DNA of 64,000 nt from Candidatus Dojkabacteria bacterium. GTDB lineage: Bacteria; Patescibacteriota; Dojkabacteria; B142; OLB20. The DNA lies in contig CP129475.1 in assembly GCA_030583785.1 (NCBI GenBank), forward strand, positions 1,106,209 through 1,170,208, read 5' to 3'. Position numbers and translations under genes: made by a program. Shown piece by piece: positions 1-64,000 of this stretch (position 1 is the first letter of the stretch; each line of letters opens with the position of its first letter). The notes beneath the pieces were generated by a model. The model saw only the letters and a program-made list of their open reading frames with translations, was not told the origin of the DNA and searched no databases.

Positions 1-406
1 TCCTTTACTTAGTAAAAGAATAGCAAAACGGGTTTTGGCTGTCAGTCAATTTGAACTACTGACCGATTATGGTCTACGCACCCTTTCAGTTAGAGATAAA
101 AGCTATAAGGGACATTACCATGGGAATCAAAAAGAGCGAGATCAAGCCTATCACCAGGGAACAATTTGGCCATTTCTTCTGGGACTCTATGTAAAGGCTT
201 ATCTTAATGTGCATTCTCATAGTCAAAAAGCAAAAAAAGAAATGCAGGCTCTTCTCTCTAAGTTCGAAAAGAAGCTGGTAGCGGATGGGGAAGATTATAT
301 TGCAGAAATTTATGACCCAAATACAATGAAGCCTGATGGATGTATTTCACAGGCATGGAGTGCTGCAACTATTCTAGAAGCGCATTATCTGGTAAATAAA
401 AAATGA
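1..406 (+). CDS. C-terminal fragment (continues upstream of window) of an amylo-alpha-1,6-glucosidase / glycogen-debranching-enzyme-like six-hairpin glycosidase
   Basis: Frame 2 is open from position 2, so the TTG at 35 is probably internal. The 'GTIWPFLLGLYVKAY' region resembles the GDE_C family. The gene is overlapped by 4 nt with the next CDS. Confidence 0.45.
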   Translation, partial: PLLSKRIAKRVLAVSQFELLTDYGLRTLSVRDKSYKGHYHGNQKERDQAYHQGTIWPFLLGLYVKAYLNVHSHSQKAKKEMQALLSKFEKKLVADGEDYIAEIYDPNTMKPDGCISQAWSAATILEAHYLVNKK

Positions 407-2463
407 GTACAACACTTGTCCTTGGAAACAGCTCAATGTTAGTAAATATAAATCACGAAATGAAGATGAGTGATTTGTATTGGCCAAATGTCGGTCAGGA
501 AAACCATTTAAATAAGACTGTAAATGATCTCTATCTTTGGGTAGATGGTTCTCTTCATAATATTAACGAATGGGATTGTCATAGCATATACGAGAAAAAT
601 TCTCTGGTTGGGATAAGTAAGTTAACTAATAAGCAACTGAATGTTGATATCGAGGTACAAGAAGCAGTTCTTCATAACCAAGATGCACATATTAGAATTT
701 TCAAGTTAGTAAATAATTCCAACCTAGAAAGGCGAATAAGACTTTTTGCTTTGCAGAGATTTCATGTCAAAGAAACAGATATTGGAGATACCTGTCTATG
801 GTACCCGCCAGCAAATGCAATGGTTCATTACAAGAAGGATAGATACATTGCTACAGCGACGAGTGTAAAGTTATATCAGTTCACTTGTGCAGCTCCAGAC
901 GACAACGAAGGTAAAGGGGCAATGCCAGATTCGAACGGTGAACTGAAATTCAATCAAATCGCTACCGGAGAAGTTGAATCTTCTATTTCGATAGAAAGAA
1001 TAATTCAAGCAGATACATCGGTATACATAGACCTGATTACGGTTTGTGGACATTGTTTCGATGATGTCCAGAGGGACTTAGAAAGTATTAGAGACAAAGG
1101 ATCTTTGGAACTGATCAAAGAAACAAATGAATATTGGAAGAGTTTTATCAAGAATATTGAAGACAACTTGTCGATAAGTAATCTGCAAATCTTTCCTGAT
1201 GAAAACGATAACAAAAAACTGATAGATATGTTTTATCGATCTCAGTTAATTATTCGGACACAAACCGACAAAAATGGTGCAATTATCGCCGCAAATGACT
1301 CTACTTACTTAAAGGAGGGCGGGAAAGACAGTTATGCGTACTTTTGGCCAAGAGATGCAGCCTTTGCTGCAAAGGCTCTTATTGACAGTGGTGATATTAA
1401 AATCGCCAAGAATTATATCGAGTATTGCGCAAATTTAATTGATCCTCGTGGATTCTTGTTACACCGATATTATTCTCAGTCTCAGAGTGGACTTGCTTCT
1501 AGCTGGCATCCTTGGATAGGTAACGATGGGAGCTATCAGCTTCCCATACAAATTGATGAAACAGCTTTGATGCTGACTATTGCAGAATCAATTATTAAGT
1601 CAGAATCAAACCGTGATTGGATAAAACAATACTGGACTAAGCTGATAAAGCCGGCAGCAGATTTTTTGGTGGATTACCGCTTTAATTCTACGCAAGAAAT
1701 TCCTCAGAAATTTAATGATCATATTGAAGGGTTCATATTTTCCGATAAAGGATTTGATACAGGAGCTTTTTCTATAGAAGTTAGTGGTCTTCCCAGATTG
1801 TCATATGATATTTGGGAGGTACGCCAAGGAGTATTTTGCTATTCTACTGCAGCTGTATATGCAGGGTTGTTAGCGGCTTCTGCTGTGGCAATGGAGATCG
1901 GAGAGTTGGATCATTCGGTCAGATTCAGACAAGTAGCAAGAAAGATAAGAGCCAAAGCAAACGAACTATTTATTGATAAAGAGAGAAAGCTAATCTCCGC
2001 AGGTATTTTTATTAATCATCAGACAGGAAAATTAGAAAGCGAAAAAGGTGCAGATGCTTCTGTACTTCTTGCTTTAAAACTAAATCTATTTGAAGTTGAT
2101 GAAGAAATCATTTTAAATACTGTTCGCTTTATCGAAGAGAAGCTCTGGTTGCAAACAGATATTGGTGGTTTAGCCAGAAAAGAAAGTGACTGGTATTTAA
2201 GAGTAGACAATGAATTACCAGGAAACCCATGGTTCATAACCACCGCATGGTTGGCGGAGTTTTGGGCAAGTAGAGGAAATATAGCCAAGGTTCAACGCTA
2301 TACAAAATGGATAATGGATCACGCAGATATTACTGGACTAATTGCCGAACAAGCTCATCCGTATAATGGTTATGGAATCTCTGTAAAGCCTTTGACTTGG
2401 TCACATACTGAAGTCATAAATGTGGTAAACACCATTTTGAAACTTGATGTTAAGCACTTGTAG
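403..2463 (+). CDS. glycoside hydrolase family 15-like (glucoamylase/glucodextranase-type) enzyme
   Basis: 686 aa with a 'YFWPRDAAFAAKALIDSGD' motif typical of GH15 (alpha/alpha)6 barrel enzymes. It sits in an alpha-glucan gene cluster. Confidence 0.55.
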   Translation: MSTTLVLGNSSMLVNINHEMKMSDLYWPNVGQENHLNKTVNDLYLWVDGSLHNINEWDCHSIYEKNSLVGISKLTNKQLNVDIEVQEAVLHNQDAHIRIFKLVNNSNLERRIRLFALQRFHVKETDIGDTCLWYPPANAMVHYKKDRYIATATSVKLYQFTCAAPDDNEGKGAMPDSNGELKFNQIATGEVESSISIERIIQADTSVYIDLITVCGHCFDDVQRDLESIRDKGSLELIKETNEYWKSFIKNIEDNLSISNLQIFPDENDNKKLIDMFYRSQLIIRTQTDKNGAIIAANDSTYLKEGGKDSYAYFWPRDAAFAAKALIDSGDIKIAKNYIEYCANLIDPRGFLLHRYYSQSQSGLASSWHPWIGNDGSYQLPIQIDETALMLTIAESIIKSESNRDWIKQYWTKLIKPAADFLVDYRFNSTQEIPQKFNDHIEGFIFSDKGFDTGAFSIEVSGLPRLSYDIWEVRQGVFCYSTAAVYAGLLAASAVAMEIGELDHSVRFRQVARKIRAKANELFIDKERKLISAGIFINHQTGKLESEKGADASVLLALKLNLFEVDEEIILNTVRFIEEKLWLQTDIGGLARKESDWYLRVDNELPGNPWFITTAWLAEFWASRGNIAKVQRYTKWIMDHADITGLIAEQAHPYNGYGISVKPLTWSHTEVINVVNTILKLDVKHL

Positions 2464-2465
2464 AC

Positions 2466-3881
2466 CTAATCAAGGTTGTGAAGATTGACGACTGTAAGTT
2501 TTCCTCGTGTCATTAGCTCTAGTGTTTCGATAGTTCCTTGCATGAATTGACCAGAGTCGTTGACCCCACCGAATGGGAAATTATCTGGACCTCTGTCTGT
2601 TCTGGCATTTATCTGAACTGTTCCGACTTCAAGTTTTGAGGAAATTCTGAAAGCTTCGTCAATGTCTTGACTATAGACGCTTGCCTGTAAGCCATATTTT
2701 AATTCTGCATGAACTTTAATGGCTTCTTGTTCGTCTTTAACGCGAATAATTGGCAGAACTGGACCAAACTGTTCTTCGCTAAATATTCGCATTTCAGGAC
2801 TTATTTTATCAATAATGCTTGCCTGCCAATGATTTTTTGATCTTTGCCCAGAGAGAGCAAGATGAGCTCCTTTTTCAGTCGCATCTGTAATTAGCTCACC
2901 AATGTAATCAGCTGATGCTTCGTCGATCATAGGATTAAGATCCAGCAAAGCTGATTTTTCAACAAGTTTATCTCTGAGTTTGTCTGCAATTCCATCGTAA
3001 GCAATGACGATTTTTTGTGCAGTACATCTTTGCCCACAATAAGAAAAACCGCCTGAAACAATTTCTGAAGTTGCGACTTCTATGTCTGAATTATTTGTGA
3101 CAATAGCAGCGTCTTTCCCCCCAAGCTCTAAAAGCAAGGGAATACCGGTTGAGATTTTCCCGATATGTCTACCAACACCCGTGCTTCCTGTAAAGGCGAT
3201 AAGCTTAATTCGTTCGTCTGTTATTAATACATCTCCAATTTCTGAAGAGCTTCCGGTGACGATATTTAGTACCCCGTCAGGAAGGCCTGCTTCAAAGAAC
3301 TTGCTATAGAACGCAGTGGCAGAGAAACTACCTTGCGTTGCAGGTTTGAAAACAACTGTATTGCCAGCAAGAATTGCCGGTGCGATCTTCGTTATGGATA
3401 GATTTATCGGATAATTAAACGAAGAAATTGCCAGAATCACTCCCAAGGGTTCTCGTGTATAGAGACCTGTTTTTCTCATTCTTTCGTATTGTCCGGTTAT
3501 GTCCCCATAATACAATCGACCAGTTTGCTGAGCTAGCGCTTGCATAACAAGCTTAATGTAGCCAATCGACCGATTAATTTCGCTTTCTGCATCTTTTGGG
3601 AATTTTCCGATTTCTTTGCTTAGGACTTGAGCAAGTTCATCTTTGCTTTCAATAAGTCGTGCAATAATTTTTTCAAATATTTCTAATCTTGCAGATAGAG
3701 ATGTATTTCTCCAGGTTAAAAATGAATTTGCGGCCATGTCTATAGCTAACGTTGCTTGTTTGGCAGAGGCTGCCTGAACTTGCGCAAATGGATTAAGGTC
3801 CCAGGGTGAATTGAGAGTGATAGTCTTTCCGTTTTCGGATTCCTGCCAGTCGGATCCTATTTTTAGATGAGCGGTTTGCAT
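2466..3881 (-). CDS. aldehyde dehydrogenase family protein, probably non-phosphorylating NADP-dependent glyceraldehyde-3-phosphate dehydrogenase (GapN-like)
   Basis: 471 aa with the ALDH signature 'LELGGKD' and the catalytic-Cys region 'FSYCGQRCTA'. Length is typical of GapN. Confidence 0.7.
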   Translation of the reverse strand: MQTAHLKIGSDWQESENGKTITLNSPWDLNPFAQVQAASAKQATLAIDMAANSFLTWRNTSLSARLEIFEKIIARLIESKDELAQVLSKEIGKFPKDAESEINRSIGYIKLVMQALAQQTGRLYYGDITGQYERMRKTGLYTREPLGVILAISSFNYPINLSITKIAPAILAGNTVVFKPATQGSFSATAFYSKFFEAGLPDGVLNIVTGSSSEIGDVLITDERIKLIAFTGSTGVGRHIGKISTGIPLLLELGGKDAAIVTNNSDIEVATSEIVSGGFSYCGQRCTAQKIVIAYDGIADKLRDKLVEKSALLDLNPMIDEASADYIGELITDATEKGAHLALSGQRSKNHWQASIIDKISPEMRIFSEEQFGPVLPIIRVKDEQEAIKVHAELKYGLQASVYSQDIDEAFRISSKLEVGTVQINARTDRGPDNFPFGGVNDSGQFMQGTIETLELMTRGKLTVVNLHNLD

Positions 3882-3992
3882 ATTTATTCTTTAACTAATT
3901 TATACTAGCAGTTAAGGTTTCAACCAACAACAAATTTTTTACTTATAATTTGTTTCAATATTTGTTAGAGTAAATAATACTTAATCTGCCCG

Positions 3993-6900
3993 ATGGAAGA
4001 TACGATTTTTCGTGCATATGATGTTAGAGGCACGGTCCCAGATCAATTGAATACTCAAGTTGCTTATGCGGTTGCCAAGGCATATTTCGAAATAACTCCT
4101 GGATCAAATTTCATTATCGGTTACGACATGAGAGAATCCTCTCTCCCGTTTGCCAGAGCTTTTGCTAAGGCCGCACAAGATATGGGAAGAAGCCTGGTAA
4201 GTCTTGGCAGAACAACAACGGATATGCTTTATTTTGGTCTTGGCAGTAAAAACTTTGATGGTGGAATAATGATTACCGCTTCACATAATCCCAAACATTG
4301 GAACGGAATCAAATTAATGAGCAAAGGTGTTGTTCCTATAGATATGAATCAGCTGAGAGTTCGTTATCAAGAAAATAATTTGCAAGTGCAAGAAGCAGAC
4401 ATTAAGTTTAATGAAGAAATTCCAATCGTAAATTATGACAAAGATTTTACAGATTTCATCCTTTCGCTTGTCGATCCAACAACATTCCCGGCTTTAAAGG
4501 TTATTGTTGATGCCGGAAATGGAATGGGAGGATTGCATGCCAGAAAAGTTTTTCAATTGCTACCTATGATTGAAGTAATTGAAATGTATTTTGAACCAAA
4601 TGCGAATTTTCCACATCATCAGGCAAATCCAGTCGTTCCATCCAACACAAAAGAGCTTAGTCAAAAGGTTATTTCAGAAAACGCAGACCTTGGAATTGCT
4701 TTTGATGGAGATGGAGATAGATGTGTCTTTGTAGACGAAAATGGCAATTATGTTTCGCCGCATATTATTCTGGCGATTTTTGCCCGATTTTTTCTGCAAA
4801 GAAGTCCTGGGGCAAAAATCGCCTATGAATACAGAAACATCTACGCTCTTGACTCTGTATTAAAAGAATATCAAGGAGTTGGACTGCCATCAAAAGCTGG
4901 TCATTCATTTTTTAAAGAGCTAATGCACAGAGAAGGTGCAATATTTGGAGGCGAAAGCAGTGCACATTATTATTTTCAGGATACTTTTAATGCAGATAGT
5001 GGCATACTCCCATTTCTTCTTATATTCCAAATACTTGGTACAGAAAAGAAAAAGCTTTCAGAGTTAGTGAACGAGTTCAAGCATAAGTTTTTTAGCAGTG
5101 GTGAACTCAATTTTATTCTGCAGTCAAACAAAACCGTCGAAGAAGTATATCAAGCACTCACTGATTCTTTTCATCCTAAGAGTACAACTATGCCTGACGG
5201 CTTGGTTATTGAATTTGACAATTGGAGACTCAATGCTAGACCTTCGAATACAGAGCCAATGGTTCGTATAAATATAGAAGCCCTATCTGAAAATCAGTTA
5301 GAGGAATCTATAACAAAAGTCCACGAAGTGATGGGAGATTTTGCAATCTACCTTGGTGATTCTAGTTACTCAACACAAGAAGATTTGCACTCTCCCTTGA
5401 AAGATAGATATTTAAAACTGCTTCAGAATTTGTGGTATACATGGAATCCCCATTATATTCTTCCGATTATCGACCTTTATGGCGATGGTTGGCGAAAAAA
5501 TTCTCCGCCAGGTGAGTTTGCTTCTCAATACGGCAAAAAAAGACTCGATTCCATACTTACCGATAAATCATGGGAGATTGAGCAGAATTTAAGGTTGTTT
5601 GATATGTATATGGATAAAACTATTCCAACTCATTACAAAGCCTTACTCTCAGAAGAAAGATACTTGTTCCTTAAAATACTTGAACAAAAACCAATAGCTT
5701 ACTTTAGTATGGAGTATGGACTTGTTGACTGGCTCCAGATCTATTCTGGTGGACTCGGAGTCTTAGCCGGTGATTACATCAAACAGGCAAGTGATATGGG
5801 GTTACCACTTGTTGCACTGGGTATTTTCTATCATCAAGGATATTTTCATCAAGACTTCAACGAGCATGGTGAGCAGGTAGAAACATATATAGCTCAAAAT
5901 CCAGAAGAATATCCCTTAGAACTACTTAAAGATGAATCGGGTAATCCTGTATATGCAGAAATAGAGATAGTAGATCATATTGTTTATGTTCGAGCATGGA
6001 AGTTAAAAGTCGGCAGAGTAGATCTATACCTTTTGGATACAAATTTCGAGGCAAACGAGCGCTACGAAGATAAAATGATCAGCGCACATCTATACGGAGG
6101 AGATCAAGATACCCGTATTCGTCAAGAAATTCTGCTTGGAATTGGTGGTCCTAGAGTATTAAAACTTCTAGGTATCGAGCCAAGCCTTTATCATATGAAC
6201 GAAGGTCATTCGGGGTTTTTGGTAGTTGAACTTGCAAGAAGGTATATCGAAGAAGGGGGATTAACATTTGAACAGGCAGTTAAGAAAATCGATGATGAAC
6301 TCGTGTTTACAAATCATACACTTAAACAGGCAGGAAACGATATTTTTTCTTACGAACTAATCGAAAAATATTTTGTAACTTATCTAGACAACCTAAAGAC
6401 CGATCTGCCAAAACTTTACGATCTTGGAAAAGATGACCTTTACGCAGAAGGAAATTTCTCTATGACAATACTCGGTTTAAGAAATGCCAAGATCAGCAAT
6501 GCCGTAAGTAAGATTCATGGTCAGGCTGCAGCAAAGCTCTGGCCAGATTATAATCTTGTTCCTGTAACAAATGGCGTGCATATGCCAACTTGGGTTTCCC
6601 CAGAAATACATCAACTTCTTGATGCTTATGTCGGCGAGAATTGGCATATACCAGGATCGGCTGTAGATTTTGAAAAGATACAAATTATTCCCGATTCAGA
6701 GTTATGGCAAGCACATTTTAGAAGGAAAGAGAAACTCATTAACTCGTTAAACAATGAACTTGGACTTGACCTGAAAACAGATGCCTTGACTGTAGCTTGG
6801 TCTAGAAGACTTACAGCATATAAAAGGCCAGATATGATCGTGTCTGACCTAGAAAGATTAAAGCGCTTGGTAGGTAACGAAGATCGCCCTCTGCAGATTC

Positions 6901-7421
6901 TAATATCTGGGAAAGCACACCCGAAAGATACAAATGGAAAAGAGATTCTGGCAAGAATGAACAGAAGCCTTTCTGCCAGTGAATTTAGTAATAAAGTTGT
7001 ACTTTTACCGGGTTATAACTGGCAATTGGCTAGAAGAATAGTCTCTGGTGCAGATGTTTGGCTAAATACTCCATATAGGTTCGAAGAAGCATCAGGAACA
7101 AGCGGCATGAAAGCTGCTGCAAATGGAGTCTTACAGCTTACTACCAGAGATGGATGGACTGACGAGGTAGACTGGTTTAAAAAAGGTTGGGTAATTGATG
7201 AACAACACCCTGTTGATTCTTTGCACGATACGCTAGAATATAAATTAATACCATTGTTCTTTGAGTTGAATGCAAGTAGTTATAATACAGAGTGGGTCAG
7301 TATGATGAAGAACTCAATGCAGTCAGTACTTTACGAGTACTCAACTGAAAGAATGATAATGGAGTATTTATCAAATATTTATGGACCGATTTTAAAAGCA
7401 AAGGACGATGGAGAATCTTGA
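3993..7421 (+). CDS. fusion protein: N-terminal phosphoglucomutase/phosphomannomutase (alpha-D-phosphohexomutase) + C-terminal alpha-glucan (glycogen/maltodextrin) phosphorylase, GT35
   Basis: N-terminal half has the phosphoserine loop 'TASHNPKHWNGIKL' and the 'GDGDRC' Mg site. From about aa 470 there is an 'NLWYTWN' box (archaeal-type glucan phosphorylase N-domain) and the PLP-site motif 'EASGTSGMKAAANG'. It is one uninterrupted 1142-aa ORF. Confidence 0.75.
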   Translation: MEDTIFRAYDVRGTVPDQLNTQVAYAVAKAYFEITPGSNFIIGYDMRESSLPFARAFAKAAQDMGRSLVSLGRTTTDMLYFGLGSKNFDGGIMITASHNPKHWNGIKLMSKGVVPIDMNQLRVRYQENNLQVQEADIKFNEEIPIVNYDKDFTDFILSLVDPTTFPALKVIVDAGNGMGGLHARKVFQLLPMIEVIEMYFEPNANFPHHQANPVVPSNTKELSQKVISENADLGIAFDGDGDRCVFVDENGNYVSPHIILAIFARFFLQRSPGAKIAYEYRNIYALDSVLKEYQGVGLPSKAGHSFFKELMHREGAIFGGESSAHYYFQDTFNADSGILPFLLIFQILGTEKKKLSELVNEFKHKFFSSGELNFILQSNKTVEEVYQALTDSFHPKSTTMPDGLVIEFDNWRLNARPSNTEPMVRINIEALSENQLEESITKVHEVMGDFAIYLGDSSYSTQEDLHSPLKDRYLKLLQNLWYTWNPHYILPIIDLYGDGWRKNSPPGEFASQYGKKRLDSILTDKSWEIEQNLRLFDMYMDKTIPTHYKALLSEERYLFLKILEQKPIAYFSMEYGLVDWLQIYSGGLGVLAGDYIKQASDMGLPLVALGIFYHQGYFHQDFNEHGEQVETYIAQNPEEYPLELLKDESGNPVYAEIEIVDHIVYVRAWKLKVGRVDLYLLDTNFEANERYEDKMISAHLYGGDQDTRIRQEILLGIGGPRVLKLLGIEPSLYHMNEGHSGFLVVELARRYIEEGGLTFEQAVKKIDDELVFTNHTLKQAGNDIFSYELIEKYFVTYLDNLKTDLPKLYDLGKDDLYAEGNFSMTILGLRNAKISNAVSKIHGQAAAKLWPDYNLVPVTNGVHMPTWVSPEIHQLLDAYVGENWHIPGSAVDFEKIQIIPDSELWQAHFRRKEKLINSLNNELGLDLKTDALTVAWSRRLTAYKRPDMIVSDLERLKRLVGNEDRPLQILISGKAHPKDTNGKEILARMNRSLSASEFSNKVVLLPGYNWQLARRIVSGADVWLNTPYRFEEASGTSGMKAAANGVLQLTTRDGWTDEVDWFKKGWVIDEQHPVDSLHDTLEYKLIPLFFELNASSYNTEWVSMMKNSMQSVLYEYSTERMIMEYLSNIYGPILKAKDDGES

Positions 7422-7728
7422 CGATTACAATTCGCCCTGGAAAAGAGCTGCATTTGAATTTGCTCTTGCTATTGCTGTTATTGTTTTGTTCATATTAATT
7501 GGTATTGCAGCTTACAATGCTGTACAAGAAGAAATTAGGCAACAGCAGTTGATTGGCGGCGAGCTATTAAAAAAGTGCCAGCAAGTTTATCTTGTAGATG
7601 TATATCCATATAACCAAAGTAGTAATATTGATAGAGCAAAATTAGAAGAATTCTATCGTATGAATCGTGAGTGTAGAATATTCAACCTTACAGACCTAGA
7701 CCCCATCTTCCTCAGGAATGTCCAATAA
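7408..7728 (+). CDS. small membrane protein, hypothetical
   Basis: 106 aa with one clear TM helix ('FALAIAVIVLFILIGIAAY'). It overlaps the preceding gene end by 14 nt. Confidence 0.35.
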   Translation: MENLDDYNSPWKRAAFEFALAIAVIVLFILIGIAAYNAVQEEIRQQQLIGGELLKKCQQVYLVDVYPYNQSSNIDRAKLEEFYRMNRECRIFNLTDLDPIFLRNVQ

Positions 7729-7826
7729 GATTCCGAAATAATACGGACAACTTAATTACTAAAAATCTGTCCGCATTTCAACTACACCCAGAATAGACTG
7801 CATCGAATTTTGGCTAGATAGTTTGG

Positions 7827-9482
7827 GTGTTTTTGACCGAATCTTTAGCTTTAGATATTGCTTTATGCATGGTTATTGGTGTAATCTGTATTGCGATGAC
7901 AGAGATAATAAACCCTGAACAAATAATTGCAGAAGAAAGGTTCCGAAACGAGTTAGGTAGTCGTATCGATTTCTTGATTGCTAATCAATCAGGCTCCGTA
8001 ACTGCAGAAGATCTTCTCAGACGAGGGATGAGAATTGACCCATCAGAAATCCCTAACCCCATAGAAATGTCACCTCCTTTCAGGCAACAAGAGATAATTG
8101 AAGTAGATAGAATCCCCGGGATCATTGTTATGACAGATACTCATTTAATGCCGCAGAATGAAGAAACTCCTTCTTCGACAAAAAGAACAGGTTACGGACT
8201 ATGGAGAATTCCTGCATTTAGAAACGGATCAAGGCTAGTAGATAATGCAAGTTGGTGGGCTCTTCGTCAATTAGCAAAACCCATAGAATCTGCCCTTTCC
8301 GGTGATGATGGAGCAGATGTCATTTTTCATGCTGGTGATGCAATTGACAGTTACACAACTGGGTCGTTTCTAAGTGCTATGGGAGATCTAGAATCATATG
8401 TACAGAAACGCTTTCAAAATGCAGATCGAAACGGTAGAGCTGGCTATTATAGTGTAGGCGAAGGTAATCACGAAAAAGCTTATCAAGGACCAGATCTGAT
8501 TGCCGGTTACGCTGGCCTAAAAGGTTCTATGCTTTCAGAAGAAAGCTTTACTCTTATTGTAAATGCAATAAAATCGGGAATTAGTATTAAGGCAATTGCT
8601 TCAGCTTTTTCTGCCGCAGGAAAAGAAGTTGATATCTCAGATCCAATAATTCATCCTGCAATGCGTTGGTATATTTTTAGACTTGTGACAGGCCCTGAGG
8701 TCGGAATGTTCCAGGCTAAACAAGACGAGGCGAATCATTCTATGGCCTTTTTAAACTCAGAGTTTAACGGACCTGGATGTACATTGCTTGATCTAGAGGA
8801 AAGCTTAAGAAGGATCGGCCTCTTTGATACAAGTATTGGTCAAGAGGTGTTAGAAACCTATAAAGATGATTTTCTTAGACAGGAACGAGTTATTGATTCA
8901 CTCTTGAATGAGCTAATAAATGATGGTGATCATAAGGCAACGGTATACGCTCATAATCCTGTCCGAATGCAAGAAATTCTCGCTGGTGAAATGTTTGCTA
9001 AGCTTGTCAAACACTCCGAGACTGTAGCTTTCGAAGATGTAATGTCCCTTGTACAGGATCGTATCCTAGTAATTGGCGGGCACTACCATTTTGAACCAAA
9101 AAAGGCTGAGAGACGAAAAGGTGTAAGAGTATTAAGTGCCATCTCCAGACAATTAATGGGGCCGTTAGCCATGAAGCCTGCGGAATATCCTTCGATATTT
9201 GGAAGCGAGGGTAGACTTCAAATTATTCTTGGAGCTGTCGAAGTTATCCTCAGGCAAGGAACTTTTCAAACATATCCCAAAGGCGATAAAGCAGAAATCT
9301 TAATTGGTTCTGCAGATGATCCAAGAAGTGTATTTGTTGACGCCGAGGATATTATGTCAACATTTAATAGTCTGAAAAGAAAGTCCTTCGTGAACCGCGC
9401 TGGACAGATGTTAAAGAGAATCAATATATATGCCGGAGGCGGGGATCGAACCCGCACGGCTGTTAAGGCCAAAGGATTTTAA
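7827..9482 (+). CDS. hypothetical protein (551 aa)
   Basis: Long ORF with an N-terminal TM segment and no motif I recognise. Its last ~17 codons are a read-through of the antisense strand of tRNA-Leu. Confidence 0.4.
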   Translation: MFLTESLALDIALCMVIGVICIAMTEIINPEQIIAEERFRNELGSRIDFLIANQSGSVTAEDLLRRGMRIDPSEIPNPIEMSPPFRQQEIIEVDRIPGIIVMTDTHLMPQNEETPSSTKRTGYGLWRIPAFRNGSRLVDNASWWALRQLAKPIESALSGDDGADVIFHAGDAIDSYTTGSFLSAMGDLESYVQKRFQNADRNGRAGYYSVGEGNHEKAYQGPDLIAGYAGLKGSMLSEESFTLIVNAIKSGISIKAIASAFSAAGKEVDISDPIIHPAMRWYIFRLVTGPEVGMFQAKQDEANHSMAFLNSEFNGPGCTLLDLEESLRRIGLFDTSIGQEVLETYKDDFLRQERVIDSLLNELINDGDHKATVYAHNPVRMQEILAGEMFAKLVKHSETVAFEDVMSLVQDRILVIGGHYHFEPKKAERRKGVRVLSAISRQLMGPLAMKPAEYPSIFGSEGRLQIILGAVEVILRQGTFQTYPKGDKAEILIGSADDPRSVFVDAEDIMSTFNSLKRKSFVNRAGQMLKRINIYAGGGDRTRTAVKAKGF

Positions 9483-9514
9483 GTCCTTCGTGTCTACCAT
9501 TCCACCACCCCGGC
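9430..9514 (-). tRNA. tRNA-Leu (anticodon TAA), type II with long variable arm
   Basis: Hand-folded from the reverse complement: acceptor GCCGGGG/CTCCGGC, anticodon stem AAGGA/TCCTT, loop CTTAAAA, T-arm GCGGG-TTCGATC-CCCGC. No CCA is encoded. Confidence 0.8.
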
Positions 9515-9541
9515 AATTAATCTTTTTTTGATTTTCAAGTA

Positions 9542-9615
9542 AGGTGACGGCGGGATTCGAACCCGCGCGTAAGGGTTTTGCAGACCCTGGCCTTAACCAG
9601 CTTGGCTACGTCACC
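9542..9615 (-). tRNA. tRNA-Cys (anticodon GCA)
   Basis: Reverse complement folds with acceptor GGTGACG/CGTCACC, anticodon stem AGGGT/ACCCT, loop CTGCAAA and T-loop TTCGAAT. Confidence 0.8.
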
Positions 9616-9678
9616 TCAGCATGGGAATTGTAGCAGAAAATTACTTTCGATATAAGTCCTGTTTGAGAATTGGTCTTG

Positions 9679-10002
9679 TTAAACAGATTCCAAAAAAAGA
9701 ATATCTGCATCCATCTGGTTAAAGATTTCGCTTTCTTGAAAATCTTCTATGATAAGTTCGTCTATCTGCGTTATTGTTAAACCAATCTCCTCATGACTGG
9801 TCGATATTGTTCCAGGATCAGAAAATAGATTGATTACAAAAAACAAACAAGCAAATCCGAAAAACAGATAGCTCAGTATTTCGAGCAAAGGCTTATTTTT
9901 GTTAAAGGAAGCAAATGCTCGCTTTTCAATATTTGAAAGCTCTTCAGCTGGTATATCCTTTTGCCTTAACATATCTTCAATATATTTATCTGCTTTATTC
10001 AT
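9679..10002 (-). CDS. putative anti-sigma factor / small membrane protein
   Basis: 107 aa with a single TM helix, immediately downstream of an ECF sigma gene with the stop and start overlapping. Confidence 0.4.
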   Translation of the reverse strand: MNKADKYIEDMLRQKDIPAEELSNIEKRAFASFNKNKPLLEILSYLFFGFACLFFVINLFSDPGTISTSHEEIGLTITQIDELIIEDFQESEIFNQMDADILFLESV

Positions 10003-10484
10003 TAGATTATTAGATTTGACTTAATTCTTTTAATAATTCGATTGTGTATTACTTTTACATTATTGATTGTAATCCCAAGTGTAGTAGCAATTTCGTTATA
10101 TGTTCTGCCCTGAAAGTACTTAAGCTCGATGACTTTTTTGTCTCTCGTATTTAGGAGGCTTAATACATTATGGACAATGTTATTACTGCTTTTGATCTCT
10201 TCTGGTTTTTTTGTGTTTGTTTGACCAATTGTATCTTCAAAGCTACTTGTGATAAGTTCAATTCTGTATTTTCTCCTTAGGTAGTCATTGATTTTATTCT
10301 TAACTATTCGCAACAGATAAGAGTCGGTATTATTTTCTATAGTAACATTGCTTTTCCAGAGAGCAAGGAATGAATCTGCAACTATGTCTTCTGTATCGTG
10401 AATACTTGGAATCCTGCTATAGACATACCTAAATATCTTTTTAAAATTTATTTTGTAATAACTTGTAAACTCTGAGCTGGTCAT
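10002..10484 (-). CDS. ECF-type RNA polymerase sigma-70 family factor
   Basis: 160 aa. A region-2-like N-terminus ('DIVADSFLALWKS') and a region-4 HTH ('TYNEIATTLGITINNVKVIHNRIIKRIK'). Confidence 0.75.
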   Translation of the reverse strand: MTSSEFTSYYKINFKKIFRYVYSRIPSIHDTEDIVADSFLALWKSNVTIENNTDSYLLRIVKNKINDYLRRKYRIELITSSFEDTIGQTNTKKPEEIKSSNNIVHNVLSLLNTRDKKVIELKYFQGRTYNEIATTLGITINNVKVIHNRIIKRIKSNLII

Positions 10485-10789
10485 TACTCAAGGCTTCCAA
10501 AATCTTCAAAATCATTCTCGTAGTTTAAACTGTTCATATCCCTAGTTATATCGTTTATTAGACTATCTATCTCATTTTTGTAGGTTTCTGGCAGTTTGTC
10601 GCTATCATCCTCTTCACCGAGTAAAAAGGGCTCATCAAATACAGGAATATCTTCAAGGTCGTTAACAGTGATATCTGTCAATGTATCGATCTGTTCATCT
10701 TTTTGGATATTGTTTTGTCTAGACATGTTAATAACTATCGCTGCAACTATTAGAACTAAAGACACGATTAGTACTATTTTAGTTTTCAT
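10484..10789 (-). CDS. secreted acidic protein, hypothetical
   Basis: 101 aa with an N-terminal signal/TM segment and an acidic C-terminal half. Confidence 0.4.
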   Translation of the reverse strand: MKTKIVLIVSLVLIVAAIVINMSRQNNIQKDEQIDTLTDITVNDLEDIPVFDEPFLLGEEDDSDKLPETYKNEIDSLINDITRDMNSLNYENDFEDFGSLE

Positions 10790-10798
10790 GCTTATTGA

Positions 10799-11320
10799 TT
10801 AGTTTGATCTCGATGTATTAAGTAAAGCTCTTAACTCTGGCTTAATCTCGTCATTGATCATGATTCTGATTTCGAGGGCTTTCTCTCTTGCTTTTAGTAA
10901 ATTATTTCTTGCCCTCGTTATTGCTTGCTTGTATTCACCTTCATTGTTCCCGCATACATGGTTTTTAGAGTCGTTTAACTCTTTAATCACTTGATTGTAT
11001 TCGTATGCGAATTCTCTTACTTTTTGATTAAGTTCACCAAGACTAGCTTTAAGATCTTCGACATCGTAACCTTCATTCTCAAGTCTTGTTATTAATTCCG
11101 TCACCTTCTGATAGATGTTTTGATATCTTTCGACATGTCTGTTTTTGTTCTGCTCGTATCTGCTGGTTATTAAATCAACTCTTTGAGTAACAATGGTGCA
11201 TCGATTTGCAACTCTTTCTCTTGCTTGTGAATTATCTTGTGCTACAGCTGGACTAGCACTTAAAAGGCTGAGTGAAACTAGGGAAATAATCACTAAGAAT
11301 GTTTTGATGAGTACATTCAT
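10799..11320 (-). CDS. secreted coiled-coil protein, hypothetical
   Basis: 173 aa with signal peptide 'LSLLSASPAVAQ' and charged heptad-like sequence. Confidence 0.4.
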   Translation of the reverse strand: MNVLIKTFLVIISLVSLSLLSASPAVAQDNSQARERVANRCTIVTQRVDLITSRYEQNKNRHVERYQNIYQKVTELITRLENEGYDVEDLKASLGELNQKVREFAYEYNQVIKELNDSKNHVCGNNEGEYKQAITRARNNLLKAREKALEIRIMINDEIKPELRALLNTSRSN

Positions 11321-11393
11321 AATAAATTGAGAATAATATGTATATAATATAAGTCGTTTGAGGGTTACAAGGCTAGCGGTTTAAAAAAACTAT

Positions 11394-12341
11394 CTAAAAA
11401 GCTAGTTCACTAATAACAAATACAACATAGATTGATAAAAGAATAGCACTTTCTTTTTGCGACAGAAAACTACGGGAGCGCATGAAAATAAAGAACAAAA
11501 TGAATCCAAGCACTGAGAATATTAAGAGTTTAGTAAAGTTTGCATCTAATACAATTCCACCAGATACTAGCCCCAGAACTGACATAATCAGCGGATTGAA
11601 TAGTGCAGATCCGAGATAGTTGCCAAATCCAATTTCTGATCTTCCTTTTATGGCAGCAATAATAACAAGTGAGATTTCTGGTAGATTTGTACCTATTGAA
11701 AGTCCAATCAAGGCAAGTATAAAAGGCGAGAGGTTGATACTTGATCCTATTTTGTCGATTCCTTCAACTAGTATGTTGCTGGAAAAGATTAGGATAATTG
11801 ATCCAACTGTAACGAAACTTAAGGCTAAGGCAACTTTTGAGTGGTGTAGTTTAGCAATTTTTCTTTTATTGCGAACCTTTTTCGCAGAGGCCTTATCTCC
11901 GAAGTAAAGAAAAAGTGCCAGTATTACATACATAACAAACATGGACCAGCTTTCTTGAAGCGATAGTACATTGTCCAGTAAAAAAATATGTGGAACCAGT
12001 AAAAATAATATGCAAAGAAAAGTGTTTCTAACACCGAAGCCGTTGCTGAGATGAATCCCCTTTGCTAGCATTCCTAAGAGCGGGATTACAAACATCAGCA
12101 GGACTAGAGAGCCTCCAAGCAGATTGCCCACAGAGATTTCAAGTCTATCTTCGATGAAAGAATTATACGCAACACTAACCTCTGTGAGTGATGTGAATAG
12201 GCCTAGAATAAAAAAAGAAACAATGAACGAAGAACTGTTCAACTTTTTGGCAATTTCGTCAATCGGTTTAACCGCCAAGGTTGCTCCTATCCAAATTCCT
12301 ACAAATGCTATTAAGATTATTATCCAGTCGTTAAGTAACAT
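11394..12341 (-). CDS. Ca2+:cation antiporter (CaCA / Na+-Ca2+ exchanger) family membrane protein
   Basis: 315 aa polytopic protein with duplicated alpha-repeat motifs 'GNLLGGSLVLL' and 'GNYLGSALFN', plus 'GTNLPEI'. Confidence 0.75.
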   Translation of the reverse strand: MLLNDWIIILIAFVGIWIGATLAVKPIDEIAKKLNSSSFIVSFFILGLFTSLTEVSVAYNSFIEDRLEISVGNLLGGSLVLLMFVIPLLGMLAKGIHLSNGFGVRNTFLCILFLLVPHIFLLDNVLSLQESWSMFVMYVILALFLYFGDKASAKKVRNKRKIAKLHHSKVALALSFVTVGSIILIFSSNILVEGIDKIGSSINLSPFILALIGLSIGTNLPEISLVIIAAIKGRSEIGFGNYLGSALFNPLIMSVLGLVSGGIVLDANFTKLLIFSVLGFILFFIFMRSRSFLSQKESAILLSIYVVFVISELAF

Positions 12342-12420
12342 ACTATTGATTAATAGAATCTATGAAATTCTCTATTAGATTGATTGAGAAGTAAATAGTT
12401 GTGATTACTATTTTGCATAG

Positions 12421-12497
12421 TGGTCGGGGTGGGCAGACTCGAACTGCCGACCTCGCGCACCCGAAGCGCGCATTCTAGCCAACTGAACTACACCCCG
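12421..12497 (-). tRNA. tRNA-Pro (anticodon CGG), CCA encoded
   Basis: Reverse complement CGGGGTG...CACCCCGACCA. Anticodon stem CGCGC/GCGCG with loop TTCGGGT. An alternative register would give Arg-TCG but has a worse stem. A paralogue 100 nt away reads Pro-GGG. Confidence 0.65.
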
Positions 12498-12503
12498 TGA
12501 AGA

Positions 12504-12590
12504 TGGTGCCAGAGGAGGGAATTGAACCCTCACTCCGATAAAAGAACACGGCTCTGAACCGTGCGCGTCTACCAGTTCCGCCACTCTGGC
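12504..12590 (-). tRNA. tRNA-Leu (anticodon CAG), long variable arm, CCA encoded
   Basis: Reverse complement GCCAGAG...CTCTGGCACCA. Anticodon stem CACGG/CCGTG with loop TTCAGAG, a 17-nt variable arm and T-loop TTCAATT. Confidence 0.8.
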
Positions 12591-12595
12591 AAAAA

Positions 12596-12669
12596 TCGGG
12601 GTGACTAGACTCGAACTAGCGACCTCACGCACCCCATGCGTGCGTTCTAGCCAACTGAACTACACCCCG
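12596..12669 (-). tRNA. tRNA-Pro (anticodon GGG)
   Basis: Reverse complement CGGGGTGTAGTTCAGTTGGCTAGAACGCACGCATGGGGTGCGTG..., anticodon loop ATGGGGT. Its 5' half is nearly identical to the Pro-CGG gene. Confidence 0.7.
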
Positions 12670-12749
12670 AAGTGCAGATATTATACACCTCAAGATAAAC
12701 TTGAGAAACACTTGCCGTCTTTCGTCAGTCTGATTATTATCTATATAAG

Positions 12750-13634
12750 ATGCGCAATAAATCTTCGCATAAACTCAAGCTAATCAAGTTTCGTTCCTCT
12801 CTCACAAGAGGGTTAAATTTCGATCTTTTTTCGAATCGTTATGTCCTTGCTCTGGCTACGGTTTCCATGTTGGTTGCATTTATTTATCAATTGTTAGAAG
12901 GCGATCTTGCCAGCATGTTTTGGTCTGTTCCTTATGTAGGTGTCTATTCTTTTCTGATTTGGGCCTTAGCCAGAGAAATTGATCCAGATCATAATCTGAC
13001 TGCATATATTTCTTCGGCGCTGAGTGCTGTATTATTAGTGTTTATGCCCGTCTACTTTAATCAAGCTCTACTGCTTATTTTTCTGTTGGTTGTCTTGTCA
13101 AGGATGATTTCCAGAATAAATGGTAATAAAGCGAGTTTAATAGATAGTGTCTTGTTAACAACGCTTACTTTGACGATTACAGTTATTGGTCGAAACTTTC
13201 TCGTTCCATTATTCACGAGTATTGCCTTCCTTTTTGACTTTCTTCTTATTGGCTCTAATAAGCGAGCAGGAATCTTTACTTTGATTAATGGTCTTATCAG
13301 TTTGTATTTTGTTTATAACCATGGTGCATCTATCTCTCAACATCGATTAGTCGGAGAACATTTCTTTCTAATTCTTTATCTTGTTGTTGTATTTCTTGTT
13401 TATGCATTATTCATTGGTAGATCTGTTCAAGCTCAAGACGATTTGAACAATACAAAACTTGAAGATCGCAGAATTTTTTCGGTTAGAATACTTTTTCTTT
13501 GGACAACTGCCGTATTGTCGATACAGGGTGGAACAACAGCTTTAGCAGGCCTTGCCGGCCTCTGGATTATATTACTAACTGCACCGCTAGTTTCGTTAAC
13601 ACATAAACTAATTAAGATTGGACCAAAAAAATAA
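12750..13634 (+). CDS. integral membrane protein, hypothetical
   Basis: 294 aa with multiple hydrophobic helices. The true start may be internal. Confidence 0.4.
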   Translation: MRNKSSHKLKLIKFRSSLTRGLNFDLFSNRYVLALATVSMLVAFIYQLLEGDLASMFWSVPYVGVYSFLIWALAREIDPDHNLTAYISSALSAVLLVFMPVYFNQALLLIFLLVVLSRMISRINGNKASLIDSVLLTTLTLTITVIGRNFLVPLFTSIAFLFDFLLIGSNKRAGIFTLINGLISLYFVYNHGASISQHRLVGEHFFLILYLVVVFLVYALFIGRSVQAQDDLNNTKLEDRRIFSVRILFLWTTAVLSIQGGTTALAGLAGLWIILLTAPLVSLTHKLIKIGPKK

Positions 13635-13813
13635 CAACAAAAAGATTTTCTTTCCAGATATCGGAGACTCCTTATTTACTGCTGATTTTATTATTGGTCA
13701 GATTCCGGTGATCTGTATTGATGACAGTGAAGATATTAAAGAAAAGAAGAAAAAATATATTAAAAGAAAGTTGGCCTCTTTACGAAGTAGCTTACGTACT
13801 CCATAATTATTAA

Positions 13814-14281
13814 ATGGAAAACCCCAAACAATTAGCCTTAGAGTTTCTAAAGCAAAACAAAATCGGAGTGCTGGCAACAGCCAATGCAGAAGGTGCCCCA
13901 CACGGTACTCTTGTATATTATGTTATTGATAATGACTTTAACCTTTATTTCGTTACTAAACTAGACACCACAAAAGCAAAAAACATTGCTCAAAACCCAC
14001 GAGTAGCTTTTGTTGTTGGAACCAAAGACGAACCAGTTACAGCCCAGTTGCAAGGCAAAGCCGCGCATTTTCAAGGCCCTACTGAGGTCAAGTTAATTGA
14101 TCAAATCCTTGCTATAGCACATACCGGAAATTACCATTGGCCACCAATCTTGCAGATTCAAGCAGGAAAGCCGGCGGTTTTTGTAATCGAAGTTCATAGA
14201 GTACAGTTCTACGATGAAAGGATAGTAGATTTACCCGAAAACAACTACGCTGAATTTTTTATTGAAAGAGCAAATACATGA
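13814..14281 (+). CDS. pyridoxamine 5'-phosphate oxidase-like FMN-binding split-barrel protein
   Basis: 155 aa. The 'GVLATANAEGAPHGTLVYYV' N-terminus matches the PNPOx-like / general-stress-protein-26 fold family. Confidence 0.55.
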   Translation: MENPKQLALEFLKQNKIGVLATANAEGAPHGTLVYYVIDNDFNLYFVTKLDTTKAKNIAQNPRVAFVVGTKDEPVTAQLQGKAAHFQGPTEVKLIDQILAIAHTGNYHWPPILQIQAGKPAVFVIEVHRVQFYDERIVDLPENNYAEFFIERANT

Positions 14282-14631
14282 TGAACTTTAGTCATAATTC
14301 CCGAACACTTTTTGCGCTAGGGTCGTTTCTTATGTGGTTATCACTTGTCATCCTCGTATTTATTGATTCAACGGGACAGCTTGGACAGCAGGGTGATGTG
14401 CTTGTTGCTTTGCAGGAACATAGCTTTACTAGGATTATGTTCGCGGATATTGGTGCGTTATCTACTGTTGCAGCAATATGGATATTCTTCTCCAATAACA
14501 ATCTGAAAAGCAGATTTCTGTTTGCTCCGCTGACCTTGTTTGTCGGTTCTTTCTCGCTCCTACTATATTTAGTTGTCTACTTTTTAGCTACAGGAGATGA
14601 AACAACGAAGAAAAAAAAGTCTGATAGATAA
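14278..14631 (+). CDS. small membrane protein, hypothetical
   Basis: 117 aa with 3-4 TM helices. It overlaps its neighbours. Confidence 0.35.
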   Translation: MMNFSHNSRTLFALGSFLMWLSLVILVFIDSTGQLGQQGDVLVALQEHSFTRIMFADIGALSTVAAIWIFFSNNNLKSRFLFAPLTLFVGSFSLLLYLVVYFLATGDETTKKKKSDR

Positions 14632-15187
14632 TCTCCTTAGAAGTGGGATGCAAATAAGTCCCTCTATGCCGATTTATGCAAAAATTACCTACATTAATAT
14701 ATCCGGTTTTTTTGGAATTACTGTATTCTTTGTGTACGGTATCGTGCATATACTTAGGGGAAGCAGTGCTTTAGGTTTATTTGAACTGGCAATTTCTCTG
14801 GGATTTATTGTTGGGTTAGTCCTCTTAAGGCTGTCTGCTTCAATTTCATATACTCAAATCGTTACATCTGTTCTAATTTATATAAGCTCTGCTGTTCTTA
14901 TTATAACTGGTGGCTTATCAGGAACCGGCATCTATTGGTTGTTGGTATTTCCAATAATCTTAATGAATTTTTGGGGTTGTTATAAGGGAATCATATGGGT
15001 TACAGGAAGTCTTGTTGTTATTTCAACCTTGCTTCTGCTTTCCTATTTCGGGCTATTGCCAATCTACTATGATAAACCTGAAGTGCTTGTAATCAGTGTG
15101 GCAATAATCGTTCAGACAATATTCTTATGGCTTAAGGAGTATTTATGTAATTGTAGTAACAGAGATATCGTTCATGGCTCAAAGTAG
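14597..15187 (+). CDS. stand-alone polytopic membrane sensor-module protein (paralogue of the following kinase's N-terminal domain)
   Basis: 196 aa. The 'GIYWLLVFPIILMNFWGCYKGIIW' block is alignable to 'GLYWLFVFPPSIFLIWGRSKSIYW' in the adjacent histidine kinase. Confidence 0.4.
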   Translation: MKQRRKKSLIDNLLRSGMQISPSMPIYAKITYINISGFFGITVFFVYGIVHILRGSSALGLFELAISLGFIVGLVLLRLSASISYTQIVTSVLIYISSAVLIITGGLSGTGIYWLLVFPIILMNFWGCYKGIIWVTGSLVVISTLLLLSYFGLLPIYYDKPEVLVISVAIIVQTIFLWLKEYLCNCSNRDIVHGSK

Positions 15188-16883
15188 CGATCCACAAAAC
15201 AGATTTACAGGAATATTTGAAGGCAAGCAGACCTCACAAGAAGAGATATACAGGATATCAACTGTTCGAGGATTGATGATGCTTGCACTGCTGGTTACCT
15301 TGGCATTAGTAACAATAAATGCTTTCGCAGGTAATACAACTCTAGCCATAGCAGAAATCGTAATAGGACTTGCCATAATTGTTGGTTTAGTATCACTACA
15401 CAGGCAAGAGAATGTAATTATTGCTCGCTGGATAGTTGGATTTGTGATGCTTTACTATTTGATACTCGTTATTGCTTTGGGTGGCTTCAGGAATTTGGGA
15501 TTATACTGGCTTTTTGTTTTTCCGCCTTCGATCTTTTTGATTTGGGGAAGAAGCAAGTCCATCTACTGGTTTGTCGTATTCTTTTCCATATGCATTCTAT
15601 CAGCAGTCCTTGTTCTTTTGGGAGCTCTGTATTCACCTTACGAACCACTTGAGATAGCGATTTTCTCTTTAGGATTCTTATTATCAATAATTTATATCTA
15701 CCGATATCAGAATTACCTAGAAGAGCAAAAGACTTCTTTAGACCATGTTTCTTTGATGTATAAAGAAGCTGCTGACGAAGCACAAGAAAACCAAGAAAGA
15801 CTCGTAAAAATATTGTTCTCAATTGGAGACGCGGTAATCGTGCTTGATAAAGACAGAAAGATAACGATGGTAAATCCGATTGCAGAACAAATTTCCGGAT
15901 TTACTTCAGATTTGTTAATTGGGACAAAGTTATTCGAAGTGCTTCGCTTTGTTCATGCTGATTCAGGGTCCGATCAGAGTAACTTTGTGGATACGGTTTA
16001 TAACTCTGGCAGAGTCACAAATATGGATCGAGACACAATATTAATTACTAAATCAGAAGAACGAATACCAGTTGGAGATTCAGCCGCTCCAATCTTTGGA
16101 GTCGATGGTCAGGTAAATGGTTGTATCATTGTTTTTCGAGATATAACCCAAGAAAGCGAAATTGACAAGATGAAAAGCGAGTTTGTTTCTTTGGCTTCGC
16201 ATCAACTGCAAACACCGATCACACAATTACTTTATACTCTTGAACTGCTTCAGGATAAGAATCTTCTTGAAGCAGATATAAAACCAGAAGATCTTTTACA
16301 ACAAGCTGTAAAGGTCACCGAAGAAATGCGGGATCTCGTAAAGGATCTGCTTGATGTATCTAGAATAGAAAGCGGGAAAAAATTCAATCTGGTTTTTAAA
16401 CAGGAAAACATGTTGAGTTTGTTACAAGAGGTGATATCTGAGGTTAAGCCAACCTCAGAACAAAGAGGCATTAACATTGAGCTATCTGCAGCTTCTGGAT
16501 GCGAAAATGTTCAAATCGAAATGGACAGGTCGAAAATCAAAGAGGTGATCTTGAATCTTCTCAGTAATGCAGTCAAGTATTCTAAACCTACTCAAATTGT
16601 AAAGGTTAGAGTTCTTTGTAATAAAGAAAATATGGTTGTACAAATTGAAGATAATGGGATTGGTATACCAAAAAACGAGCAGAGCCGAATATTCACGAAG
16701 CTTTTTAGAGCCAACAATGTAAGATCGCAAGAGATTGAGGGAACAGGTTTAGGTTTATATATTGCAAAAAGTATAATTGAAGCACATTCGGGTCGAATTT
16801 ACTTTGAATCAGTTGAGAATGTGCATACAATCTTCACATTCGAACTGCCATTTAAACAACTCCTGATTGCAGAACAAGAATAA
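15174..16883 (+). CDS. sensor histidine kinase (membrane module - PAS - HisKA - HATPase_c)
   Basis: PAS-like region 'ITMVNPIAEQISGF', H-box 'SLASHQLQTPIT', N-box 'LLSNAVKYS' and G-box 'GTGLGLYIAKSII'. Confidence 0.8.
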   Translation: MAQSSDPQNRFTGIFEGKQTSQEEIYRISTVRGLMMLALLVTLALVTINAFAGNTTLAIAEIVIGLAIIVGLVSLHRQENVIIARWIVGFVMLYYLILVIALGGFRNLGLYWLFVFPPSIFLIWGRSKSIYWFVVFFSICILSAVLVLLGALYSPYEPLEIAIFSLGFLLSIIYIYRYQNYLEEQKTSLDHVSLMYKEAADEAQENQERLVKILFSIGDAVIVLDKDRKITMVNPIAEQISGFTSDLLIGTKLFEVLRFVHADSGSDQSNFVDTVYNSGRVTNMDRDTILITKSEERIPVGDSAAPIFGVDGQVNGCIIVFRDITQESEIDKMKSEFVSLASHQLQTPITQLLYTLELLQDKNLLEADIKPEDLLQQAVKVTEEMRDLVKDLLDVSRIESGKKFNLVFKQENMLSLLQEVISEVKPTSEQRGINIELSAASGCENVQIEMDRSKIKEVILNLLSNAVKYSKPTQIVKVRVLCNKENMVVQIEDNGIGIPKNEQSRIFTKLFRANNVRSQEIEGTGLGLYIAKSIIEAHSGRIYFESVENVHTIFTFELPFKQLLIAEQE

Positions 16884-16886
16884 AGG

Positions 16887-17549
16887 ATGGCTAGATCAAA
16901 GCAGAAAAAGTTTGCAGACTTCAACAAATCTAAATATGCTTTTGATTACAAGAACGAAATCCAACTAAAGTTATTAAAAGAGGCTTTGGCAGTAGGGACT
17001 TCTGTTGTTATTGAGCTTGGTTGTGGAAAGGGGGCTTACACTATAGCTTTAGCAGAAAAGAATGAAGACGGGTTATTCCTAGGTGTAGATATTCAAGGCG
17101 AGCGACTTGCATTTGCCTGCAAGGCTGCGGAAGACAAGAAACTTTCTAACTGTCGCTTTTTTAGAGCCCCGATCCAAAGAATTGACGAATTCCTTGAACC
17201 GTTATCTATTGATTCGATTTGGTTAACATTTCCCGATCCATTTCCCCGGTTAAGGCAGGCGAAGAGAAGACTAACTTCGTTAGGGTTTTTGCAGAAATAC
17301 AAAGAGATCCTAAAAAATGAGGGTATCATTCATCTAAAGACAGATTCTTTTGAGTTGGCAAATTTTACGAAGGAACAAATCGACAAGGCAAATTATCTAA
17401 AAGCTATTACAGATATCTGTAATGTAGATTCTTTGCCACCAGATCATGAAGCACGACTAGTTCAAACAGACTTTGAAAAGAAGCATAGGTCGAAAGGCGC
17501 AACTATTTATTATCTTTCGGCTCGTTTAATAGAGGATCCTGCTCAATAA
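16887..17549 (+). CDS. trmB: tRNA (guanine46-N7)-methyltransferase
   Basis: 220 aa. SAM motif 'VIELGCGKGAYTIALAEKN' and 'IWLTFPDPFP' are characteristic of TrmB. Confidence 0.75.
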   Translation: MARSKQKKFADFNKSKYAFDYKNEIQLKLLKEALAVGTSVVIELGCGKGAYTIALAEKNEDGLFLGVDIQGERLAFACKAAEDKKLSNCRFFRAPIQRIDEFLEPLSIDSIWLTFPDPFPRLRQAKRRLTSLGFLQKYKEILKNEGIIHLKTDSFELANFTKEQIDKANYLKAITDICNVDSLPPDHEARLVQTDFEKKHRSKGATIYYLSARLIEDPAQ

Positions 17550-18147
17550 TTTCGATAAAACTATCATGGATAAGTAGAGATTGAAAATCAGTGAATGCAA
17601 TAATTGAATCAATTGTAGAACTTACTTTAAATAGATTAGCAAAAGATTCAGAATACTTCGGATTTCCCAGATGTGGAATAGGTAAGAAATCTACAAGCGA
17701 TAATGCTTTTGTTGAAGGCATATCATCAGGGGCTTGATCAAAGAATCTTATAGGACTAATGTCTTTTGCTGCAAGGACTGATCCGGCGCTTGAACCAAAA
17801 TAGATTGTGCCATCGTTAACTCTACCTCTGCATTGTGAAAGAAAACCACTTTCGTTAGCGATATTTAACAAATCAAATGTGTTCCCGCCAGCAACAAAAA
17901 TAACATTTGCTTTGCATAATCTATCGTAGAGGAACGAGTCTTGAACTTCTTTTAGATCGATAATATCGAGATTATAACCTAATTTTTTCAGTGCGTTCTT
18001 ATCGTTGATCATAAACCAAGGATCTGGATATCTATCTGCCGCGTTGGGAATAAAAGCAACTCTTGTGTTTACTGGATTTAATTCAAAAATCTTGGTAAAT
18101 TCGACAACCATATTTGCTGCGATAGAGCTTAGGAACAAATTCTTCAT
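17503..18147 (-). CDS. peptidase S51 family (dipeptidase E / cyanophycinase-like)
   Basis: 214 aa with 'VIFVAGGNTFDLL' and the nucleophile region 'YFGSSAGSV'. Confidence 0.55.
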   Translation of the reverse strand: MKNLFLSSIAANMVVEFTKIFELNPVNTRVAFIPNAADRYPDPWFMINDKNALKKLGYNLDIIDLKEVQDSFLYDRLCKANVIFVAGGNTFDLLNIANESGFLSQCRGRVNDGTIYFGSSAGSVLAAKDISPIRFFDQAPDDMPSTKALSLVDFLPIPHLGNPKYSESFANLFKVSSTIDSIIAFTDFQSLLIHDSFIEIIEQDPLLNEPKDNK

Positions 18148-18602
18148 GATTCTTTTTTAATCTCAACTTTATTTCTGGTAATGCTTTGCAAGGTCTGAAT
18201 TAACTGCTCGGGATTCTTGGTACCGATGACATAAACAGTATCATCTCTGAGTATTATTTTTACAGCTTTGTAGCCGTCGACACTGTATATCCATCCATTA
18301 GCTAGAGGTTTAATCCCCCAAGTATAAAACAATGGCTCCTCGAAATTGGAGATCTCTTTTATTTCTGAAACATCAATATTTTTTTTCAATATCCAGCCAA
18401 GTGTTATTGATATTTTGTAACGATCAACTTCGGTTCTCATGAATGAATAAAGCAGAAAGAAGAAGGACAAGAATAAGATAAGTCCAAAGCAAAGAATCGA
18501 GTATCCAAAAATATAACCTAGGTAAATTGATCCGACGATGCTACCTCCAATTAAGCCAATTAGGATCTTCCCAACTTGTGTTTCTTTGTAGAGAATATTC
18601 AT
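18144..18602 (-). CDS. membrane protein, hypothetical (bacterial PH-like?)
   Basis: 152 aa with two N-terminal TM helices and a soluble C-terminus. Confidence 0.35.
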   Translation of the reverse strand: MNILYKETQVGKILIGLIGGSIVGSIYLGYIFGYSILCFGLILFLSFFFLLYSFMRTEVDRYKISITLGWILKKNIDVSEIKEISNFEEPLFYTWGIKPLANGWIYSVDGYKAVKIILRDDTVYVIGTKNPEQLIQTLQSITRNKVEIKKES

Positions 18603-18686
18603 ATAGTTAATGATACATTCACTTATTAACTACTGCAATTTTTCCAGCCTAGATGACCTAACTTCTATATTCCTTTACAATGAATT

Positions 18687-20192
18687 ATGAAACGAATGTG
18701 GTTAAGGAAAAATGTAATGTTCAACTTGCTAATGGCACAAGATCAGAATAGTTTGGTCAACTTCAGCCAGCTTGAACCGAGTTTAGATCGAATGTATGAA
18801 ATTGGTATTCGCGCTCTATTTATTAATCCGTTTTTTGATACTGGAACAAGATTAAAAAAGACAGAGGTCGCTCATCGTTTTCCAAGAGGTGCTTTTAAGG
18901 GGAGTCCTTATGCCGTCTATGATCATATGTCTATAGAAGATGATCTGCTCTATGAATCCGACGATGATTATATCGATCAATCCAGCGCATTTAAAGACTT
19001 TGTAATTAAGGCACACAGAAGAGGTATCAGGGTGGTGTTAGATTTTATAACAAATCATACTAGTCACGACTTTCCCCTGCAGAAATATTATCCAGAATGG
19101 TTTTTATATAAAGAAGACATTCTGTCTTTGGAATCTCCCTATTTGAGCTTTGCGGATTTAGGGAAAAAATTGCCATGGGGCGATGCAAAGCACACAGTTA
19201 TTCCATTTATCAACGGGGATTTTTATTGGAGCGATACAGCTCAGTTAAACTGGGAAAAGGATTTGCCCCCAGCTCCCAATGAGCCTCCAAACAATCCATC
19301 TCTAAGAGCAATGTTCGATTATTTCATTACAGTCGCAAATTATTGGGTGGCGGAGTTTGGAGTTGATGGGTTTAGATGCGATCTTGCCGATAGAATCCCG
19401 CAAGAATTTTGGGTTGAATGCATATCTGCAGTAAAGAAGACAGCAGCTACTTATAAGCAGGGAGTTTATACGCTTGACGGTGATTCCATTTTTATTGCCG
19501 AGACAAGATCTCAGGATCGAGAAACCTTGCATGAAGCAGGATTTGATTTCGTTTACAGTAGTCTGGCTGAATCTCTTTTTGATAATCGTAAATTGAAAGA
19601 TTATTTAGGCAGTATCTCGGGCGAGAAGTGGTTAAACTTCACTGACACATATGATTTTTATCCTGATTCAAGGCTGCCTGAATCGGTTTATGAGAATATT
19701 AGCGATAAAGACCTATCCAGAAATAGTCCAGCATATTGGGCAATAGCAGCAACGCTTCCTGGGCTTGCTATGATGTATACGGGAATCGAAAAAAAATCTT
19801 GGCAGTTTTTCTTGGAAGCAAAAGATAATACCGACACTAATCACTCAAATGCCAATGCCTATGAAAAGATTAACGAAATACGAGCCACGCAAAAAGCTCT
19901 GTGGGGTAGCGAGATGCAGACCTTGGAGTGTAATGGAGAAAAGAGTGATGCTATTATTGCCTACCTGCGCGGTGTTGGCAAAGAGAAGCTAATCATTATT
20001 GTTAACACAAGTCGAGAAGATGTTTCTGATGTTTTTGTAGATGTGACTGTAGCTTTAGAGAGCTATGAGCGTAATTATATATTAAAGGATTTGGTTACCG
20101 GATCAATTTTCCTTAGAACTGGACCTATGTTGCAAATTGATCTTAAGGCACAGTCCTATCATATATTTAAAGTAGAAGAACAATGGGGTTAA
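18687..20192 (+). CDS. alpha-amylase family glycoside hydrolase (GH13)
   Basis: 501 aa with region I 'VVLDFITNHTSHD' and region II 'GFRCDLADRIP'. Confidence 0.65.
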   Translation: MKRMWLRKNVMFNLLMAQDQNSLVNFSQLEPSLDRMYEIGIRALFINPFFDTGTRLKKTEVAHRFPRGAFKGSPYAVYDHMSIEDDLLYESDDDYIDQSSAFKDFVIKAHRRGIRVVLDFITNHTSHDFPLQKYYPEWFLYKEDILSLESPYLSFADLGKKLPWGDAKHTVIPFINGDFYWSDTAQLNWEKDLPPAPNEPPNNPSLRAMFDYFITVANYWVAEFGVDGFRCDLADRIPQEFWVECISAVKKTAATYKQGVYTLDGDSIFIAETRSQDRETLHEAGFDFVYSSLAESLFDNRKLKDYLGSISGEKWLNFTDTYDFYPDSRLPESVYENISDKDLSRNSPAYWAIAATLPGLAMMYTGIEKKSWQFFLEAKDNTDTNHSNANAYEKINEIRATQKALWGSEMQTLECNGEKSDAIIAYLRGVGKEKLIIIVNTSREDVSDVFVDVTVALESYERNYILKDLVTGSIFLRTGPMLQIDLKAQSYHIFKVEEQWG

Positions 20193-20698
20193 ACATTAAA
20201 AAGGTATTATTCGCAGGTAAATTTTTGCCATATATATATTTGTTCGCCTCGGCGTTAGGATTATTGATTTTGGCTCTAATTTATATTAATGGTTCTTCTC
20301 AACCAACTGAAATTACTGGAAATCGAGATGCAGATGGTCAAAGACTGAGCCTTGACCAGGAAAATAAAAATCTTACATCAGAGACTGTCACTACATTTAA
20401 TTTTACGACTAATGGAGAACTAACTGATGCCAAGGCAACTTTAGTTAGTTTAGATGAACAAGTGGAATTGATTCTTGATCTAGGATCAAACAGCGAGGTA
20501 GATGGGTATTCTCTAGCTTTGCATCACGGTAGTTGCCAAGACTTGAACGAACAAAAAATAAGTTTGGGGGAGTTAGATAATTCTGGAAAGAGTATCGAGA
20601 TTACCACAGAAGTTAAAGACTTTATTCAAGAGAGTAGGCCACTTGTGATCAAGAACTTAGATGGTGAAGTTCTCTTTTGCACCAATATAAAGCTATGA
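20183..20698 (+). CDS. exported/membrane-anchored hypothetical protein
   Basis: 171 aa with an N-terminal TM helix. It overlaps its neighbours by a few nt. Confidence 0.35.
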   Translation: MGLNIKKVLFAGKFLPYIYLFASALGLLILALIYINGSSQPTEITGNRDADGQRLSLDQENKNLTSETVTTFNFTTNGELTDAKATLVSLDEQVELILDLGSNSEVDGYSLALHHGSCQDLNEQKISLGELDNSGKSIEITTEVKDFIQESRPLVIKNLDGEVLFCTNIKL

Positions 20699-21696
20699 AG
20701 ATTGCAATTTTCGAAGCAGAACAAGAGTATGTTTCGACATATGAATCTTCTTTCCCTGATCATGATCTAGTCTGTTTTAACGAGCCGCTTCGTGAACATA
20801 ATCTGGAACTAGCAAGAGATGCAGAAATGCTATCTGTCTTTGTTGGCTCGATTCTATCTGCCGAGGTTGTGGCTGCTCTACCGAAACTAAGATTTATTGC
20901 AACAAGATCAACTGGATATAATCATATCGATCTTGACGCCTGCAGCAAAAACGGAGTAAAGGTCCTGAATGTCCCGTCTTACGGCGAGAAAACTGTTGCG
21001 GAGCATACTTTCGCATTGCTTCTGGCAGTATCTCGGAATATTCACAGATCATATCTGCGAGTTCAATCCGGCAATTTTGCGGTTAAAGATCTGGTAGGAT
21101 TTGAACTCGCAGACAAAACAATTGGTATTATTGGCACCGGCAGTATTGGTATAAATGTCATTAAAATTGCCAAAGGTTTCGATATGAGGGTCTTGGCTTA
21201 TTCCAGAACGAAAAAGCCAGAACTAGAAAAATTGTATGCAGTGGAGTATTGTCAAAATATCGAGGAATTACTCGCAAGATCAGATGTAATCTCTTTACAT
21301 GTTCCATATACAAAAGATACGCATCATCTAATAGGTTCTCATAACAGCAGGTTTATAAAGAAGGGGGCAGTTATAATCAATACCTCTCGAGGAGAACTTA
21401 TTGATACAGACGAACTTTATCAACTGCTGAAGAACCAAGTCATTAGCGGTGCCGGGCTTGATGTTATTGAAGGAGAAGAGCATATTTCCGAAGATTTTGA
21501 GCTAATCAGCAGTAATAAGAATCCGGAGTTAATAAGGCAAATATACCGTGATCGTGAAATTTTTAAGATGGACAATGTTGTTTACACTCCACATAGTGGT
21601 TTTAATAGCAAAGAGGCATTAGACAGGTTAATCAAGAATTCAATCAGTAATATGAAATTTGTAATTGCAGGAAATCTAAGTAATCTAGTAAATTGA
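20677..21696 (+). CDS. D-isomer-specific 2-hydroxyacid dehydrogenase (D-lactate/phosphoglycerate dehydrogenase-like)
   Basis: 339 aa with Rossmann motif 'GIIGTGSIGINV' and a catalytic Arg/Glu/His arrangement ('SRGELIDTDEL', 'TPHSG'). Confidence 0.75.
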   Translation: MHQYKAMKIAIFEAEQEYVSTYESSFPDHDLVCFNEPLREHNLELARDAEMLSVFVGSILSAEVVAALPKLRFIATRSTGYNHIDLDACSKNGVKVLNVPSYGEKTVAEHTFALLLAVSRNIHRSYLRVQSGNFAVKDLVGFELADKTIGIIGTGSIGINVIKIAKGFDMRVLAYSRTKKPELEKLYAVEYCQNIEELLARSDVISLHVPYTKDTHHLIGSHNSRFIKKGAVIINTSRGELIDTDELYQLLKNQVISGAGLDVIEGEEHISEDFELISSNKNPELIRQIYRDREIFKMDNVVYTPHSGFNSKEALDRLIKNSISNMKFVIAGNLSNLVN

Positions 21697-21717
21697 TTAA
21701 GATATAACGAAATTTAC

Positions 21718-22080
21718 ATGCTTGGTGAACTGGAACAAAAAATAATGAATGTAATCTGGGCTTCTAATTGTCCCTTAAAGCCTGCACAAGTTCAAAGCGC
21801 CTTGTGTTGCGATTTGGCATATACCACTGTTATGACGGTTATGAAAAGACTTACCGATAAAGGTTTGTTAACAAGAGAAAAAAAAGGAAATACATATTAT
21901 TACTTTGGTACAACCGCCAAAACAGACTACGCAAAAAACCACTTAAGAAAACTTTTCGATTCTTTAGTAGATTCTTATGGAAATGTTGCAATATCAGAAT
22001 TTGTCGGATCTTTGAAAGATAATCCTAAAGATATACAGAAGCTTGTTGACTATTTAAACAATCAAGATGATCAATCATAA
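21718..22080 (+). CDS. BlaI/MecI/CopY-family winged-helix transcriptional repressor
   Basis: 120 aa. 'LGELEQKIMNVIW...YTTVMTVMKRLTDKGLLTREKKGNTYYY' is a penicillinase-repressor family signature. Confidence 0.7.
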   Translation: MLGELEQKIMNVIWASNCPLKPAQVQSALCCDLAYTTVMTVMKRLTDKGLLTREKKGNTYYYFGTTAKTDYAKNHLRKLFDSLVDSYGNVAISEFVGSLKDNPKDIQKLVDYLNNQDDQS

Positions 22081-22912
22081 ACGACTGGGCGACCTTCTCT
22101 TTTTTTGCGTTTCGTTTGTTGCGCTTGTACAGGTTGCGTTATTGGCGATGCTTTCTGATGTCGTAATTTCTTTTATTGAATCAAAAATAAGATTTTGTTA
22201 TGCAATTATCAGTGGAGTTGTAAGGTTTGATCCAGCAGTATTCACAGTTGATTTCATGATTATGGTTACCTATCTCCTAATTTGGATAGCTTTATTACTA
22301 AAACTGGGTTCAAAGCTTTTGGCCGTTTCTTTTAAAATCATAACTTCACACAGGTATATTAAAAGTCTTGTCGTAAAGACTAGACAAGATATAAGGTTGA
22401 TCATTAATCGAAAAGATCTTGTATTCACCGCAGGATTCTTATCCCCTCAGGTGTTTGTAAGTTCAAACATCAGATCTAGATTAGAAGCTAATGAATACAA
22501 AGCTGTAATTGAGCATGAGTTTTTCCATGCCCGTAATTATCATCCACTAAAAAAATTACTTCTTGAATTGTTCTTGTTTAGTTTTCCCCGCTTTATTGCT
22601 AGTAGAATTATGAAATCATATGAGGAGTTAACCGAAATTGCAGCGGATGATTATGCCAGAAAACGAGGGGCAACAAATAAAGAAATCGCAAGTGCATTAG
22701 TAAAACTTTGGGAAATAGACGAACACATGGGATATTATGCTGTTTCATTTTTGCAAATTCGTTCAAGAATTGGCACTATTACAGGTGCTAAAGAGAGTGT
22801 CTTTAAGTATTCCTTTTTGTTATTACTGATTTCATCATTTTTATTATTCCTAATGATTACATTTATTAACGGTCAAGAGCTTTTGTTATCTTGTAAAATT
22901 GCGTATTATTAA
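22067..22912 (+). CDS. BlaR1-like M56 family membrane metalloprotease (signal transducer, no obvious sensor domain)
   Basis: 281 aa polytopic protein with HExxH ('IEHEFFHARNYH'). It overlaps the blaI-like gene by 14 nt. Confidence 0.6.
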   Translation: MINHKRLGDLLFFCVSFVALVQVALLAMLSDVVISFIESKIRFCYAIISGVVRFDPAVFTVDFMIMVTYLLIWIALLLKLGSKLLAVSFKIITSHRYIKSLVVKTRQDIRLIINRKDLVFTAGFLSPQVFVSSNIRSRLEANEYKAVIEHEFFHARNYHPLKKLLLELFLFSFPRFIASRIMKSYEELTEIAADDYARKRGATNKEIASALVKLWEIDEHMGYYAVSFLQIRSRIGTITGAKESVFKYSFLLLLISSFLLFLMITFINGQELLLSCKIAYY

Positions 22913-22997
22913 TCTGCACTCTTGAGCTTTTTCTGCTTGACACTGTCAATTTAATCTACTACATTTGTAGGAGTATATTATTTTAATTTAAATAAAT

Positions 22998-23825
22998 ATG
23001 TCTAATAAGCATAATAAAAAAGCAGACACAGGTTCTCCTGTGAATGTTACAGAAGAATCTGTAGATATCGAACTTCAACAGTTTCTTATTCCCATTTCGA
23101 TCATTATTAGTGGAGTTCTTATTGCAGCTTCGGTTTTCTTTAGTGTCAGGGGCTTGACCGGAGGAGCGGTCACTAATACAAATACAAATCCTTCACCGAC
23201 AGCAGCTGTTCTAGGTGAACCAGACGAGAATGGTTTTACCCCTGCAGTAGTTAACATTGCTGATGCACCTTTATTGGGTAATAGAGATTCGGCAAAAGTT
23301 GCAATCGTTGAATTTAGCGATTTTGAATGTCCATTCTGTCAAAGATTTCATAACGAAACCTTTGATCAAATTATTCAAGAGTATGTCGATACAGGAAAAG
23401 CGATCTTTGTTTACAGAGATTTCCCATTAAGTTTTCATAATCCTGAAGCAACCAATGCATCCTTGGCAGCAAGATGTGTATTCGAACAAGCAGGCAATAA
23501 CGGCTTCTTCAAATTTACTTCAGAATACTATGCTAGAACTCTAAGTAATAAAGCAGGTCTGCCAGAAGGAACAACTCTTGCAAGTCTTGCTGGCTCTATT
23601 GAAGGTGTAAATGTGGATAGTTTCAATTCTTGCTATAGCGAAAAGAGATACGAAGGAAAAATTGCTACAGATATTGCAGACGGTTCAGCAGCAGGAATAA
23701 CAGGAACCCCTGGTTTTATTATAGGAGTCCTAGACTCTAATGGAAATGTAGAAGGACTTAATGTCCCTGGAGCACAGCCATTTGATGTTTTCAAACAAGT
23801 TATTGATGAGCAATTAGCTAGATAG
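22998..23825 (+). CDS. DsbA-family thiol:disulfide oxidoreductase (membrane-anchored, extracytoplasmic)
   Basis: 275 aa with an N-terminal TM and the thioredoxin active site 'CPFC' within 'EFSDFECPFCQRFH'. Confidence 0.7.
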   Translation: MSNKHNKKADTGSPVNVTEESVDIELQQFLIPISIIISGVLIAASVFFSVRGLTGGAVTNTNTNPSPTAAVLGEPDENGFTPAVVNIADAPLLGNRDSAKVAIVEFSDFECPFCQRFHNETFDQIIQEYVDTGKAIFVYRDFPLSFHNPEATNASLAARCVFEQAGNNGFFKFTSEYYARTLSNKAGLPEGTTLASLAGSIEGVNVDSFNSCYSEKRYEGKIATDIADGSAAGITGTPGFIIGVLDSNGNVEGLNVPGAQPFDVFKQVIDEQLAR

Positions 23826-23843
23826 TAATAGATCAAACTTTTA

Positions 23844-23877
23844 AGAGTGCCGCGCAAGCGGCACTCTTTAGTTCTTG
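23844..23877 (+). terminator. rho-independent terminator-like hairpin after dsbA-like gene
   Basis: Stem AAGAGTGCCGC / GCGGCACTCTT with GCAA loop, followed by TAGTTCTT. Confidence 0.5.
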
Positions 23878-23954
23878 ACAAGAAACGATAATTTTTTGTA
23901 TATTCTTAGCAGTCTAGATATTAGACTGCTAATTTACTTATTACATTATCTGTT

Positions 23955-24377
23955 ATGAGAAAAAAAGCAATAACATTGTTTGACCCGTCAAGAATATTTA
24001 GCGACGATTTCATGGACGCCTTTTTTGGCAATACAGGTCTTGATTTTCAATACACTAATGAACTTGAAATGTTCGAAGATGAAGATAAGGTTGTTGTTAA
24101 ACTAAAAGCTCCAGGTTATAAAAGAGAGAATGTAGAAATTACAATAGAAGATAATGTCCTTTCCATTTCGGGAACAGCAGAAGAAGTGGTAGAAGAAGAA
24201 GAGAAAAAGAAGAAATATTACTATAAAGAAATGAAGCATGGATCGTTTAACAGGTCAGTTCGTCTTCCTGTTAGAGTTAAGGCAGATGGTGCTAAGGCAG
24301 AGTTCAAAGATGGTATAATCGAGATCCATATGCCTAAGGCAGAAGATGTAAAGCCCAAAAAGATTACTATAGAATAA
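23955..24377 (+). CDS. Hsp20/alpha-crystallin family small heat-shock protein
   Basis: 140 aa. The ACD core and the C-terminus 'GIIEIHMPKA' are typical of Hsp20. Confidence 0.8.
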   Translation: MRKKAITLFDPSRIFSDDFMDAFFGNTGLDFQYTNELEMFEDEDKVVVKLKAPGYKRENVEITIEDNVLSISGTAEEVVEEEEKKKKYYYKEMKHGSFNRSVRLPVRVKADGAKAEFKDGIIEIHMPKAEDVKPKKITIE

Positions 24378-24390
24378 TTTAGTCAGATAT

Positions 24391-24411
24391 GCGCCACACT
24401 TCGTGTGGCGC
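24391..24411 (+). terminator. GC-rich hairpin between hsp20 and rsmI
   Basis: GCGCCACAC-TTC-GTGTGGCGC perfect inverted repeat followed by an A-run. It may act bidirectionally. Confidence 0.4.
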
Positions 24412-25101
24412 AAAATTATGAAACACCCACTTGCAGTTCTTGCCGTTCCCATAGGAAACCTTGAAGATATTAGCAAAAGAGCAATAAGCTATTTGGCAGA
24501 TGCTGATTATATTTTTGCAGAAGATACGCGTCGAACCAAAAAGCTAATCGAACTTCTCAAAATTTCGACAAATGCTTCAATTAAATCGTATCGGGAACAA
24601 AACCACGATATTGCAGCACCTTTAATAAAAAAATGTATTGACTCTGGTGCCAAGGTAGTATTAGTTAGCGATAGTGGTACACCTGCCATATCAGATCCTG
24701 GGTATCTTCTAATCGAAGATTTGCGTCAGCACGGTTACGAAGTTATTGCTGTACCTGGACCAAGCTCAGTTATTGCGGCACTAAGTATTGCAGGGATATC
24801 AACAGAAAAATTTCTTTTTTTAGGATTCTTTCCCAAGAAAGGCAATAAAAGGTTTGAAGAATTAGACCAAGCAAGGCAAATTCGTGCCACATGGGTTCTG
24901 CTTGAATCTCCACAAAGAATAACAAAAACACTTAAGATTTTGGCAGACAGATATGGAGATTCTCTTAAAGTTGCCGCAATAAAAGAGATCAGTAAACTCC
25001 ACGAAAGAACATTCTACGGGAACATTAGCGAGGTGTATGCGCAAGTATGCAAATCAAACACAAAGGGTGAATGGGTGTTAGTAGGACGATTTGTTGAATA
25101 A
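24403..25101 (+). CDS. rsmI: 16S rRNA (cytidine1402-2'-O)-methyltransferase
   Basis: 232 aa tetrapyrrole-methylase fold. 'LAVLAVPIGNLEDIS...ADYIFAEDTRRTKKLIELL' matches RsmI. Confidence 0.75.
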   Translation: MWRKIMKHPLAVLAVPIGNLEDISKRAISYLADADYIFAEDTRRTKKLIELLKISTNASIKSYREQNHDIAAPLIKKCIDSGAKVVLVSDSGTPAISDPGYLLIEDLRQHGYEVIAVPGPSSVIAALSIAGISTEKFLFLGFFPKKGNKRFEELDQARQIRATWVLLESPQRITKTLKILADRYGDSLKVAAIKEISKLHERTFYGNISEVYAQVCKSNTKGEWVLVGRFVE

Positions 25102-25118
25102 GGAAGTTTGCTTAGAAA

Positions 25119-25370
25119 CTAGTCAACAAGTTCTGCGCCGGCAAACTTGCCTTTGTTGCGAAGTGTTTTGTAGGCCTTCATGGATACAGTAATTACTTGA
25201 ACTTTGCCATCCATATTTACCTTTACTTTTCTAAGGTTTGGCTTCCAAGTTCGTTTTACCTTTTGGGAACGATATGACCAAGCTCCTCCTCCTCCGGAAG
25301 AACCTCTTCTGTGTTTTTTGTGATTGCCGGTAGATGTTCTTCTGCCGGTAAGGTCGCAAACTCGTGCCAT
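25119..25370 (-). CDS. rpmB: 50S ribosomal protein L28 (bL28)
   Basis: 'MARVCDLTGRR..GNHKKH...KRTWKPNLRKVKV' matches the bL28 consensus. Start is assigned to the internal Met (MARV), not the 122-aa upstream extension. It carries a Gly-rich insertion. Confidence 0.8.
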   Translation of the reverse strand: MARVCDLTGRRTSTGNHKKHRRGSSGGGGAWSYRSQKVKRTWKPNLRKVKVNMDGKVQVITVSMKAYKTLRNKGKFAGAELVD

Positions 25371-25490
25371 GATTAGAAAAGTCTTAGTACTTGGTAATAA
25401 TACAACATACCGGCGCTTTTTGTCAAAAGTAATTATTTGCTCAATTATATAACAATTAGATATAATCCGTGGTATTGTTAAAAACACTTA

Positions 25491-26963
25491 ATGGCATTAA
25501 GTCCAGATAATCCAGTAGTAGGTTACGACAGCGAAGGAAACAGGATTGAGAATAGCTTAAATAGTTTGCCTTTTAACTCAGCTCTTCTAACTACAGGTGA
25601 TTTCTTTCTTTATTACCATTTAATCTCGTCAATCCGTAGAATTGATCCTCCTGCTCAAGAAGAGGTTGAGAGGATCAGACAATACCTGGAGATGGCAAGA
25701 TATCCGGAATGGGATCTTGGGCCTGCTAATCAAGGCAAACCCGAAGCTCTCGTACTCTTTCAAAACATAAATCATTGGGGTAAACACTTCGGGACAGAAA
25801 CACAGATAGTTAGAGGTTCTACTAGTGTCTTTAAAACTTCACTAGATGTTGAGTCTGAGGAGTATAGAGAAAGCATGTTTAGCCTAGTTGAATCAGCTTT
25901 CGCAGATTGTGGAGTATTACTTAGAGCAATTCTTAAGGATATAGATAATAATGTTCTGGATGCAGATAAAATGCTTGCGGCATTAATCGTTAAAGAAGAT
26001 ATGCTATATCACAAGTTCAGGACAGATAATGCTAACATGTTTGCTAGTTTACAAGGTTCCGATTTTGCCCAAGAGGATATTTTGCCGACAGACGATGACT
26101 TTACTAGAGAAAGAAAGATAGAGCTTAGGCTTCGGCAAATCGTTGCCGAGGCGGGTTACAACCCTCAGCATAGTGAACACAATACTATGCAGAGGGCGTT
26201 GACATCTTTTGCTAGACAAGCTTCAGAGCGATGGTCAGAAATGAATCCGGAACTTGCAGAGTTTGATGATTCACTTAGCGTTATTTTTTCTAAGGGAAGA
26301 TTTTACGCTTTTGCAGAGTTACTTGCCGGCGTGCCCGTCAGAGATGAGGATTATGTCCATTCTCTTATAACAATTCTTAGGCGCGAGAAGCTATACCAGC
26401 AGTTGTTCGGTCTATCTAATCTTGGCGATCCCGAGAACATCGATTATTTTCACGAAGACGCAGCTGGGCTTGGACTGGGACCTATAAACTACGGGTTACT
26501 AGAAGATGAAAATGGGTGGAATCGATTTCTTGAAATTTCACGAAAGCTTTTTGCAATAACACAGTTAAAAGACGAGGACTTGTTTGCGGTAGGTTCTTAC
26601 CTTCCAAGTGTAGGTGCGGGCTTAATAAAATATTCTGAAATGTCTGGAAGCTCTGTTAAGAACAATATTATTGCAGCGTTAATGCAACATTTGCTAATAA
26701 CCGAAATTGCAGCAATTAGGAGCAGCGACACAAATTCTACACATACAGAAACATTCAATAGCTATTGTCGTTTATTAGGAGTACCCACCCCAGAGGATAT
26801 TGGTATCGAAGAATTGCACGCCCAAAGTATACAAAAACTCTATGCAGAGAATACAAATTTTGGGATTGGTGATATAATTAGACAACTTCCTCGAGAAGTT
26901 TGTGAATATATTGGCAGGTATTGGTCATTTTTTAACTCAACATACCGAACCTGCAAAAGATAG
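25491..26963 (+). CDS. hypothetical protein (490 aa)
   Basis: Long ORF with backbone-like composition and no recognisable motif. Confidence 0.4.
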   Translation: MALSPDNPVVGYDSEGNRIENSLNSLPFNSALLTTGDFFLYYHLISSIRRIDPPAQEEVERIRQYLEMARYPEWDLGPANQGKPEALVLFQNINHWGKHFGTETQIVRGSTSVFKTSLDVESEEYRESMFSLVESAFADCGVLLRAILKDIDNNVLDADKMLAALIVKEDMLYHKFRTDNANMFASLQGSDFAQEDILPTDDDFTRERKIELRLRQIVAEAGYNPQHSEHNTMQRALTSFARQASERWSEMNPELAEFDDSLSVIFSKGRFYAFAELLAGVPVRDEDYVHSLITILRREKLYQQLFGLSNLGDPENIDYFHEDAAGLGLGPINYGLLEDENGWNRFLEISRKLFAITQLKDEDLFAVGSYLPSVGAGLIKYSEMSGSSVKNNIIAALMQHLLITEIAAIRSSDTNSTHTETFNSYCRLLGVPTPEDIGIEELHAQSIQKLYAENTNFGIGDIIRQLPREVCEYIGRYWSFFNSTYRTCKR

Positions 26964-26980
26964 TTATTAATTACTCAGAA

Positions 26981-27184
26981 ATGGAACCAACAACACCAGA
27001 TTATTTTAAAGTTCTGGGTAACTATGGTCTAAATTGGTCTCAGCCCATAAATCCTTCTGATCCTCTTCCTAGCCACATGGATCGATCAAGTAGAGATGGT
27101 GGCTCACACAGACCTCTATTGAGTGAACAGCAAAAGGCACCAACTGAATCTGTTGCTATTCCGGAATACATTCCCGAACCATAA
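26981..27184 (+). CDS. small hypothetical protein
   Basis: 67 aa, Pro/Ser-rich. Uncertain. Confidence 0.2.
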   Translation: MEPTTPDYFKVLGNYGLNWSQPINPSDPLPSHMDRSSRDGGSHRPLLSEQQKAPTESVAIPEYIPEP

Positions 27185-27252
27185 TTCCTGTTACGGGTCG
27201 TTTTTATTTACTCCTCTCCCTGTTATAATTACATCTCAGAAGTGTTTTCTGC

Positions 27253-27326
27253 TGCCGGGTCGTCTAAAGGTAGGACTTTGGTTTCTGGCACCAAAAATCG
27301 GGGTTCGAATCCCTGCCCGGCAACCA
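27253..27326 (+). tRNA. tRNA-Gln (anticodon CTG), CCA encoded
   Basis: Acceptor TGCCGGG/CCCGGCA with U1-A72, D-stem GTCT/GGAC, anticodon stem TTGGT/ACCAA with loop TTCTGGC, T-arm CGGGG-TTCGAAT-CCCTG, then discriminator A and CCA. Confidence 0.75.
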
Positions 27327-28784
27327 AGTTGTACTCCCTGTATGGTCAACTATACAGTCGAATGGTTCGAGCCATGTAAATTCAATCTTTTTGTTCTTCA
27401 AAATAAAGTTCGAGCCGACCGAAATTAGTACCTCTTTTCTGTCATAGTGATCTCCAGTTGTGAATACTAAATGTGCCATTCTAGCTACAATAATCATACG
27501 CTCATACTGTTCGAGCCATCTATTTCCTGCCTTTTCGCATTCCTTTAGAGTCTGTTTTGCATTTTGAGACTCCATTACAAGTTGCCCTATTTGCAAATCC
27601 AAATCTTCTTTAGGTATTATTCCATCTGAGTAAAGATCCAATAACCTAGATTTTTTTAATTCAATCTTCTTAACTTCATTATTCCAAAAATCAAGACTTC
27701 CTATATATGCATCTGTTTCTATTTTGTTTCTCTCTTTTAAGCCAGCCAAAATAGCCTTTTGAACATCTTCATCAATGGAAATCCTTTTGAGCTGTGTCTC
27801 TATTTGTTCATTGAGCAATTCTTCTCGTATATATTTTTGAGAGCAAGTTCCTTTTTTCTTCGTGCATCGATAGTAAGTATGTCCTTTTTTTATCTCAGAT
27901 GTTATTGAACAACCACATTCGCCACAGTGAAATAGACCATGATACATAGACATGCCCTTTTTTCTTTTTAACATTGATGGTTTTCCTTTCATTTTCATAA
28001 TTTTTTGTACCTGTAAAAATTTACCAATATTTACAATGGGCATGTGAGCACCCTCATATCTCTCCCCCCCATAGACCAATACTCCTGCATAAAATGGGTT
28101 TTTAAGAGTGTTTTGTATCATACTCTTAGATAACATATTACCACTTTTACTCCTTAGTCCCCATTTAAAAGATTCTTGCCTGATCTCAGTCATCGTGTAA
28201 TTGCCTGTGCCATACTCATAAAAAAGTTTTTGCACTAGATAAAACTTTTCAGGATCTGGAAGAATTTTTTTATCTCGATTTATGTATCCTAATAGTGCTT
28301 GTGTTGGCCATTCACCTTTTTTCAACTTTGTTTTTTGTCCTCTTTTGATATTTTGACTTAGACTGTCAACATAGTATTTAGATTGGCCAAACGCTAGACT
28401 TAAACTGAACTTACCTTGAGGAGAGTTATCGACCCAATAAGTTGGAAATTTTAAATCTCTAATAACACCTCTATCCATTAAATAAATAATCTTTCCACCA
28501 TCAATTGAATTTCTAGCCAACCTATCGGGGTGCCATGCAATAATACCACTTGCAACACCGCTTTCTAGTAATTCAATCATTTTATTAAAAACTTCGCGAC
28601 CAGGTTCCTTAGCAGTTTTAGATTCTATGAAAACTTCAACAACTGTAAGTTTATTACTCAACGCAAATTCCTTTGCTTCAGAAATTTGGGACTCTATTGA
28701 TTGGACTTGACGATTATCTTCGTCAGTTGATTTACGACAATAGATAAAATATCTTATATCTGTTGTGCCTATTGATTTATTCAT
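27264..28784 (-). CDS. large serine recombinase (integrase)
   Basis: 506 aa. The resolvase-type catalytic N-terminus 'YCRKSTDEDNRQVQSIESQ' has the serine nucleophile. It is followed by a recombinase domain and Cys-rich zinc-ribbon ('CGECGC...CTKKKGTC'). The last ~20 codons run antisense through the tRNA-Gln 3' half. Confidence 0.8.
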   Translation of the reverse strand: MNKSIGTTDIRYFIYCRKSTDEDNRQVQSIESQISEAKEFALSNKLTVVEVFIESKTAKEPGREVFNKMIELLESGVASGIIAWHPDRLARNSIDGGKIIYLMDRGVIRDLKFPTYWVDNSPQGKFSLSLAFGQSKYYVDSLSQNIKRGQKTKLKKGEWPTQALLGYINRDKKILPDPEKFYLVQKLFYEYGTGNYTMTEIRQESFKWGLRSKSGNMLSKSMIQNTLKNPFYAGVLVYGGERYEGAHMPIVNIGKFLQVQKIMKMKGKPSMLKRKKGMSMYHGLFHCGECGCSITSEIKKGHTYYRCTKKKGTCSQKYIREELLNEQIETQLKRISIDEDVQKAILAGLKERNKIETDAYIGSLDFWNNEVKKIELKKSRLLDLYSDGIIPKEDLDLQIGQLVMESQNAKQTLKECEKAGNRWLEQYERMIIVARMAHLVFTTGDHYDRKEVLISVGSNFILKNKKIEFTWLEPFDCIVDHTGSTTWLPGRDSNPDFWCQKPKSYL

Positions 28785-29427
28785 ATTTTTCTATTGCAAT
28801 CTTTCTAATTACTTTGCCAACGATTACAAAACTTGGGTCGTTTGTTTTAATTGGTTTGAAATCATCATTAGCAGGTCTTAATTCAACATAACCGCCTCTT
28901 TCATAATAATATTTAAGTGTTGCATTGTCGTTTATCTTTGCAACTACAATGTCGCCATTATTTATTGATGCATAAGGGTCGATGATCATAATATCACCAG
29001 GTAATATTCCTGCGTCCTTCATAGATAACCCATTAGCTCTTAAGCCAAATAGATCCTTCTTCTTTGATAGAGTTCCGTCATCGGGTAATGGTAGAAATTC
29101 GCCAGCATCTTCAATTGCTTCCTGAGGTGTACCGCAAGGGACTGAACCAAGTATAGGAATTCTTATCATTTCTAAAAAAATATTCTCTTCTTTAATTCCC
29201 ATATCCATTAATCTTGCTTTCCGCCTTATCTGAAGCATACTACCCCATGTAATTCCCAATGCTTTTGCATAATTTCTCAAGGTACTTTCGTCTGGTTCTG
29301 CGTATAACCCATTTTCAATTTGAGATACATATCCGTTCGTCTTCATTTTTAAAGCTTTTGCAACATCTACCTGAGACAAACCTTTTGATATTCGTATTTC
29401 CTTCAACAGAGATCCTATTGTGTACAT
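28777..29427 (-). CDS. LexA/CI-like repressor: XRE HTH + S24 self-cleaving peptidase domain
   Basis: 216 aa. N-terminal HTH 'LSQVDVAKALKMKTNGYVSQIENG'. The C-terminal 'GLSMKDAGILPGDIMIIDP' and '...VVAKIND' carry the S24 Ser/Lys dyad. Confidence 0.75.
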   Translation of the reverse strand: MYTIGSLLKEIRISKGLSQVDVAKALKMKTNGYVSQIENGLYAEPDESTLRNYAKALGITWGSMLQIRRKARLMDMGIKEENIFLEMIRIPILGSVPCGTPQEAIEDAGEFLPLPDDGTLSKKKDLFGLRANGLSMKDAGILPGDIMIIDPYASINNGDIVVAKINDNATLKYYYERGGYVELRPANDDFKPIKTNDPSFVIVGKVIRKIAIEKYE

Positions 29428-29464
29428 TCGATTTCAAATATAAGTTAATACATATATTTTATAC

Positions 29465-29488
29465 AGTCAACTGTATACTGTCAACTGT
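29465..29488. promoter_or_regulatory. two direct copies of GTCAACTGTA (14-bp centre-to-centre) embedded in ACAGT/ACTGT half-site symmetry; candidate operators
   Basis: TACAGTCAACTGTATACTGTCAACTGTACA lies in the divergent intergenic region between the CI-like and Cro-like genes. A TTGACA-N17/18-TATGAT promoter-like element sits at ~29574-29602. Confidence 0.4.
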
Positions 29489-29613
29489 ACAATTTAGAAT
29501 TTTACAAAGTGTTATATCCTACGGTTCTAACTTTGTTCAGCTCCCTCTCTCATCTGGTCAACTTTGTAAAATTTTTGACATGGGGTACCCAAGAAATATA
29601 TGATTAAGCATAT

Positions 29614-29844
29614 ATGAAAACTAAGGTTTCAGAAATAAAAATAAAGAACAATCTCATTGGTATGAGAAAGAAGAAGAAGCTTTCTCGGGCGAAGATAGCT
29701 GAACTGTGTGGCATAAGTCAGGGTGCATATTTTGCTATAGAAATGGGACGATCAATTCCAAATCTTAAAACTGCTTATGCTATTTCCAAAGCCTTAGGAG
29801 TTAAGTTAGAAAAATTATTTTATGCAAATGTTTATGAAAAGTAA
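29614..29844 (+). CDS. Cro/XRE-family small HTH regulator
   Basis: 76 aa, 'LSRAKIAELCGISQGAYFAIEMGRSIPNLKTAYAISKALGV'. Confidence 0.65.
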   Translation: MKTKVSEIKIKNNLIGMRKKKKLSRAKIAELCGISQGAYFAIEMGRSIPNLKTAYAISKALGVKLEKLFYANVYEK

Positions 29845-30025
29845 CAATAGTGAGTTTTCAGTTGAATACTTAAATCTAATCAGAGAAATCTTTACAAAAA
29901 AATATGGGTATGAGTTGCCAGAAGATAAGGTAATACGAATTGCTCGCAATTTATCAAGGTTCGGGGCTGTATGTAGTAATTACTCGAGAAAGAAACAAGG
30001 ATTAAAACCAATGTATGCAATATGA
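29822..30025 (+). CDS. small hypothetical protein (ICE early region)
   Basis: 67 aa, overlapping its neighbours. Confidence 0.3.
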   Translation: MQMFMKSNNSEFSVEYLNLIREIFTKKYGYELPEDKVIRIARNLSRFGAVCSNYSRKKQGLKPMYAI

Positions 30026-30423
30026 ACAAGATAGATGAAAAACAAAAATTAAAAATTCTTGAACTAATAAAAAAACATTTAGGGAAGGAAAATCCAATTC
30101 AAGTCGATGACCTTATTCAAGAAGTTATGATACCTGACCGAGAGATTAGGCGAATTGTTCAGTACCTAATCAATGAAGATAAGTATCCAATAGGCTCTAC
30201 TACGAAAGGCCCATATGGATTCTTCATGATTGTAAGCTTCGAGGACTATCTTGAGGCTGTTAAAAACCTCAATAATAGAAAAGAAAAACTTAAGGAGCGT
30301 GTTAGTTCCTTAAGAGAAGCTTGTATTCGTGATGGAATTCAAGTTCCGAAAGTTGAATTTTTTGATGCAAAGTCAAAAACAATTTTCAAAATATCTAATT
30401 CAGTTGTTATTTATCTTAAATAA
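30022..30423 (+). CDS. hypothetical protein (ICE early region)
   Basis: 133 aa with no recognisable motif. Confidence 0.35.
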   Translation: MNKIDEKQKLKILELIKKHLGKENPIQVDDLIQEVMIPDREIRRIVQYLINEDKYPIGSTTKGPYGFFMIVSFEDYLEAVKNLNNRKEKLKERVSSLREACIRDGIQVPKVEFFDAKSKTIFKISNSVVIYLK

Positions 30424-30791
30424 TGAAATTTTCAAAAACTTTATACGACTATTTTGTATTACTTACGATGCCGTATTTATCGAAGGAAGAATTTCAAGTC
30501 ACAGTTTATATCTGCTCACAATTGTCTTCAAATAACTGTAATTGGGGTTTTGTAAGTAAATCGGTATTGGTTGACGGTTTTCATCCAATTAACAAATTTG
30601 GAGTCATGACAACAGGAGGAAATGGAACTGGACTTACAACCGAACAAGTTATTAAAGGTTTGGAACAAGCAAAAGACAGAGAATTTCTTTTAATAAGCGA
30701 AATTGAAGATGATCCTGATTTGATTAAGGTTGAAATCAATCAAAATTATTTAAAATTTCACGCTTTTGAATATGTTCAAAAAAACATTTAA
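30423..30791 (+). CDS. hypothetical protein (ICE early region)
   Basis: 122 aa. Its stop overlaps the next start. Confidence 0.35.
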   Translation: MKFSKTLYDYFVLLTMPYLSKEEFQVTVYICSQLSSNNCNWGFVSKSVLVDGFHPINKFGVMTTGGNGTGLTTEQVIKGLEQAKDREFLLISEIEDDPDLIKVEINQNYLKFHAFEYVQKNI

Positions 30792-33700
30792 GAACCTTCT
30801 AATTATTGTATTAACAATAATCTCAAGTGGGATTCACAACTTACTGTTAGTTCAGCCAGTTTTTGCAGATTCTTTCTATCCGTCTGCTGATACACTAGAT
30901 TGTAATTTTGCAATGTCCACTTCTGTTTCATACAGAAGTTTACCGATAAACTCTTCAGATGAAAATGGACTTTCATACAATTTAGCTGATGTTTATGGAG
31001 CAAGCGGTAATTATCCTGAAACACATAGAATTACCGATATTACAGATATTACTTATCCTGATGCTCATAGATACAGAGGTGTAGCCGATCGGATTGCTAT
31101 ACCACCGAATACTCGTGTTGATATCGGATTTTATGTTCATAATTATGCTGGACACACAATAACAGCTCATCAAGGATATTTGTTTGTATCAAGGGCAAAT
31201 ACATCAAATGGTGATTGGGGAAGACTTGGAGCAGGTGGAAATGTAGGAAGTATTTCATATGAATATGCAGGTGTAAATCGTGTAAGAAATGGAAGATATG
31301 TAACTACAGGAAATCTTGGAACCTATCCTGCGAATCCTATTAGTAACCCTCCATTAGGGCGAACCATTTATTCATTTACTTCGATTCAACCAATGCAGAT
31401 TCAGTCAAGAACTGCTAATTATGAATTTCTTTCAGGTGGATTATTAAGAATCAGATACGATTTAGTGGTAAGAAATGTGTCTCAATATACATTAAACAAT
31501 ATTAGAGTGTATGATGACCTTCCATCAGGAGAAGTATTTGATGAAACACATACTTTCAATGCAGGTCAGACAAGAGCATTTGTCTATTACGCCAATATGG
31601 GAACGACATATCCCACAAATATAGCAAACTCACCTGCTGTAGTTACTGACCCTAATCGACATAAGGAAGAAGCCTCATTTGCTTCAAATAATATTTTGGA
31701 AACTAATCCTGAATCAAGAACGCTTATTGTAGAGCGAGATGATGCAGGTAGTGGTAATTGGACTGGTAGGCAACCAGACTTTTCTGCTTACTCAGGCGGT
31801 GACTATTACTTTATTGAATTATTACCATACTCAATACGATCTAGTGAAACAACAATAAATGTCCCCCCCAATATTACAATTAATAAGGTAGTTTCAGACC
31901 AAGATGAAGCCAATGTTGAATCAAATGATAGTAATCCTAACGAAGAGATAACATATACGATTACAGCTACAAATACTGGTGGCAACGCTACAGGTGTTAT
32001 TGTTGTTGATGATTATACTGAAACATTTTTAGAAATAATTTCAACTGATGGTGGAAATGATGACGGTAACAGAATAACTTGGGATATAGGGGACTTTAGA
32101 AATCAAGAAACAAGGGTCTTCACAGTAAGAGCAAGAGTAATCGCTCCTCTTTCGCATGGAACATATAATGCACCCAATTCAGTAACGATTGTTAGTGACC
32201 AAACTAATCCTATTTCTGACACAACTCAAACAACAATAACAGCGGAAGTTAGAATGGAAATTGATAAAACAGTTTCAGATAGTGATGAAGCACCGAGTGG
32301 TTCAAATCATATTCAAGGCGGAAATCCCATTAATACTGAAAGACAAGCCACATATAGAATACGAATCTCTAATACTGGTGATGCAGATGCTCACAATACA
32401 GTAATTCATGATGATGTAACTCCAATCTTAAGAAATGGAAGAATTCTCACTATTTCTGATAATGGTGTTTTGACTACTCAAATGAATGGAAGCGGTCAAT
32501 TAACAGGTCAAATTGTTTGGAATATTGGAGATTTGCCTCAAACTGAGACTAAAGAAGTTCAATTCACAGTTCAGTTCAATGCAGGAATTGAAGATAACAC
32601 TCAAATTCAAAACATTGCTGAAGTTAGAACAAATGAAGTGCCACCTGTAAGTGATACTACCTTAACAACTATTCATTCTCCTATTCTTGAAATTATAAAA
32701 GATGATGGTGTCGAAAATGCAGATCCTTCAGATACTATTCATTGGGTAATAACTGTTAGAAATACAGGTACAGGAAATGCCTACAATGTTGAGGTATATG
32801 ACATTGTACCTGAAAGAATGACAGTATCAGATATTTCTGATGATGGTGCATGGGACGGAAACACTCGAAGAGTTGCTTGGAGTACCACTGAGCCACAATA
32901 TATCCTTAATGGTTCATATCAGCCTGATTTAAGGAGTACATGGGGTTCAAACAAAACTCTTACCTTCAATGCAAAGTTAGATGCTATTTTCCCTATTGGA
33001 ACTACTAATCTTACAAATATTGCCATTACAGAAACTTCTTTCTATCCACCTGATCAAACTGAACATAATTTGCCAGTTGAAGCCTATCCTAATAATGATA
33101 TCGAAAAATATGTTATCAATGAAACCTCTGTCGCAAATAACAGAAGCTTTAGTGGTAATAATGTAGATAGTGCAGAATTTGGTGCAGATGCAGATTCAGT
33201 CTTTGGAAATGAAAAAGATGTTCATGCCCTTGCAGGAGACACTTTAAGGTACACCTTAGTCTATAGAAATACAGGAAACGCTCATAGTCCTGATACTTAC
33301 ATATCTGATCATTTGCCAAAATATATTACTGATAGCAACGGAAACAGATTTCAGATAGTTTTACTAAACGATATACACGATGCTTCTGAAGGATTTGTAA
33401 TTACTGAAACAGAAGATGGATTTGATATTGTTTGGGATATTGGTGAATTACAAGTTGGAAATGAATGGAATACAAAATCATTCCGAATAAAATTAAATTC
33501 AGATTCGACTACAACATTATCATCTGAAGATGTCCAAAGATTAGTCAATAATATTTCTGAAATTGGTTCAGAAAACGAACTTGTAAGAATTGATACTGAT
33601 AATGCAATTATTAGAGTAAACCAACCTAATGCAACTATTGAAAAGACTTCTGATAAGATTGAATATCAAAGCGATGAAGAAGTAATTTACACAATTACGA

Positions 33701-34869
33701 TATCAAATATTGGTAATGCGAAAGCTTCAGGTATCGTTAGTGATTCACTCCCCGAAGGGCTATCTTTCAAAAGTACAAACTATGCTTCAGATAAAACACA
33801 AGTTAATGGTAGGGATTTAAGCTTTAATGTCGATTTAGATCCTTATCAATCGATTGAAATTTCTATTACTGCGAGTATAGATATCCCTGTTACTGATTTG
33901 GAAGTCTTCAATAATAAAGCTGTTTATAAATATAAAGACGACAATTCAAATAATAGACCTGATGTTGACGATGATATTGATATCACTGCACATGCCCCTA
34001 TTCTTGAGTTAGTTAAAGAACAAACACTACCTGAATATATTGCTCCTGCACAACCGATTGTTTACACAATCAACTTTAGGAATGTTGGAACTGGATATTC
34101 TCCGAATACTATTCTTACGGACAATTTACCTGAACATGTAACATTTGTTGAATTTTTACCTTCTGACAATGGCTTTACAGGTGTATACGATGAAGCAAAT
34201 CATAGTGTTAGTTGGGATTTGGGTAAACTTGAATCAAATCAAAGCGGTTCAGTTTCTTTCAGAGTAGTAATAGATATTCCTACTCCTGATGGAACAGAAA
34301 TAAAAAATACTGCAATTATTACTAATCCTGTAAGTGATGAAGTAGAAAGTGAAGTTATTACTGCAACTGCGAGTTCATGCTGTATGGGGGGATTCATTTG
34401 GGAAGATGAAAACAGTAACGCTATTTACGATGAAGATGAAAAAGGAATATCGAATGTTAGGATTAATATTAGTTGGGAAGCAACAGAATATCTTCCTGAA
34501 CATAATGTTGATATTTCCACTTCAGAAAATGGACATTATGAATATAACGGACTTCCATATTTTACAGTTTTAACTATCCGAGTCTTTAAACCTCAAGGTT
34601 ACGACAATATTACAACTCCTTCTGAGTTCAAGCTTGTATTACTGCCCCCTACTGATGATGGTGTAAATGAAGATTATGTAAAAGATGGAGTCAGATATTT
34701 AACTGCTTCAGGCTGTAGCAATTTCTTCAATGCAGGGATTTATCGAGATGTAATTATTGCTCAGACTGGTTTATCAGTTCTTATACCACTTTCAATTGGG
34801 ATAGCTCTTATTGGCTCAGGAATAGCCTTAATTAATTTAATTCATAAATCTAAAAAGAAAAAGCAATGA
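30766..34869 (+). CDS. giant cell-surface protein with multiple DUF11 ('conserved repeat domain') Ig-like repeats and a C-terminal sortase-type sorting signal (IAQTG + TM + basic tail)
   Basis: 1367 aa with an N-terminal signal peptide. Blocks such as 'ITYTITATNTGGNATGVIVVDD', 'IHWVITVRNTGTGNAYNVEVYDIVPE' and 'VIYTITISNIGNAKASGIVSDSLPEGL' recur. The C-terminus is '...IAQTG-LSVLIPLSIGIALIGSGIALINLI-HKSKKKKQ'. Confidence 0.7.
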   Translation: MNMFKKTFKNLLIIVLTIISSGIHNLLLVQPVFADSFYPSADTLDCNFAMSTSVSYRSLPINSSDENGLSYNLADVYGASGNYPETHRITDITDITYPDAHRYRGVADRIAIPPNTRVDIGFYVHNYAGHTITAHQGYLFVSRANTSNGDWGRLGAGGNVGSISYEYAGVNRVRNGRYVTTGNLGTYPANPISNPPLGRTIYSFTSIQPMQIQSRTANYEFLSGGLLRIRYDLVVRNVSQYTLNNIRVYDDLPSGEVFDETHTFNAGQTRAFVYYANMGTTYPTNIANSPAVVTDPNRHKEEASFASNNILETNPESRTLIVERDDAGSGNWTGRQPDFSAYSGGDYYFIELLPYSIRSSETTINVPPNITINKVVSDQDEANVESNDSNPNEEITYTITATNTGGNATGVIVVDDYTETFLEIISTDGGNDDGNRITWDIGDFRNQETRVFTVRARVIAPLSHGTYNAPNSVTIVSDQTNPISDTTQTTITAEVRMEIDKTVSDSDEAPSGSNHIQGGNPINTERQATYRIRISNTGDADAHNTVIHDDVTPILRNGRILTISDNGVLTTQMNGSGQLTGQIVWNIGDLPQTETKEVQFTVQFNAGIEDNTQIQNIAEVRTNEVPPVSDTTLTTIHSPILEIIKDDGVENADPSDTIHWVITVRNTGTGNAYNVEVYDIVPERMTVSDISDDGAWDGNTRRVAWSTTEPQYILNGSYQPDLRSTWGSNKTLTFNAKLDAIFPIGTTNLTNIAITETSFYPPDQTEHNLPVEAYPNNDIEKYVINETSVANNRSFSGNNVDSAEFGADADSVFGNEKDVHALAGDTLRYTLVYRNTGNAHSPDTYISDHLPKYITDSNGNRFQIVLLNDIHDASEGFVITETEDGFDIVWDIGELQVGNEWNTKSFRIKLNSDSTTTLSSEDVQRLVNNISEIGSENELVRIDTDNAIIRVNQPNATIEKTSDKIEYQSDEEVIYTITISNIGNAKASGIVSDSLPEGLSFKSTNYASDKTQVNGRDLSFNVDLDPYQSIEISITASIDIPVTDLEVFNNKAVYKYKDDNSNNRPDVDDDIDITAHAPILELVKEQTLPEYIAPAQPIVYTINFRNVGTGYSPNTILTDNLPEHVTFVEFLPSDNGFTGVYDEANHSVSWDLGKLESNQSGSVSFRVVIDIPTPDGTEIKNTAIITNPVSDEVESEVITATASSCCMGGFIWEDENSNAIYDEDEKGISNVRINISWEATEYLPEHNVDISTSENGHYEYNGLPYFTVLTIRVFKPQGYDNITTPSEFKLVLLPPTDDGVNEDYVKDGVRYLTASGCSNFFNAGIYRDVIIAQTGLSVLIPLSIGIALIGSGIALINLIHKSKKKKQ

Positions 34870-35023
34870 TTACATTAGTTGTTTTTATAAGCTTATTTAT
34901 AGTCTATGTCACATTCATATTTTTTCGAGGTGTTCATCGGGAGAAAAAAGACAGAAAGCATAAAAAAGCTAAAGATCCTCTTATTGAGGAAGAAAATCAA
35001 ACTTAAATTATTAAACAAACATA

Positions 35024-35362
35024 ATGAAAGACAAAATAAAGAAAATTAGAAATCTCGTATTAGCAAGTGCATCTTTTCTGATGTATCCATTCATTGCACT
35101 TCAAACTGTTTATGCTCAATCTGATCCAAGTGCTGAAATCTCAGCAATAATTGAAAGGATTGTTACCTTAGCAACTAGAGTCGGTTCAGGTGTATTTATC
35201 CTTTTCATTATCAAAGATGCTTTTGATATGTTGAATAATAAAGATAATCCGCAATATCGGGGTGTTTTAGCAAGAGATATTGTCCTTTTCCTTATTGCCG
35301 CACTATTCCTCTTCAAGCCTGACTTTATTTTAGATGCAATTAAATTCATAGCTAATGTCTAA
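35024..35362 (+). CDS. VirB2/TrbC-like T4SS pilin-like protein
   Basis: 112 aa with signal peptide ending 'VYAQ' and two hydrophobic helices. Positioned at the head of the T4SS block. Confidence 0.4.
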   Translation: MKDKIKKIRNLVLASASFLMYPFIALQTVYAQSDPSAEISAIIERIVTLATRVGSGVFILFIIKDAFDMLNNKDNPQYRGVLARDIVLFLIAALFLFKPDFILDAIKFIANV

Positions 35363-35364
35363 TT

Positions 35365-37416
35365 ATGTTTAATTTCTTCAAGCACTACAAACCAATACAT
35401 GACGAAGCTACTAAGTTTAAAAGCAAAATTCAAAATGCTTCAGAAGAACAAAGAAAGCTTATAAACAAGCTCTTTGTTATTGGGATTGCCCTGATGTTAC
35501 TCATTGGGGCGATCCAATTAGCATTTCTCTTTTTGAATCAGAACACTAATTTACCTTCACCTATTCAACAGATAGAACAAAAAATTGAGGAAACACCTTT
35601 ACCTGATGGTACTGGAGTTCTTGATATACCTGAAGAAGCAAAAGGTCAATCTATACCTAATCCATTTGATCTATTTAATCCTTTCTCAAGTTTTCAAGAG
35701 TCTGTAGTGGATTCAATATCAGAGATTGTTATGCAAGGACTTGAGTTGTTTGATGATTATGTGGCTTTTACTCCTAATATTGCGAAAAATGATGGACAGA
35801 TAGTAGATGCTAGAGGAAACAATATCCCAATAAAAGTAGACAAGTTTTATAACGCTACACAAAGTGTTGCTTGGTTATTGCTTCCTTTAGTAATTGTTAT
35901 GACTGGTACATATTTAGTTCTGGAAGGCTCAGTTAAAGGCATTTATTTGCTTCAAGAAATCGCTAAAAAGACAATACTTTTTGTTATTGGAATGGTTGCA
36001 ATGCGATTTATATTTGCAACTGCAATCGATCTTACCAATGCACTAGATCGTTTTGTATTAGCAAGATTAGTAGCTACTAGCTCAACAGGTACATTGTCTG
36101 AATCCCTATTAGTGTCATTAGGAATGCAGATAACTGATCAAAAACTTGAGTTTTCAGTTACTTCGGTTATGAATGTCTTCTCCGAAATCATTTTATGGAT
36201 TGGACTGTTCTTTTTACTAACAACATTACTATTTCAGTTTATTATCCGATTCTTTCATGTGCTTTTGCACATGATTATGTTTCCAATTGTTTTTATTGTT
36301 GGACTTCTTCCAAGTGGTGAAGAATTTTTCAAGTCATACATTGAGGAAACACTAAGAGCTTTGTTTATGCAACCAATATTTTTAGTTGGTATAGGTATAG
36401 CACTCGAAATTATTAAAGGTGTTAACGAACCTATTCCAAAAGTCATACTTGGGCTTGGCTCACTTGCATTCCTAAACTTAATCCCTGCTATTGTAAATCG
36501 TTTCTCAGGTATCTTATGGGGTGTTGGCGGAGGTATTGCAGGAGGTATTGTTGCAGGAGCAACAATTGATCAAGCAAGAAAAGCTAAGGAAGGTATCGTT
36601 GCTGGAATGTCAGGAGGAAAATCTAACTCTGTAAGATCATGGGCAAGTAAAGCACTTGGGGAATCTATTGTTTCTAAACTACCAATGGGAAATACAGCAA
36701 GTAAGGTTGCTGATACTGGTCTAGCAATTCAAAGTGGTATTGCAAAGACAAAAGGAGTTGCAGGAACATTTAAAAATGCAGTTTCTTCAGGTGAAAGTTC
36801 CAAAAAGGCTTTTGCAACACTTGGAATGAAACCGCTTGATAATCGAGCATTAAAAGATGCAGGAAGTAAAACTTTATATTCGCTCTCGCCAAATACAGAA
36901 AAGATTCAAGATTTATCTGTAAAAGACAGCACTCTGCTAAACAATGGTCTGAAACAATCGACATTTTCATCTGTATTCAACAGTTCAGCTCTAGTTGAAG
37001 AACCTGCAAATATAAATCAAATGATGGATTTGTCACTAATCTCATTTTCAAATCCAAATACTTCACAGTATATAAACGAAGCTGTTCAGTCAGTACCAAC
37101 TGAAATCAATCAGGGAAGAACTTTCGATACAACAAATCAAAAACATTGGGGACATATAACGGATTGGTATACAAAAAACGAATTACTTACTGGTGCAAAA
37201 CCAAATGTTATTGAGAAGTTTGTACAAAATCCTGAAAACAGAATGGGAATTATATCTAAAGCTACAAATGAAGGATATTTCCAATCACAAGGGATTCAAA
37301 CTGTAAAAATAGTTGATCAAGTTCAAGGTCAAAATCCAGTTTCAAAGTATTACCCAGTAAACAATAAGTTAATTCAAAGTAATAATGCAGGAAATCGTAC
37401 CACCAAAACTAAATAG
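35365..37416 (+). CDS. VirB6/TcpH-like polytopic T4SS channel protein
   Basis: 683 aa with more than 6 TM helices and a long Gly/Ser-rich extracellular tail. Confidence 0.4.
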   Translation: MFNFFKHYKPIHDEATKFKSKIQNASEEQRKLINKLFVIGIALMLLIGAIQLAFLFLNQNTNLPSPIQQIEQKIEETPLPDGTGVLDIPEEAKGQSIPNPFDLFNPFSSFQESVVDSISEIVMQGLELFDDYVAFTPNIAKNDGQIVDARGNNIPIKVDKFYNATQSVAWLLLPLVIVMTGTYLVLEGSVKGIYLLQEIAKKTILFVIGMVAMRFIFATAIDLTNALDRFVLARLVATSSTGTLSESLLVSLGMQITDQKLEFSVTSVMNVFSEIILWIGLFFLLTTLLFQFIIRFFHVLLHMIMFPIVFIVGLLPSGEEFFKSYIEETLRALFMQPIFLVGIGIALEIIKGVNEPIPKVILGLGSLAFLNLIPAIVNRFSGILWGVGGGIAGGIVAGATIDQARKAKEGIVAGMSGGKSNSVRSWASKALGESIVSKLPMGNTASKVADTGLAIQSGIAKTKGVAGTFKNAVSSGESSKKAFATLGMKPLDNRALKDAGSKTLYSLSPNTEKIQDLSVKDSTLLNNGLKQSTFSSVFNSSALVEEPANINQMMDLSLISFSNPNTSQYINEAVQSVPTEINQGRTFDTTNQKHWGHITDWYTKNELLTGAKPNVIEKFVQNPENRMGIISKATNEGYFQSQGIQTVKIVDQVQGQNPVSKYYPVNNKLIQSNNAGNRTTKTK

Positions 37417-38149
37417 AGAAACAGGTATTCTTTCAATAATACTAAACAGAAGGAATTTCCTTGTTCTAGTAGCAATACTGCTATCTTTCACTATATGGTC
37501 AACAGAGATTCTAAATACTCCTGATCAAAAAATACTTGCTGAATTAGTCTTAGGAGGACTGCTTATTCCTTTTATGTTTGACGCTTATGGAAGACCGCTT
37601 CATGTTTACTTAATTGATGGTATTAAGCATGTATTCTCAAAAAAGAGACAAAGAATTGTACTTGGAAAGGATATTTCGGAAGGAATAATTATTGTTAATG
37701 ATTATCAGTATTCAAGGGTTTTTCAAATTGAACCGATTAACCTTTCGATGAGTAGTGAAGAAGATATTTATGCTTTTAAGAAATATTTACAACAAGCCTT
37801 ATTTGCACTTAAGCATCAAATCCAAATTATCACAATTCAGAAGCATTCAACACATGATAAAGCATTAGAGACAGAAATCGGTAGATACAAAAACCTCAAA
37901 GGGAAACTTCAAGATGAATGTAAATCATATTTGTTAGCTTACCAAGATTTGACTCTAACAATGGAGAGAAGCTTCTATCTTGTCTTAACAGCTTACGCTA
38001 AGGGTTTAGATGATGCAAAACTTAAGCTTGAGGATCAAGAGAATTCATTTGGAAAGTTATTAGAGCAAACCAAAGTGAGACTTATCCCTTTATCAACTCA
38101 AGAAATACTGAATTTGTCTAATCATATTTTATTAATAGCTGAAGAATGA
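37385..38149 (+). CDS. T4SS-associated membrane protein, hypothetical
   Basis: 254 aa with an N-terminal TM. It is translationally coupled between the VirB6-like and VirB4-like genes. Confidence 0.35.
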   Translation: MQEIVPPKLNRETGILSIILNRRNFLVLVAILLSFTIWSTEILNTPDQKILAELVLGGLLIPFMFDAYGRPLHVYLIDGIKHVFSKKRQRIVLGKDISEGIIIVNDYQYSRVFQIEPINLSMSSEEDIYAFKKYLQQALFALKHQIQIITIQKHSTHDKALETEIGRYKNLKGKLQDECKSYLLAYQDLTLTMERSFYLVLTAYAKGLDDAKLKLEDQENSFGKLLEQTKVRLIPLSTQEILNLSNHILLIAEE

Positions 38150-39975
38150 ACCCTATTAAGTATTTTGCAACACAATCAAAATGGGCATGGCAAGATTTGA
38201 ATTTTAAAATCGAGTCAAAAGGTCGTGAATATATTCGTGATGGAATTATTAAACAGGAAATTGCAAAGCTATCTCCTGACGATTCATTGGTTTACGAATT
38301 TATCAATAAAGGAAAGTTTATTGATCTTGGGAATGGAATCATTCAAACCTACATGATATCTGAATTTCCTCAGATTATTTATCCTAATTGGCTTTACGAT
38401 TTAACTAATTACAGCGAACCAATTGTTTTATCACAGTTTATAAAGCCAATAGATCCGCAAAAAGCACTTGCAGGACTTAGAAATAGAATAACTAATCTTT
38501 CAGCTCAATATTATGAACGAGCAGAAAAAGGAAAAGTTCATACTTCTGACTTAGAACAAGCAATTGCAGATGCACGAAGCATTGAAGATGCAATTGTTAG
38601 AGGTGTTGAAAAGCTTTACTCAATGACTATGTACATAAAGTTAGATTCAATTAACGAAAAACTCTTGAGTAAAAGTGATAAAAGCCTAAAGGATCTAACT
38701 TTCGCTAAACAAATTGAGCTACATCAACTTGTTTTCAAACAATCTGAAGGGATTGAATCATTCTTACCAAAAGGAGTTGATAAAGTTAGTGAAGAGTTCT
38801 ATCTCACAAGTTCCAATGTTTCGTCATCGTTACCATTTACTACTGCAACACTTAATGATCCTGACGGAATATTTTATGGAATAACAATAGGTGGTGAAAA
38901 GATTCGTTTTGACAGATTCTCTAAAACCTCCAAAAATTTTAACGGAATTATCTTTGCTACTTCAGGTGCAGGAAAGAGTTTTTCAGCGAAATTAGAGGCA
39001 TATAGGAGCTTGTTTAGGGGGATTAATGTTTATGTCATTGATCCTGAAGGTGAATTTAGAACCCTATGTAATGCAGTCGGTGGTACAAATATCGATATCA
39101 ATCCTGAAAGCCCAACAAAGGTAAATCCACTACAGTTTTTCTCAAGTAATGTTGATTCAAAGGAAGTAATGAGAACCCATTTAGGAGTTGTTAAAGGGCT
39201 TCTGAAGATTTGGTTATCGAGTAAAACATACAATAGAGGGATTATTAGTAAAGCTGTAAATAATGCTTACGCTTCAAAAGGAATAATACTTGAAGATCCC
39301 TCAACATACTCAAAAGAACCTCCAACTGTATCAGATTTGATAGCTAGTTTTGAAAAAGAAAGTGCTGATGGAAAACAAATCGCAGTTGAATTACTAGAAT
39401 ATTCAAAAAAAGGTGAACTCGGAGATCTTTACGATAATGCTTCAACAAGTGATGTTAATTTTAACTCTCCAATGGTTGTATTCAATATTCAGAAAGTACC
39501 TGACCAAGAGAAACAAGCTTCAATTTTCTACTTATCAAATTTTATATGGCAAAAAGTTTTATCAAATAGGAAAAGAAAGGTTTTGATAATTGATGAGGCT
39601 CACTTACTCCTAAAAGATGAGTCTTCAGCGAACTTTATTGAAAATCTTGTAAGACGAGGAAGAAAATATAATCTCGGAGTCATTTGTATTTCACAAGATG
39701 TTGACGATTTCCTTAATTCACCTCAAGGAAGTGTTATTGCGAAGAATGCTGATACAGCTCTGATACTTGCTCAAAAGAAACAATCAATACCAAACTTAGC
39801 TAAAGCGTTTGATCTATCAGATATTGAAAAAGACTACATAACAAGACTGACCAAAGGTCAAGCCTTGTTTATCAAAGGAAATACTCATTCTCATATTTAT
39901 ATTTACGCTACTCCTCATGAAAGGCAACTTTATTCATCGAGTGCTGAAGAATTAGCTAAAAATGATAAAAAATAA
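38146..39975 (+). CDS. VirB4/TraC/TrsE-family conjugal-transfer ATPase
   Basis: 609 aa. Walker A 'ATSGAGKSF', Walker B 'KVLIIDEAHLLL', and 'ICISQDVDDF' typical of VirB4-like proteins. Confidence 0.7.
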   Translation: MNPIKYFATQSKWAWQDLNFKIESKGREYIRDGIIKQEIAKLSPDDSLVYEFINKGKFIDLGNGIIQTYMISEFPQIIYPNWLYDLTNYSEPIVLSQFIKPIDPQKALAGLRNRITNLSAQYYERAEKGKVHTSDLEQAIADARSIEDAIVRGVEKLYSMTMYIKLDSINEKLLSKSDKSLKDLTFAKQIELHQLVFKQSEGIESFLPKGVDKVSEEFYLTSSNVSSSLPFTTATLNDPDGIFYGITIGGEKIRFDRFSKTSKNFNGIIFATSGAGKSFSAKLEAYRSLFRGINVYVIDPEGEFRTLCNAVGGTNIDINPESPTKVNPLQFFSSNVDSKEVMRTHLGVVKGLLKIWLSSKTYNRGIISKAVNNAYASKGIILEDPSTYSKEPPTVSDLIASFEKESADGKQIAVELLEYSKKGELGDLYDNASTSDVNFNSPMVVFNIQKVPDQEKQASIFYLSNFIWQKVLSNRKRKVLIIDEAHLLLKDESSANFIENLVRRGRKYNLGVICISQDVDDFLNSPQGSVIAKNADTALILAQKKQSIPNLAKAFDLSDIEKDYITRLTKGQALFIKGNTHSHIYIYATPHERQLYSSSAEELAKNDKK

Positions 39976-40844
39976 TGGAAAATAAAGAGATTAGAAAAAA
40001 CTTAAAACATGGGTATTTATTTTTATCAATAATCCTGTTGGTTATTTTTGCTACATCTCTTTCTATCGAAATATATCTTAAAGGCGGATTTAAGTTTAAC
40101 TTCTCATCATCGAATACTGATAACTCAAATATCGAAGAATTAGTTGATACAAATGTAACAGATAATTCAGATATCTTTCTTGAATTTCAAAATATAACCG
40201 AAGGCTTTAAGACAAAGGAAAGTAAAATCATAATTGTTGCAAAAACTGACTTAGGAAATAAAGCATGGATTAATTCAAAGGAAATAACAGTTAATCCTGA
40301 AGGACTTTTTGAAAGCGAAATTGAACTTATTGTTGGCTCAAACGAAATTGTTATTGAGGCAGAAAATCCTAATAATCAAAAATCATTAAAAAAGATAAGT
40401 GTTACAAGGGAATCAGATCCTATTCCAACTGAAAAGCCAAAAGTTGAACCAAAAGTCGAGAAACCAGTTGTAAATACACCTATTCCAAAAGTTGAACCAA
40501 CACCTATCATTAAGCCAAATCCCGAACCTCAACCAACGCCAACTATAACAGCATTGAAGTTGAATTGTTCTATTACAAATACACAACCAAAAGTTGACCA
40601 AACTGTATCTCTTGATTGCACAGTCAAAGATCAGAACTCAAACCTAATCAATGGAGCTAATGGCACAGCATCAATAAATTGGCAATCAGGAGTTCAAACC
40701 ATTTCATTCCCAAACTCACAAAATGGATCTATGAAAATTAGTTTTGTTGTTCCTGCAAATAATAATGGAACTATTTCAGGAAGTGTTCGAATATCCAAAG
40801 ATGGATTAACTGTTACATCTAATTTTTCAATTATTGTGCAATAA
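39975..40844 (+). CDS. membrane-anchored extracellular protein with Pro-rich linker (T4SS accessory)
   Basis: 289 aa with an N-terminal TM and a 'PKVEPKVEKPVV...PNPEPQPTPT' linker. Confidence 0.4.
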   Translation: MENKEIRKNLKHGYLFLSIILLVIFATSLSIEIYLKGGFKFNFSSSNTDNSNIEELVDTNVTDNSDIFLEFQNITEGFKTKESKIIIVAKTDLGNKAWINSKEITVNPEGLFESEIELIVGSNEIVIEAENPNNQKSLKKISVTRESDPIPTEKPKVEPKVEKPVVNTPIPKVEPTPIIKPNPEPQPTPTITALKLNCSITNTQPKVDQTVSLDCTVKDQNSNLINGANGTASINWQSGVQTISFPNSQNGSMKISFVVPANNNGTISGSVRISKDGLTVTSNFSIIVQ

Positions 40845-41906
40845 ATGGAAGAAAATAAGCCACTACAAGCAACTAAAAATGCTATAGAGATTGGAGATAG
40901 CCTTCTTGGTGATACATTAGGTTTAGCTTCAAATAAAGTTGCTCCTGTAGTTGGCCCATTAGTCGTAAACATTTTGTGGAAGAATAAATGGAACATTCTA
41001 CTGTTTGGGATTGTATTTCTATGCTTTGGTGTCTTTGTGCTTGAATCGATAGCGTATCAGGTACTTGCAGGTTATAGAGAAATCATTAATGAAATTCCAA
41101 AGGATCATAAAGAATGTATTGAAAAATCAAGCCGAAAATACGATTTAGAATTTGAACTTGTTGCTTCATACGGAAAAGTGATAGCCAATTTTGATAGCAC
41201 TCACAAAGGCTCAGGTATTGGGTTATTGGAAATAACTCAGTCTGATTGGGATAAGGCAAAGACTGACGGAAGCGGTAATAATGAGGTCTCAGCTGATGAA
41301 CTGTGTGATAACTATTTTACACTTGCAAATCTACTCTCACAAAACTCAGGAGATTCTAAAGAAAAGATTTACGCATATTCATACCCTAAGAAAGATGAAG
41401 TATACGAGCAATACCAAATGTATGTTGGATTAATGCTTATTCCTTATGGTAATCCAGTCGGCTTAAATAGATCAGATTTAATAACAGTTACCTCAGGCTA
41501 CAACATTGTCAGAGTAATTGATGGATATAGGCATGTTCACAAAGGAGTTGATCTTGTACCTTCATCTCAATGGTACAAAGAAAATCAAGGTAAAGGCTCA
41601 ACTGATGCAGTTAATAGAGCGATTATTTCAGGTACAGTCTCAAATTTCAAAGATGGGAATGGTGCATTGTGTTCATACATTACAAATATGTTTTATCGAG
41701 TTATGTACTGTCATTGTGATGCCATTATTGCTCAAGATGGAGCAAATGTTAGATATGGAGATCCGATTTGTTTTATGGGCAGTACAGGGTTCTCTACAGG
41801 TGTTCATACGCATGTAGGAGTTTATGAGAAGAATGGTTTAGGAGGTTGGAACAATATTGATCCGACCCCATTTTTATTTCCAATCAGAAATAATGGAAAC
41901 AATTGA
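40845..41906 (+). CDS. bifunctional cell-wall hydrolase: lytic transglycosylase-like (SLT) + M23 (LytM) peptidase domains
   Basis: 353 aa. SLT-like 'GSGIGLLEITQSDW'. M23 motifs 'YRHVHKGVDL' (HxxxD) and 'GVHTHVG' (HxH). Confidence 0.6.
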   Translation: MEENKPLQATKNAIEIGDSLLGDTLGLASNKVAPVVGPLVVNILWKNKWNILLFGIVFLCFGVFVLESIAYQVLAGYREIINEIPKDHKECIEKSSRKYDLEFELVASYGKVIANFDSTHKGSGIGLLEITQSDWDKAKTDGSGNNEVSADELCDNYFTLANLLSQNSGDSKEKIYAYSYPKKDEVYEQYQMYVGLMLIPYGNPVGLNRSDLITVTSGYNIVRVIDGYRHVHKGVDLVPSSQWYKENQGKGSTDAVNRAIISGTVSNFKDGNGALCSYITNMFYRVMYCHCDAIIAQDGANVRYGDPICFMGSTGFSTGVHTHVGVYEKNGLGGWNNIDPTPFLFPIRNNGNN

Positions 41907-43230
41907 GAAAAACACAATTGAAATACTAGATACAACGCTTAAGCATGGGTTTTCGCAAATACCCAGAACTGTACTTAAAGCTAAAAACTTAAGTATGCAG
42001 TCTAAAACGCTTTATGCTTTGTTACTTGATTATGCTTGGCAAAAAGATCAATGTTTTCCAGGGCAAGATAGACTAGCTACAGACTTAGGAGTTCATAGGA
42101 ATACTATTCAGAAATATCTGATTGAACTACGAACCTTTAAGCTTATTAAATGGGTAAGACGAGGTTTAAAACAAACGAACATTTACTACATTTTACCGAT
42201 AAATCATCTCATTCAAAATCTACCTGATGCACAAGCACGAGTGCATCAAGATTCACAAGATAATGTGCATACAGTTGCCCAAACAACTGTGCATAAATTA
42301 GAAGAAGATGAATATAAGAAGAAAGAATATAAAAAGCCGTTATCGTTAAGCAACGCCAACGAACAATTAAATCTTAATACTTTTGATACAGAAGCTTTAG
42401 TTATCGCAAAGGAACTCAATGATGAAAAAAGCATTAAATTTTACCAAAAGATTGTTAATCAAAAGAAAAAAGGTGAAATTGCTGATGAAGATATTGTTTC
42501 TGCACTTGATGACACAAGACGAATGGTCAGAACTGATCAAGTGGATGGAAAACGATTTCTTAGAAATCCTGCAAGTTGGTTTGTCTCTACTTTGCAAAAG
42601 CTCACTCAAAAGCGGAAGGAAAAAGAACAAAAAGTGAAAGTCGAATCAATGTTGGAAAAGTTCCACAAGTCCTTTACCTTAAAGATTGTTGTATTAATAA
42701 CCTCACTTTTACTTGTCGGTTTTAATATAAATATACCTGTCTATGCTTCTGAAAATATAGATATCACGATAGATAGCGTATTTGAAGCACATAACCAAAT
42801 TAGAAAAGAAAACAGTCTTCCCGAATTTATTCTTAATGAAGAGCTAACCAAAAGTGCATACCTAAAAGCTGTTACGATGAAGTTTCAAAAATGTTGGTCG
42901 CATTACTGTCCTGATTCTCCATGGGGGAATTTTAGTGTTGTTGGATATGAATATGAAATCGCAGGAGAGAATCTTGCTCATGGCTTCACTGATCCTGATG
43001 TTTTGATAAAAGCTTGGCTTGATAGCCCAACTCATAAAGCAAACATAATGAACGATAAATACTCAGAAATTGGGATTGCTGTGATTGAATCTTCATTCTT
43101 AGACGATTCAACTGACAAGATTGTTGTTGTTCATTTCGCAAAGCCTAAATTGAACCCACTAAATAACGATTTTTTAGCATTTCAGAACAAAATAATATTA
43201 GGAAACAAACTATGTTGGAGCAACTATTAG
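41857..43230 (+). CDS. three-part protein: N-terminal winged-HTH (replication-initiator/HTH_36-like), central TM helix, C-terminal extracellular CAP/SCP/PR-1 domain
   Basis: 457 aa. N-terminus 'LYALLLDYAWQKDQCFPGQDRLATDLGVHRNTIQKYL'. TM 'IVVLITSLLLVGF'. CAP signature 'KAWLDSPTHKANIMNDKYSEIGIAV'. Confidence 0.5.
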   Translation: MIRPHFYFQSEIMETIEKNTIEILDTTLKHGFSQIPRTVLKAKNLSMQSKTLYALLLDYAWQKDQCFPGQDRLATDLGVHRNTIQKYLIELRTFKLIKWVRRGLKQTNIYYILPINHLIQNLPDAQARVHQDSQDNVHTVAQTTVHKLEEDEYKKKEYKKPLSLSNANEQLNLNTFDTEALVIAKELNDEKSIKFYQKIVNQKKKGEIADEDIVSALDDTRRMVRTDQVDGKRFLRNPASWFVSTLQKLTQKRKEKEQKVKVESMLEKFHKSFTLKIVVLITSLLLVGFNINIPVYASENIDITIDSVFEAHNQIRKENSLPEFILNEELTKSAYLKAVTMKFQKCWSHYCPDSPWGNFSVVGYEYEIAGENLAHGFTDPDVLIKAWLDSPTHKANIMNDKYSEIGIAVIESSFLDDSTDKIVVVHFAKPKLNPLNNDFLAFQNKIILGNKLCWSNY

Positions 43231-45860
43231 AAAATAGCATATTAATATTTGGGCTGACTATCTCAATTATTTCCACTCTTGGATTAATAAGTTGGTACTT
43301 TTTTCAGCTATTCATTTCACGCAGGAGTTCAAGAAATATTAATGGTTTTGTGATGCAGGTTATACCACCTAAATATTCATCGTTAGAAGTTAAGACAAAA
43401 CAAGGAGAAAGATTCGCTTTACAAAGATTTGTAGATAACCTAACAGCTTCAGCTAAAAACAATAGAATTTCTTTTGAAATATATGCAGATAGTGATGGCA
43501 TTAAATTTCTTGTTTGGACACCATCAAAACAAATACAAGACTTAATAAAGCTTAATTTATACAGTACTTACAAGGAACGAGTAAAAATACAGACTCTCGA
43601 TAATGATCCTTTAAAAGAGTTTAACCTTAATGAATCTACAATAAACGAGTATAAGAGTCTTAAGCATGATGTTTATATGCTTATGGATGTTCGAGATTTT
43701 GAAAGCATGGATCCAGTAACCGATATTCTTACTTCTATGACTAACATGGAGTCAGATAATAAAATGCTATTTCAGTTAGTATTAAGCCCTTCAAGAATTG
43801 ATAAAGAGGCTTTGAGAATGGCTAAAGAGAACTTTAGGCTCTTAAGATCTGAAATTACATGGTTTTCAGTTTTTCTTAATCATTTCGAGGTATATTTACT
43901 ATATTTTATCCCACTACTGCCATTCCTTATTTTTAAAGCACTCTCTGAAGTTTCAAGATCATTTTCAGCTAGACCTGAAAATATTGATCCTATGGTATTG
44001 CTCTCCGACCAAGACCCTAGAAAAATACTTGTAGATAAAGACTCACTACAAAATTTCTTTAGTTTAATGGACGAAAAGTATAAGACTTCGTTCACAACCT
44101 ACATTCGAGTTATTGCACAAGGAAATCAAAAGTTTGAGAAATTAAATAGTATTGAACAGTCTTTGGAATCGATGAAAAGTGAGACTCAGAATAGATTAGT
44201 TCGCAAATTATCTAATAAATATACTGATTTAGAGCAACGCTTCATTTACCCTGAAAGTAGTATTTTTCCCTTCTATCGTGAGCTATTCACTTCTCAAGGA
44301 GCTTTATCATCAAGAGAAATTTCGATGATTTACCATCTTCCATCTAAAATTTTCGATCCTGTTATTGAGCATTTTGTATCTCCTGATATTCCAGTTAAAA
44401 AAGAATACAGGACAAAGCATCAAAACTCAGACCTAAAACTTGGAATTAATAACACTCACGAAAAGCAATATGGTGTTTACTTACCTACTGAAAATAGAAA
44501 GAGACATTTAGTTGTTACAGGTCAAACAGGTACAGGGAAATCCACAATACTTAAGAACTTTATATTGCAGGATATAGATAATAATCTTTTAAAGGGTGAA
44601 AAAAGAGGGTTAATACTAATGGATCCTCATGAGGACTTCTTTATGGATTTATTAAAACGACTCCCAGAGAACTACAAAGAAAGTAAAAAGCTAATTGCTT
44701 GGGATACACAAAGTGAAGAATGGTATTTCGGGTTTAATCCAATTTATGCGGTTGGTATGACTGAAAGAGAAATTGATTTAACAATTGATTCTAATTTCAA
44801 ACTTATCGAAAAGATTATCAAGAGGGCTAATCCTGAAGTCGGTATGGGTATGACAGGAAAACCGATGTTACTAAATGCAATGAAAACTTTAATGGTGTTT
44901 CAAAATGAATGGGTTAATAAACATAATTCAACAATCGAAGCGACTAGCCTTATGGATAAAGTAGCACCAACACTACTAGATGTAAGAACACTTTTATTTG
45001 ATGAGAAATTTTCTGAAACAATTAAAAAGTTCATAGATTTTGATAAATATGAAGGTTTAAGAACATTTTGGAATGTCACATTACCTAATTACAAAAAATC
45101 TCAAAACTGGGCTGAGATACAACAGGGTTTTGATAATAAGCTCTCTCAAATACTTACTGGTATTTTGATGTATACATTCGGGCAATCTAAAAGCTCAGTT
45201 AATATTGCGGATATTATCCGTAAGTCAAAAGTATTACTTGTAAACCTATCGTCAAAAAACATCGGTGAAGAAGGCATGAGTTTGCTTGGATCTCTGTTAA
45301 TTTCAAAGATATGGTTTGAATCTAAAAGAATTGCTGAAAATGATCGAAAGCCTTTTGTAGTTTATGCTGATGAGTTTCAAAACTTCGCTAGTTCTGATTT
45401 TTCACAGGCTTTATCTGAAGCAAGAAAGTTTAAGCTTGAATTGATACTTGCTCACCAATTCTTTCAACAACTTCCTGACGATGTATTTCATGCGGTTATG
45501 GGCAATGTGAAGAACAAAGTCTATTACCGATGTGGTTTAGAAGACTGCCAAATAATCTCTAAGGATTTACAAGGTAAGGTATTAGAGCAAGAGGTAATGG
45601 AAGTACCTGAATTTCATGCGAATGTAAAAGCAGGTGAAGATGTGTTTTCAATATATATACCAAAAGAACGAGATACGACTATTTCAGTTGTTGAAGTTAA
45701 AGCTTTTATAGATAGTAACTATAAAGCTCTTGGTAAAAGTAGAAAATCGATTGATTCTGAAATAGTAAATCGCAGGAATTGGATACTGAAAGGTTGCAAA
45801 ATAGAGGTATCCAATGAGATTACTGATGGATTGTCCTTGCAATCAGGAGAAATCCTTTAA
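43212..45860 (+). CDS. type IV coupling protein (VirD4/TraG/TcpA-like FtsK-fold ATPase)
   Basis: 882 aa with an N-terminal TM, Walker A 'VVTGQTGTGKST' and Walker B 'FVVYADEFQNF'. Confidence 0.65.
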   Translation: MLEQLLENSILIFGLTISIISTLGLISWYFFQLFISRRSSRNINGFVMQVIPPKYSSLEVKTKQGERFALQRFVDNLTASAKNNRISFEIYADSDGIKFLVWTPSKQIQDLIKLNLYSTYKERVKIQTLDNDPLKEFNLNESTINEYKSLKHDVYMLMDVRDFESMDPVTDILTSMTNMESDNKMLFQLVLSPSRIDKEALRMAKENFRLLRSEITWFSVFLNHFEVYLLYFIPLLPFLIFKALSEVSRSFSARPENIDPMVLLSDQDPRKILVDKDSLQNFFSLMDEKYKTSFTTYIRVIAQGNQKFEKLNSIEQSLESMKSETQNRLVRKLSNKYTDLEQRFIYPESSIFPFYRELFTSQGALSSREISMIYHLPSKIFDPVIEHFVSPDIPVKKEYRTKHQNSDLKLGINNTHEKQYGVYLPTENRKRHLVVTGQTGTGKSTILKNFILQDIDNNLLKGEKRGLILMDPHEDFFMDLLKRLPENYKESKKLIAWDTQSEEWYFGFNPIYAVGMTEREIDLTIDSNFKLIEKIIKRANPEVGMGMTGKPMLLNAMKTLMVFQNEWVNKHNSTIEATSLMDKVAPTLLDVRTLLFDEKFSETIKKFIDFDKYEGLRTFWNVTLPNYKKSQNWAEIQQGFDNKLSQILTGILMYTFGQSKSSVNIADIIRKSKVLLVNLSSKNIGEEGMSLLGSLLISKIWFESKRIAENDRKPFVVYADEFQNFASSDFSQALSEARKFKLELILAHQFFQQLPDDVFHAVMGNVKNKVYYRCGLEDCQIISKDLQGKVLEQEVMEVPEFHANVKAGEDVFSIYIPKERDTTISVVEVKAFIDSNYKALGKSRKSIDSEIVNRRNWILKGCKIEVSNEITDGLSLQSGEIL

Positions 45861-45917
45861 TTAAGTTTATTTAATTTATGAAAATGCTGTTCCTTCCGCC
45901 AATTTCAGTCTCGGTAT

Positions 45918-45958
45918 GAGTGATTGGGTGGACTTCTTCGAACTCCACCCAATCACTC
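45918..45958. repeat. perfect 15-bp-stem hairpin (GAGTGATTGGGTGGA / TCCACCCAATCACTC, 11-nt loop)
   Basis: Seen directly in the intergenic region between the coupling-protein gene and the relaxation-like gene. Not followed by a T-run. Candidate oriT or terminator. Confidence 0.5.
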
Positions 45959-46043
45959 CCTCGACTACGATTAATGGTGTGTGTACCCTTAATCTAATCC
46001 GATGGATTGAACTTGGCGGTGCGGAACATAAATATAAATAAAT

Positions 46044-46940
46044 ATGGAAAATATTAGAATAACATACAATCAAATAGAACTAGTAGATACTATACATTCA
46101 TTCAGGTACTTACCTCTTAAAGTATTAATAAAAATTGCAAAAAAACAAAATCTCTATTCACATAAACAAAACTTAGGACGAATCATAATTAAACTTGAAA
46201 AACGAGGTTATATAAAATCTTTCTTCTATGGCAACAATTGGAAAGTTTTATATATTACGAAATTGGGCGGTGAATTATTGACTCAAGCGAAAGGAATATT
46301 GGCAAAAGACTTGTCTGTGCCAAATCAAAATGGAAAATTACAATTTGCCATGCTTGAGCATACGGTGAGTATTGCAGAGCTATACGAACAGTTGACCGAT
46401 CAATTACCAAATTATACGAATTTACGACTTGTAGACTGGCAAGGCGATCAAAAATGTTTCTACCAATATACGATTCGTGTTTACGATTCAGGAAGGAATC
46501 AGAAACGAAACCTTTCTCCCGATTCGTACTTTAAACTCATTAAAGGTGATGAAAGCATAGAATTCTTTCTAGAGTACGATACGGGGCAAATGGATAAAGA
46601 CCAACTGGCACGAAAGTTTATGCGGTATTTTGAATATTTCATATATGGTAACTGGAAGGAGAGTTTTCTAACTTTCCCTTCAATACTTTTCGTAACTGAG
46701 CGTTCTGAAAAAGAAATTTCAAAATTAGTTGTTCAAGACAACTTTAATATTGAACAGGCTTTAGAAAACAGAAATCAGTTTACTGATTCTGACAATGTTA
46801 TTTACAGAGGTATTGGTTATTCCGATAACCTTAAAAGCTATAGCTTTGAGGAAATAACATCTTTTCTAAAAACTAGAATTATATTTACGAAAAAGAATGA
46901 AATATGGTCAAAACAATTACTCGAGAAGTTATCGCAATAA
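46044..46940 (+). CDS. replication-relaxation family-like protein (putative relaxase/replication-initiator of the element)
   Basis: 298 aa. Its size and N-terminal wHTH-like region resemble PF13814-type proteins of Gram-positive ICEs. Weak, context-based call. Confidence 0.35.
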   Translation: MENIRITYNQIELVDTIHSFRYLPLKVLIKIAKKQNLYSHKQNLGRIIIKLEKRGYIKSFFYGNNWKVLYITKLGGELLTQAKGILAKDLSVPNQNGKLQFAMLEHTVSIAELYEQLTDQLPNYTNLRLVDWQGDQKCFYQYTIRVYDSGRNQKRNLSPDSYFKLIKGDESIEFFLEYDTGQMDKDQLARKFMRYFEYFIYGNWKESFLTFPSILFVTERSEKEISKLVVQDNFNIEQALENRNQFTDSDNVIYRGIGYSDNLKSYSFEEITSFLKTRIIFTKKNEIWSKQLLEKLSQ

Positions 46941-47440
46941 CAGGAATTGTTTTGGTTTTGTTTGGGATCTTTGTTTTCTACCAAACGACTTCTCCTGAAG
47001 TTGCTTATCAACTAAAACCTCCTGATATTCAGGAATTAACTCTTTCAGCCGAGACGACTGAAGATTTATCCGTAAACAGATTAATAATTCCTGCTATTGG
47101 AGTTGATATGCAGATTGGTTCAGAGAAACGATTTCTTGATTTTGGAGGCTGGGTACAATCCTCAAATCAAGAAAATGAACCTAATCTTATCGCAATTCAT
47201 AGGTTTGGTTGGGACAATCTTTCTCCTGAACAGAAAATAAAGCAAACTTTATACCATGTTCAGAAACTTAAAGGTGGCGACAAAATATATCTGATATGGA
47301 ATGGTGAAAGATATCAATACGAAGTTACAGATTTAATAGATGATACTAACAACCCACCAATTACCGACGACTTAGTTTTATACACCTGCAAATTCTTCAA
47401 CAGTTCACATCGGATATTTGTTCAGACGAAAAGGATTTGA
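46904..47440 (+). CDS. small sortase-like transpeptidase
   Basis: 178 aa with an N-terminal TM. His in 'LIAIHRFGW', Cys in 'LVLYTC' (as in TLxTC), and a downstream Arg ('FVQTKRI'). Confidence 0.4.
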   Translation: MVKTITREVIAITGIVLVLFGIFVFYQTTSPEVAYQLKPPDIQELTLSAETTEDLSVNRLIIPAIGVDMQIGSEKRFLDFGGWVQSSNQENEPNLIAIHRFGWDNLSPEQKIKQTLYHVQKLKGGDKIYLIWNGERYQYEVTDLIDDTNNPPITDDLVLYTCKFFNSSHRIFVQTKRI

Positions 47441-47588
47441 ACACACACCTTTTAACAAAAGGTAGAAAACTTTAAATAATCACTTTTGAAGGGGTAAACC
47501 CCATAAATATTATTCATAATTAGTTAAGGATTATTTAATTTTTGATCAGTACAATTTAGATATATCTAAATTGTTAAAGGAAAAGCCT

Positions 47589-47705
47589 ATGGATGTTCAA
47601 GCAAAGGAGATGCTTCGAATAGAAGTCGAAGCTCAGTTGCATAGGCTTCTCGATAAAATCGAGGAGCTGAATTATCTACTGCAAGTTTTATTTGCAGAGA
47701 TATAA
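47589..47705 (+). CDS. 38-aa helical peptide (MDVQAKEMLRIEVEAQLHRLLDKIEELNYLLQVLFAEI), hypothetical
   Basis: Good SD (AAGGAAAAG-N5-ATG). Followed 6 nt later by a perfect hairpin. Below the ORF-track length cutoff. Confidence 0.3.
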   Translation: MDVQAKEMLRIEVEAQLHRLLDKIEELNYLLQVLFAEI

Positions 47706-47711
47706 CAAGGA

Positions 47712-47737
47712 GAGGGAAAGGTTAGCCCCTTTCCCTC
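47712..47737 (+). terminator. 10-bp perfect hairpin GAGGGAAAGG-TTAGCC-CCTTTCCCTC
   Basis: Seen directly. The T-tract is weak (CAATCTTTAT). Confidence 0.4.
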
Positions 47738-48103
47738 AATCTTTATGTCGTTACACGACTTAAAACAAACATTATTTCCCTTTCTAGTTAAAAGTCTAGC
47801 ATAAAAATTCTAAGATAGCTGGCGTTTCAGCTATCGCTTTCACTTGCTACCTTTCAGGTTTGCAAGGATTTGCTTTTCGCTTTGCTCAAATTCCTCCTTG
47901 TCAAATCAGCCTTTTTATACTGCCTTCACTTCCTTTGGTCGTTTCGGCTCGCTTTTTCTCTCTTAAGAAAGGGAAAAACTTCCTTACTTAAAACAAAAGC
48001 TCTTTGACAATTGAATAGCCTGAGTTGAAAGCTAGTAACCGCTATGTATTGACTAGTGAGGTGGACAGCTTGGGAGGAATAAATAATTTTTTACATTATC
48101 AAA

Positions 48104-48397
48104 ATGAAATTACTTACAAAAGAAATTCTTGAGAAGTTACCAAAACTTTACACACAGGAAGAAAAAGGACTTGAAGCAGTTGCCATAGTTAAGTTTTTTA
48201 CTCCTGATAGTAACTGGACATGGTACGCAACAGAATTTGACGGAGAAGATTTATTTTTCGGACTTGTTGAAGGTTTTGAAAAAGAAATCGGATATTTCAG
48301 ACTTTCAGAACTTCAAAGCGTGAAAGGTGCATTAGGTCTACCAATTGAAAGAGATATGTTTTTCAAACCTAAAACACTAAACGAATTGATGAACTGA
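48104..48397 (+). CDS. DUF2958-like protein (family common on conjugative plasmids/ICEs)
   Basis: 97 aa. The 'WTWYATEFDGEDLFFGLVEGFEKEIGYFRLSELQ...GLPIERDMFFKP' pattern matches my recollection of DUF2958. Confidence 0.45.
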   Translation: MKLLTKEILEKLPKLYTQEEKGLEAVAIVKFFTPDSNWTWYATEFDGEDLFFGLVEGFEKEIGYFRLSELQSVKGALGLPIERDMFFKPKTLNELMN

Positions 48398-48404
48398 AAA
48401 AGAA

Positions 48405-48436
48405 CCTTTGAGGGTGGGCAGGCTAAACCCTCAAAT
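48405..48436. repeat. hairpin repeat copy 1: CCTTTGAGGGTGGGCAGGCTAAACCCTCAAAT
   Basis: 9-bp stem TTTGAGGGT/ACCCTCAAA. A near-identical copy occurs at 49319-49350. Confidence 0.6.
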
Positions 48437-48443
48437 CTAAATT

Positions 48444-48848
48444 ATGAATTATTACAAAATGGTTACTACTTTATCGCTAGATTGGATTAAAAAAATCAAT
48501 CCATATTACTGGGATACTTTACTGGAAGATGAGGGAATAATGTGGAATACATTATGGTGCTTTGATGAAACACAGTGGACAGAGCGAAACGCTCAAATAG
48601 TCAGAGAGTGCGGAATGATACCAATTGAGGTTGACGGATTGATTTTCTGTGGTCTGGCAGGTTGTGGAATGGATTTAACTGCAAATATTATTTACACACA
48701 ATACAAGCTAACAGGCTTTATTGAACAAGACCACGCCTACTACTTGAAACATCAAGCAAAAGAATTTGTTGAGTATGTTATCGGAGAGAAGGCAAGAGAC
48801 GAACTAATTCAATGTGTAAATAAGTTTTATAAGGATATAGAAATATGA
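48444..48848 (+). CDS. hypothetical protein
   Basis: 134 aa with no motif recognised. Confidence 0.35.
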   Translation: MNYYKMVTTLSLDWIKKINPYYWDTLLEDEGIMWNTLWCFDETQWTERNAQIVRECGMIPIEVDGLIFCGLAGCGMDLTANIIYTQYKLTGFIEQDHAYYLKHQAKEFVEYVIGEKARDELIQCVNKFYKDIEI

Positions 48849-49027
48849 AAAGCTACTTGATACTAAATCGCTTATATAAATTCATCAAAGAAATAAACGA
48901 AAAAACCTTCATAGGACTAATTGAAGGAGCAAAGGATGAAAAAGAAGCACTCAACAGAGCAAAAGCAAAATTCAAACTTTGGCGGAATGAAGAGCTTATC
49001 GCAGAGGAGTGCTATATACAAGTATAA
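48845..49027 (+). CDS. small hypothetical protein
   Basis: 60 aa, translationally coupled to the previous gene. Confidence 0.25.
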   Translation: MKSYLILNRLYKFIKEINEKTFIGLIEGAKDEKEALNRAKAKFKLWRNEELIAEECYIQV

Positions 49028-49032
49028 CAGGT

Positions 49033-49065
49033 TAAGGGCGGAGGTCAAAAGCTTCCACCCTTACT
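49033..49065. repeat. imperfect hairpin TTAAGGGCGGAGG-TCAAAAGC-TTCCACCCTTAC
   Basis: 11 of 13 positions pair. It follows a small ORF, like the other two hairpins. Confidence 0.35.
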
Positions 49066-49099
49066 AAAACAATAAATATAAATTTATTTAACAAAATAA

Positions 49100-49300
49100 A
49101 TGGATTACATTAAATACCCAATAGCAAAAACATTAATTGAATGTATTGAACACTTAGACAAAGGCGGAGAGCTTTGGCAGGAGTTGAGTACAACACCTGA
49201 AGATGGCGAACTAGCTCAAATCGAAGATTATGACGAACTGATGGATTTAGTCGATTATGAAGAAAATGTGGAGAATTGGGAAATCCATCTAGTAGATTAA
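49100..49300 (+). CDS. small acidic hypothetical protein
   Basis: 66 aa, highly acidic (E/D-rich). Confidence 0.3.
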   Translation: MDYIKYPIAKTLIECIEHLDKGGELWQELSTTPEDGELAQIEDYDELMDLVDYEENVENWEIHLVD

Positions 49301-49318
49301 TTTTCAATACCTTTGAGG

Positions 49319-49350
49319 GTGGTAAGGTTAAACCCTCAAATATTGAGCAT
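49319..49350. repeat. hairpin repeat copy 2: CCTTTGAGGGTGGTAAGGTTAAACCCTCAAAT
   Basis: Same 9-bp stem as copy 1, with loop differing at ~4 positions. Confidence 0.6.
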
Positions 49351-49471
49351 TTGGGGCTTACTTTCTTTATCTATAGCCGAAATAAGAAAGTAAGCAAAGA
49401 AAGTTGGCTTTCCATTTAACAAGGAATAAATTTTAAGGTACAATGAGACATATTACTTTGCATTCATTACT

Positions 49472-49678
49472 TTGATGAATTCTATCGCAGAAAAAATACG
49501 AAATAAAAGGTCGGAATTAGGTTTAACCCAAGAGCAACTAGCAATTAAAGCTGGTATCCCTTATACAACGCTCTCAAAGATTGAAAATGATTTAGTCCCC
49601 AATCCCACAATAAAAACATTAAAAAAAATTGCTGATGCTTTGGGTATTTTAGTTGACGATTTATTAGGTAATGATTAG
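49472..49678 (+). CDS. XRE-family HTH regulator (possible controller of downstream R-M module)
   Basis: 68 aa, 'LGLTQEQLAIKAGIPYTTLSKIENDLV'. Its 3' end overlaps the SNF2 gene start by 8 nt. Confidence 0.65.
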   Translation: MMNSIAEKIRNKRSELGLTQEQLAIKAGIPYTTLSKIENDLVPNPTIKTLKKIADALGILVDDLLGND

Positions 49679-52600
49679 AAATTTTAATAATAGAACAACT
49701 AAAGTTGGAGATGATCTAAAAAACACAGTTACTAGTAAAAGCAAAGTTGATGTCGCAGCTGCACTATTTTCAATCTATGGATTTGATTCTCTTAAAAAAG
49801 AATTAAATAAAATCCAATCTATGCGATTTATATTTACAGATCCTACATTTATTGAACTGGATAAAAGCCGAAGAGAACAAAGGTTATTCAAAATAAACGC
49901 GAATTTAACCCAAAAATCAATAAACGGAACAGCTTTAGAGATAAATTTGAGAAACGAACTTAAGGGTAAGGCAATTGCAAAAGAATGCAGGTTATGGATT
50001 GAAAAAAAGGTGAAATTTAAAACAAATACTAGCCATAGGTTTATACAAGAGCAATTAATCATTAATAACGAAGATGAACAATACTTATACAATGGCATAA
50101 ATGAGTTTAGTAGTGCAGGCTTTGGATATGAAAAGGACAATGCAATACTTAGGCAAATTATTAAAACTGATGAGCCTGAAATGACTCGAGAATTCATCAA
50201 AAATTTTAATGAGGTCTGGAATGACGAGTCGGCATTAAAAGATATTACTGATGAGGTTCTTGATTACATAGCGGATTTATATAAAGAAAATTCTCCTGAA
50301 TTTATTTACTACTTAACATTGTTCAATATCTTTGATGAATTCTTGGAAGATATTACTGAAGATGAGTTAGCAAATGAGAAAACAGGATTCAAAGAATCAG
50401 TTGTTTGGAATAAATTGTACGATTTCCAAAAAGACGCTGTACTTGGGATTATAAATAAACTTGAGAGACATAATGGATGTATCCTTGCAGACAGCGTTGG
50501 TCTTGGTAAGACTTTCACAGCTTTAGGAGTAATTAAATACTACCAAGAAAGAAACAAGAGTGTTCTAGTTCTATGTCCAAAAAAACTAAGTGATAACTGG
50601 CAAACATTTCTTGGTAATTATGAAGACAATCCTTTAATAAAGGATAGGTTTAACTATCATGTTCTGTATCATACAGATCTACTGAGAGAACGAGGATTTT
50701 CAAACAGTATTGATTTATCGAGGATTAATTGGGGTAATTACGATTTACTTGTAATTGATGAATCACATAACTTTCGAAATAATGATCAAAGAAAAGATAA
50801 ACTGACAAGATATCAGACTTTACTAAATAAAGTAATTAAGACTGGTGTAAAAACAAAAATTTTAATGCTCTCTGCAACACCAGTAAATAATAGATTTACA
50901 GATTTAAAAAATCAAATTGCTTTAGCATATGAAGGTAAAGTTGATTCTGTTGATGAGAAAATGGATGTTACCAAATCAATTGATGTTATTTTGAGGAATG
51001 CTCAAAAAACTTTCAACGATTGGTCTAAACTTGATATCGAGGAAAGAAACGCCAAAACTTTATTGCAAATGTTAAGTGGTAATTTCGATTTCTTTAAACT
51101 TCTCGACAGCATTACGATCGCACGAAGCCGAAAACATATTGAACGCTATTACGACTCAACAAAAATTGGTAAGTTCCCAAACAGACTTAAACCAATTACA
51201 CATAGATCGAATATTACGAATTTACCCAATTTTATAGAGATTAAAGATTTATATTTAGCCCTCTCAAAGCTTAATTTATCACTGTATACTCCATTTGAAT
51301 ACATTCTAGAAGATAAAAAAGGGTTCTATAGTGATATTTATGATACTAATGTCTCTGAAAGAGTTAGCTTTAAGCAACTTAGTCGAGAACAAAGTCTACA
51401 AAAGCTTATGAGGGTCAACTTACTAAAACGATTAGAAAGTTCTGTTGACTCGTTCAGAATTACCTTGGATAAGTTTATTCAGAAAGTTGAGCATGTCCTT
51501 TCAAGTATTGAGAAATATGAGAAGGAAGGGCTAAATTTTAAAAATAATTCAATTAGTATCGAGACAAATGAAGTCGATTTCGAGAACGAAGATTGGCTAG
51601 ATGAAGATTTCAGTATTGGTGAGAAAGTAAAAATTAATCTCGAAGACATGAATACTACTGGTTGGAAAGATGATTTAAATGCGGATTTAAAGATAGCTTC
51701 TGATTTACTCGCCGAAATGAAGAAAGTGACACCAGAACATGATACAAAACTAATCGATCTAAAAGGATATATTGAGAATAAAATTAAAAATCCAATTAAT
51801 GCAGGTAATAGAAAAGTACTTATCTTCAGTGCTTTTGCAGATACTGTAAATTATCTGTATGAAAACTTAGCACCATATCTCAAGAATAATCTTTCTTTAG
51901 ATGTTGCAAAGGTAACAGGTTCGGATAAAAATGAAGCAACTTTGAAGATTGATACTCAATTCAATAACTTACTAATTCATTTTTCTCCGATTTCAAAGGG
52001 AAGACAGGACAAATACGCTGAAAATAAAGATATTGATGTTTTGATAGCAACTGATTGTATATCAGAAGGTCAAAATCTACAGGATTGTGATACCTTGATT
52101 AATTATGATATTCATTGGAATCCTGTTCGTATTATTCAAAGGTTTGGAAGAATTGACAGAATTGGGTCAAAGAATAAGGATATTCAGTTGATTAATTTTT
52201 GGCCTCAACTATCCTTAGATGATTATATTAATCTTAAGAATCGTGTCGAGACTAAAATGTTTATTGTTGATGCGACAGCTACTGGTGAAGATAATGTATT
52301 AACAAATGAATCTTCTGACCTACTTTTTCGAAAAAAACAATTAGAAAAATTGCAAAATGAAGTAGTTGATATCGAAGATATGGATTCAGGAGTATCAATT
52401 ACAGACTTAGGACTTAACGATTTCAGGATGGATTTAGTTTCGTATTTAAACAGAGTAGGTACATTAGAGAATATTCCTAATGGAATGCACTCTGTTTGTA
52501 GAGCCAATAAATCCATAGGTGTAGATAGAGGTGTAATTTTTGTTCTGAAAAATCTCAATAATGAAGTAAATATTGATAAAACCAACCAATTACATCCATT

Positions 52601-52925
52601 CTATTTGGTGTATATTCGTGAAGATGGAGAAATTTTATCAAATCATCTTAATGTTAAGAACACCCTTGATATTTTGAGGTCTATTTCAAAAGGTCAATCA
52701 GAGCCAATCAAAGATGTGTATGCACTCTTCAACGAGGAGACAAATGATGGAAAGGATATGCATAAATACTCTGAGTTGTTGAACAATTCAATCAGTTCAA
52801 TATTAAATGTAAAAGATGAATCAGATGTTGATAGTCTTTTTAAGGTTGGAGGCACAACTGCCCTTATCAATAGCATTAAAGGGCTTGAAGACTTTGAGTT
52901 AATTTCATTTATTGTGATAAAGTAA
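49671..52925 (+). CDS. SNF2-family (SWI2/SNF2) helicase-like ATPase
   Basis: 1084 aa. Motif I 'ADSVGLGKTFTALGV', motif II 'DLLVIDESHNFRN', 'LSATPVNNRFTDL', and the helicase-C block 'ATDCISEGQNLQDC...NPVRIIQRFGRIDRIGS'. Confidence 0.75.
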   Translation: MIRNFNNRTTKVGDDLKNTVTSKSKVDVAAALFSIYGFDSLKKELNKIQSMRFIFTDPTFIELDKSRREQRLFKINANLTQKSINGTALEINLRNELKGKAIAKECRLWIEKKVKFKTNTSHRFIQEQLIINNEDEQYLYNGINEFSSAGFGYEKDNAILRQIIKTDEPEMTREFIKNFNEVWNDESALKDITDEVLDYIADLYKENSPEFIYYLTLFNIFDEFLEDITEDELANEKTGFKESVVWNKLYDFQKDAVLGIINKLERHNGCILADSVGLGKTFTALGVIKYYQERNKSVLVLCPKKLSDNWQTFLGNYEDNPLIKDRFNYHVLYHTDLLRERGFSNSIDLSRINWGNYDLLVIDESHNFRNNDQRKDKLTRYQTLLNKVIKTGVKTKILMLSATPVNNRFTDLKNQIALAYEGKVDSVDEKMDVTKSIDVILRNAQKTFNDWSKLDIEERNAKTLLQMLSGNFDFFKLLDSITIARSRKHIERYYDSTKIGKFPNRLKPITHRSNITNLPNFIEIKDLYLALSKLNLSLYTPFEYILEDKKGFYSDIYDTNVSERVSFKQLSREQSLQKLMRVNLLKRLESSVDSFRITLDKFIQKVEHVLSSIEKYEKEGLNFKNNSISIETNEVDFENEDWLDEDFSIGEKVKINLEDMNTTGWKDDLNADLKIASDLLAEMKKVTPEHDTKLIDLKGYIENKIKNPINAGNRKVLIFSAFADTVNYLYENLAPYLKNNLSLDVAKVTGSDKNEATLKIDTQFNNLLIHFSPISKGRQDKYAENKDIDVLIATDCISEGQNLQDCDTLINYDIHWNPVRIIQRFGRIDRIGSKNKDIQLINFWPQLSLDDYINLKNRVETKMFIVDATATGEDNVLTNESSDLLFRKKQLEKLQNEVVDIEDMDSGVSITDLGLNDFRMDLVSYLNRVGTLENIPNGMHSVCRANKSIGVDRGVIFVLKNLNNEVNIDKTNQLHPFYLVYIREDGEILSNHLNVKNTLDILRSISKGQSEPIKDVYALFNEETNDGKDMHKYSELLNNSISSILNVKDESDVDSLFKVGGTTALINSIKGLEDFELISFIVIK

Positions 52926-52926
52926 T

Positions 52927-53544
52927 ATGAATTTACAGTTACCAAATAAAGCTCGAGTACAAAAATTTATTCCAAAGAATAAGTTTTTTGCTAAGGCAGT
53001 TGTAAATTCAAAGCTAAAGGACGACTTTACTATCAAAATTGAGAAAATCACATGGCTTTATAAGGTCTCAGAAGAAACTGTTGGAATTCCAAAAACTAAA
53101 AATGTAGAAGAGATTCAAGTTTTTGAAATTATACTAAAGGAACAAGTTATACCTAAGAATATAATAACCTTAATAGATAAGACAATCCCATACCCAATAC
53201 TCTATCGTTTTTTTTATAAAGATCACTTTGCCTTCGGTATTACATACAAAATTGATGGAAACTTTAGTAACTTCTACTCCGAATGGGACTATCCACTTGA
53301 ATTTGAATTTAATGCAAAAAACCTAGAAATTGTGTATCAAAACATCGTGAAAGAGTTTATGCATAAATCGGAAAAGCCACAATTTGAAGAAGCATTCGAA
53401 GACGACAAACAGATTAAGATTCTTGAAAAAAACATTACAAATTTAAAAAATAGGATTAAACTTGAAACTCAATTTAAAAATAAAGTAGATTTGAATGAGG
53501 AGTTAACAAAACTTAAGTTACAATACAATAAATTATTAAACTAA
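52927..53544 (+). CDS. hypothetical protein accompanying the SNF2 helicase (possibly DUF4391-like)
   Basis: 205 aa. The start is 2 nt after the helicase stop. No catalytic motif seen. Confidence 0.3.
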   Translation: MNLQLPNKARVQKFIPKNKFFAKAVVNSKLKDDFTIKIEKITWLYKVSEETVGIPKTKNVEEIQVFEIILKEQVIPKNIITLIDKTIPYPILYRFFYKDHFAFGITYKIDGNFSNFYSEWDYPLEFEFNAKNLEIVYQNIVKEFMHKSEKPQFEEAFEDDKQIKILEKNITNLKNRIKLETQFKNKVDLNEELTKLKLQYNKLLN

Positions 53545-53551
53545 AAACAAT

Positions 53552-55396
53552 ATGAAAAAACTTTCTTTTAAAACACCAGATTTATCTATCGAGAATATTG
53601 AGAAATTACAAAAGTTATTTCCTAATGTTGTAACAGAAAAACAAAATGAGGTAGGCCAAATTGTTAAATCTATTGATTTTGATCTATTAAGACAATTATT
53701 GTCTGATAGTATTGTTGAAGATGAAAACGAGCGATATAGATTAGATTGGCCTGGTAAAAAAGCTTCATTACTGAAAGCAAACACCCCTATTACTAAAACA
53801 CTCAGACCAATTAGAGAAGAAAGCGTTAATTTTGATACAACACAGAATCTCTATATTGAGGGTGATAATTTTGAAGCATTGAAAATACTTCAAGAATCAT
53901 ATCTTGGTAAGATAAAGATGATTTATATTGATCCACCTTACAATACTGGTAAGGATTTTGTTTATAAGGATAATCGTAGTGTTAGCAAAGAAGATTATGA
54001 AGATCAGTTAGGTGTAGAAGATGAAGAAGGAGGAAAGTTATTCAGAAATACAGATACAAATGGAAGATTTCATAGCGATTGGTTATCTATGATGTATGAA
54101 AGATTATTGATTGCAAGAGACCTTTTAAAAGACGACGGAGTAATTTTTATGAGTATTGATGATAATGAAGTTCATAATTTAAGAAAAATTAGTGATGAAG
54201 TATTTGGAGAAGATAATTTTATAATTAATATTTGCCATAAATCAAGAGCTTCTGTTTCGAACGATAAGATTGTATCACCCAACCACAATCACATTCTGCT
54301 TTATGCTAAAGATATTGAAGTTATTGAGTCAATTCGAAGCTCTTTTGGTATAGAACCTGATTTAAATGGCTTTACAAATAGAGATGAAATGGGTGAATAC
54401 AAATTAGTACCAGTTGACGGTCCTGGAGGTGCAATGAAAGGGAATCCGTACTATGAGTTTCTAGGTATAAAAGGATATTGGAGATTTTCGAAGACTACAA
54501 TGCAAAAAATGTATGAAAATGGATTAATAATCAAAAAGGAAAATAGTTTACAACAAAAATATTATAAACAAGATGCAGAAAAAACTAGGAAAACTGTAAC
54601 TTCATGGTGGGATGATAAATTTTATACTTCAAATGCTACAAGAAGTTTAGCTGAGTTGATGGGTGGAAAAGTATTTGATAATCCTAAACATTTAGAATTG
54701 ATAACTAGAATGCTTACTCTACATGTTAGAGATGATAACGATATTGTACTGGACTACTTCTCTGGGTCTGCGACTACTGCTCATGCACTACTTCTACAAA
54801 ATGCTAGAGATGGAGTAAATAGAAAGTTTATTATGATTCAATTACCTGAAGAAACGGATGTAACTAGTGAAGCATATAAATCAGGTTATTTAAATATATG
54901 TCAAATTGGAAAGGAAAGAATTCGCCGAGCAGGTAAAAAAATTATTGCCGATTTTCAAGAACAATTGGAAAAGAGAGAGACACCATTAGATATCGGTTTT
55001 AGAGTCTATAAGGTTGATTCTACTAATATGAAAGACGTGTACTATCACCCATCGGATCTTACTCAGACTACTCTTGAAACTCTTATAGACAATGTAAAAG
55101 ATGACAGAACATCTGAAGATCTATTAACTCAAGTGATGCTTGATTTGGGCTTAGAGCTAACATTACCGATAGAAGTAAAAGAATACTCTGGTCATAAAGT
55201 GTTTTTCGTACAAGGTAATACTCTAATTGCCTGTTTTGAAAAAATAAAGGATTTTTCAATCGTTGATGATTTAGCAAAGCTAGAACCACTAAAGGTAGTA
55301 TTAAAAGATTCAAGTTTTGTAGATGACAAGGATAGAATCAATTTTGAGAATAGATTCAAGAGATTTTCACCCGATACTCAGATAACAGTGATTTAA
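53552..55396 (+). CDS. Type III R-M Mod-like N6-adenine DNA methyltransferase (beta-class)
   Basis: 614 aa. Motif IV 'IYIDPPYNTG' precedes motif I 'VLDYFSGSATTAHA', the beta-class order. Confidence 0.75.
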   Translation: MKKLSFKTPDLSIENIEKLQKLFPNVVTEKQNEVGQIVKSIDFDLLRQLLSDSIVEDENERYRLDWPGKKASLLKANTPITKTLRPIREESVNFDTTQNLYIEGDNFEALKILQESYLGKIKMIYIDPPYNTGKDFVYKDNRSVSKEDYEDQLGVEDEEGGKLFRNTDTNGRFHSDWLSMMYERLLIARDLLKDDGVIFMSIDDNEVHNLRKISDEVFGEDNFIINICHKSRASVSNDKIVSPNHNHILLYAKDIEVIESIRSSFGIEPDLNGFTNRDEMGEYKLVPVDGPGGAMKGNPYYEFLGIKGYWRFSKTTMQKMYENGLIIKKENSLQQKYYKQDAEKTRKTVTSWWDDKFYTSNATRSLAELMGGKVFDNPKHLELITRMLTLHVRDDNDIVLDYFSGSATTAHALLLQNARDGVNRKFIMIQLPEETDVTSEAYKSGYLNICQIGKERIRRAGKKIIADFQEQLEKRETPLDIGFRVYKVDSTNMKDVYYHPSDLTQTTLETLIDNVKDDRTSEDLLTQVMLDLGLELTLPIEVKEYSGHKVFFVQGNTLIACFEKIKDFSIVDDLAKLEPLKVVLKDSSFVDDKDRINFENRFKRFSPDTQITVI

Positions 55397-55403
55397 CTTC
55401 TGA

Positions 55404-58400
55404 TTGATAAAAATTATGAAATTAAAATTTAAACAACAAAAATATCAATCAGATGCTACTGAGTCAATTACGAACCTATTTCTTGGACAATCAAAGGGTT
55501 TAAGAAAAGAAATGGTAGGTAGACAAGGGTTTATGGTTGAAGAGATATTTTCAAATAAGAAATTAGAACTTTCTGAAGCTGAAATTCTAAACAATTTACA
55601 ATTAGTTCAAAAACAAAATGCCTTAAAGGTTTCAAAGAAACTTGAAGGACTGAACTTTACAGTTGAGATGGAAACTGGAACTGGTAAGACATATGTTTAC
55701 ACAAAAACTATGTTTGAACTTAATAAGTTGTATGGTTGGAGTAAGTTTATTATTCTCGTCCCATCTGTTGCAATTAGAGAAGGTGTTAATAAGTCATTAG
55801 AAATCACATCAGACCATTTTCAAGAAATATATGGAAAACGAATCAGATTTTCTATTTACAACACTCAAAACAAGTCGAATTTAAACAATATAAAGTCATT
55901 TGCAAATACTAGTAACATCGAAGCCATCATAATGAATTATCAGGCTTTCGCTACGAATAGCAAAGAATCACGAAAGATTTTTCAGAAACTTGATGGACTG
56001 CAATCTGAAAAACCAATCGATATTATTAAAAGATCTAGACCAATATTGATTGTTGACGAACCTCAAAGATTTGGCAATGCCGAATCAATGTTCCATGAAT
56101 TCAACCCTTTGTTCATATTAAGATATTCAGCAACACATAAAGCAGACAAAGAATACAACAAGGTTTATAGCCTAGATGCAATTGATGCATTTAATCAAAA
56201 ACTTGTGAAGAAGATTAGTGTTAAAGGAATTGAGGTCGTTGGTAATAGTGGTACAAATAGTTTCCTATTTCTAGACAGAATAAATATTAGCAAAGATTCA
56301 TTTCCAACAGCGAATATTGAACTTGAAGTAAAGCAACAGAGTGGCATTAAGAAATCAATAAGACGAATAAAAGAGACAGATGATTTGTTCCAATTGTCAG
56401 GAGAGTTACAACAGTATAAGGGTTTTGTTGTTAAAGAAATTAATGGATTATCAAACAAAGTTAGTTTCATTAATGGTATATCCGTAAGTGTTGGACAAAC
56501 AATTGGAGATGTCGATGAAGTTCATCTTAGAAGGATTCAGATTAGGGAAACAATTAAATCTCACCTTGAGAAAGAACAAACGATGTTTTCTAAGGGAATA
56601 AAGGTTTTATCGTTATTTTTTATTGATGAAGTATCTAAATATAAGACATATGACGATAATAACAATGAAATAAAGGGTGATTATGCAAAAATATTTGAAG
56701 AGGAGTATGAACAAGCTACTAGTCAAAAATCATTATTCAATCAGGAGTATAACGCATACCTTGAAAAATTTAGAGTTAGCGAAGTGCATAATGGATACTT
56801 CTCTATTGATAAAAAAGGAAGAATTATTAATTCGACTGAAAAAAGAGGAAGTTTGGGGAGTGATGATGTAAACGCTTACGACTTAATAATGAAGAATAAG
56901 GAGAGATTACTTAGTTTTGAAGAACCTACAAGGTTTATATTTTCCCATTCGGCACTCAGAGAAGGTTGGGATAATCCGAATGTTTTTCAGATATGTACTT
57001 TAAAACATAGTCAATCAACGATAAGCAAAAGACAGGAAATAGGTCGAGGACTTAGGATTAGTGTGAATAACGATGGGGATAGAATGGACTTTGAAAAACT
57101 TGAGACAGATTTCTTTGGTGTAAATACTCTCACTGTTATCGCAAGTGAATCTTATGATAATTTTGCACGAGAATTGCAAACAGAAATTTTAGACTCATTA
57201 TCCGATAGACCTATTAAGCTAACTGTTGATGTTCTGAAAAATAGAATACTTAAGAATACTGAAGGAGCTGAGTATTTATTTGATGATACAAAGGCAATGA
57301 ATCTGATTTTCAAGTTTCGAGAAAATGGATACTTGTCGGAAGACTATACATTAACTGAAAAACTTATCAAAGATATTGATAACGAAACATTGCTATTACC
57401 TTCTGACTTAAAAGAATATTCAATAGAAGTATCACAGATCATGAAGAAAATCTATGATACTGCAACATTTACAGCTACAAGCAATGAGAAAGCGGATAAT
57501 GTATTTGAAAAAGAATTAAAACCTAACGATAACTTTGCGAAAAAAGAATTTCAAGAACTTTGGAGCAAAATAAAAGTAATGACTGTTTATGATGTTTCAT
57601 TCGAAAGTAATGAGCTTATTAGTAAATCCGTAGAAGCGATTAATAAAGAATTAGAAGTAAGAAAAGTCATAATTAAAACAACACAAGGAGGACAAGTCGA
57701 AGAATTAACTGAGGAACTTTTGAAGGCGGGTGAAAGTATGACTTCAGCAAATATTCAGACTATGAGTGCAAAATCTATATTAGGAAATGTTAAATATGAT
57801 TTGATTTCAGAAATTACAAAAGGAGCAAATATAACAAGACAAACCGCTGTATCAATTTTACAAAAGATTAGTTCTCATAAGTTTGAATTATTCCAAGAAA
57901 ACCCTGAAGATTTTATTCAAAAAATAGTCAACCTTATTAATCAAGAAAAAGCAACAACCCTGATAAACAACATTACTTATTCGAAAATCAATGCGACTTA
58001 TGGAGATGACATTTTTACAATTAACAACTTTCAGGGATCATTACAGAAGAATATTCTTGAAGTAAAAAAACACATATACGATTACGTTAAAACAGACTCT
58101 GATGTAGAAAGAAAATTTGCAAATGACATGGAGAATGGAGAAATCTTAGTTTATGCAAAACTACCAAGCGGTTTTAAAATTCCTACACCTGTTGGTAATT
58201 ATAATCCCGATTGGGCTATCGTCTTTGATACCACAGACGTTAAATATATCTATTTTATAGCTGAGACCAAAGGTAGTATGAGTACAATGGATTTGAAGAA
58301 GACAGAGGAGTTAAAAATTGAGTATGCAAGAAAGCACTTCGAGTCGCTTGGAAACAAAGACATTAAGTATGATGTGATTACTACATACGATGATTTAAGG

Positions 58401-58418
58401 AATAAAGTAATGCAATAA
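55404..58418 (+). CDS. Type III restriction enzyme Res subunit (SF2 helicase + nuclease)
   Basis: 1004 aa. Motif I 'METGTGKTYV', motif II 'ILIVDEPQRF', 'ICTLKHSQSTISKRQEIGRGLR' (motif VI-like), and a C-terminal PD-(D/E)xK-like region. Confidence 0.7.
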   Translation: MIKIMKLKFKQQKYQSDATESITNLFLGQSKGLRKEMVGRQGFMVEEIFSNKKLELSEAEILNNLQLVQKQNALKVSKKLEGLNFTVEMETGTGKTYVYTKTMFELNKLYGWSKFIILVPSVAIREGVNKSLEITSDHFQEIYGKRIRFSIYNTQNKSNLNNIKSFANTSNIEAIIMNYQAFATNSKESRKIFQKLDGLQSEKPIDIIKRSRPILIVDEPQRFGNAESMFHEFNPLFILRYSATHKADKEYNKVYSLDAIDAFNQKLVKKISVKGIEVVGNSGTNSFLFLDRINISKDSFPTANIELEVKQQSGIKKSIRRIKETDDLFQLSGELQQYKGFVVKEINGLSNKVSFINGISVSVGQTIGDVDEVHLRRIQIRETIKSHLEKEQTMFSKGIKVLSLFFIDEVSKYKTYDDNNNEIKGDYAKIFEEEYEQATSQKSLFNQEYNAYLEKFRVSEVHNGYFSIDKKGRIINSTEKRGSLGSDDVNAYDLIMKNKERLLSFEEPTRFIFSHSALREGWDNPNVFQICTLKHSQSTISKRQEIGRGLRISVNNDGDRMDFEKLETDFFGVNTLTVIASESYDNFARELQTEILDSLSDRPIKLTVDVLKNRILKNTEGAEYLFDDTKAMNLIFKFRENGYLSEDYTLTEKLIKDIDNETLLLPSDLKEYSIEVSQIMKKIYDTATFTATSNEKADNVFEKELKPNDNFAKKEFQELWSKIKVMTVYDVSFESNELISKSVEAINKELEVRKVIIKTTQGGQVEELTEELLKAGESMTSANIQTMSAKSILGNVKYDLISEITKGANITRQTAVSILQKISSHKFELFQENPEDFIQKIVNLINQEKATTLINNITYSKINATYGDDIFTINNFQGSLQKNILEVKKHIYDYVKTDSDVERKFANDMENGEILVYAKLPSGFKIPTPVGNYNPDWAIVFDTTDVKYIYFIAETKGSMSTMDLKKTEELKIEYARKHFESLGNKDIKYDVITTYDDLRNKVMQ

Positions 58419-58440
58419 TTAAATTATTAATGGTATTTAT

Positions 58441-58656
58441 ATGAATAGACAATTAGTTAGCTCATCAAACATTGCAAGTATTGGATACGATCCAGATATG
58501 CAAACTCTTGAAATACAATTTCATAACGGAGGTATTTATCAATATTATAATGTTCCAGTAAGCATTTATAATGCATTAATGTCTGCATCTTCACATGGTG
58601 CTTACTTTGATCAACACATCAAAAAATCAGGTTATAGATTTAGTAAAGTAGGATGA
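58441..58656 (+). CDS. KTSC-domain small protein
   Basis: 71 aa. The '...IGYDPDMQTLEIQFHNGGIYQYYNVPVSIYNALMSASSHGAYFDQHIK' pattern matches the KTSC (PF13619-like) consensus as I recall it. Its stop overlaps the next start (ATGA). Confidence 0.55.
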   Translation: MNRQLVSSSNIASIGYDPDMQTLEIQFHNGGIYQYYNVPVSIYNALMSASSHGAYFDQHIKKSGYRFSKVG

Positions 58657-60425
58657 AAATAAGTAGTATAAATATACACAATTGGCGTTCAATAGAAAAT
58701 CTTTCACTCAAATTTGAAAATTTGATGATTTTTATTGGACAGAATAATCATGGGAAATCAAATGTTTTATCAGCAATTCTATTTTTCTTTGGTGAAGTGT
58801 CATTAAATATCACTGATTATAGAAAAGGAACAAATGAACTTTGGGTTGAATTAGAGTTTGTAGATTTAGATGAACATGATCAAACACAGTTTAAAAAATA
58901 CCTAACGACATCAAAGAGTATTAAAGTAAGGAGAACAGCAAATTCTGAGAATGGAGTTTCGTATAACGGATATACTCAAATACCTAAGAATATATTACTT
59001 AGTGAATCAATATTATCTGACTATACCAATCGAGAAAAAGCACAAGAGCTTCCGTATTATTCGTTACTGCCTTCTTCGGGAAGAATTACAAAAACTTTAC
59101 TCTCGGAGGCTTTAACAAGCTATCTAATTAACAATGCTAGTACGATTGAATTCGAATATAAGCTTGAAGAAAGCGGTTTTCTAGGTGCAAAAAATATTGC
59201 ACAAGGAATTTTCGGTACAGTAATCTTTGTCCCTGCTTTGAAGAATACATTGGACGAGTTATCTACAAAAGGTTCTTCCACTTTCAGTAAACTTCTTTCA
59301 AAAGTTATAACTGAGATGTCGGAAAATAATGATAAGTATAAGGAAGCAAGAGACAAAATTAAAGATTTAACAAAGATATTAAATAAGCAAAAAGATGATG
59401 GAAACTATAATGAAGAAAGACCAAAAGAATTAACCTCATTGGAAGAGAAAATTGAATCACAATTAATTACATGGAATACTAAAATTGATATTGAAATTTT
59501 CCCACCAAATATTGATGAAATTTTTAAACTTGGTACACAGGTATGGATTGATGATGGTGTCAAGACGGATATTAGTCATAAAGGACATGGTTTGCAAAGA
59601 TCAATCTTGTTTGCATTAATTAGATCTTGGGTTGATGTGTCTCAAGCGATTAAAAAAACAGAAGAGAGTGACGAAGATTTAGGAAGGAGATCGTCAAAAT
59701 CGACTTTCTTTGTTTTAGAAGAACCTGAATTGTATTTACATCCACAAGCACAAAGGGAGTTTTTTCAAGTATTGAAAACCCTTGCTGAGGGAGAAAATCA
59801 AATAGTACTAAGCACACACTCAAGCTATTTTATCGATTTAGCGTTGTATAAATCAATCTGTATAGTTAAAAAAGAAAGCTCTACATCTCCAACGGTTTGT
59901 TTTCAATGCTCAGATGATTTACTCGAAATGGTTGAAGAAAAGAAAGCATTCAATTTAACATACTGGATAAATCCTGATCGTGGAGAACTATTCTTTTCAG
60001 AAAAAACTATACTTGTCGAGGGTCAATCTGAGAAGACAATAATTCCTTTTCTTGCTAGTAGAATCGGAGTTTTTAAACATAGCTATACAATTGTAGATTG
60101 TGGTAGTAAAACTAACATCCCACTTTATATTCACCTCCTAAATAAATTTAAGCTCCCATATGTAGTCGTGTATGATAAAGATCATCAAGAAGGCAAAAAT
60201 TCACAGGCGATTCAATCAGCTGATATCGCTACTAATGCGATAACTGAGTCAATTGATACCTCTTTAGGAATAAGCATAGAGTTAATCAATGATATTGAGG
60301 AAGAGATAGGAATTACTGATAAAAGGGCACATGGTAAGCCATTTGAAGCACTTGAGCATATCACTCACAAATCATATTTGATATCTGAGGCTTTGAAAAA
60401 TAAAATTATCACAATTTATAAATAA
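58653..60425 (+). CDS. OLD-family nuclease: N-terminal AAA_15/ABC-type ATPase + C-terminal Toprim domain
   Basis: 590 aa. Walker A 'GQNNHGKSN', Walker B/D-loop 'FFVLEEPELYLHP', H-loop 'LSTHS', and Toprim 'TILVEGQSEKTIIPF' ... 'VVVYDKD'. Confidence 0.75.
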   Translation: MKISSINIHNWRSIENLSLKFENLMIFIGQNNHGKSNVLSAILFFFGEVSLNITDYRKGTNELWVELEFVDLDEHDQTQFKKYLTTSKSIKVRRTANSENGVSYNGYTQIPKNILLSESILSDYTNREKAQELPYYSLLPSSGRITKTLLSEALTSYLINNASTIEFEYKLEESGFLGAKNIAQGIFGTVIFVPALKNTLDELSTKGSSTFSKLLSKVITEMSENNDKYKEARDKIKDLTKILNKQKDDGNYNEERPKELTSLEEKIESQLITWNTKIDIEIFPPNIDEIFKLGTQVWIDDGVKTDISHKGHGLQRSILFALIRSWVDVSQAIKKTEESDEDLGRRSSKSTFFVLEEPELYLHPQAQREFFQVLKTLAEGENQIVLSTHSSYFIDLALYKSICIVKKESSTSPTVCFQCSDDLLEMVEEKKAFNLTYWINPDRGELFFSEKTILVEGQSEKTIIPFLASRIGVFKHSYTIVDCGSKTNIPLYIHLLNKFKLPYVVVYDKDHQEGKNSQAIQSADIATNAITESIDTSLGISIELINDIEEEIGITDKRAHGKPFEALEHITHKSYLISEALKNKIITIYK

Positions 60426-60427
60426 TT

Positions 60428-61465
60428 ATGTCAAAAATCATACAGTTAGACCAAAGGCTTAAAAGAACAAAGATTACATCGTTTGAAATAGAAAATGATG
60501 TGGTTTTCAATTATTTCAATAACCTTACTGATGGAGAAAGAGATGAGAAACTACAGAAGGCATTGTATATCGGTGTATTAGCATTGATGGAAGACAGATT
60601 GTCCTCATTCTTATCTAAGACTCAAAATGAATTAGGTACAGAATTGGAAAGCCTAAAAATGATTTTTGATATGAAGAAAGAAATCTTTTTCAAAACTACA
60701 GTTAAAGGTATGTTAGCTGAAGATGATGTAGCGGAGTTCCTAAATAGTTACTTTAAAGATAAAAAACTGAAGGATCGTGCTGAACTTACTGGAACTTCAG
60801 AAGGTTTATTACCAAAGAATAAATCAGGGGATATTATATGTTATGTAGATGGAGAAGAAGATAAGAAAATTGCATTAGAGATAAAATTCGATAAATCAAT
60901 GCGACTTGGTGATATCGAGAATAAAGATGTGTTTACTAAGAAACAAGATACTGCATGGAGCCAAATAATTGAAGCAAAAGCAAATAGAGGCTCTAAAGTA
61001 GGGATTATTGTCTTTGATATTTCCTTATGTGACAATTCTATCTTGAAGTTTACGGATAGTGTTGGATTTATCGATGGCATAGGTTTTATCGTTATAGTTG
61101 ATTCACAAAAAGGTAATTATTCAAATCTTGTAATTGCCTACAATCTAGCGAGAGATATTGTTATCAATGCTAAGGAGATTGAGTTTGATTCCAAGACACT
61201 CACTCTCATATTAAAAAGAATAATAAAAGATATTGATACATTCTTATCGATAAAATCCTTAGTGGAAAGCAATATTCAAACTAATGTCGAGATATTAAAG
61301 CAATTAGAAAAAGGACTATTACAGATGGAATTTAATCAGTTATATCTTCAAAAGTTTTTAACAGACGGCAAGCTTAATGAAAAAGATTTACTTGAGTTTT
61401 ATACCGCAGAGGATATAAAAGAAAAGTTCAAAGCCATAGAAAGTGAGCTTAATAGTAAGATTTAA
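60428..61465 (+). CDS. hypothetical protein, possible PD-(D/E)xK-fold nuclease
   Basis: 345 aa. 'ICYVDGEEDKKIALEIKFDK' has the D...E-x-K spacing. The start is 2 nt after the OLD stop. Confidence 0.3.
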   Translation: MSKIIQLDQRLKRTKITSFEIENDVVFNYFNNLTDGERDEKLQKALYIGVLALMEDRLSSFLSKTQNELGTELESLKMIFDMKKEIFFKTTVKGMLAEDDVAEFLNSYFKDKKLKDRAELTGTSEGLLPKNKSGDIICYVDGEEDKKIALEIKFDKSMRLGDIENKDVFTKKQDTAWSQIIEAKANRGSKVGIIVFDISLCDNSILKFTDSVGFIDGIGFIVIVDSQKGNYSNLVIAYNLARDIVINAKEIEFDSKTLTLILKRIIKDIDTFLSIKSLVESNIQTNVEILKQLEKGLLQMEFNQLYLQKFLTDGKLNEKDLLEFYTAEDIKEKFKAIESELNSKI

Positions 61466-61482
61466 TTTTATTACTTAATTAT

Positions 61483-61713
61483 ATGCAAACATATACTAAC
61501 AGAGGCGGGGATTCGAATGTACAAAGTTTTGAAAATGGCGATGACTACATAATTGTTGAATTTGGTGGAAATGGTAGATTCACGACTTACAAATATACTT
61601 ATGCTAGTGCAGGTCAACATGCTGTCGAGGAAATGAAAGATCTTGCTTTAGCAGGTCATGGACTTAATTCATATATTTCTTCGAACAAGCCTAATTATTC
61701 CGAAAGATGGTAA
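61483..61713 (+). CDS. second KTSC-domain small protein
   Basis: 76 aa. '...IIVEFGGNGRFTTYKYTYASAGQHAVEEMKDLALAGHGLNSYI' matches KTSC. It overlaps the next gene by 7 nt. Confidence 0.5.
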   Translation: MQTYTNRGGDSNVQSFENGDDYIIVEFGGNGRFTTYKYTYASAGQHAVEEMKDLALAGHGLNSYISSNKPNYSERW

Positions 61714-62819
61714 ATGATAGCTTTATCAAGGAAAGGTCTTACTATGAAGACATTTTTGATCTTCTAACTATCGAAGAAGCGTTAAGAATAAAAAATGATT
61801 CCCCCTCATCTGATAATTCCTACTCTGACAAATTTCCGCCTGAAACAGTAAAAGCTATGCGAAAAACAGTTAATGAACTACTGTTGTTTTTTTATTTAGG
61901 TGAAAGAGTAAAGAAAAAAAAATTGTATCTTGAAAGAATGTTGTCGGAAGATAAAGAAAAACAGCAATTTTACGACTCTAAGTTTGAACCAAACAACATA
62001 TTATGCCCATATTGTAAGTCACCTTTTAAGCTGATTGATAAAACATTAGATGACTACTCTAGTTCACAAATGCAAGTGATTTTTATGTATGAATGTATTA
62101 GTTGCAAGAAAAGGTCTTGTTTCTTTTCTGATGGCAAACTTAAAACATTTCCACCTGACGAATGTTCTAACTGTAAAAGTACTGATATTTCTGAAAAGTC
62201 AGTACAAACCCCAAGAAAAACTACTATTACTGCGAAATGTAATTCATGTGGTCATATTAATGAAACTATTTACGATTTGGATGAATTAGAGCAATCAAGG
62301 ACAGAGAGAGAAAAGTACAAGAATTCAATGTTTATGACATACAGAAGTGAATTTTGCCTTGATGAAAACTCTAAAGAGTATAAATCGTACATACATAGCT
62401 TAAATTCTCTTGAAACAATGAAAAAGCTTACAGCTGAATTTGAGGGTAATAGTCATGATCCAGTTATTCCGCTAATAAAAAGTATTTCGATTAAAACAGT
62501 TATTCAATTGGAAGATATTATTAATAAATCAATAAAAGACGACGGTTATGATCGATTTGTTTTGGGAGTTCCAGTTATTGATAAAGATGTTATTATTCAA
62601 TTCACTCTTTATGATATTAAAGGACGACCTGAACTTGAATCTACATATGAGCTTAAGAGAATCATAAAGATAGCATTAACAGATACTAATTGGAGACTGA
62701 TGAGCGAGGGAATCACTTATAATCTAGGAATCTTGTCAGGTAGATTGCGAGGTTATCAAGCTGAGAAATCTATTTACGAGTTAGCAAGGCAAAAGTATAA
62801 AAAGCAAACTAAGACTTAA
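61707..62819 (+). CDS. multi-zinc-ribbon protein, hypothetical
   Basis: 370 aa with four CxxC pairs ('CPYCKS', 'CISCKK', 'CSNCKS', 'CNSCGH') suggesting two zinc ribbons. The C-terminal half has no recognisable motif. Confidence 0.4.
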   Translation: MVNDSFIKERSYYEDIFDLLTIEEALRIKNDSPSSDNSYSDKFPPETVKAMRKTVNELLLFFYLGERVKKKKLYLERMLSEDKEKQQFYDSKFEPNNILCPYCKSPFKLIDKTLDDYSSSQMQVIFMYECISCKKRSCFFSDGKLKTFPPDECSNCKSTDISEKSVQTPRKTTITAKCNSCGHINETIYDLDELEQSRTEREKYKNSMFMTYRSEFCLDENSKEYKSYIHSLNSLETMKKLTAEFEGNSHDPVIPLIKSISIKTVIQLEDIINKSIKDDGYDRFVLGVPVIDKDVIIQFTLYDIKGRPELESTYELKRIIKIALTDTNWRLMSEGITYNLGILSGRLRGYQAEKSIYELARQKYKKQTKT

Positions 62820-62874
62820 TCTTATGCAAAATAATCTTTATTAAAAAGACTATTCATCTTTGTGAAAGTAACCT

Positions 62875-63528
62875 CTATATACTATCTGCGAACTTTTTAC
62901 CCTTGTGTGTATTGTAAGTTTCAATCATTTTTCTATAACTTACAACCATAGGTGTGGTTTCACTAATTAACTCTTGAATAGTAAGTTTATTCAAAGTTCC
63001 CTCTATTTTCTTTGTAAACCATTCAATGTACGTCTCAACATCTTCCGCGAAGTATGCCTTAGCGAAGAAGTGAATTGATGTCAAATGAGAATACGCATCT
63101 GCATTTCTTACCAATAATGATTCATCGGTTGTAGGGGGAGTTTTACTGTCAGTTGCTTCAATTGCCTCACATACTGATGCTACAAATTCTGAAGTACATC
63201 CGAACTGAGGAAGAAGCATTTTAACATATTCACAGCTTCTATTTTCATGACCATCTGGGTTTGCTTCTGTTCTTTCATATACCAAACCTGCATCATGTAG
63301 TAATCCTGCAAATAAAGCTACTTTTAAGTCTGCATTTGGGTAATACTTTGATTGGAATTTTTGAATGTTCTCGAGGACAAGGTCAATATGGTTTGGAAAA
63401 AACCATTGTCTATGTAGATAGTAGAACTTAAATTTTGGCAAGCTCTCTGCACTTGGGTGAAGGTTATAATAAACCTCATATACTTTTTTAAATAGTTCTT
63501 TGTCCTGAGTGTCCATCTTTGTTAACAT
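62875..63528 (-). CDS. HD-domain phosphohydrolase-like protein
   Basis: 217 aa. 'FPNHIDLVLEN' and 'AGLLHDAGLVYE' give the H...HD...D metal-binding pattern. Confidence 0.45.
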   Translation of the reverse strand: MLTKMDTQDKELFKKVYEVYYNLHPSAESLPKFKFYYLHRQWFFPNHIDLVLENIQKFQSKYYPNADLKVALFAGLLHDAGLVYERTEANPDGHENRSCEYVKMLLPQFGCTSEFVASVCEAIEATDSKTPPTTDESLLVRNADAYSHLTSIHFFAKAYFAEDVETYIEWFTKKIEGTLNKLTIQELISETTPMVVSYRKMIETYNTHKGKKFADSI

Positions 63529-64000
63529 TTAATTTAAAAATTTCTTGTTCTTTATCGTTAGCGTATTGTACCATTTCTTTTACAATATTGTTAACTTGTA
63601 TTTCAGATAATCTCACATTGAAGTATTTATAGTAACTCTCTAAAGCCTGAAATACGAGCATTAACACACCAGAAACAGTCTTTAGTCCTAATTGATCTCC
63701 CATTTCAAGCAGTAATGTTTTAGTCGGAAAGTAATTCATTTCCTGAATAACTGTAGACTCATGCACGATATTCTTTAGCATCATAAGGCTAATTGGAGAT
63801 TCAAAGGCTAGTGGTATTTTATCAAAATAGTATTTTCCAACAGGAGTTGCATTAATAATTAGGTCATATTTGCGAGATTCAATTTCCTCAATGGATTTGC
63901 ATATTTTGATTCCTTCCATTGTACTTTTTTGAGCTATATCATAACCATATATATTCATTCCTAACATTGAAAGATAGACAGATGTTGCTTTACCTGCTCC
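63488..64000 (-). CDS. shikimate/quinate dehydrogenase-like protein, N-terminally truncated by window edge
   Basis: 'LIINATPVGKY' resembles the AroE NAD(P)-site motif. The frame remains open to the window edge ('GAGKATSV' Gly-rich loop lies upstream of the listed Met). Confidence 0.45.
   Translation of the reverse strand, partial: GAGKATSVYLSMLGMNIYGYDIAQKSTMEGIKICKSIEEIESRKYDLIINATPVGKYYFDKIPLAFESPISLMMLKNIVHESTVIQEMNYFPTKTLLLEMGDQLGLKTVSGVLMLVFQALESYYKYFNVRLSEIQVNNIVKEMVQYANDKEQEIFKLNVNKDGHSGQRTI

Follow-up and report, generated by a model that had tools for sequence, protein, structure and literature searches.

OLD nucleases are sorted by genomic context into Classes 1 to 4, and Class 1 OLD proteins are able to act alone. 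Class 1 is defined as comprising single genes with no neighbouring defence genes (PMC10568477). SIR2-HerA has been reported to suffice as a two-gene defence system (PMC11472057), and complex formation is general in nuclease-NTPase systems (bioRxiv 10.1101/2025.07.10.664194). Here we describe a locus that is a real and previously undescribed modular nuclease-NTPase cassette, with a predicted role in defence, and not a five-gene system: the core of the family is a KTSC mini-protein and a conserved nuclease, and OLD belongs to a set of no fewer than five NTPase modules that can replace one another. The first-pass annotation had already proposed that the system was new, and this stood. The searchable literature on KTSC, PF13619, PF24608 and PDDEXK_15 holds no such system save for one sentence, given as 'unpublished observations', that mentions HerA with KTSC and an endoDNase (PMC9503650); and no family of PADLOC-DB v2.0.0 matches g1, g3, g4 or g5 at E≤0.1, or either of two g3 homologues at E≤0.001.

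The locus lies in the window, the whole stretch of 64,000 nucleotides that was analysed, as five co-directional open reading frames on the + strand: g1 (58441..58656), a free-standing KTSC-domain protein of 71 aa; g2 (58653..60425), an OLD-family ABC ATPase with a Toprim nuclease, 590 aa; g3 (60428..61465), a 345-aa protein of PD-(D/E)xK restriction-endonuclease fold with long flanking helices; g4 (61483..61713), a 76-aa mini-protein from a large unannotated family; and g5 (61707..62819), 370 aa, whose N-terminus is helical and which carries two zinc ribbons (4 CxxC) and a conserved C-terminal alpha/beta domain. The tight coupling first claimed for all five genes holds at the g1/g2 stop/start overlap (ATGA, 58653-58656), at the 2-nt g2/g3 spacing and at the 7-nt g4/g5 overlap (ATGGTAA), but fails between g3 and g4, which are 17 nt apart. 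Directly 5' stand the Mod (53552-55396, + strand; PADLOC MTase_III, 1e-211) and Res (55404-58418, + strand; REase_III, 2e-285) genes of a Type III R-M system, which are context and lie outside the cassette. Since the Res stop is only 22 nt from the g1 start, and no terminator-like site was called outside coding sequence in 53954-62819 (the single called site, 58585, is within g1), the 5' boundary of the five-gene operon is arbitrary. Mod and Res are probably co-transcribed with g1-g5.

A serine recombinase, a TraG/VirB4-like ATPase and Replic_Relax give the surroundings an ICE-like character, and GC content falls from 0.38 outside the island to 0.32 within it; the proposed ICE and defence-island setting was thus borne out. 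The g1-g5 region lies at the cargo end of this island. The host, a CPR bacterium (Ca. Dojkabacteria), has a genome of about 1.2 Mb, so small that a defence array of about 13 kb on an ICE-like island is of interest in itself. Megablast against plasmids returned no match for the operon DNA.

All the motifs previously ascribed to the OLD protein could be located in g2. Its N-terminal half is an ABC-type ATPase of the OLD family (AAA_15, 2e-39; AAA_21, 3e-17) with Walker A (GQNNHGKS, 29-36), Walker B (FFVLEEPE, 352-359) and H-loop (STHS, 387-390), followed at residues 447-510 by an OLD-family Toprim domain (OLD-like_TOPRIM PF20469, 5e-16) with E456 in LVEGQSE (454-460) and D508-K-D510. The PADLOC 'Old' model matches g2 at 1e-76, better than GajA or AriA, and no PADLOC model matches the other four proteins. 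The AriA and PtuA HMMs match the ATPase half of g2, AriA covering residues 1-394 only, and the closest solved structure is the Class 1 TsOLD (6p74, 1e-25). In the cassette, g2 is the exchangeable NTPase module.

The invariant core of the KTSC-nuclease family is g3. The D...ExK motif attributed to it is present as GD135...E151-I-K153, placing it in the PD-(D/E)xK superfamily, and the triad is invariant across the g3 family. Identity among g3 proteins is 60-73% regardless of partner; at one locus (L040) g3 is 94% identical, yet the paired ATPase only 23%. Against PDDEXK_15 (PF24608, cutoff 27) the window g3 gives no match, one homologue (P0089) scores 30.7 bits and another (P0118) falls just under at 26.8; the g3 profile has no sequence match in the PDB, and its AF2 model is of moderate quality (pLDDT 68.5). 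Only 329 matches to g3 were found among 1.84 billion representatives. It is not a phage gene, since tblastn found it in 0 of 50,697 phage records and, of the 2.9 M viral contigs of IMG/VR, just 3 carry it, in two cases at the end of the contig. We considered that g3 might be a homing endonuclease or other selfish insertion and dropped the idea, because the upstream genes differ from locus to locus and hence offer no conserved target site. Conservation at this level is unusual for a defence effector and might mean that the target is a housekeeping-like or regulatory one.

Of the two mini-proteins claimed to be KTSC proteins, g1 belongs to PF13619 (94.5 bits, cutoff 25; E=3e-27), and its profile matches PDB 7x8c (4e-28), 4rgi and residues 628-696 of HerA in 8wiv. 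The case for g4 is different: it fails the Pfam profile (E≤0.1), matches nothing in NCBIfam, PADLOC or, by sequence, the PDB, and shows no BLASTP similarity to g1. In hhalign it aligns weakly with KTSC (E=0.005, then 2.8e-4 with deeper alignments; probability 41%), collinearly and at full length over 62 columns, so that it is possibly a very diverged KTSC-like fold. It has 3,189 homologues, none of the 120 listed carrying a Pfam domain, and matches phrog_17428 at 1.5e-17. It adjoins KTSC, 5' of the NTPase, in 19 of 70 loci, and is a recurrent, optional component of the cassette. Both mini-proteins resemble domains within large phage proteins (phrog_3292, 17428, 24656).

The first-pass annotation gave KTSC as known only from LysRS or as orphans. 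That proved too narrow: the domain is found at the C-terminus (628-696) of the HerA of the validated Paenibacillus sp. 453MF SIR2-HerA system (PDB 8wiv), in a 709-aa HerA at another locus (L026; 6e-210 to 8wiv) and fused to an SLFN_AlbA_2-HATPase_c_4 protein (L088). In the published work on 8wiv the KTSC domain went unrecognised. The segment falls within the HerA 'C-terminal arm domain', which touches the adjacent ATPase subunit (PMC11472057); the contacts stressed there are those of helices alpha19-20, and the KTSC part is not demonstrably involved. For g1 we propose the role of adaptor or regulatory subunit.

The family is large and widespread, and was surveyed in 70 non-redundant g3 loci whose upstream sequence spans 3 kb or more. 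A KTSC-type small gene lies 5' of g3 in 61, and five NTPase classes account for 60: OLD (22 loci), SIR2-HerA (22), AAA_13/PDC-S06 (8), a pair of 815-aa and 322-aa proteins, the former ATPase-like (5), and SMC-like/PDC-S46 (3). These partners are validated (SIR2-HerA) or candidate (PDC-S06, 2e-125; PDC-S46, 3e-241) defence genes. The gap between g3 and the gene upstream has a median of 2 nt and is at most 20 nt in 77 of 81 cases. The KTSC-(g4)-OLD-g3 order, as in the window, is shared by 22 loci in Bacteroidota, CPR and other phyla. Chance juxtaposition can be dismissed on this conserved gene order, as the first-pass annotation had supposed, although the exact KTSC-OLD-X-KTSC-ZnR order it proposed was seen in the window only. 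KTSC proteins are more variable than g3 (33-71% identity) and group loosely by NTPase class, and the OLD proteins are 23-53% identical across loci; this gradient, from steady g3 through looser KTSC to most divergent OLD, fits an adaptor model. Neighbours of the family include Type III and Type I R-M, Wadjet JetA/JetC and SLFN proteins, and on the Paracoccus plasmid pPZ02 a discrete four-gene SIR2-DUF87-KTSC-g3 unit sits beside IS91.

The domain assignments, the catalytic residues that are still intact, the order that the genes keep, their fusions and their place in defence islands lead us to favour, on balance, a three-component anti-phage module of KTSC (g1), OLD (g2) and PD-(D/E)xK nuclease (g3), with g4 optional; physical assembly of the components, KTSC acting as an adaptor, the substrate of the nuclease and protection against phage are what we infer from these. 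The NTPase oligomer would act as the sensor or motor detecting phage DNA or a phage protein; KTSC would dock onto it, in trans as the free protein and in cis in the HerA fusion, and link it to g3, a metal-dependent endonuclease that would be licensed to cut DNA much as McrC is with McrB. Where the NTPase is OLD, its Toprim nuclease would work beside g3, the end result being either destroyed phage DNA or an aborted infection. More tentatively, and with doubt somewhat outweighing confidence, KTSC and g3 may be a universal plug-in effector/adaptor cassette common to five or more defence NTPases that have no structural relationship to one another: OLD, SIR2-HerA, the PrrC-like AAA_13/PDC-S06, the SMC-like PDC-S46 and the 815-aa ATPase-like protein. 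Were this so, several 'single-gene' or 'two-gene' systems, validated SIR2-HerA among them, would naturally have three or four components converging on one nuclease, and the KTSC fold would be their common docking handle.

The pair might instead merely share a location with its NTPases. Given the two-gene sufficiency of SIR2-HerA and the capacity of Class 1 OLD proteins to act alone, KTSC and g3 may be dispensable or independent: a self-sufficient Class 1-like OLD would then stand next to a two-gene unit that gathers beside defence NTPases, for example a nuclease toxin paired with a small antitoxin or DNA-binding protein, or a stand-alone restriction-like nuclease. The nearness of the window OLD to Class 1 TsOLD and the indifference of g3 identity to partner suit this reading, as do the SIR2-HerA loci, where the KTSC and g3 genes lie side by side and overlap in the manner of a type II TA pair. 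In the OLD, AAA_13 and SMC-like loci, however, the NTPase interrupts the pair; it does so in more than 35 loci and four NTPase families, with overlapping or near-zero gaps. KTSC is moreover fused in cis to HerA and to the SLFN-ATPase, and almost no sampled g3 locus lacks an adjacent NTPase. We therefore consider mere co-location unlikely.

That KTSC and g3 form a regulatory, self-protection or maintenance (addiction) module of defence islands, curbing autoimmunity of the NTPase effectors or stabilising the island on mobile elements, and not an antiviral effector, is in our judgement quite improbable. Extreme sequence conservation with varying partners, location on an ICE and on a plasmid, and the co-occurrence of WYL-type regulators at some loci (at L037, an AAA+-WYL locus with HTH-WYL-WCX, g3 accompanies an unclassified 70-aa protein) would all fit such a module. 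The invariant PD-(D/E)xK triad argues rather for an active nuclease; no HTH DNA-binding domain was detected in g3 or KTSC; and a 3'-terminal gene position is atypical of transcriptional regulators.

A single obligate five-gene system around OLD, as the first-pass annotation proposed, with both mini-proteins, the 345-aa protein and the zinc-ribbon protein as dedicated partners, has become very improbable, notwithstanding the shared direction and close spacing of the genes. Most KTSC-OLD-g3 loci terminate at g3, unrelated NTPases substitute for OLD, and g5 occurs without g1-g4. The g5 protein has the four CxxC pairs noted earlier (at 100, 130, 153 and 178), and its conserved C-terminal alpha/beta domain contains DTNWRLMSEG...GRLRGY; among its 100 homologues are genes that follow GajA-GajB (Gabija), CBASS, DISARM-like and other operons, and in one protein (P0220) a retron-type RT carries the C-terminal 160 aa of g5 as a fusion. 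Its AF2 model is confident (pLDDT 89.5); a fold search with the model gave no informative match and its profile found only zinc-ribbon noise in the PDB. The g3-g4-g5 order does recur in a single further lineage (L004/L031), despite a g5 identity of only 32%. We conclude that g5 is an independent rider gene of many defence operons and not a member of the cassette, to whose 3' end it is translationally coupled in the window. Hardly credible, finally, is a non-defence function in ICE-borne DNA processing or anti-restriction: the position at the cargo end of the island and the matches of KTSC and g4 to domains of large phage proteins (phrog_3292, 17428, 24656) would fit it, but most homologous loci are chromosomal defence islands, by R-M, Wadjet and CBASS and not by conjugation genes, and the partner NTPases belong to defence families.

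If the three-component module is correct, KTSC-OLD-g3 would be a further OLD class, distinguished by its nuclease partner and mini-protein adaptor, and one conserved nuclease across many defence ATPases would reveal a modular design rule of nuclease-NTPase immunity. The orphan KTSC domain would gain a function, including that of an unexplained C-terminal part of the solved HerA, and it would appear that the PADLOC candidates PDC-S06 and PDC-S46, together with some SIR2-HerA systems, were investigated apart from the proteins that naturally accompany them.

How does the cassette compare with known systems? PARIS (AriA/AriB), Septu (PtuA/PtuB) and Hailibu (DUF4297-HerA) likewise join an ABC or HerA ATPase to a nuclease effector, but their effectors (DUF4435 Toprim, HNH and DUF4297) do not match g3 and they have no KTSC adaptor. 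No partner matches DUF4435/AriB, setting the locus apart from PARIS with its Class 4 OLD-like AriA, nor HNH/PtuB, as Septu would demand; and with no RT domain in the five genes or both flanks it is not a retron-associated (Class 3) OLD. McrBC, the mechanistic parallel, differs in having no sequence similarity, a GTP-specific AAA+ NTPase, no KTSC, and recognition of modified DNA via the McrB N-terminal domain. The nearest relatives of g2 are Class 1 OLD proteins (P2 Old, Thermus scotoductus OLD 6p74), with an identical ATPase/Toprim motif set; here, unlike Class 1, OLD stands between conserved KTSC and g3 genes in 22 independent loci and in a defence island.

Gabija (Class 2 OLD) is closer in organization: an OLD-type ABC ATPase-Toprim protein with a dedicated partner, in a tightly coupled operon, in defence islands. 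The cassette fits nuclease-NTPase logic as Gabija does. But GajB is a UvrD-like helicase, the partners here are a KTSC mini-protein and a PD-(D/E)xK nuclease, and 'Old' and Class 1 TsOLD are better matches to g2 than GajA is; at L027 a true GajA-GajB pair fills the equivalent slot. Neither UvrD nor any other helicase was found in g1, g3, g4 or g5 by Pfam, NCBIfam or PADLOC; the same searches rule out diverged GajB, AriB or PtuB, in agreement with the first reading of the locus. SIR2-HerA (Nezha; Paenibacillus sp. 453MF, PDB 8wiv) differs in its NTPase, a HerA hexamer with a SIR2 NADase in place of OLD, and in having been published as two genes, the paper naming SIR2 and HerA only. It is nonetheless the sister architecture of the cassette: its HerA bears a C-terminal KTSC, and homologous operons (L026, L001 and that on pPZ02) finish with g3.

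The five co-directional genes that the first-pass annotation had proposed as an OLD-centred candidate defence operon with two KTSC proteins are all present, to the nucleotide. The first, g1 (58441-58656; 71 aa), is the KTSC protein it was claimed to be, matching PF13619 well above threshold (94.5 bits; cutoff 25). Its neighbour g2 (58653-60425; 590 aa) belongs to the OLD family (AAA_15, 2e-39; OLD-like_TOPRIM, 5e-16), and both parts of its claimed signature could be located: Walker A (GQNNHGKS, residues 29-36, with lysine K35), Walker B (FFVLEEPE, 352-359) and STHS (387-390) of the ATPase, and the Toprim glutamate (E456, within LVEGQSE, 454-460) and DKD (508-510). The D...ExK motif attributed to g3 (60428-61465; 345 aa), a putative PD-(D/E)xK nuclease, is GD135...E151-I-K153; g4 (61483-61713) encodes a 76-aa mini-protein, and g5 (61707-62819; 370 aa) indeed has four CxxC pairs. 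NCBI annotates g2 as 'AAA family ATPase' and both g3 and g5 as 'hypothetical protein'. The PADLOC model that best fits g2 is 'Old' (1e-76), with AriA and GajA behind; no PADLOC-DB v2 model matches g1, g3, g4 or g5 at E<=0.1, or two g3 homologues at E<=0.001, and none of g1, g3, g4 and g5 is a GajB, AriB or PtuB, in keeping with the original reading.

The sequence itself confirms the ATGA overlap of g1 with g2, the 2-nt gap between g2 and g3 and the 7-nt overlap of g4 with g5, but the claim that every junction is an overlap or a 2-nt gap fails at g3-g4, where the gap is 17 nt. Among the five genes, no recognisable Shine-Dalgarno sequence precedes the starts of g1, g3 and g4 (58441, 60428, 61483). 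Only 22 nt separate the stop of the upstream Type III Res gene from the start of g1, and no intergenic terminator-like site is called in 53954-62819, the sole site, at 58585, lying within g1; where the 'operon' begins at its 5' end is thus an arbitrary choice.

Homologous loci, 110 in all, were gathered via g3 and annotated with HMMs of the window genes and by clustering; NTPase modules—the exchangeable ATPase gene or genes that accompany KTSC and g3—and small genes were counted in the 70 non-redundant loci that had 3 kb or more of upstream sequence. In these variable operons g3 is the final gene, and it follows closely on its upstream neighbour (median 2 nt; 20 nt or less in 77 of 81 gaps). 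A KTSC-type small protein is found in 61 of the 70 loci, as Pfam-like KTSC in 51 of these, g4 in 19 and the F6 family (95-111 aa) in 12, and the NTPase module is placed between or ahead of the small genes. The module is an OLD ATPase-Toprim protein in 22 loci (two families, 23-53% identical to g2), SIR2_2 with HerA/DUF87 in another 22, AAA_13 in eight (PADLOC PDC-S06, 2e-125), an 815-aa protein paired with one of 322-353 aa in five (weakly PtuA/LmuB-like), a 714-aa SMC_N-like protein in three (PDC-S46, 3e-241), and something else in ten, one being an AAA+ protein with HTH-WYL-WCX. The window's own layout, with KTSC, OLD and g3 after a Type III R-M, recurs in Woesebacteria, and Paracoccus zhejiangensis plasmid pPZ02 (L114) carries a discrete SIR2-DUF87-KTSC-g3 unit adjoining an IS91. 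Flagellimonas marina (L013) has the plain KTSC-OLD-g3 order, and Sphingobacterium hungaricum (L014) combines two modules as SIR2-HerA-KTSC-g4-OLD-g3. Genes downstream of g3 loci include Wadjet JetA/JetC and SLFN/AlbA_2 proteins. Homologues thus do co-occur elsewhere, as KTSC, NTPase and g3; it is the five-gene set that does not.

Several of these loci hold features of separate interest. The paired NTPase-like module, with its larger member at 815-826 aa, recurs between KTSC/g4 and g3 (L104:2955-6457, L011:4511-8038, L050, L092, L101); the larger protein has no Pfam match and weak PtuA/LmuB similarity, its 322-353-aa partner no match at all. PDC-S06 (AAA_13, PrrC-like; L077:2079-4385) and PDC-S46 (SMC_N-like; L067:3402-5543) lie inside g4-NTPase-g3 operons, and KTSC precedes them in L067 and in other loci of the PDC-S06 and PDC-S46 classes; these PADLOC 'single-gene' candidates may be incomplete as presently defined. 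Proteins of F6 (L056:4747-5034, L016, L068, L058) and of a second small family, F41 (82 aa; L073:286-531), stand where KTSC or g4 would otherwise be; on visual inspection their sequences (…RIVEPH…GNE.L.AYQ…W.LF.I…) resemble minimal WYL domains, with no Pfam match. In an uncultured Dysgonomonadaceae MAG (L025:7995-9022) g3 is broken into ORFs of 144 and 185 aa, a pseudogene or an assembly error.

Conservation is distributed unevenly over the three components. About 2,260 relatives of g3 occur in a collection of 5.8 billion sequences, some of them matching the Pfam model PDDEXK_15; the best 120 are 65-97% identical despite their origins in Woesebacteria, Nomurabacteria, Dojkabacteria and Bacteroidota. 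Across the loci g3 is 60-73% identical to the window copy regardless of partner class, KTSC 33-71% (mean 59% in OLD loci, 46% in HerA loci); in one locus, L040, g3 is 94% identical to the window's and the ATPase 23%. We infer that KTSC could be an adaptable handle, touching the variable NTPase and offering a constant face to the invariant nuclease, which would fit the whole conservation pattern.

KTSC is also found joined to NTPases. It forms the C-terminus of a 709-aa HerA-KTSC fusion (L026:5861-7987), is fused to a SLFN_AlbA_2-HATPase_c_4-Fic_C protein (L088), and occurs fused in proteins of 321-326 aa. Its profile matches PDB 7x8c and 4rgi, and residues 628-696 of PDB 8wiv (1.6e-24), the HerA of the experimentally validated SIR2-HerA system of Paenibacillus sp. 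453MF (PMC11472057). Judged by this match, the C-terminal end of 8wiv HerA is a genuine KTSC domain. KTSC is not mentioned by name in the structure paper, where this segment falls in a 'C-terminal arm domain (aa 576-696)' described as wrapping the adjacent subunit and stabilising the split-spiral hexamer; the contacts that the paper stresses are those of helices alpha19-20 (PMC11472057). The sole published hint of the family is one sentence on HerA, KTSC and an endoDNase, credited to 'LA, unpublished observations' (PMC9503650). The L026 fusion is a close homologue of 8wiv HerA (6e-210), and in operons homologous to Paenibacillus SIR2-HerA g3 directly follows HerA-KTSC. At the level of sequence, then, KTSC is tied to the NTPase.

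The OLD protein might instead be a self-sufficient, Class 1-like gene that happens to stand by an independent, possibly toxin-antitoxin-like pair of KTSC and g3. The nearest solved relative of the window OLD is TsOLD (6p74, 1e-25), and SIR2-HerA is reported to suffice without further genes, as such a separation would have it; against it, members of four different NTPase families have their gene inserted between those of KTSC and g3, and some NTPases carry KTSC in cis as a fusion. We regard it as unlikely, and think it rather probable that KTSC, OLD and g3 form a single nuclease-NTPase defence unit, a kind of system in which complex formation is general (bioRxiv 10.1101/2025.07.10.664194). We are less sure of the detailed steps, which take McrB-McrC and nuclease-NTPase defence systems as their model: the OLD oligomer would act as sensor or motor; KTSC, perhaps with g4, would bind OLD and couple it to g3; and g3, once activated, would cleave DNA along with the OLD Toprim site.

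The other two genes stand differently. No library calls g4 a KTSC protein, as it had initially been labelled, and BLASTP finds no similarity to g1; profile-profile comparison with KTSC gives an end-to-end but weak alignment (E=0.005; with deeper alignments 2.8e-4, probability 41%), so that g4 is possibly KTSC-like. Its family comprises about 3,189 small proteins, with no Pfam domain among the 120 listed. Elsewhere g4 lies beside KTSC, upstream of the NTPase; a place after g3, with an overlap into g5, is peculiar to the window and L004/L031.

One hundred relatives of g5 are detectable. Outside the window lineage they occur behind GajA-GajB downstream of Type III R-M (L027:9001-10137, 79% identity), immediately after a SAVED and SMODS CBASS pair, after a DISARM-like helicase/MZB/trypsin set, next to DrmE/PLD genes, and in further islands; KTSC, g3 and g4 are missing from the vicinity of all of them. 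For this reason we take g5 to be a separate gene that rides on defence operons; its family may stand as a defence gene or accessory of its own, so far uncharacterised. Family members (also L028:7001-8089, L111:6001-7095, L112:6001-7083, L113:6001-7071) are appended to unrelated defence operons, often with overlapping stop and start codons. The AF2 model of g5 (pLDDT 89.5) comprises a helical hairpin, two zinc ribbons and a C-terminal alpha/beta domain in which the family keeps DTNWRLMSEG...GRLRGY; neither PDB nor BFVD holds an informative match to it, and in one homologue (P0220) the C-terminal 160 residues are fused to a retron-type RT. Since the g3-g4-g5 order persists in L004/L031 although g5 there is 32% identical, these genes may have a lineage-specific functional link.

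The window comes from the 1.17-Mb contig of a Candidatus Dojkabacteria (CPR/Patescibacteria) MAG, and GC is 0.32 at 27-63 kb against 0.38 in the rest. A serine recombinase (27264-28784, minus strand), a TraG/VirB4-like ATPase (38146-39975) and Replic_Relax (46044-46940) make an ICE-like island at about 27000-62900 a reasonable reading; it also holds a 1367-aa DUF11 surface protein (30766-34869). Within it an SNF2-family helicase (1084 aa), DUF4391 (205 aa) and Type III Mod and Res form a tight co-directional block (49671-58418), perhaps not a plain Type III R-M but an extended R-M-like system; g1-g5 follow in the same direction, and a convergent HD-domain gene closes the array. To devote about 13 kb to defence is a heavy outlay for so small a genome.

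Published classes sort OLD proteins by context: alone (Class 1), with UvrD-like GajB (Class 2), with retrons (Class 3) or as PARIS (Class 4) (PMC10568477). The window OLD, with KTSC and g3, matches none of them. In Paenibacillus SIR2-HerA, KTSC lies within HerA, whereas in the window it is a free protein, g1; with McrB-McrC the proposed unit would share its NTPase-plus-nuclease logic. KTSC-OLD-g3 would be a nuclease-NTPase defence system with a new class of OLD, and KTSC with g3 is possibly a plug-in cassette shared by many defence NTPases.
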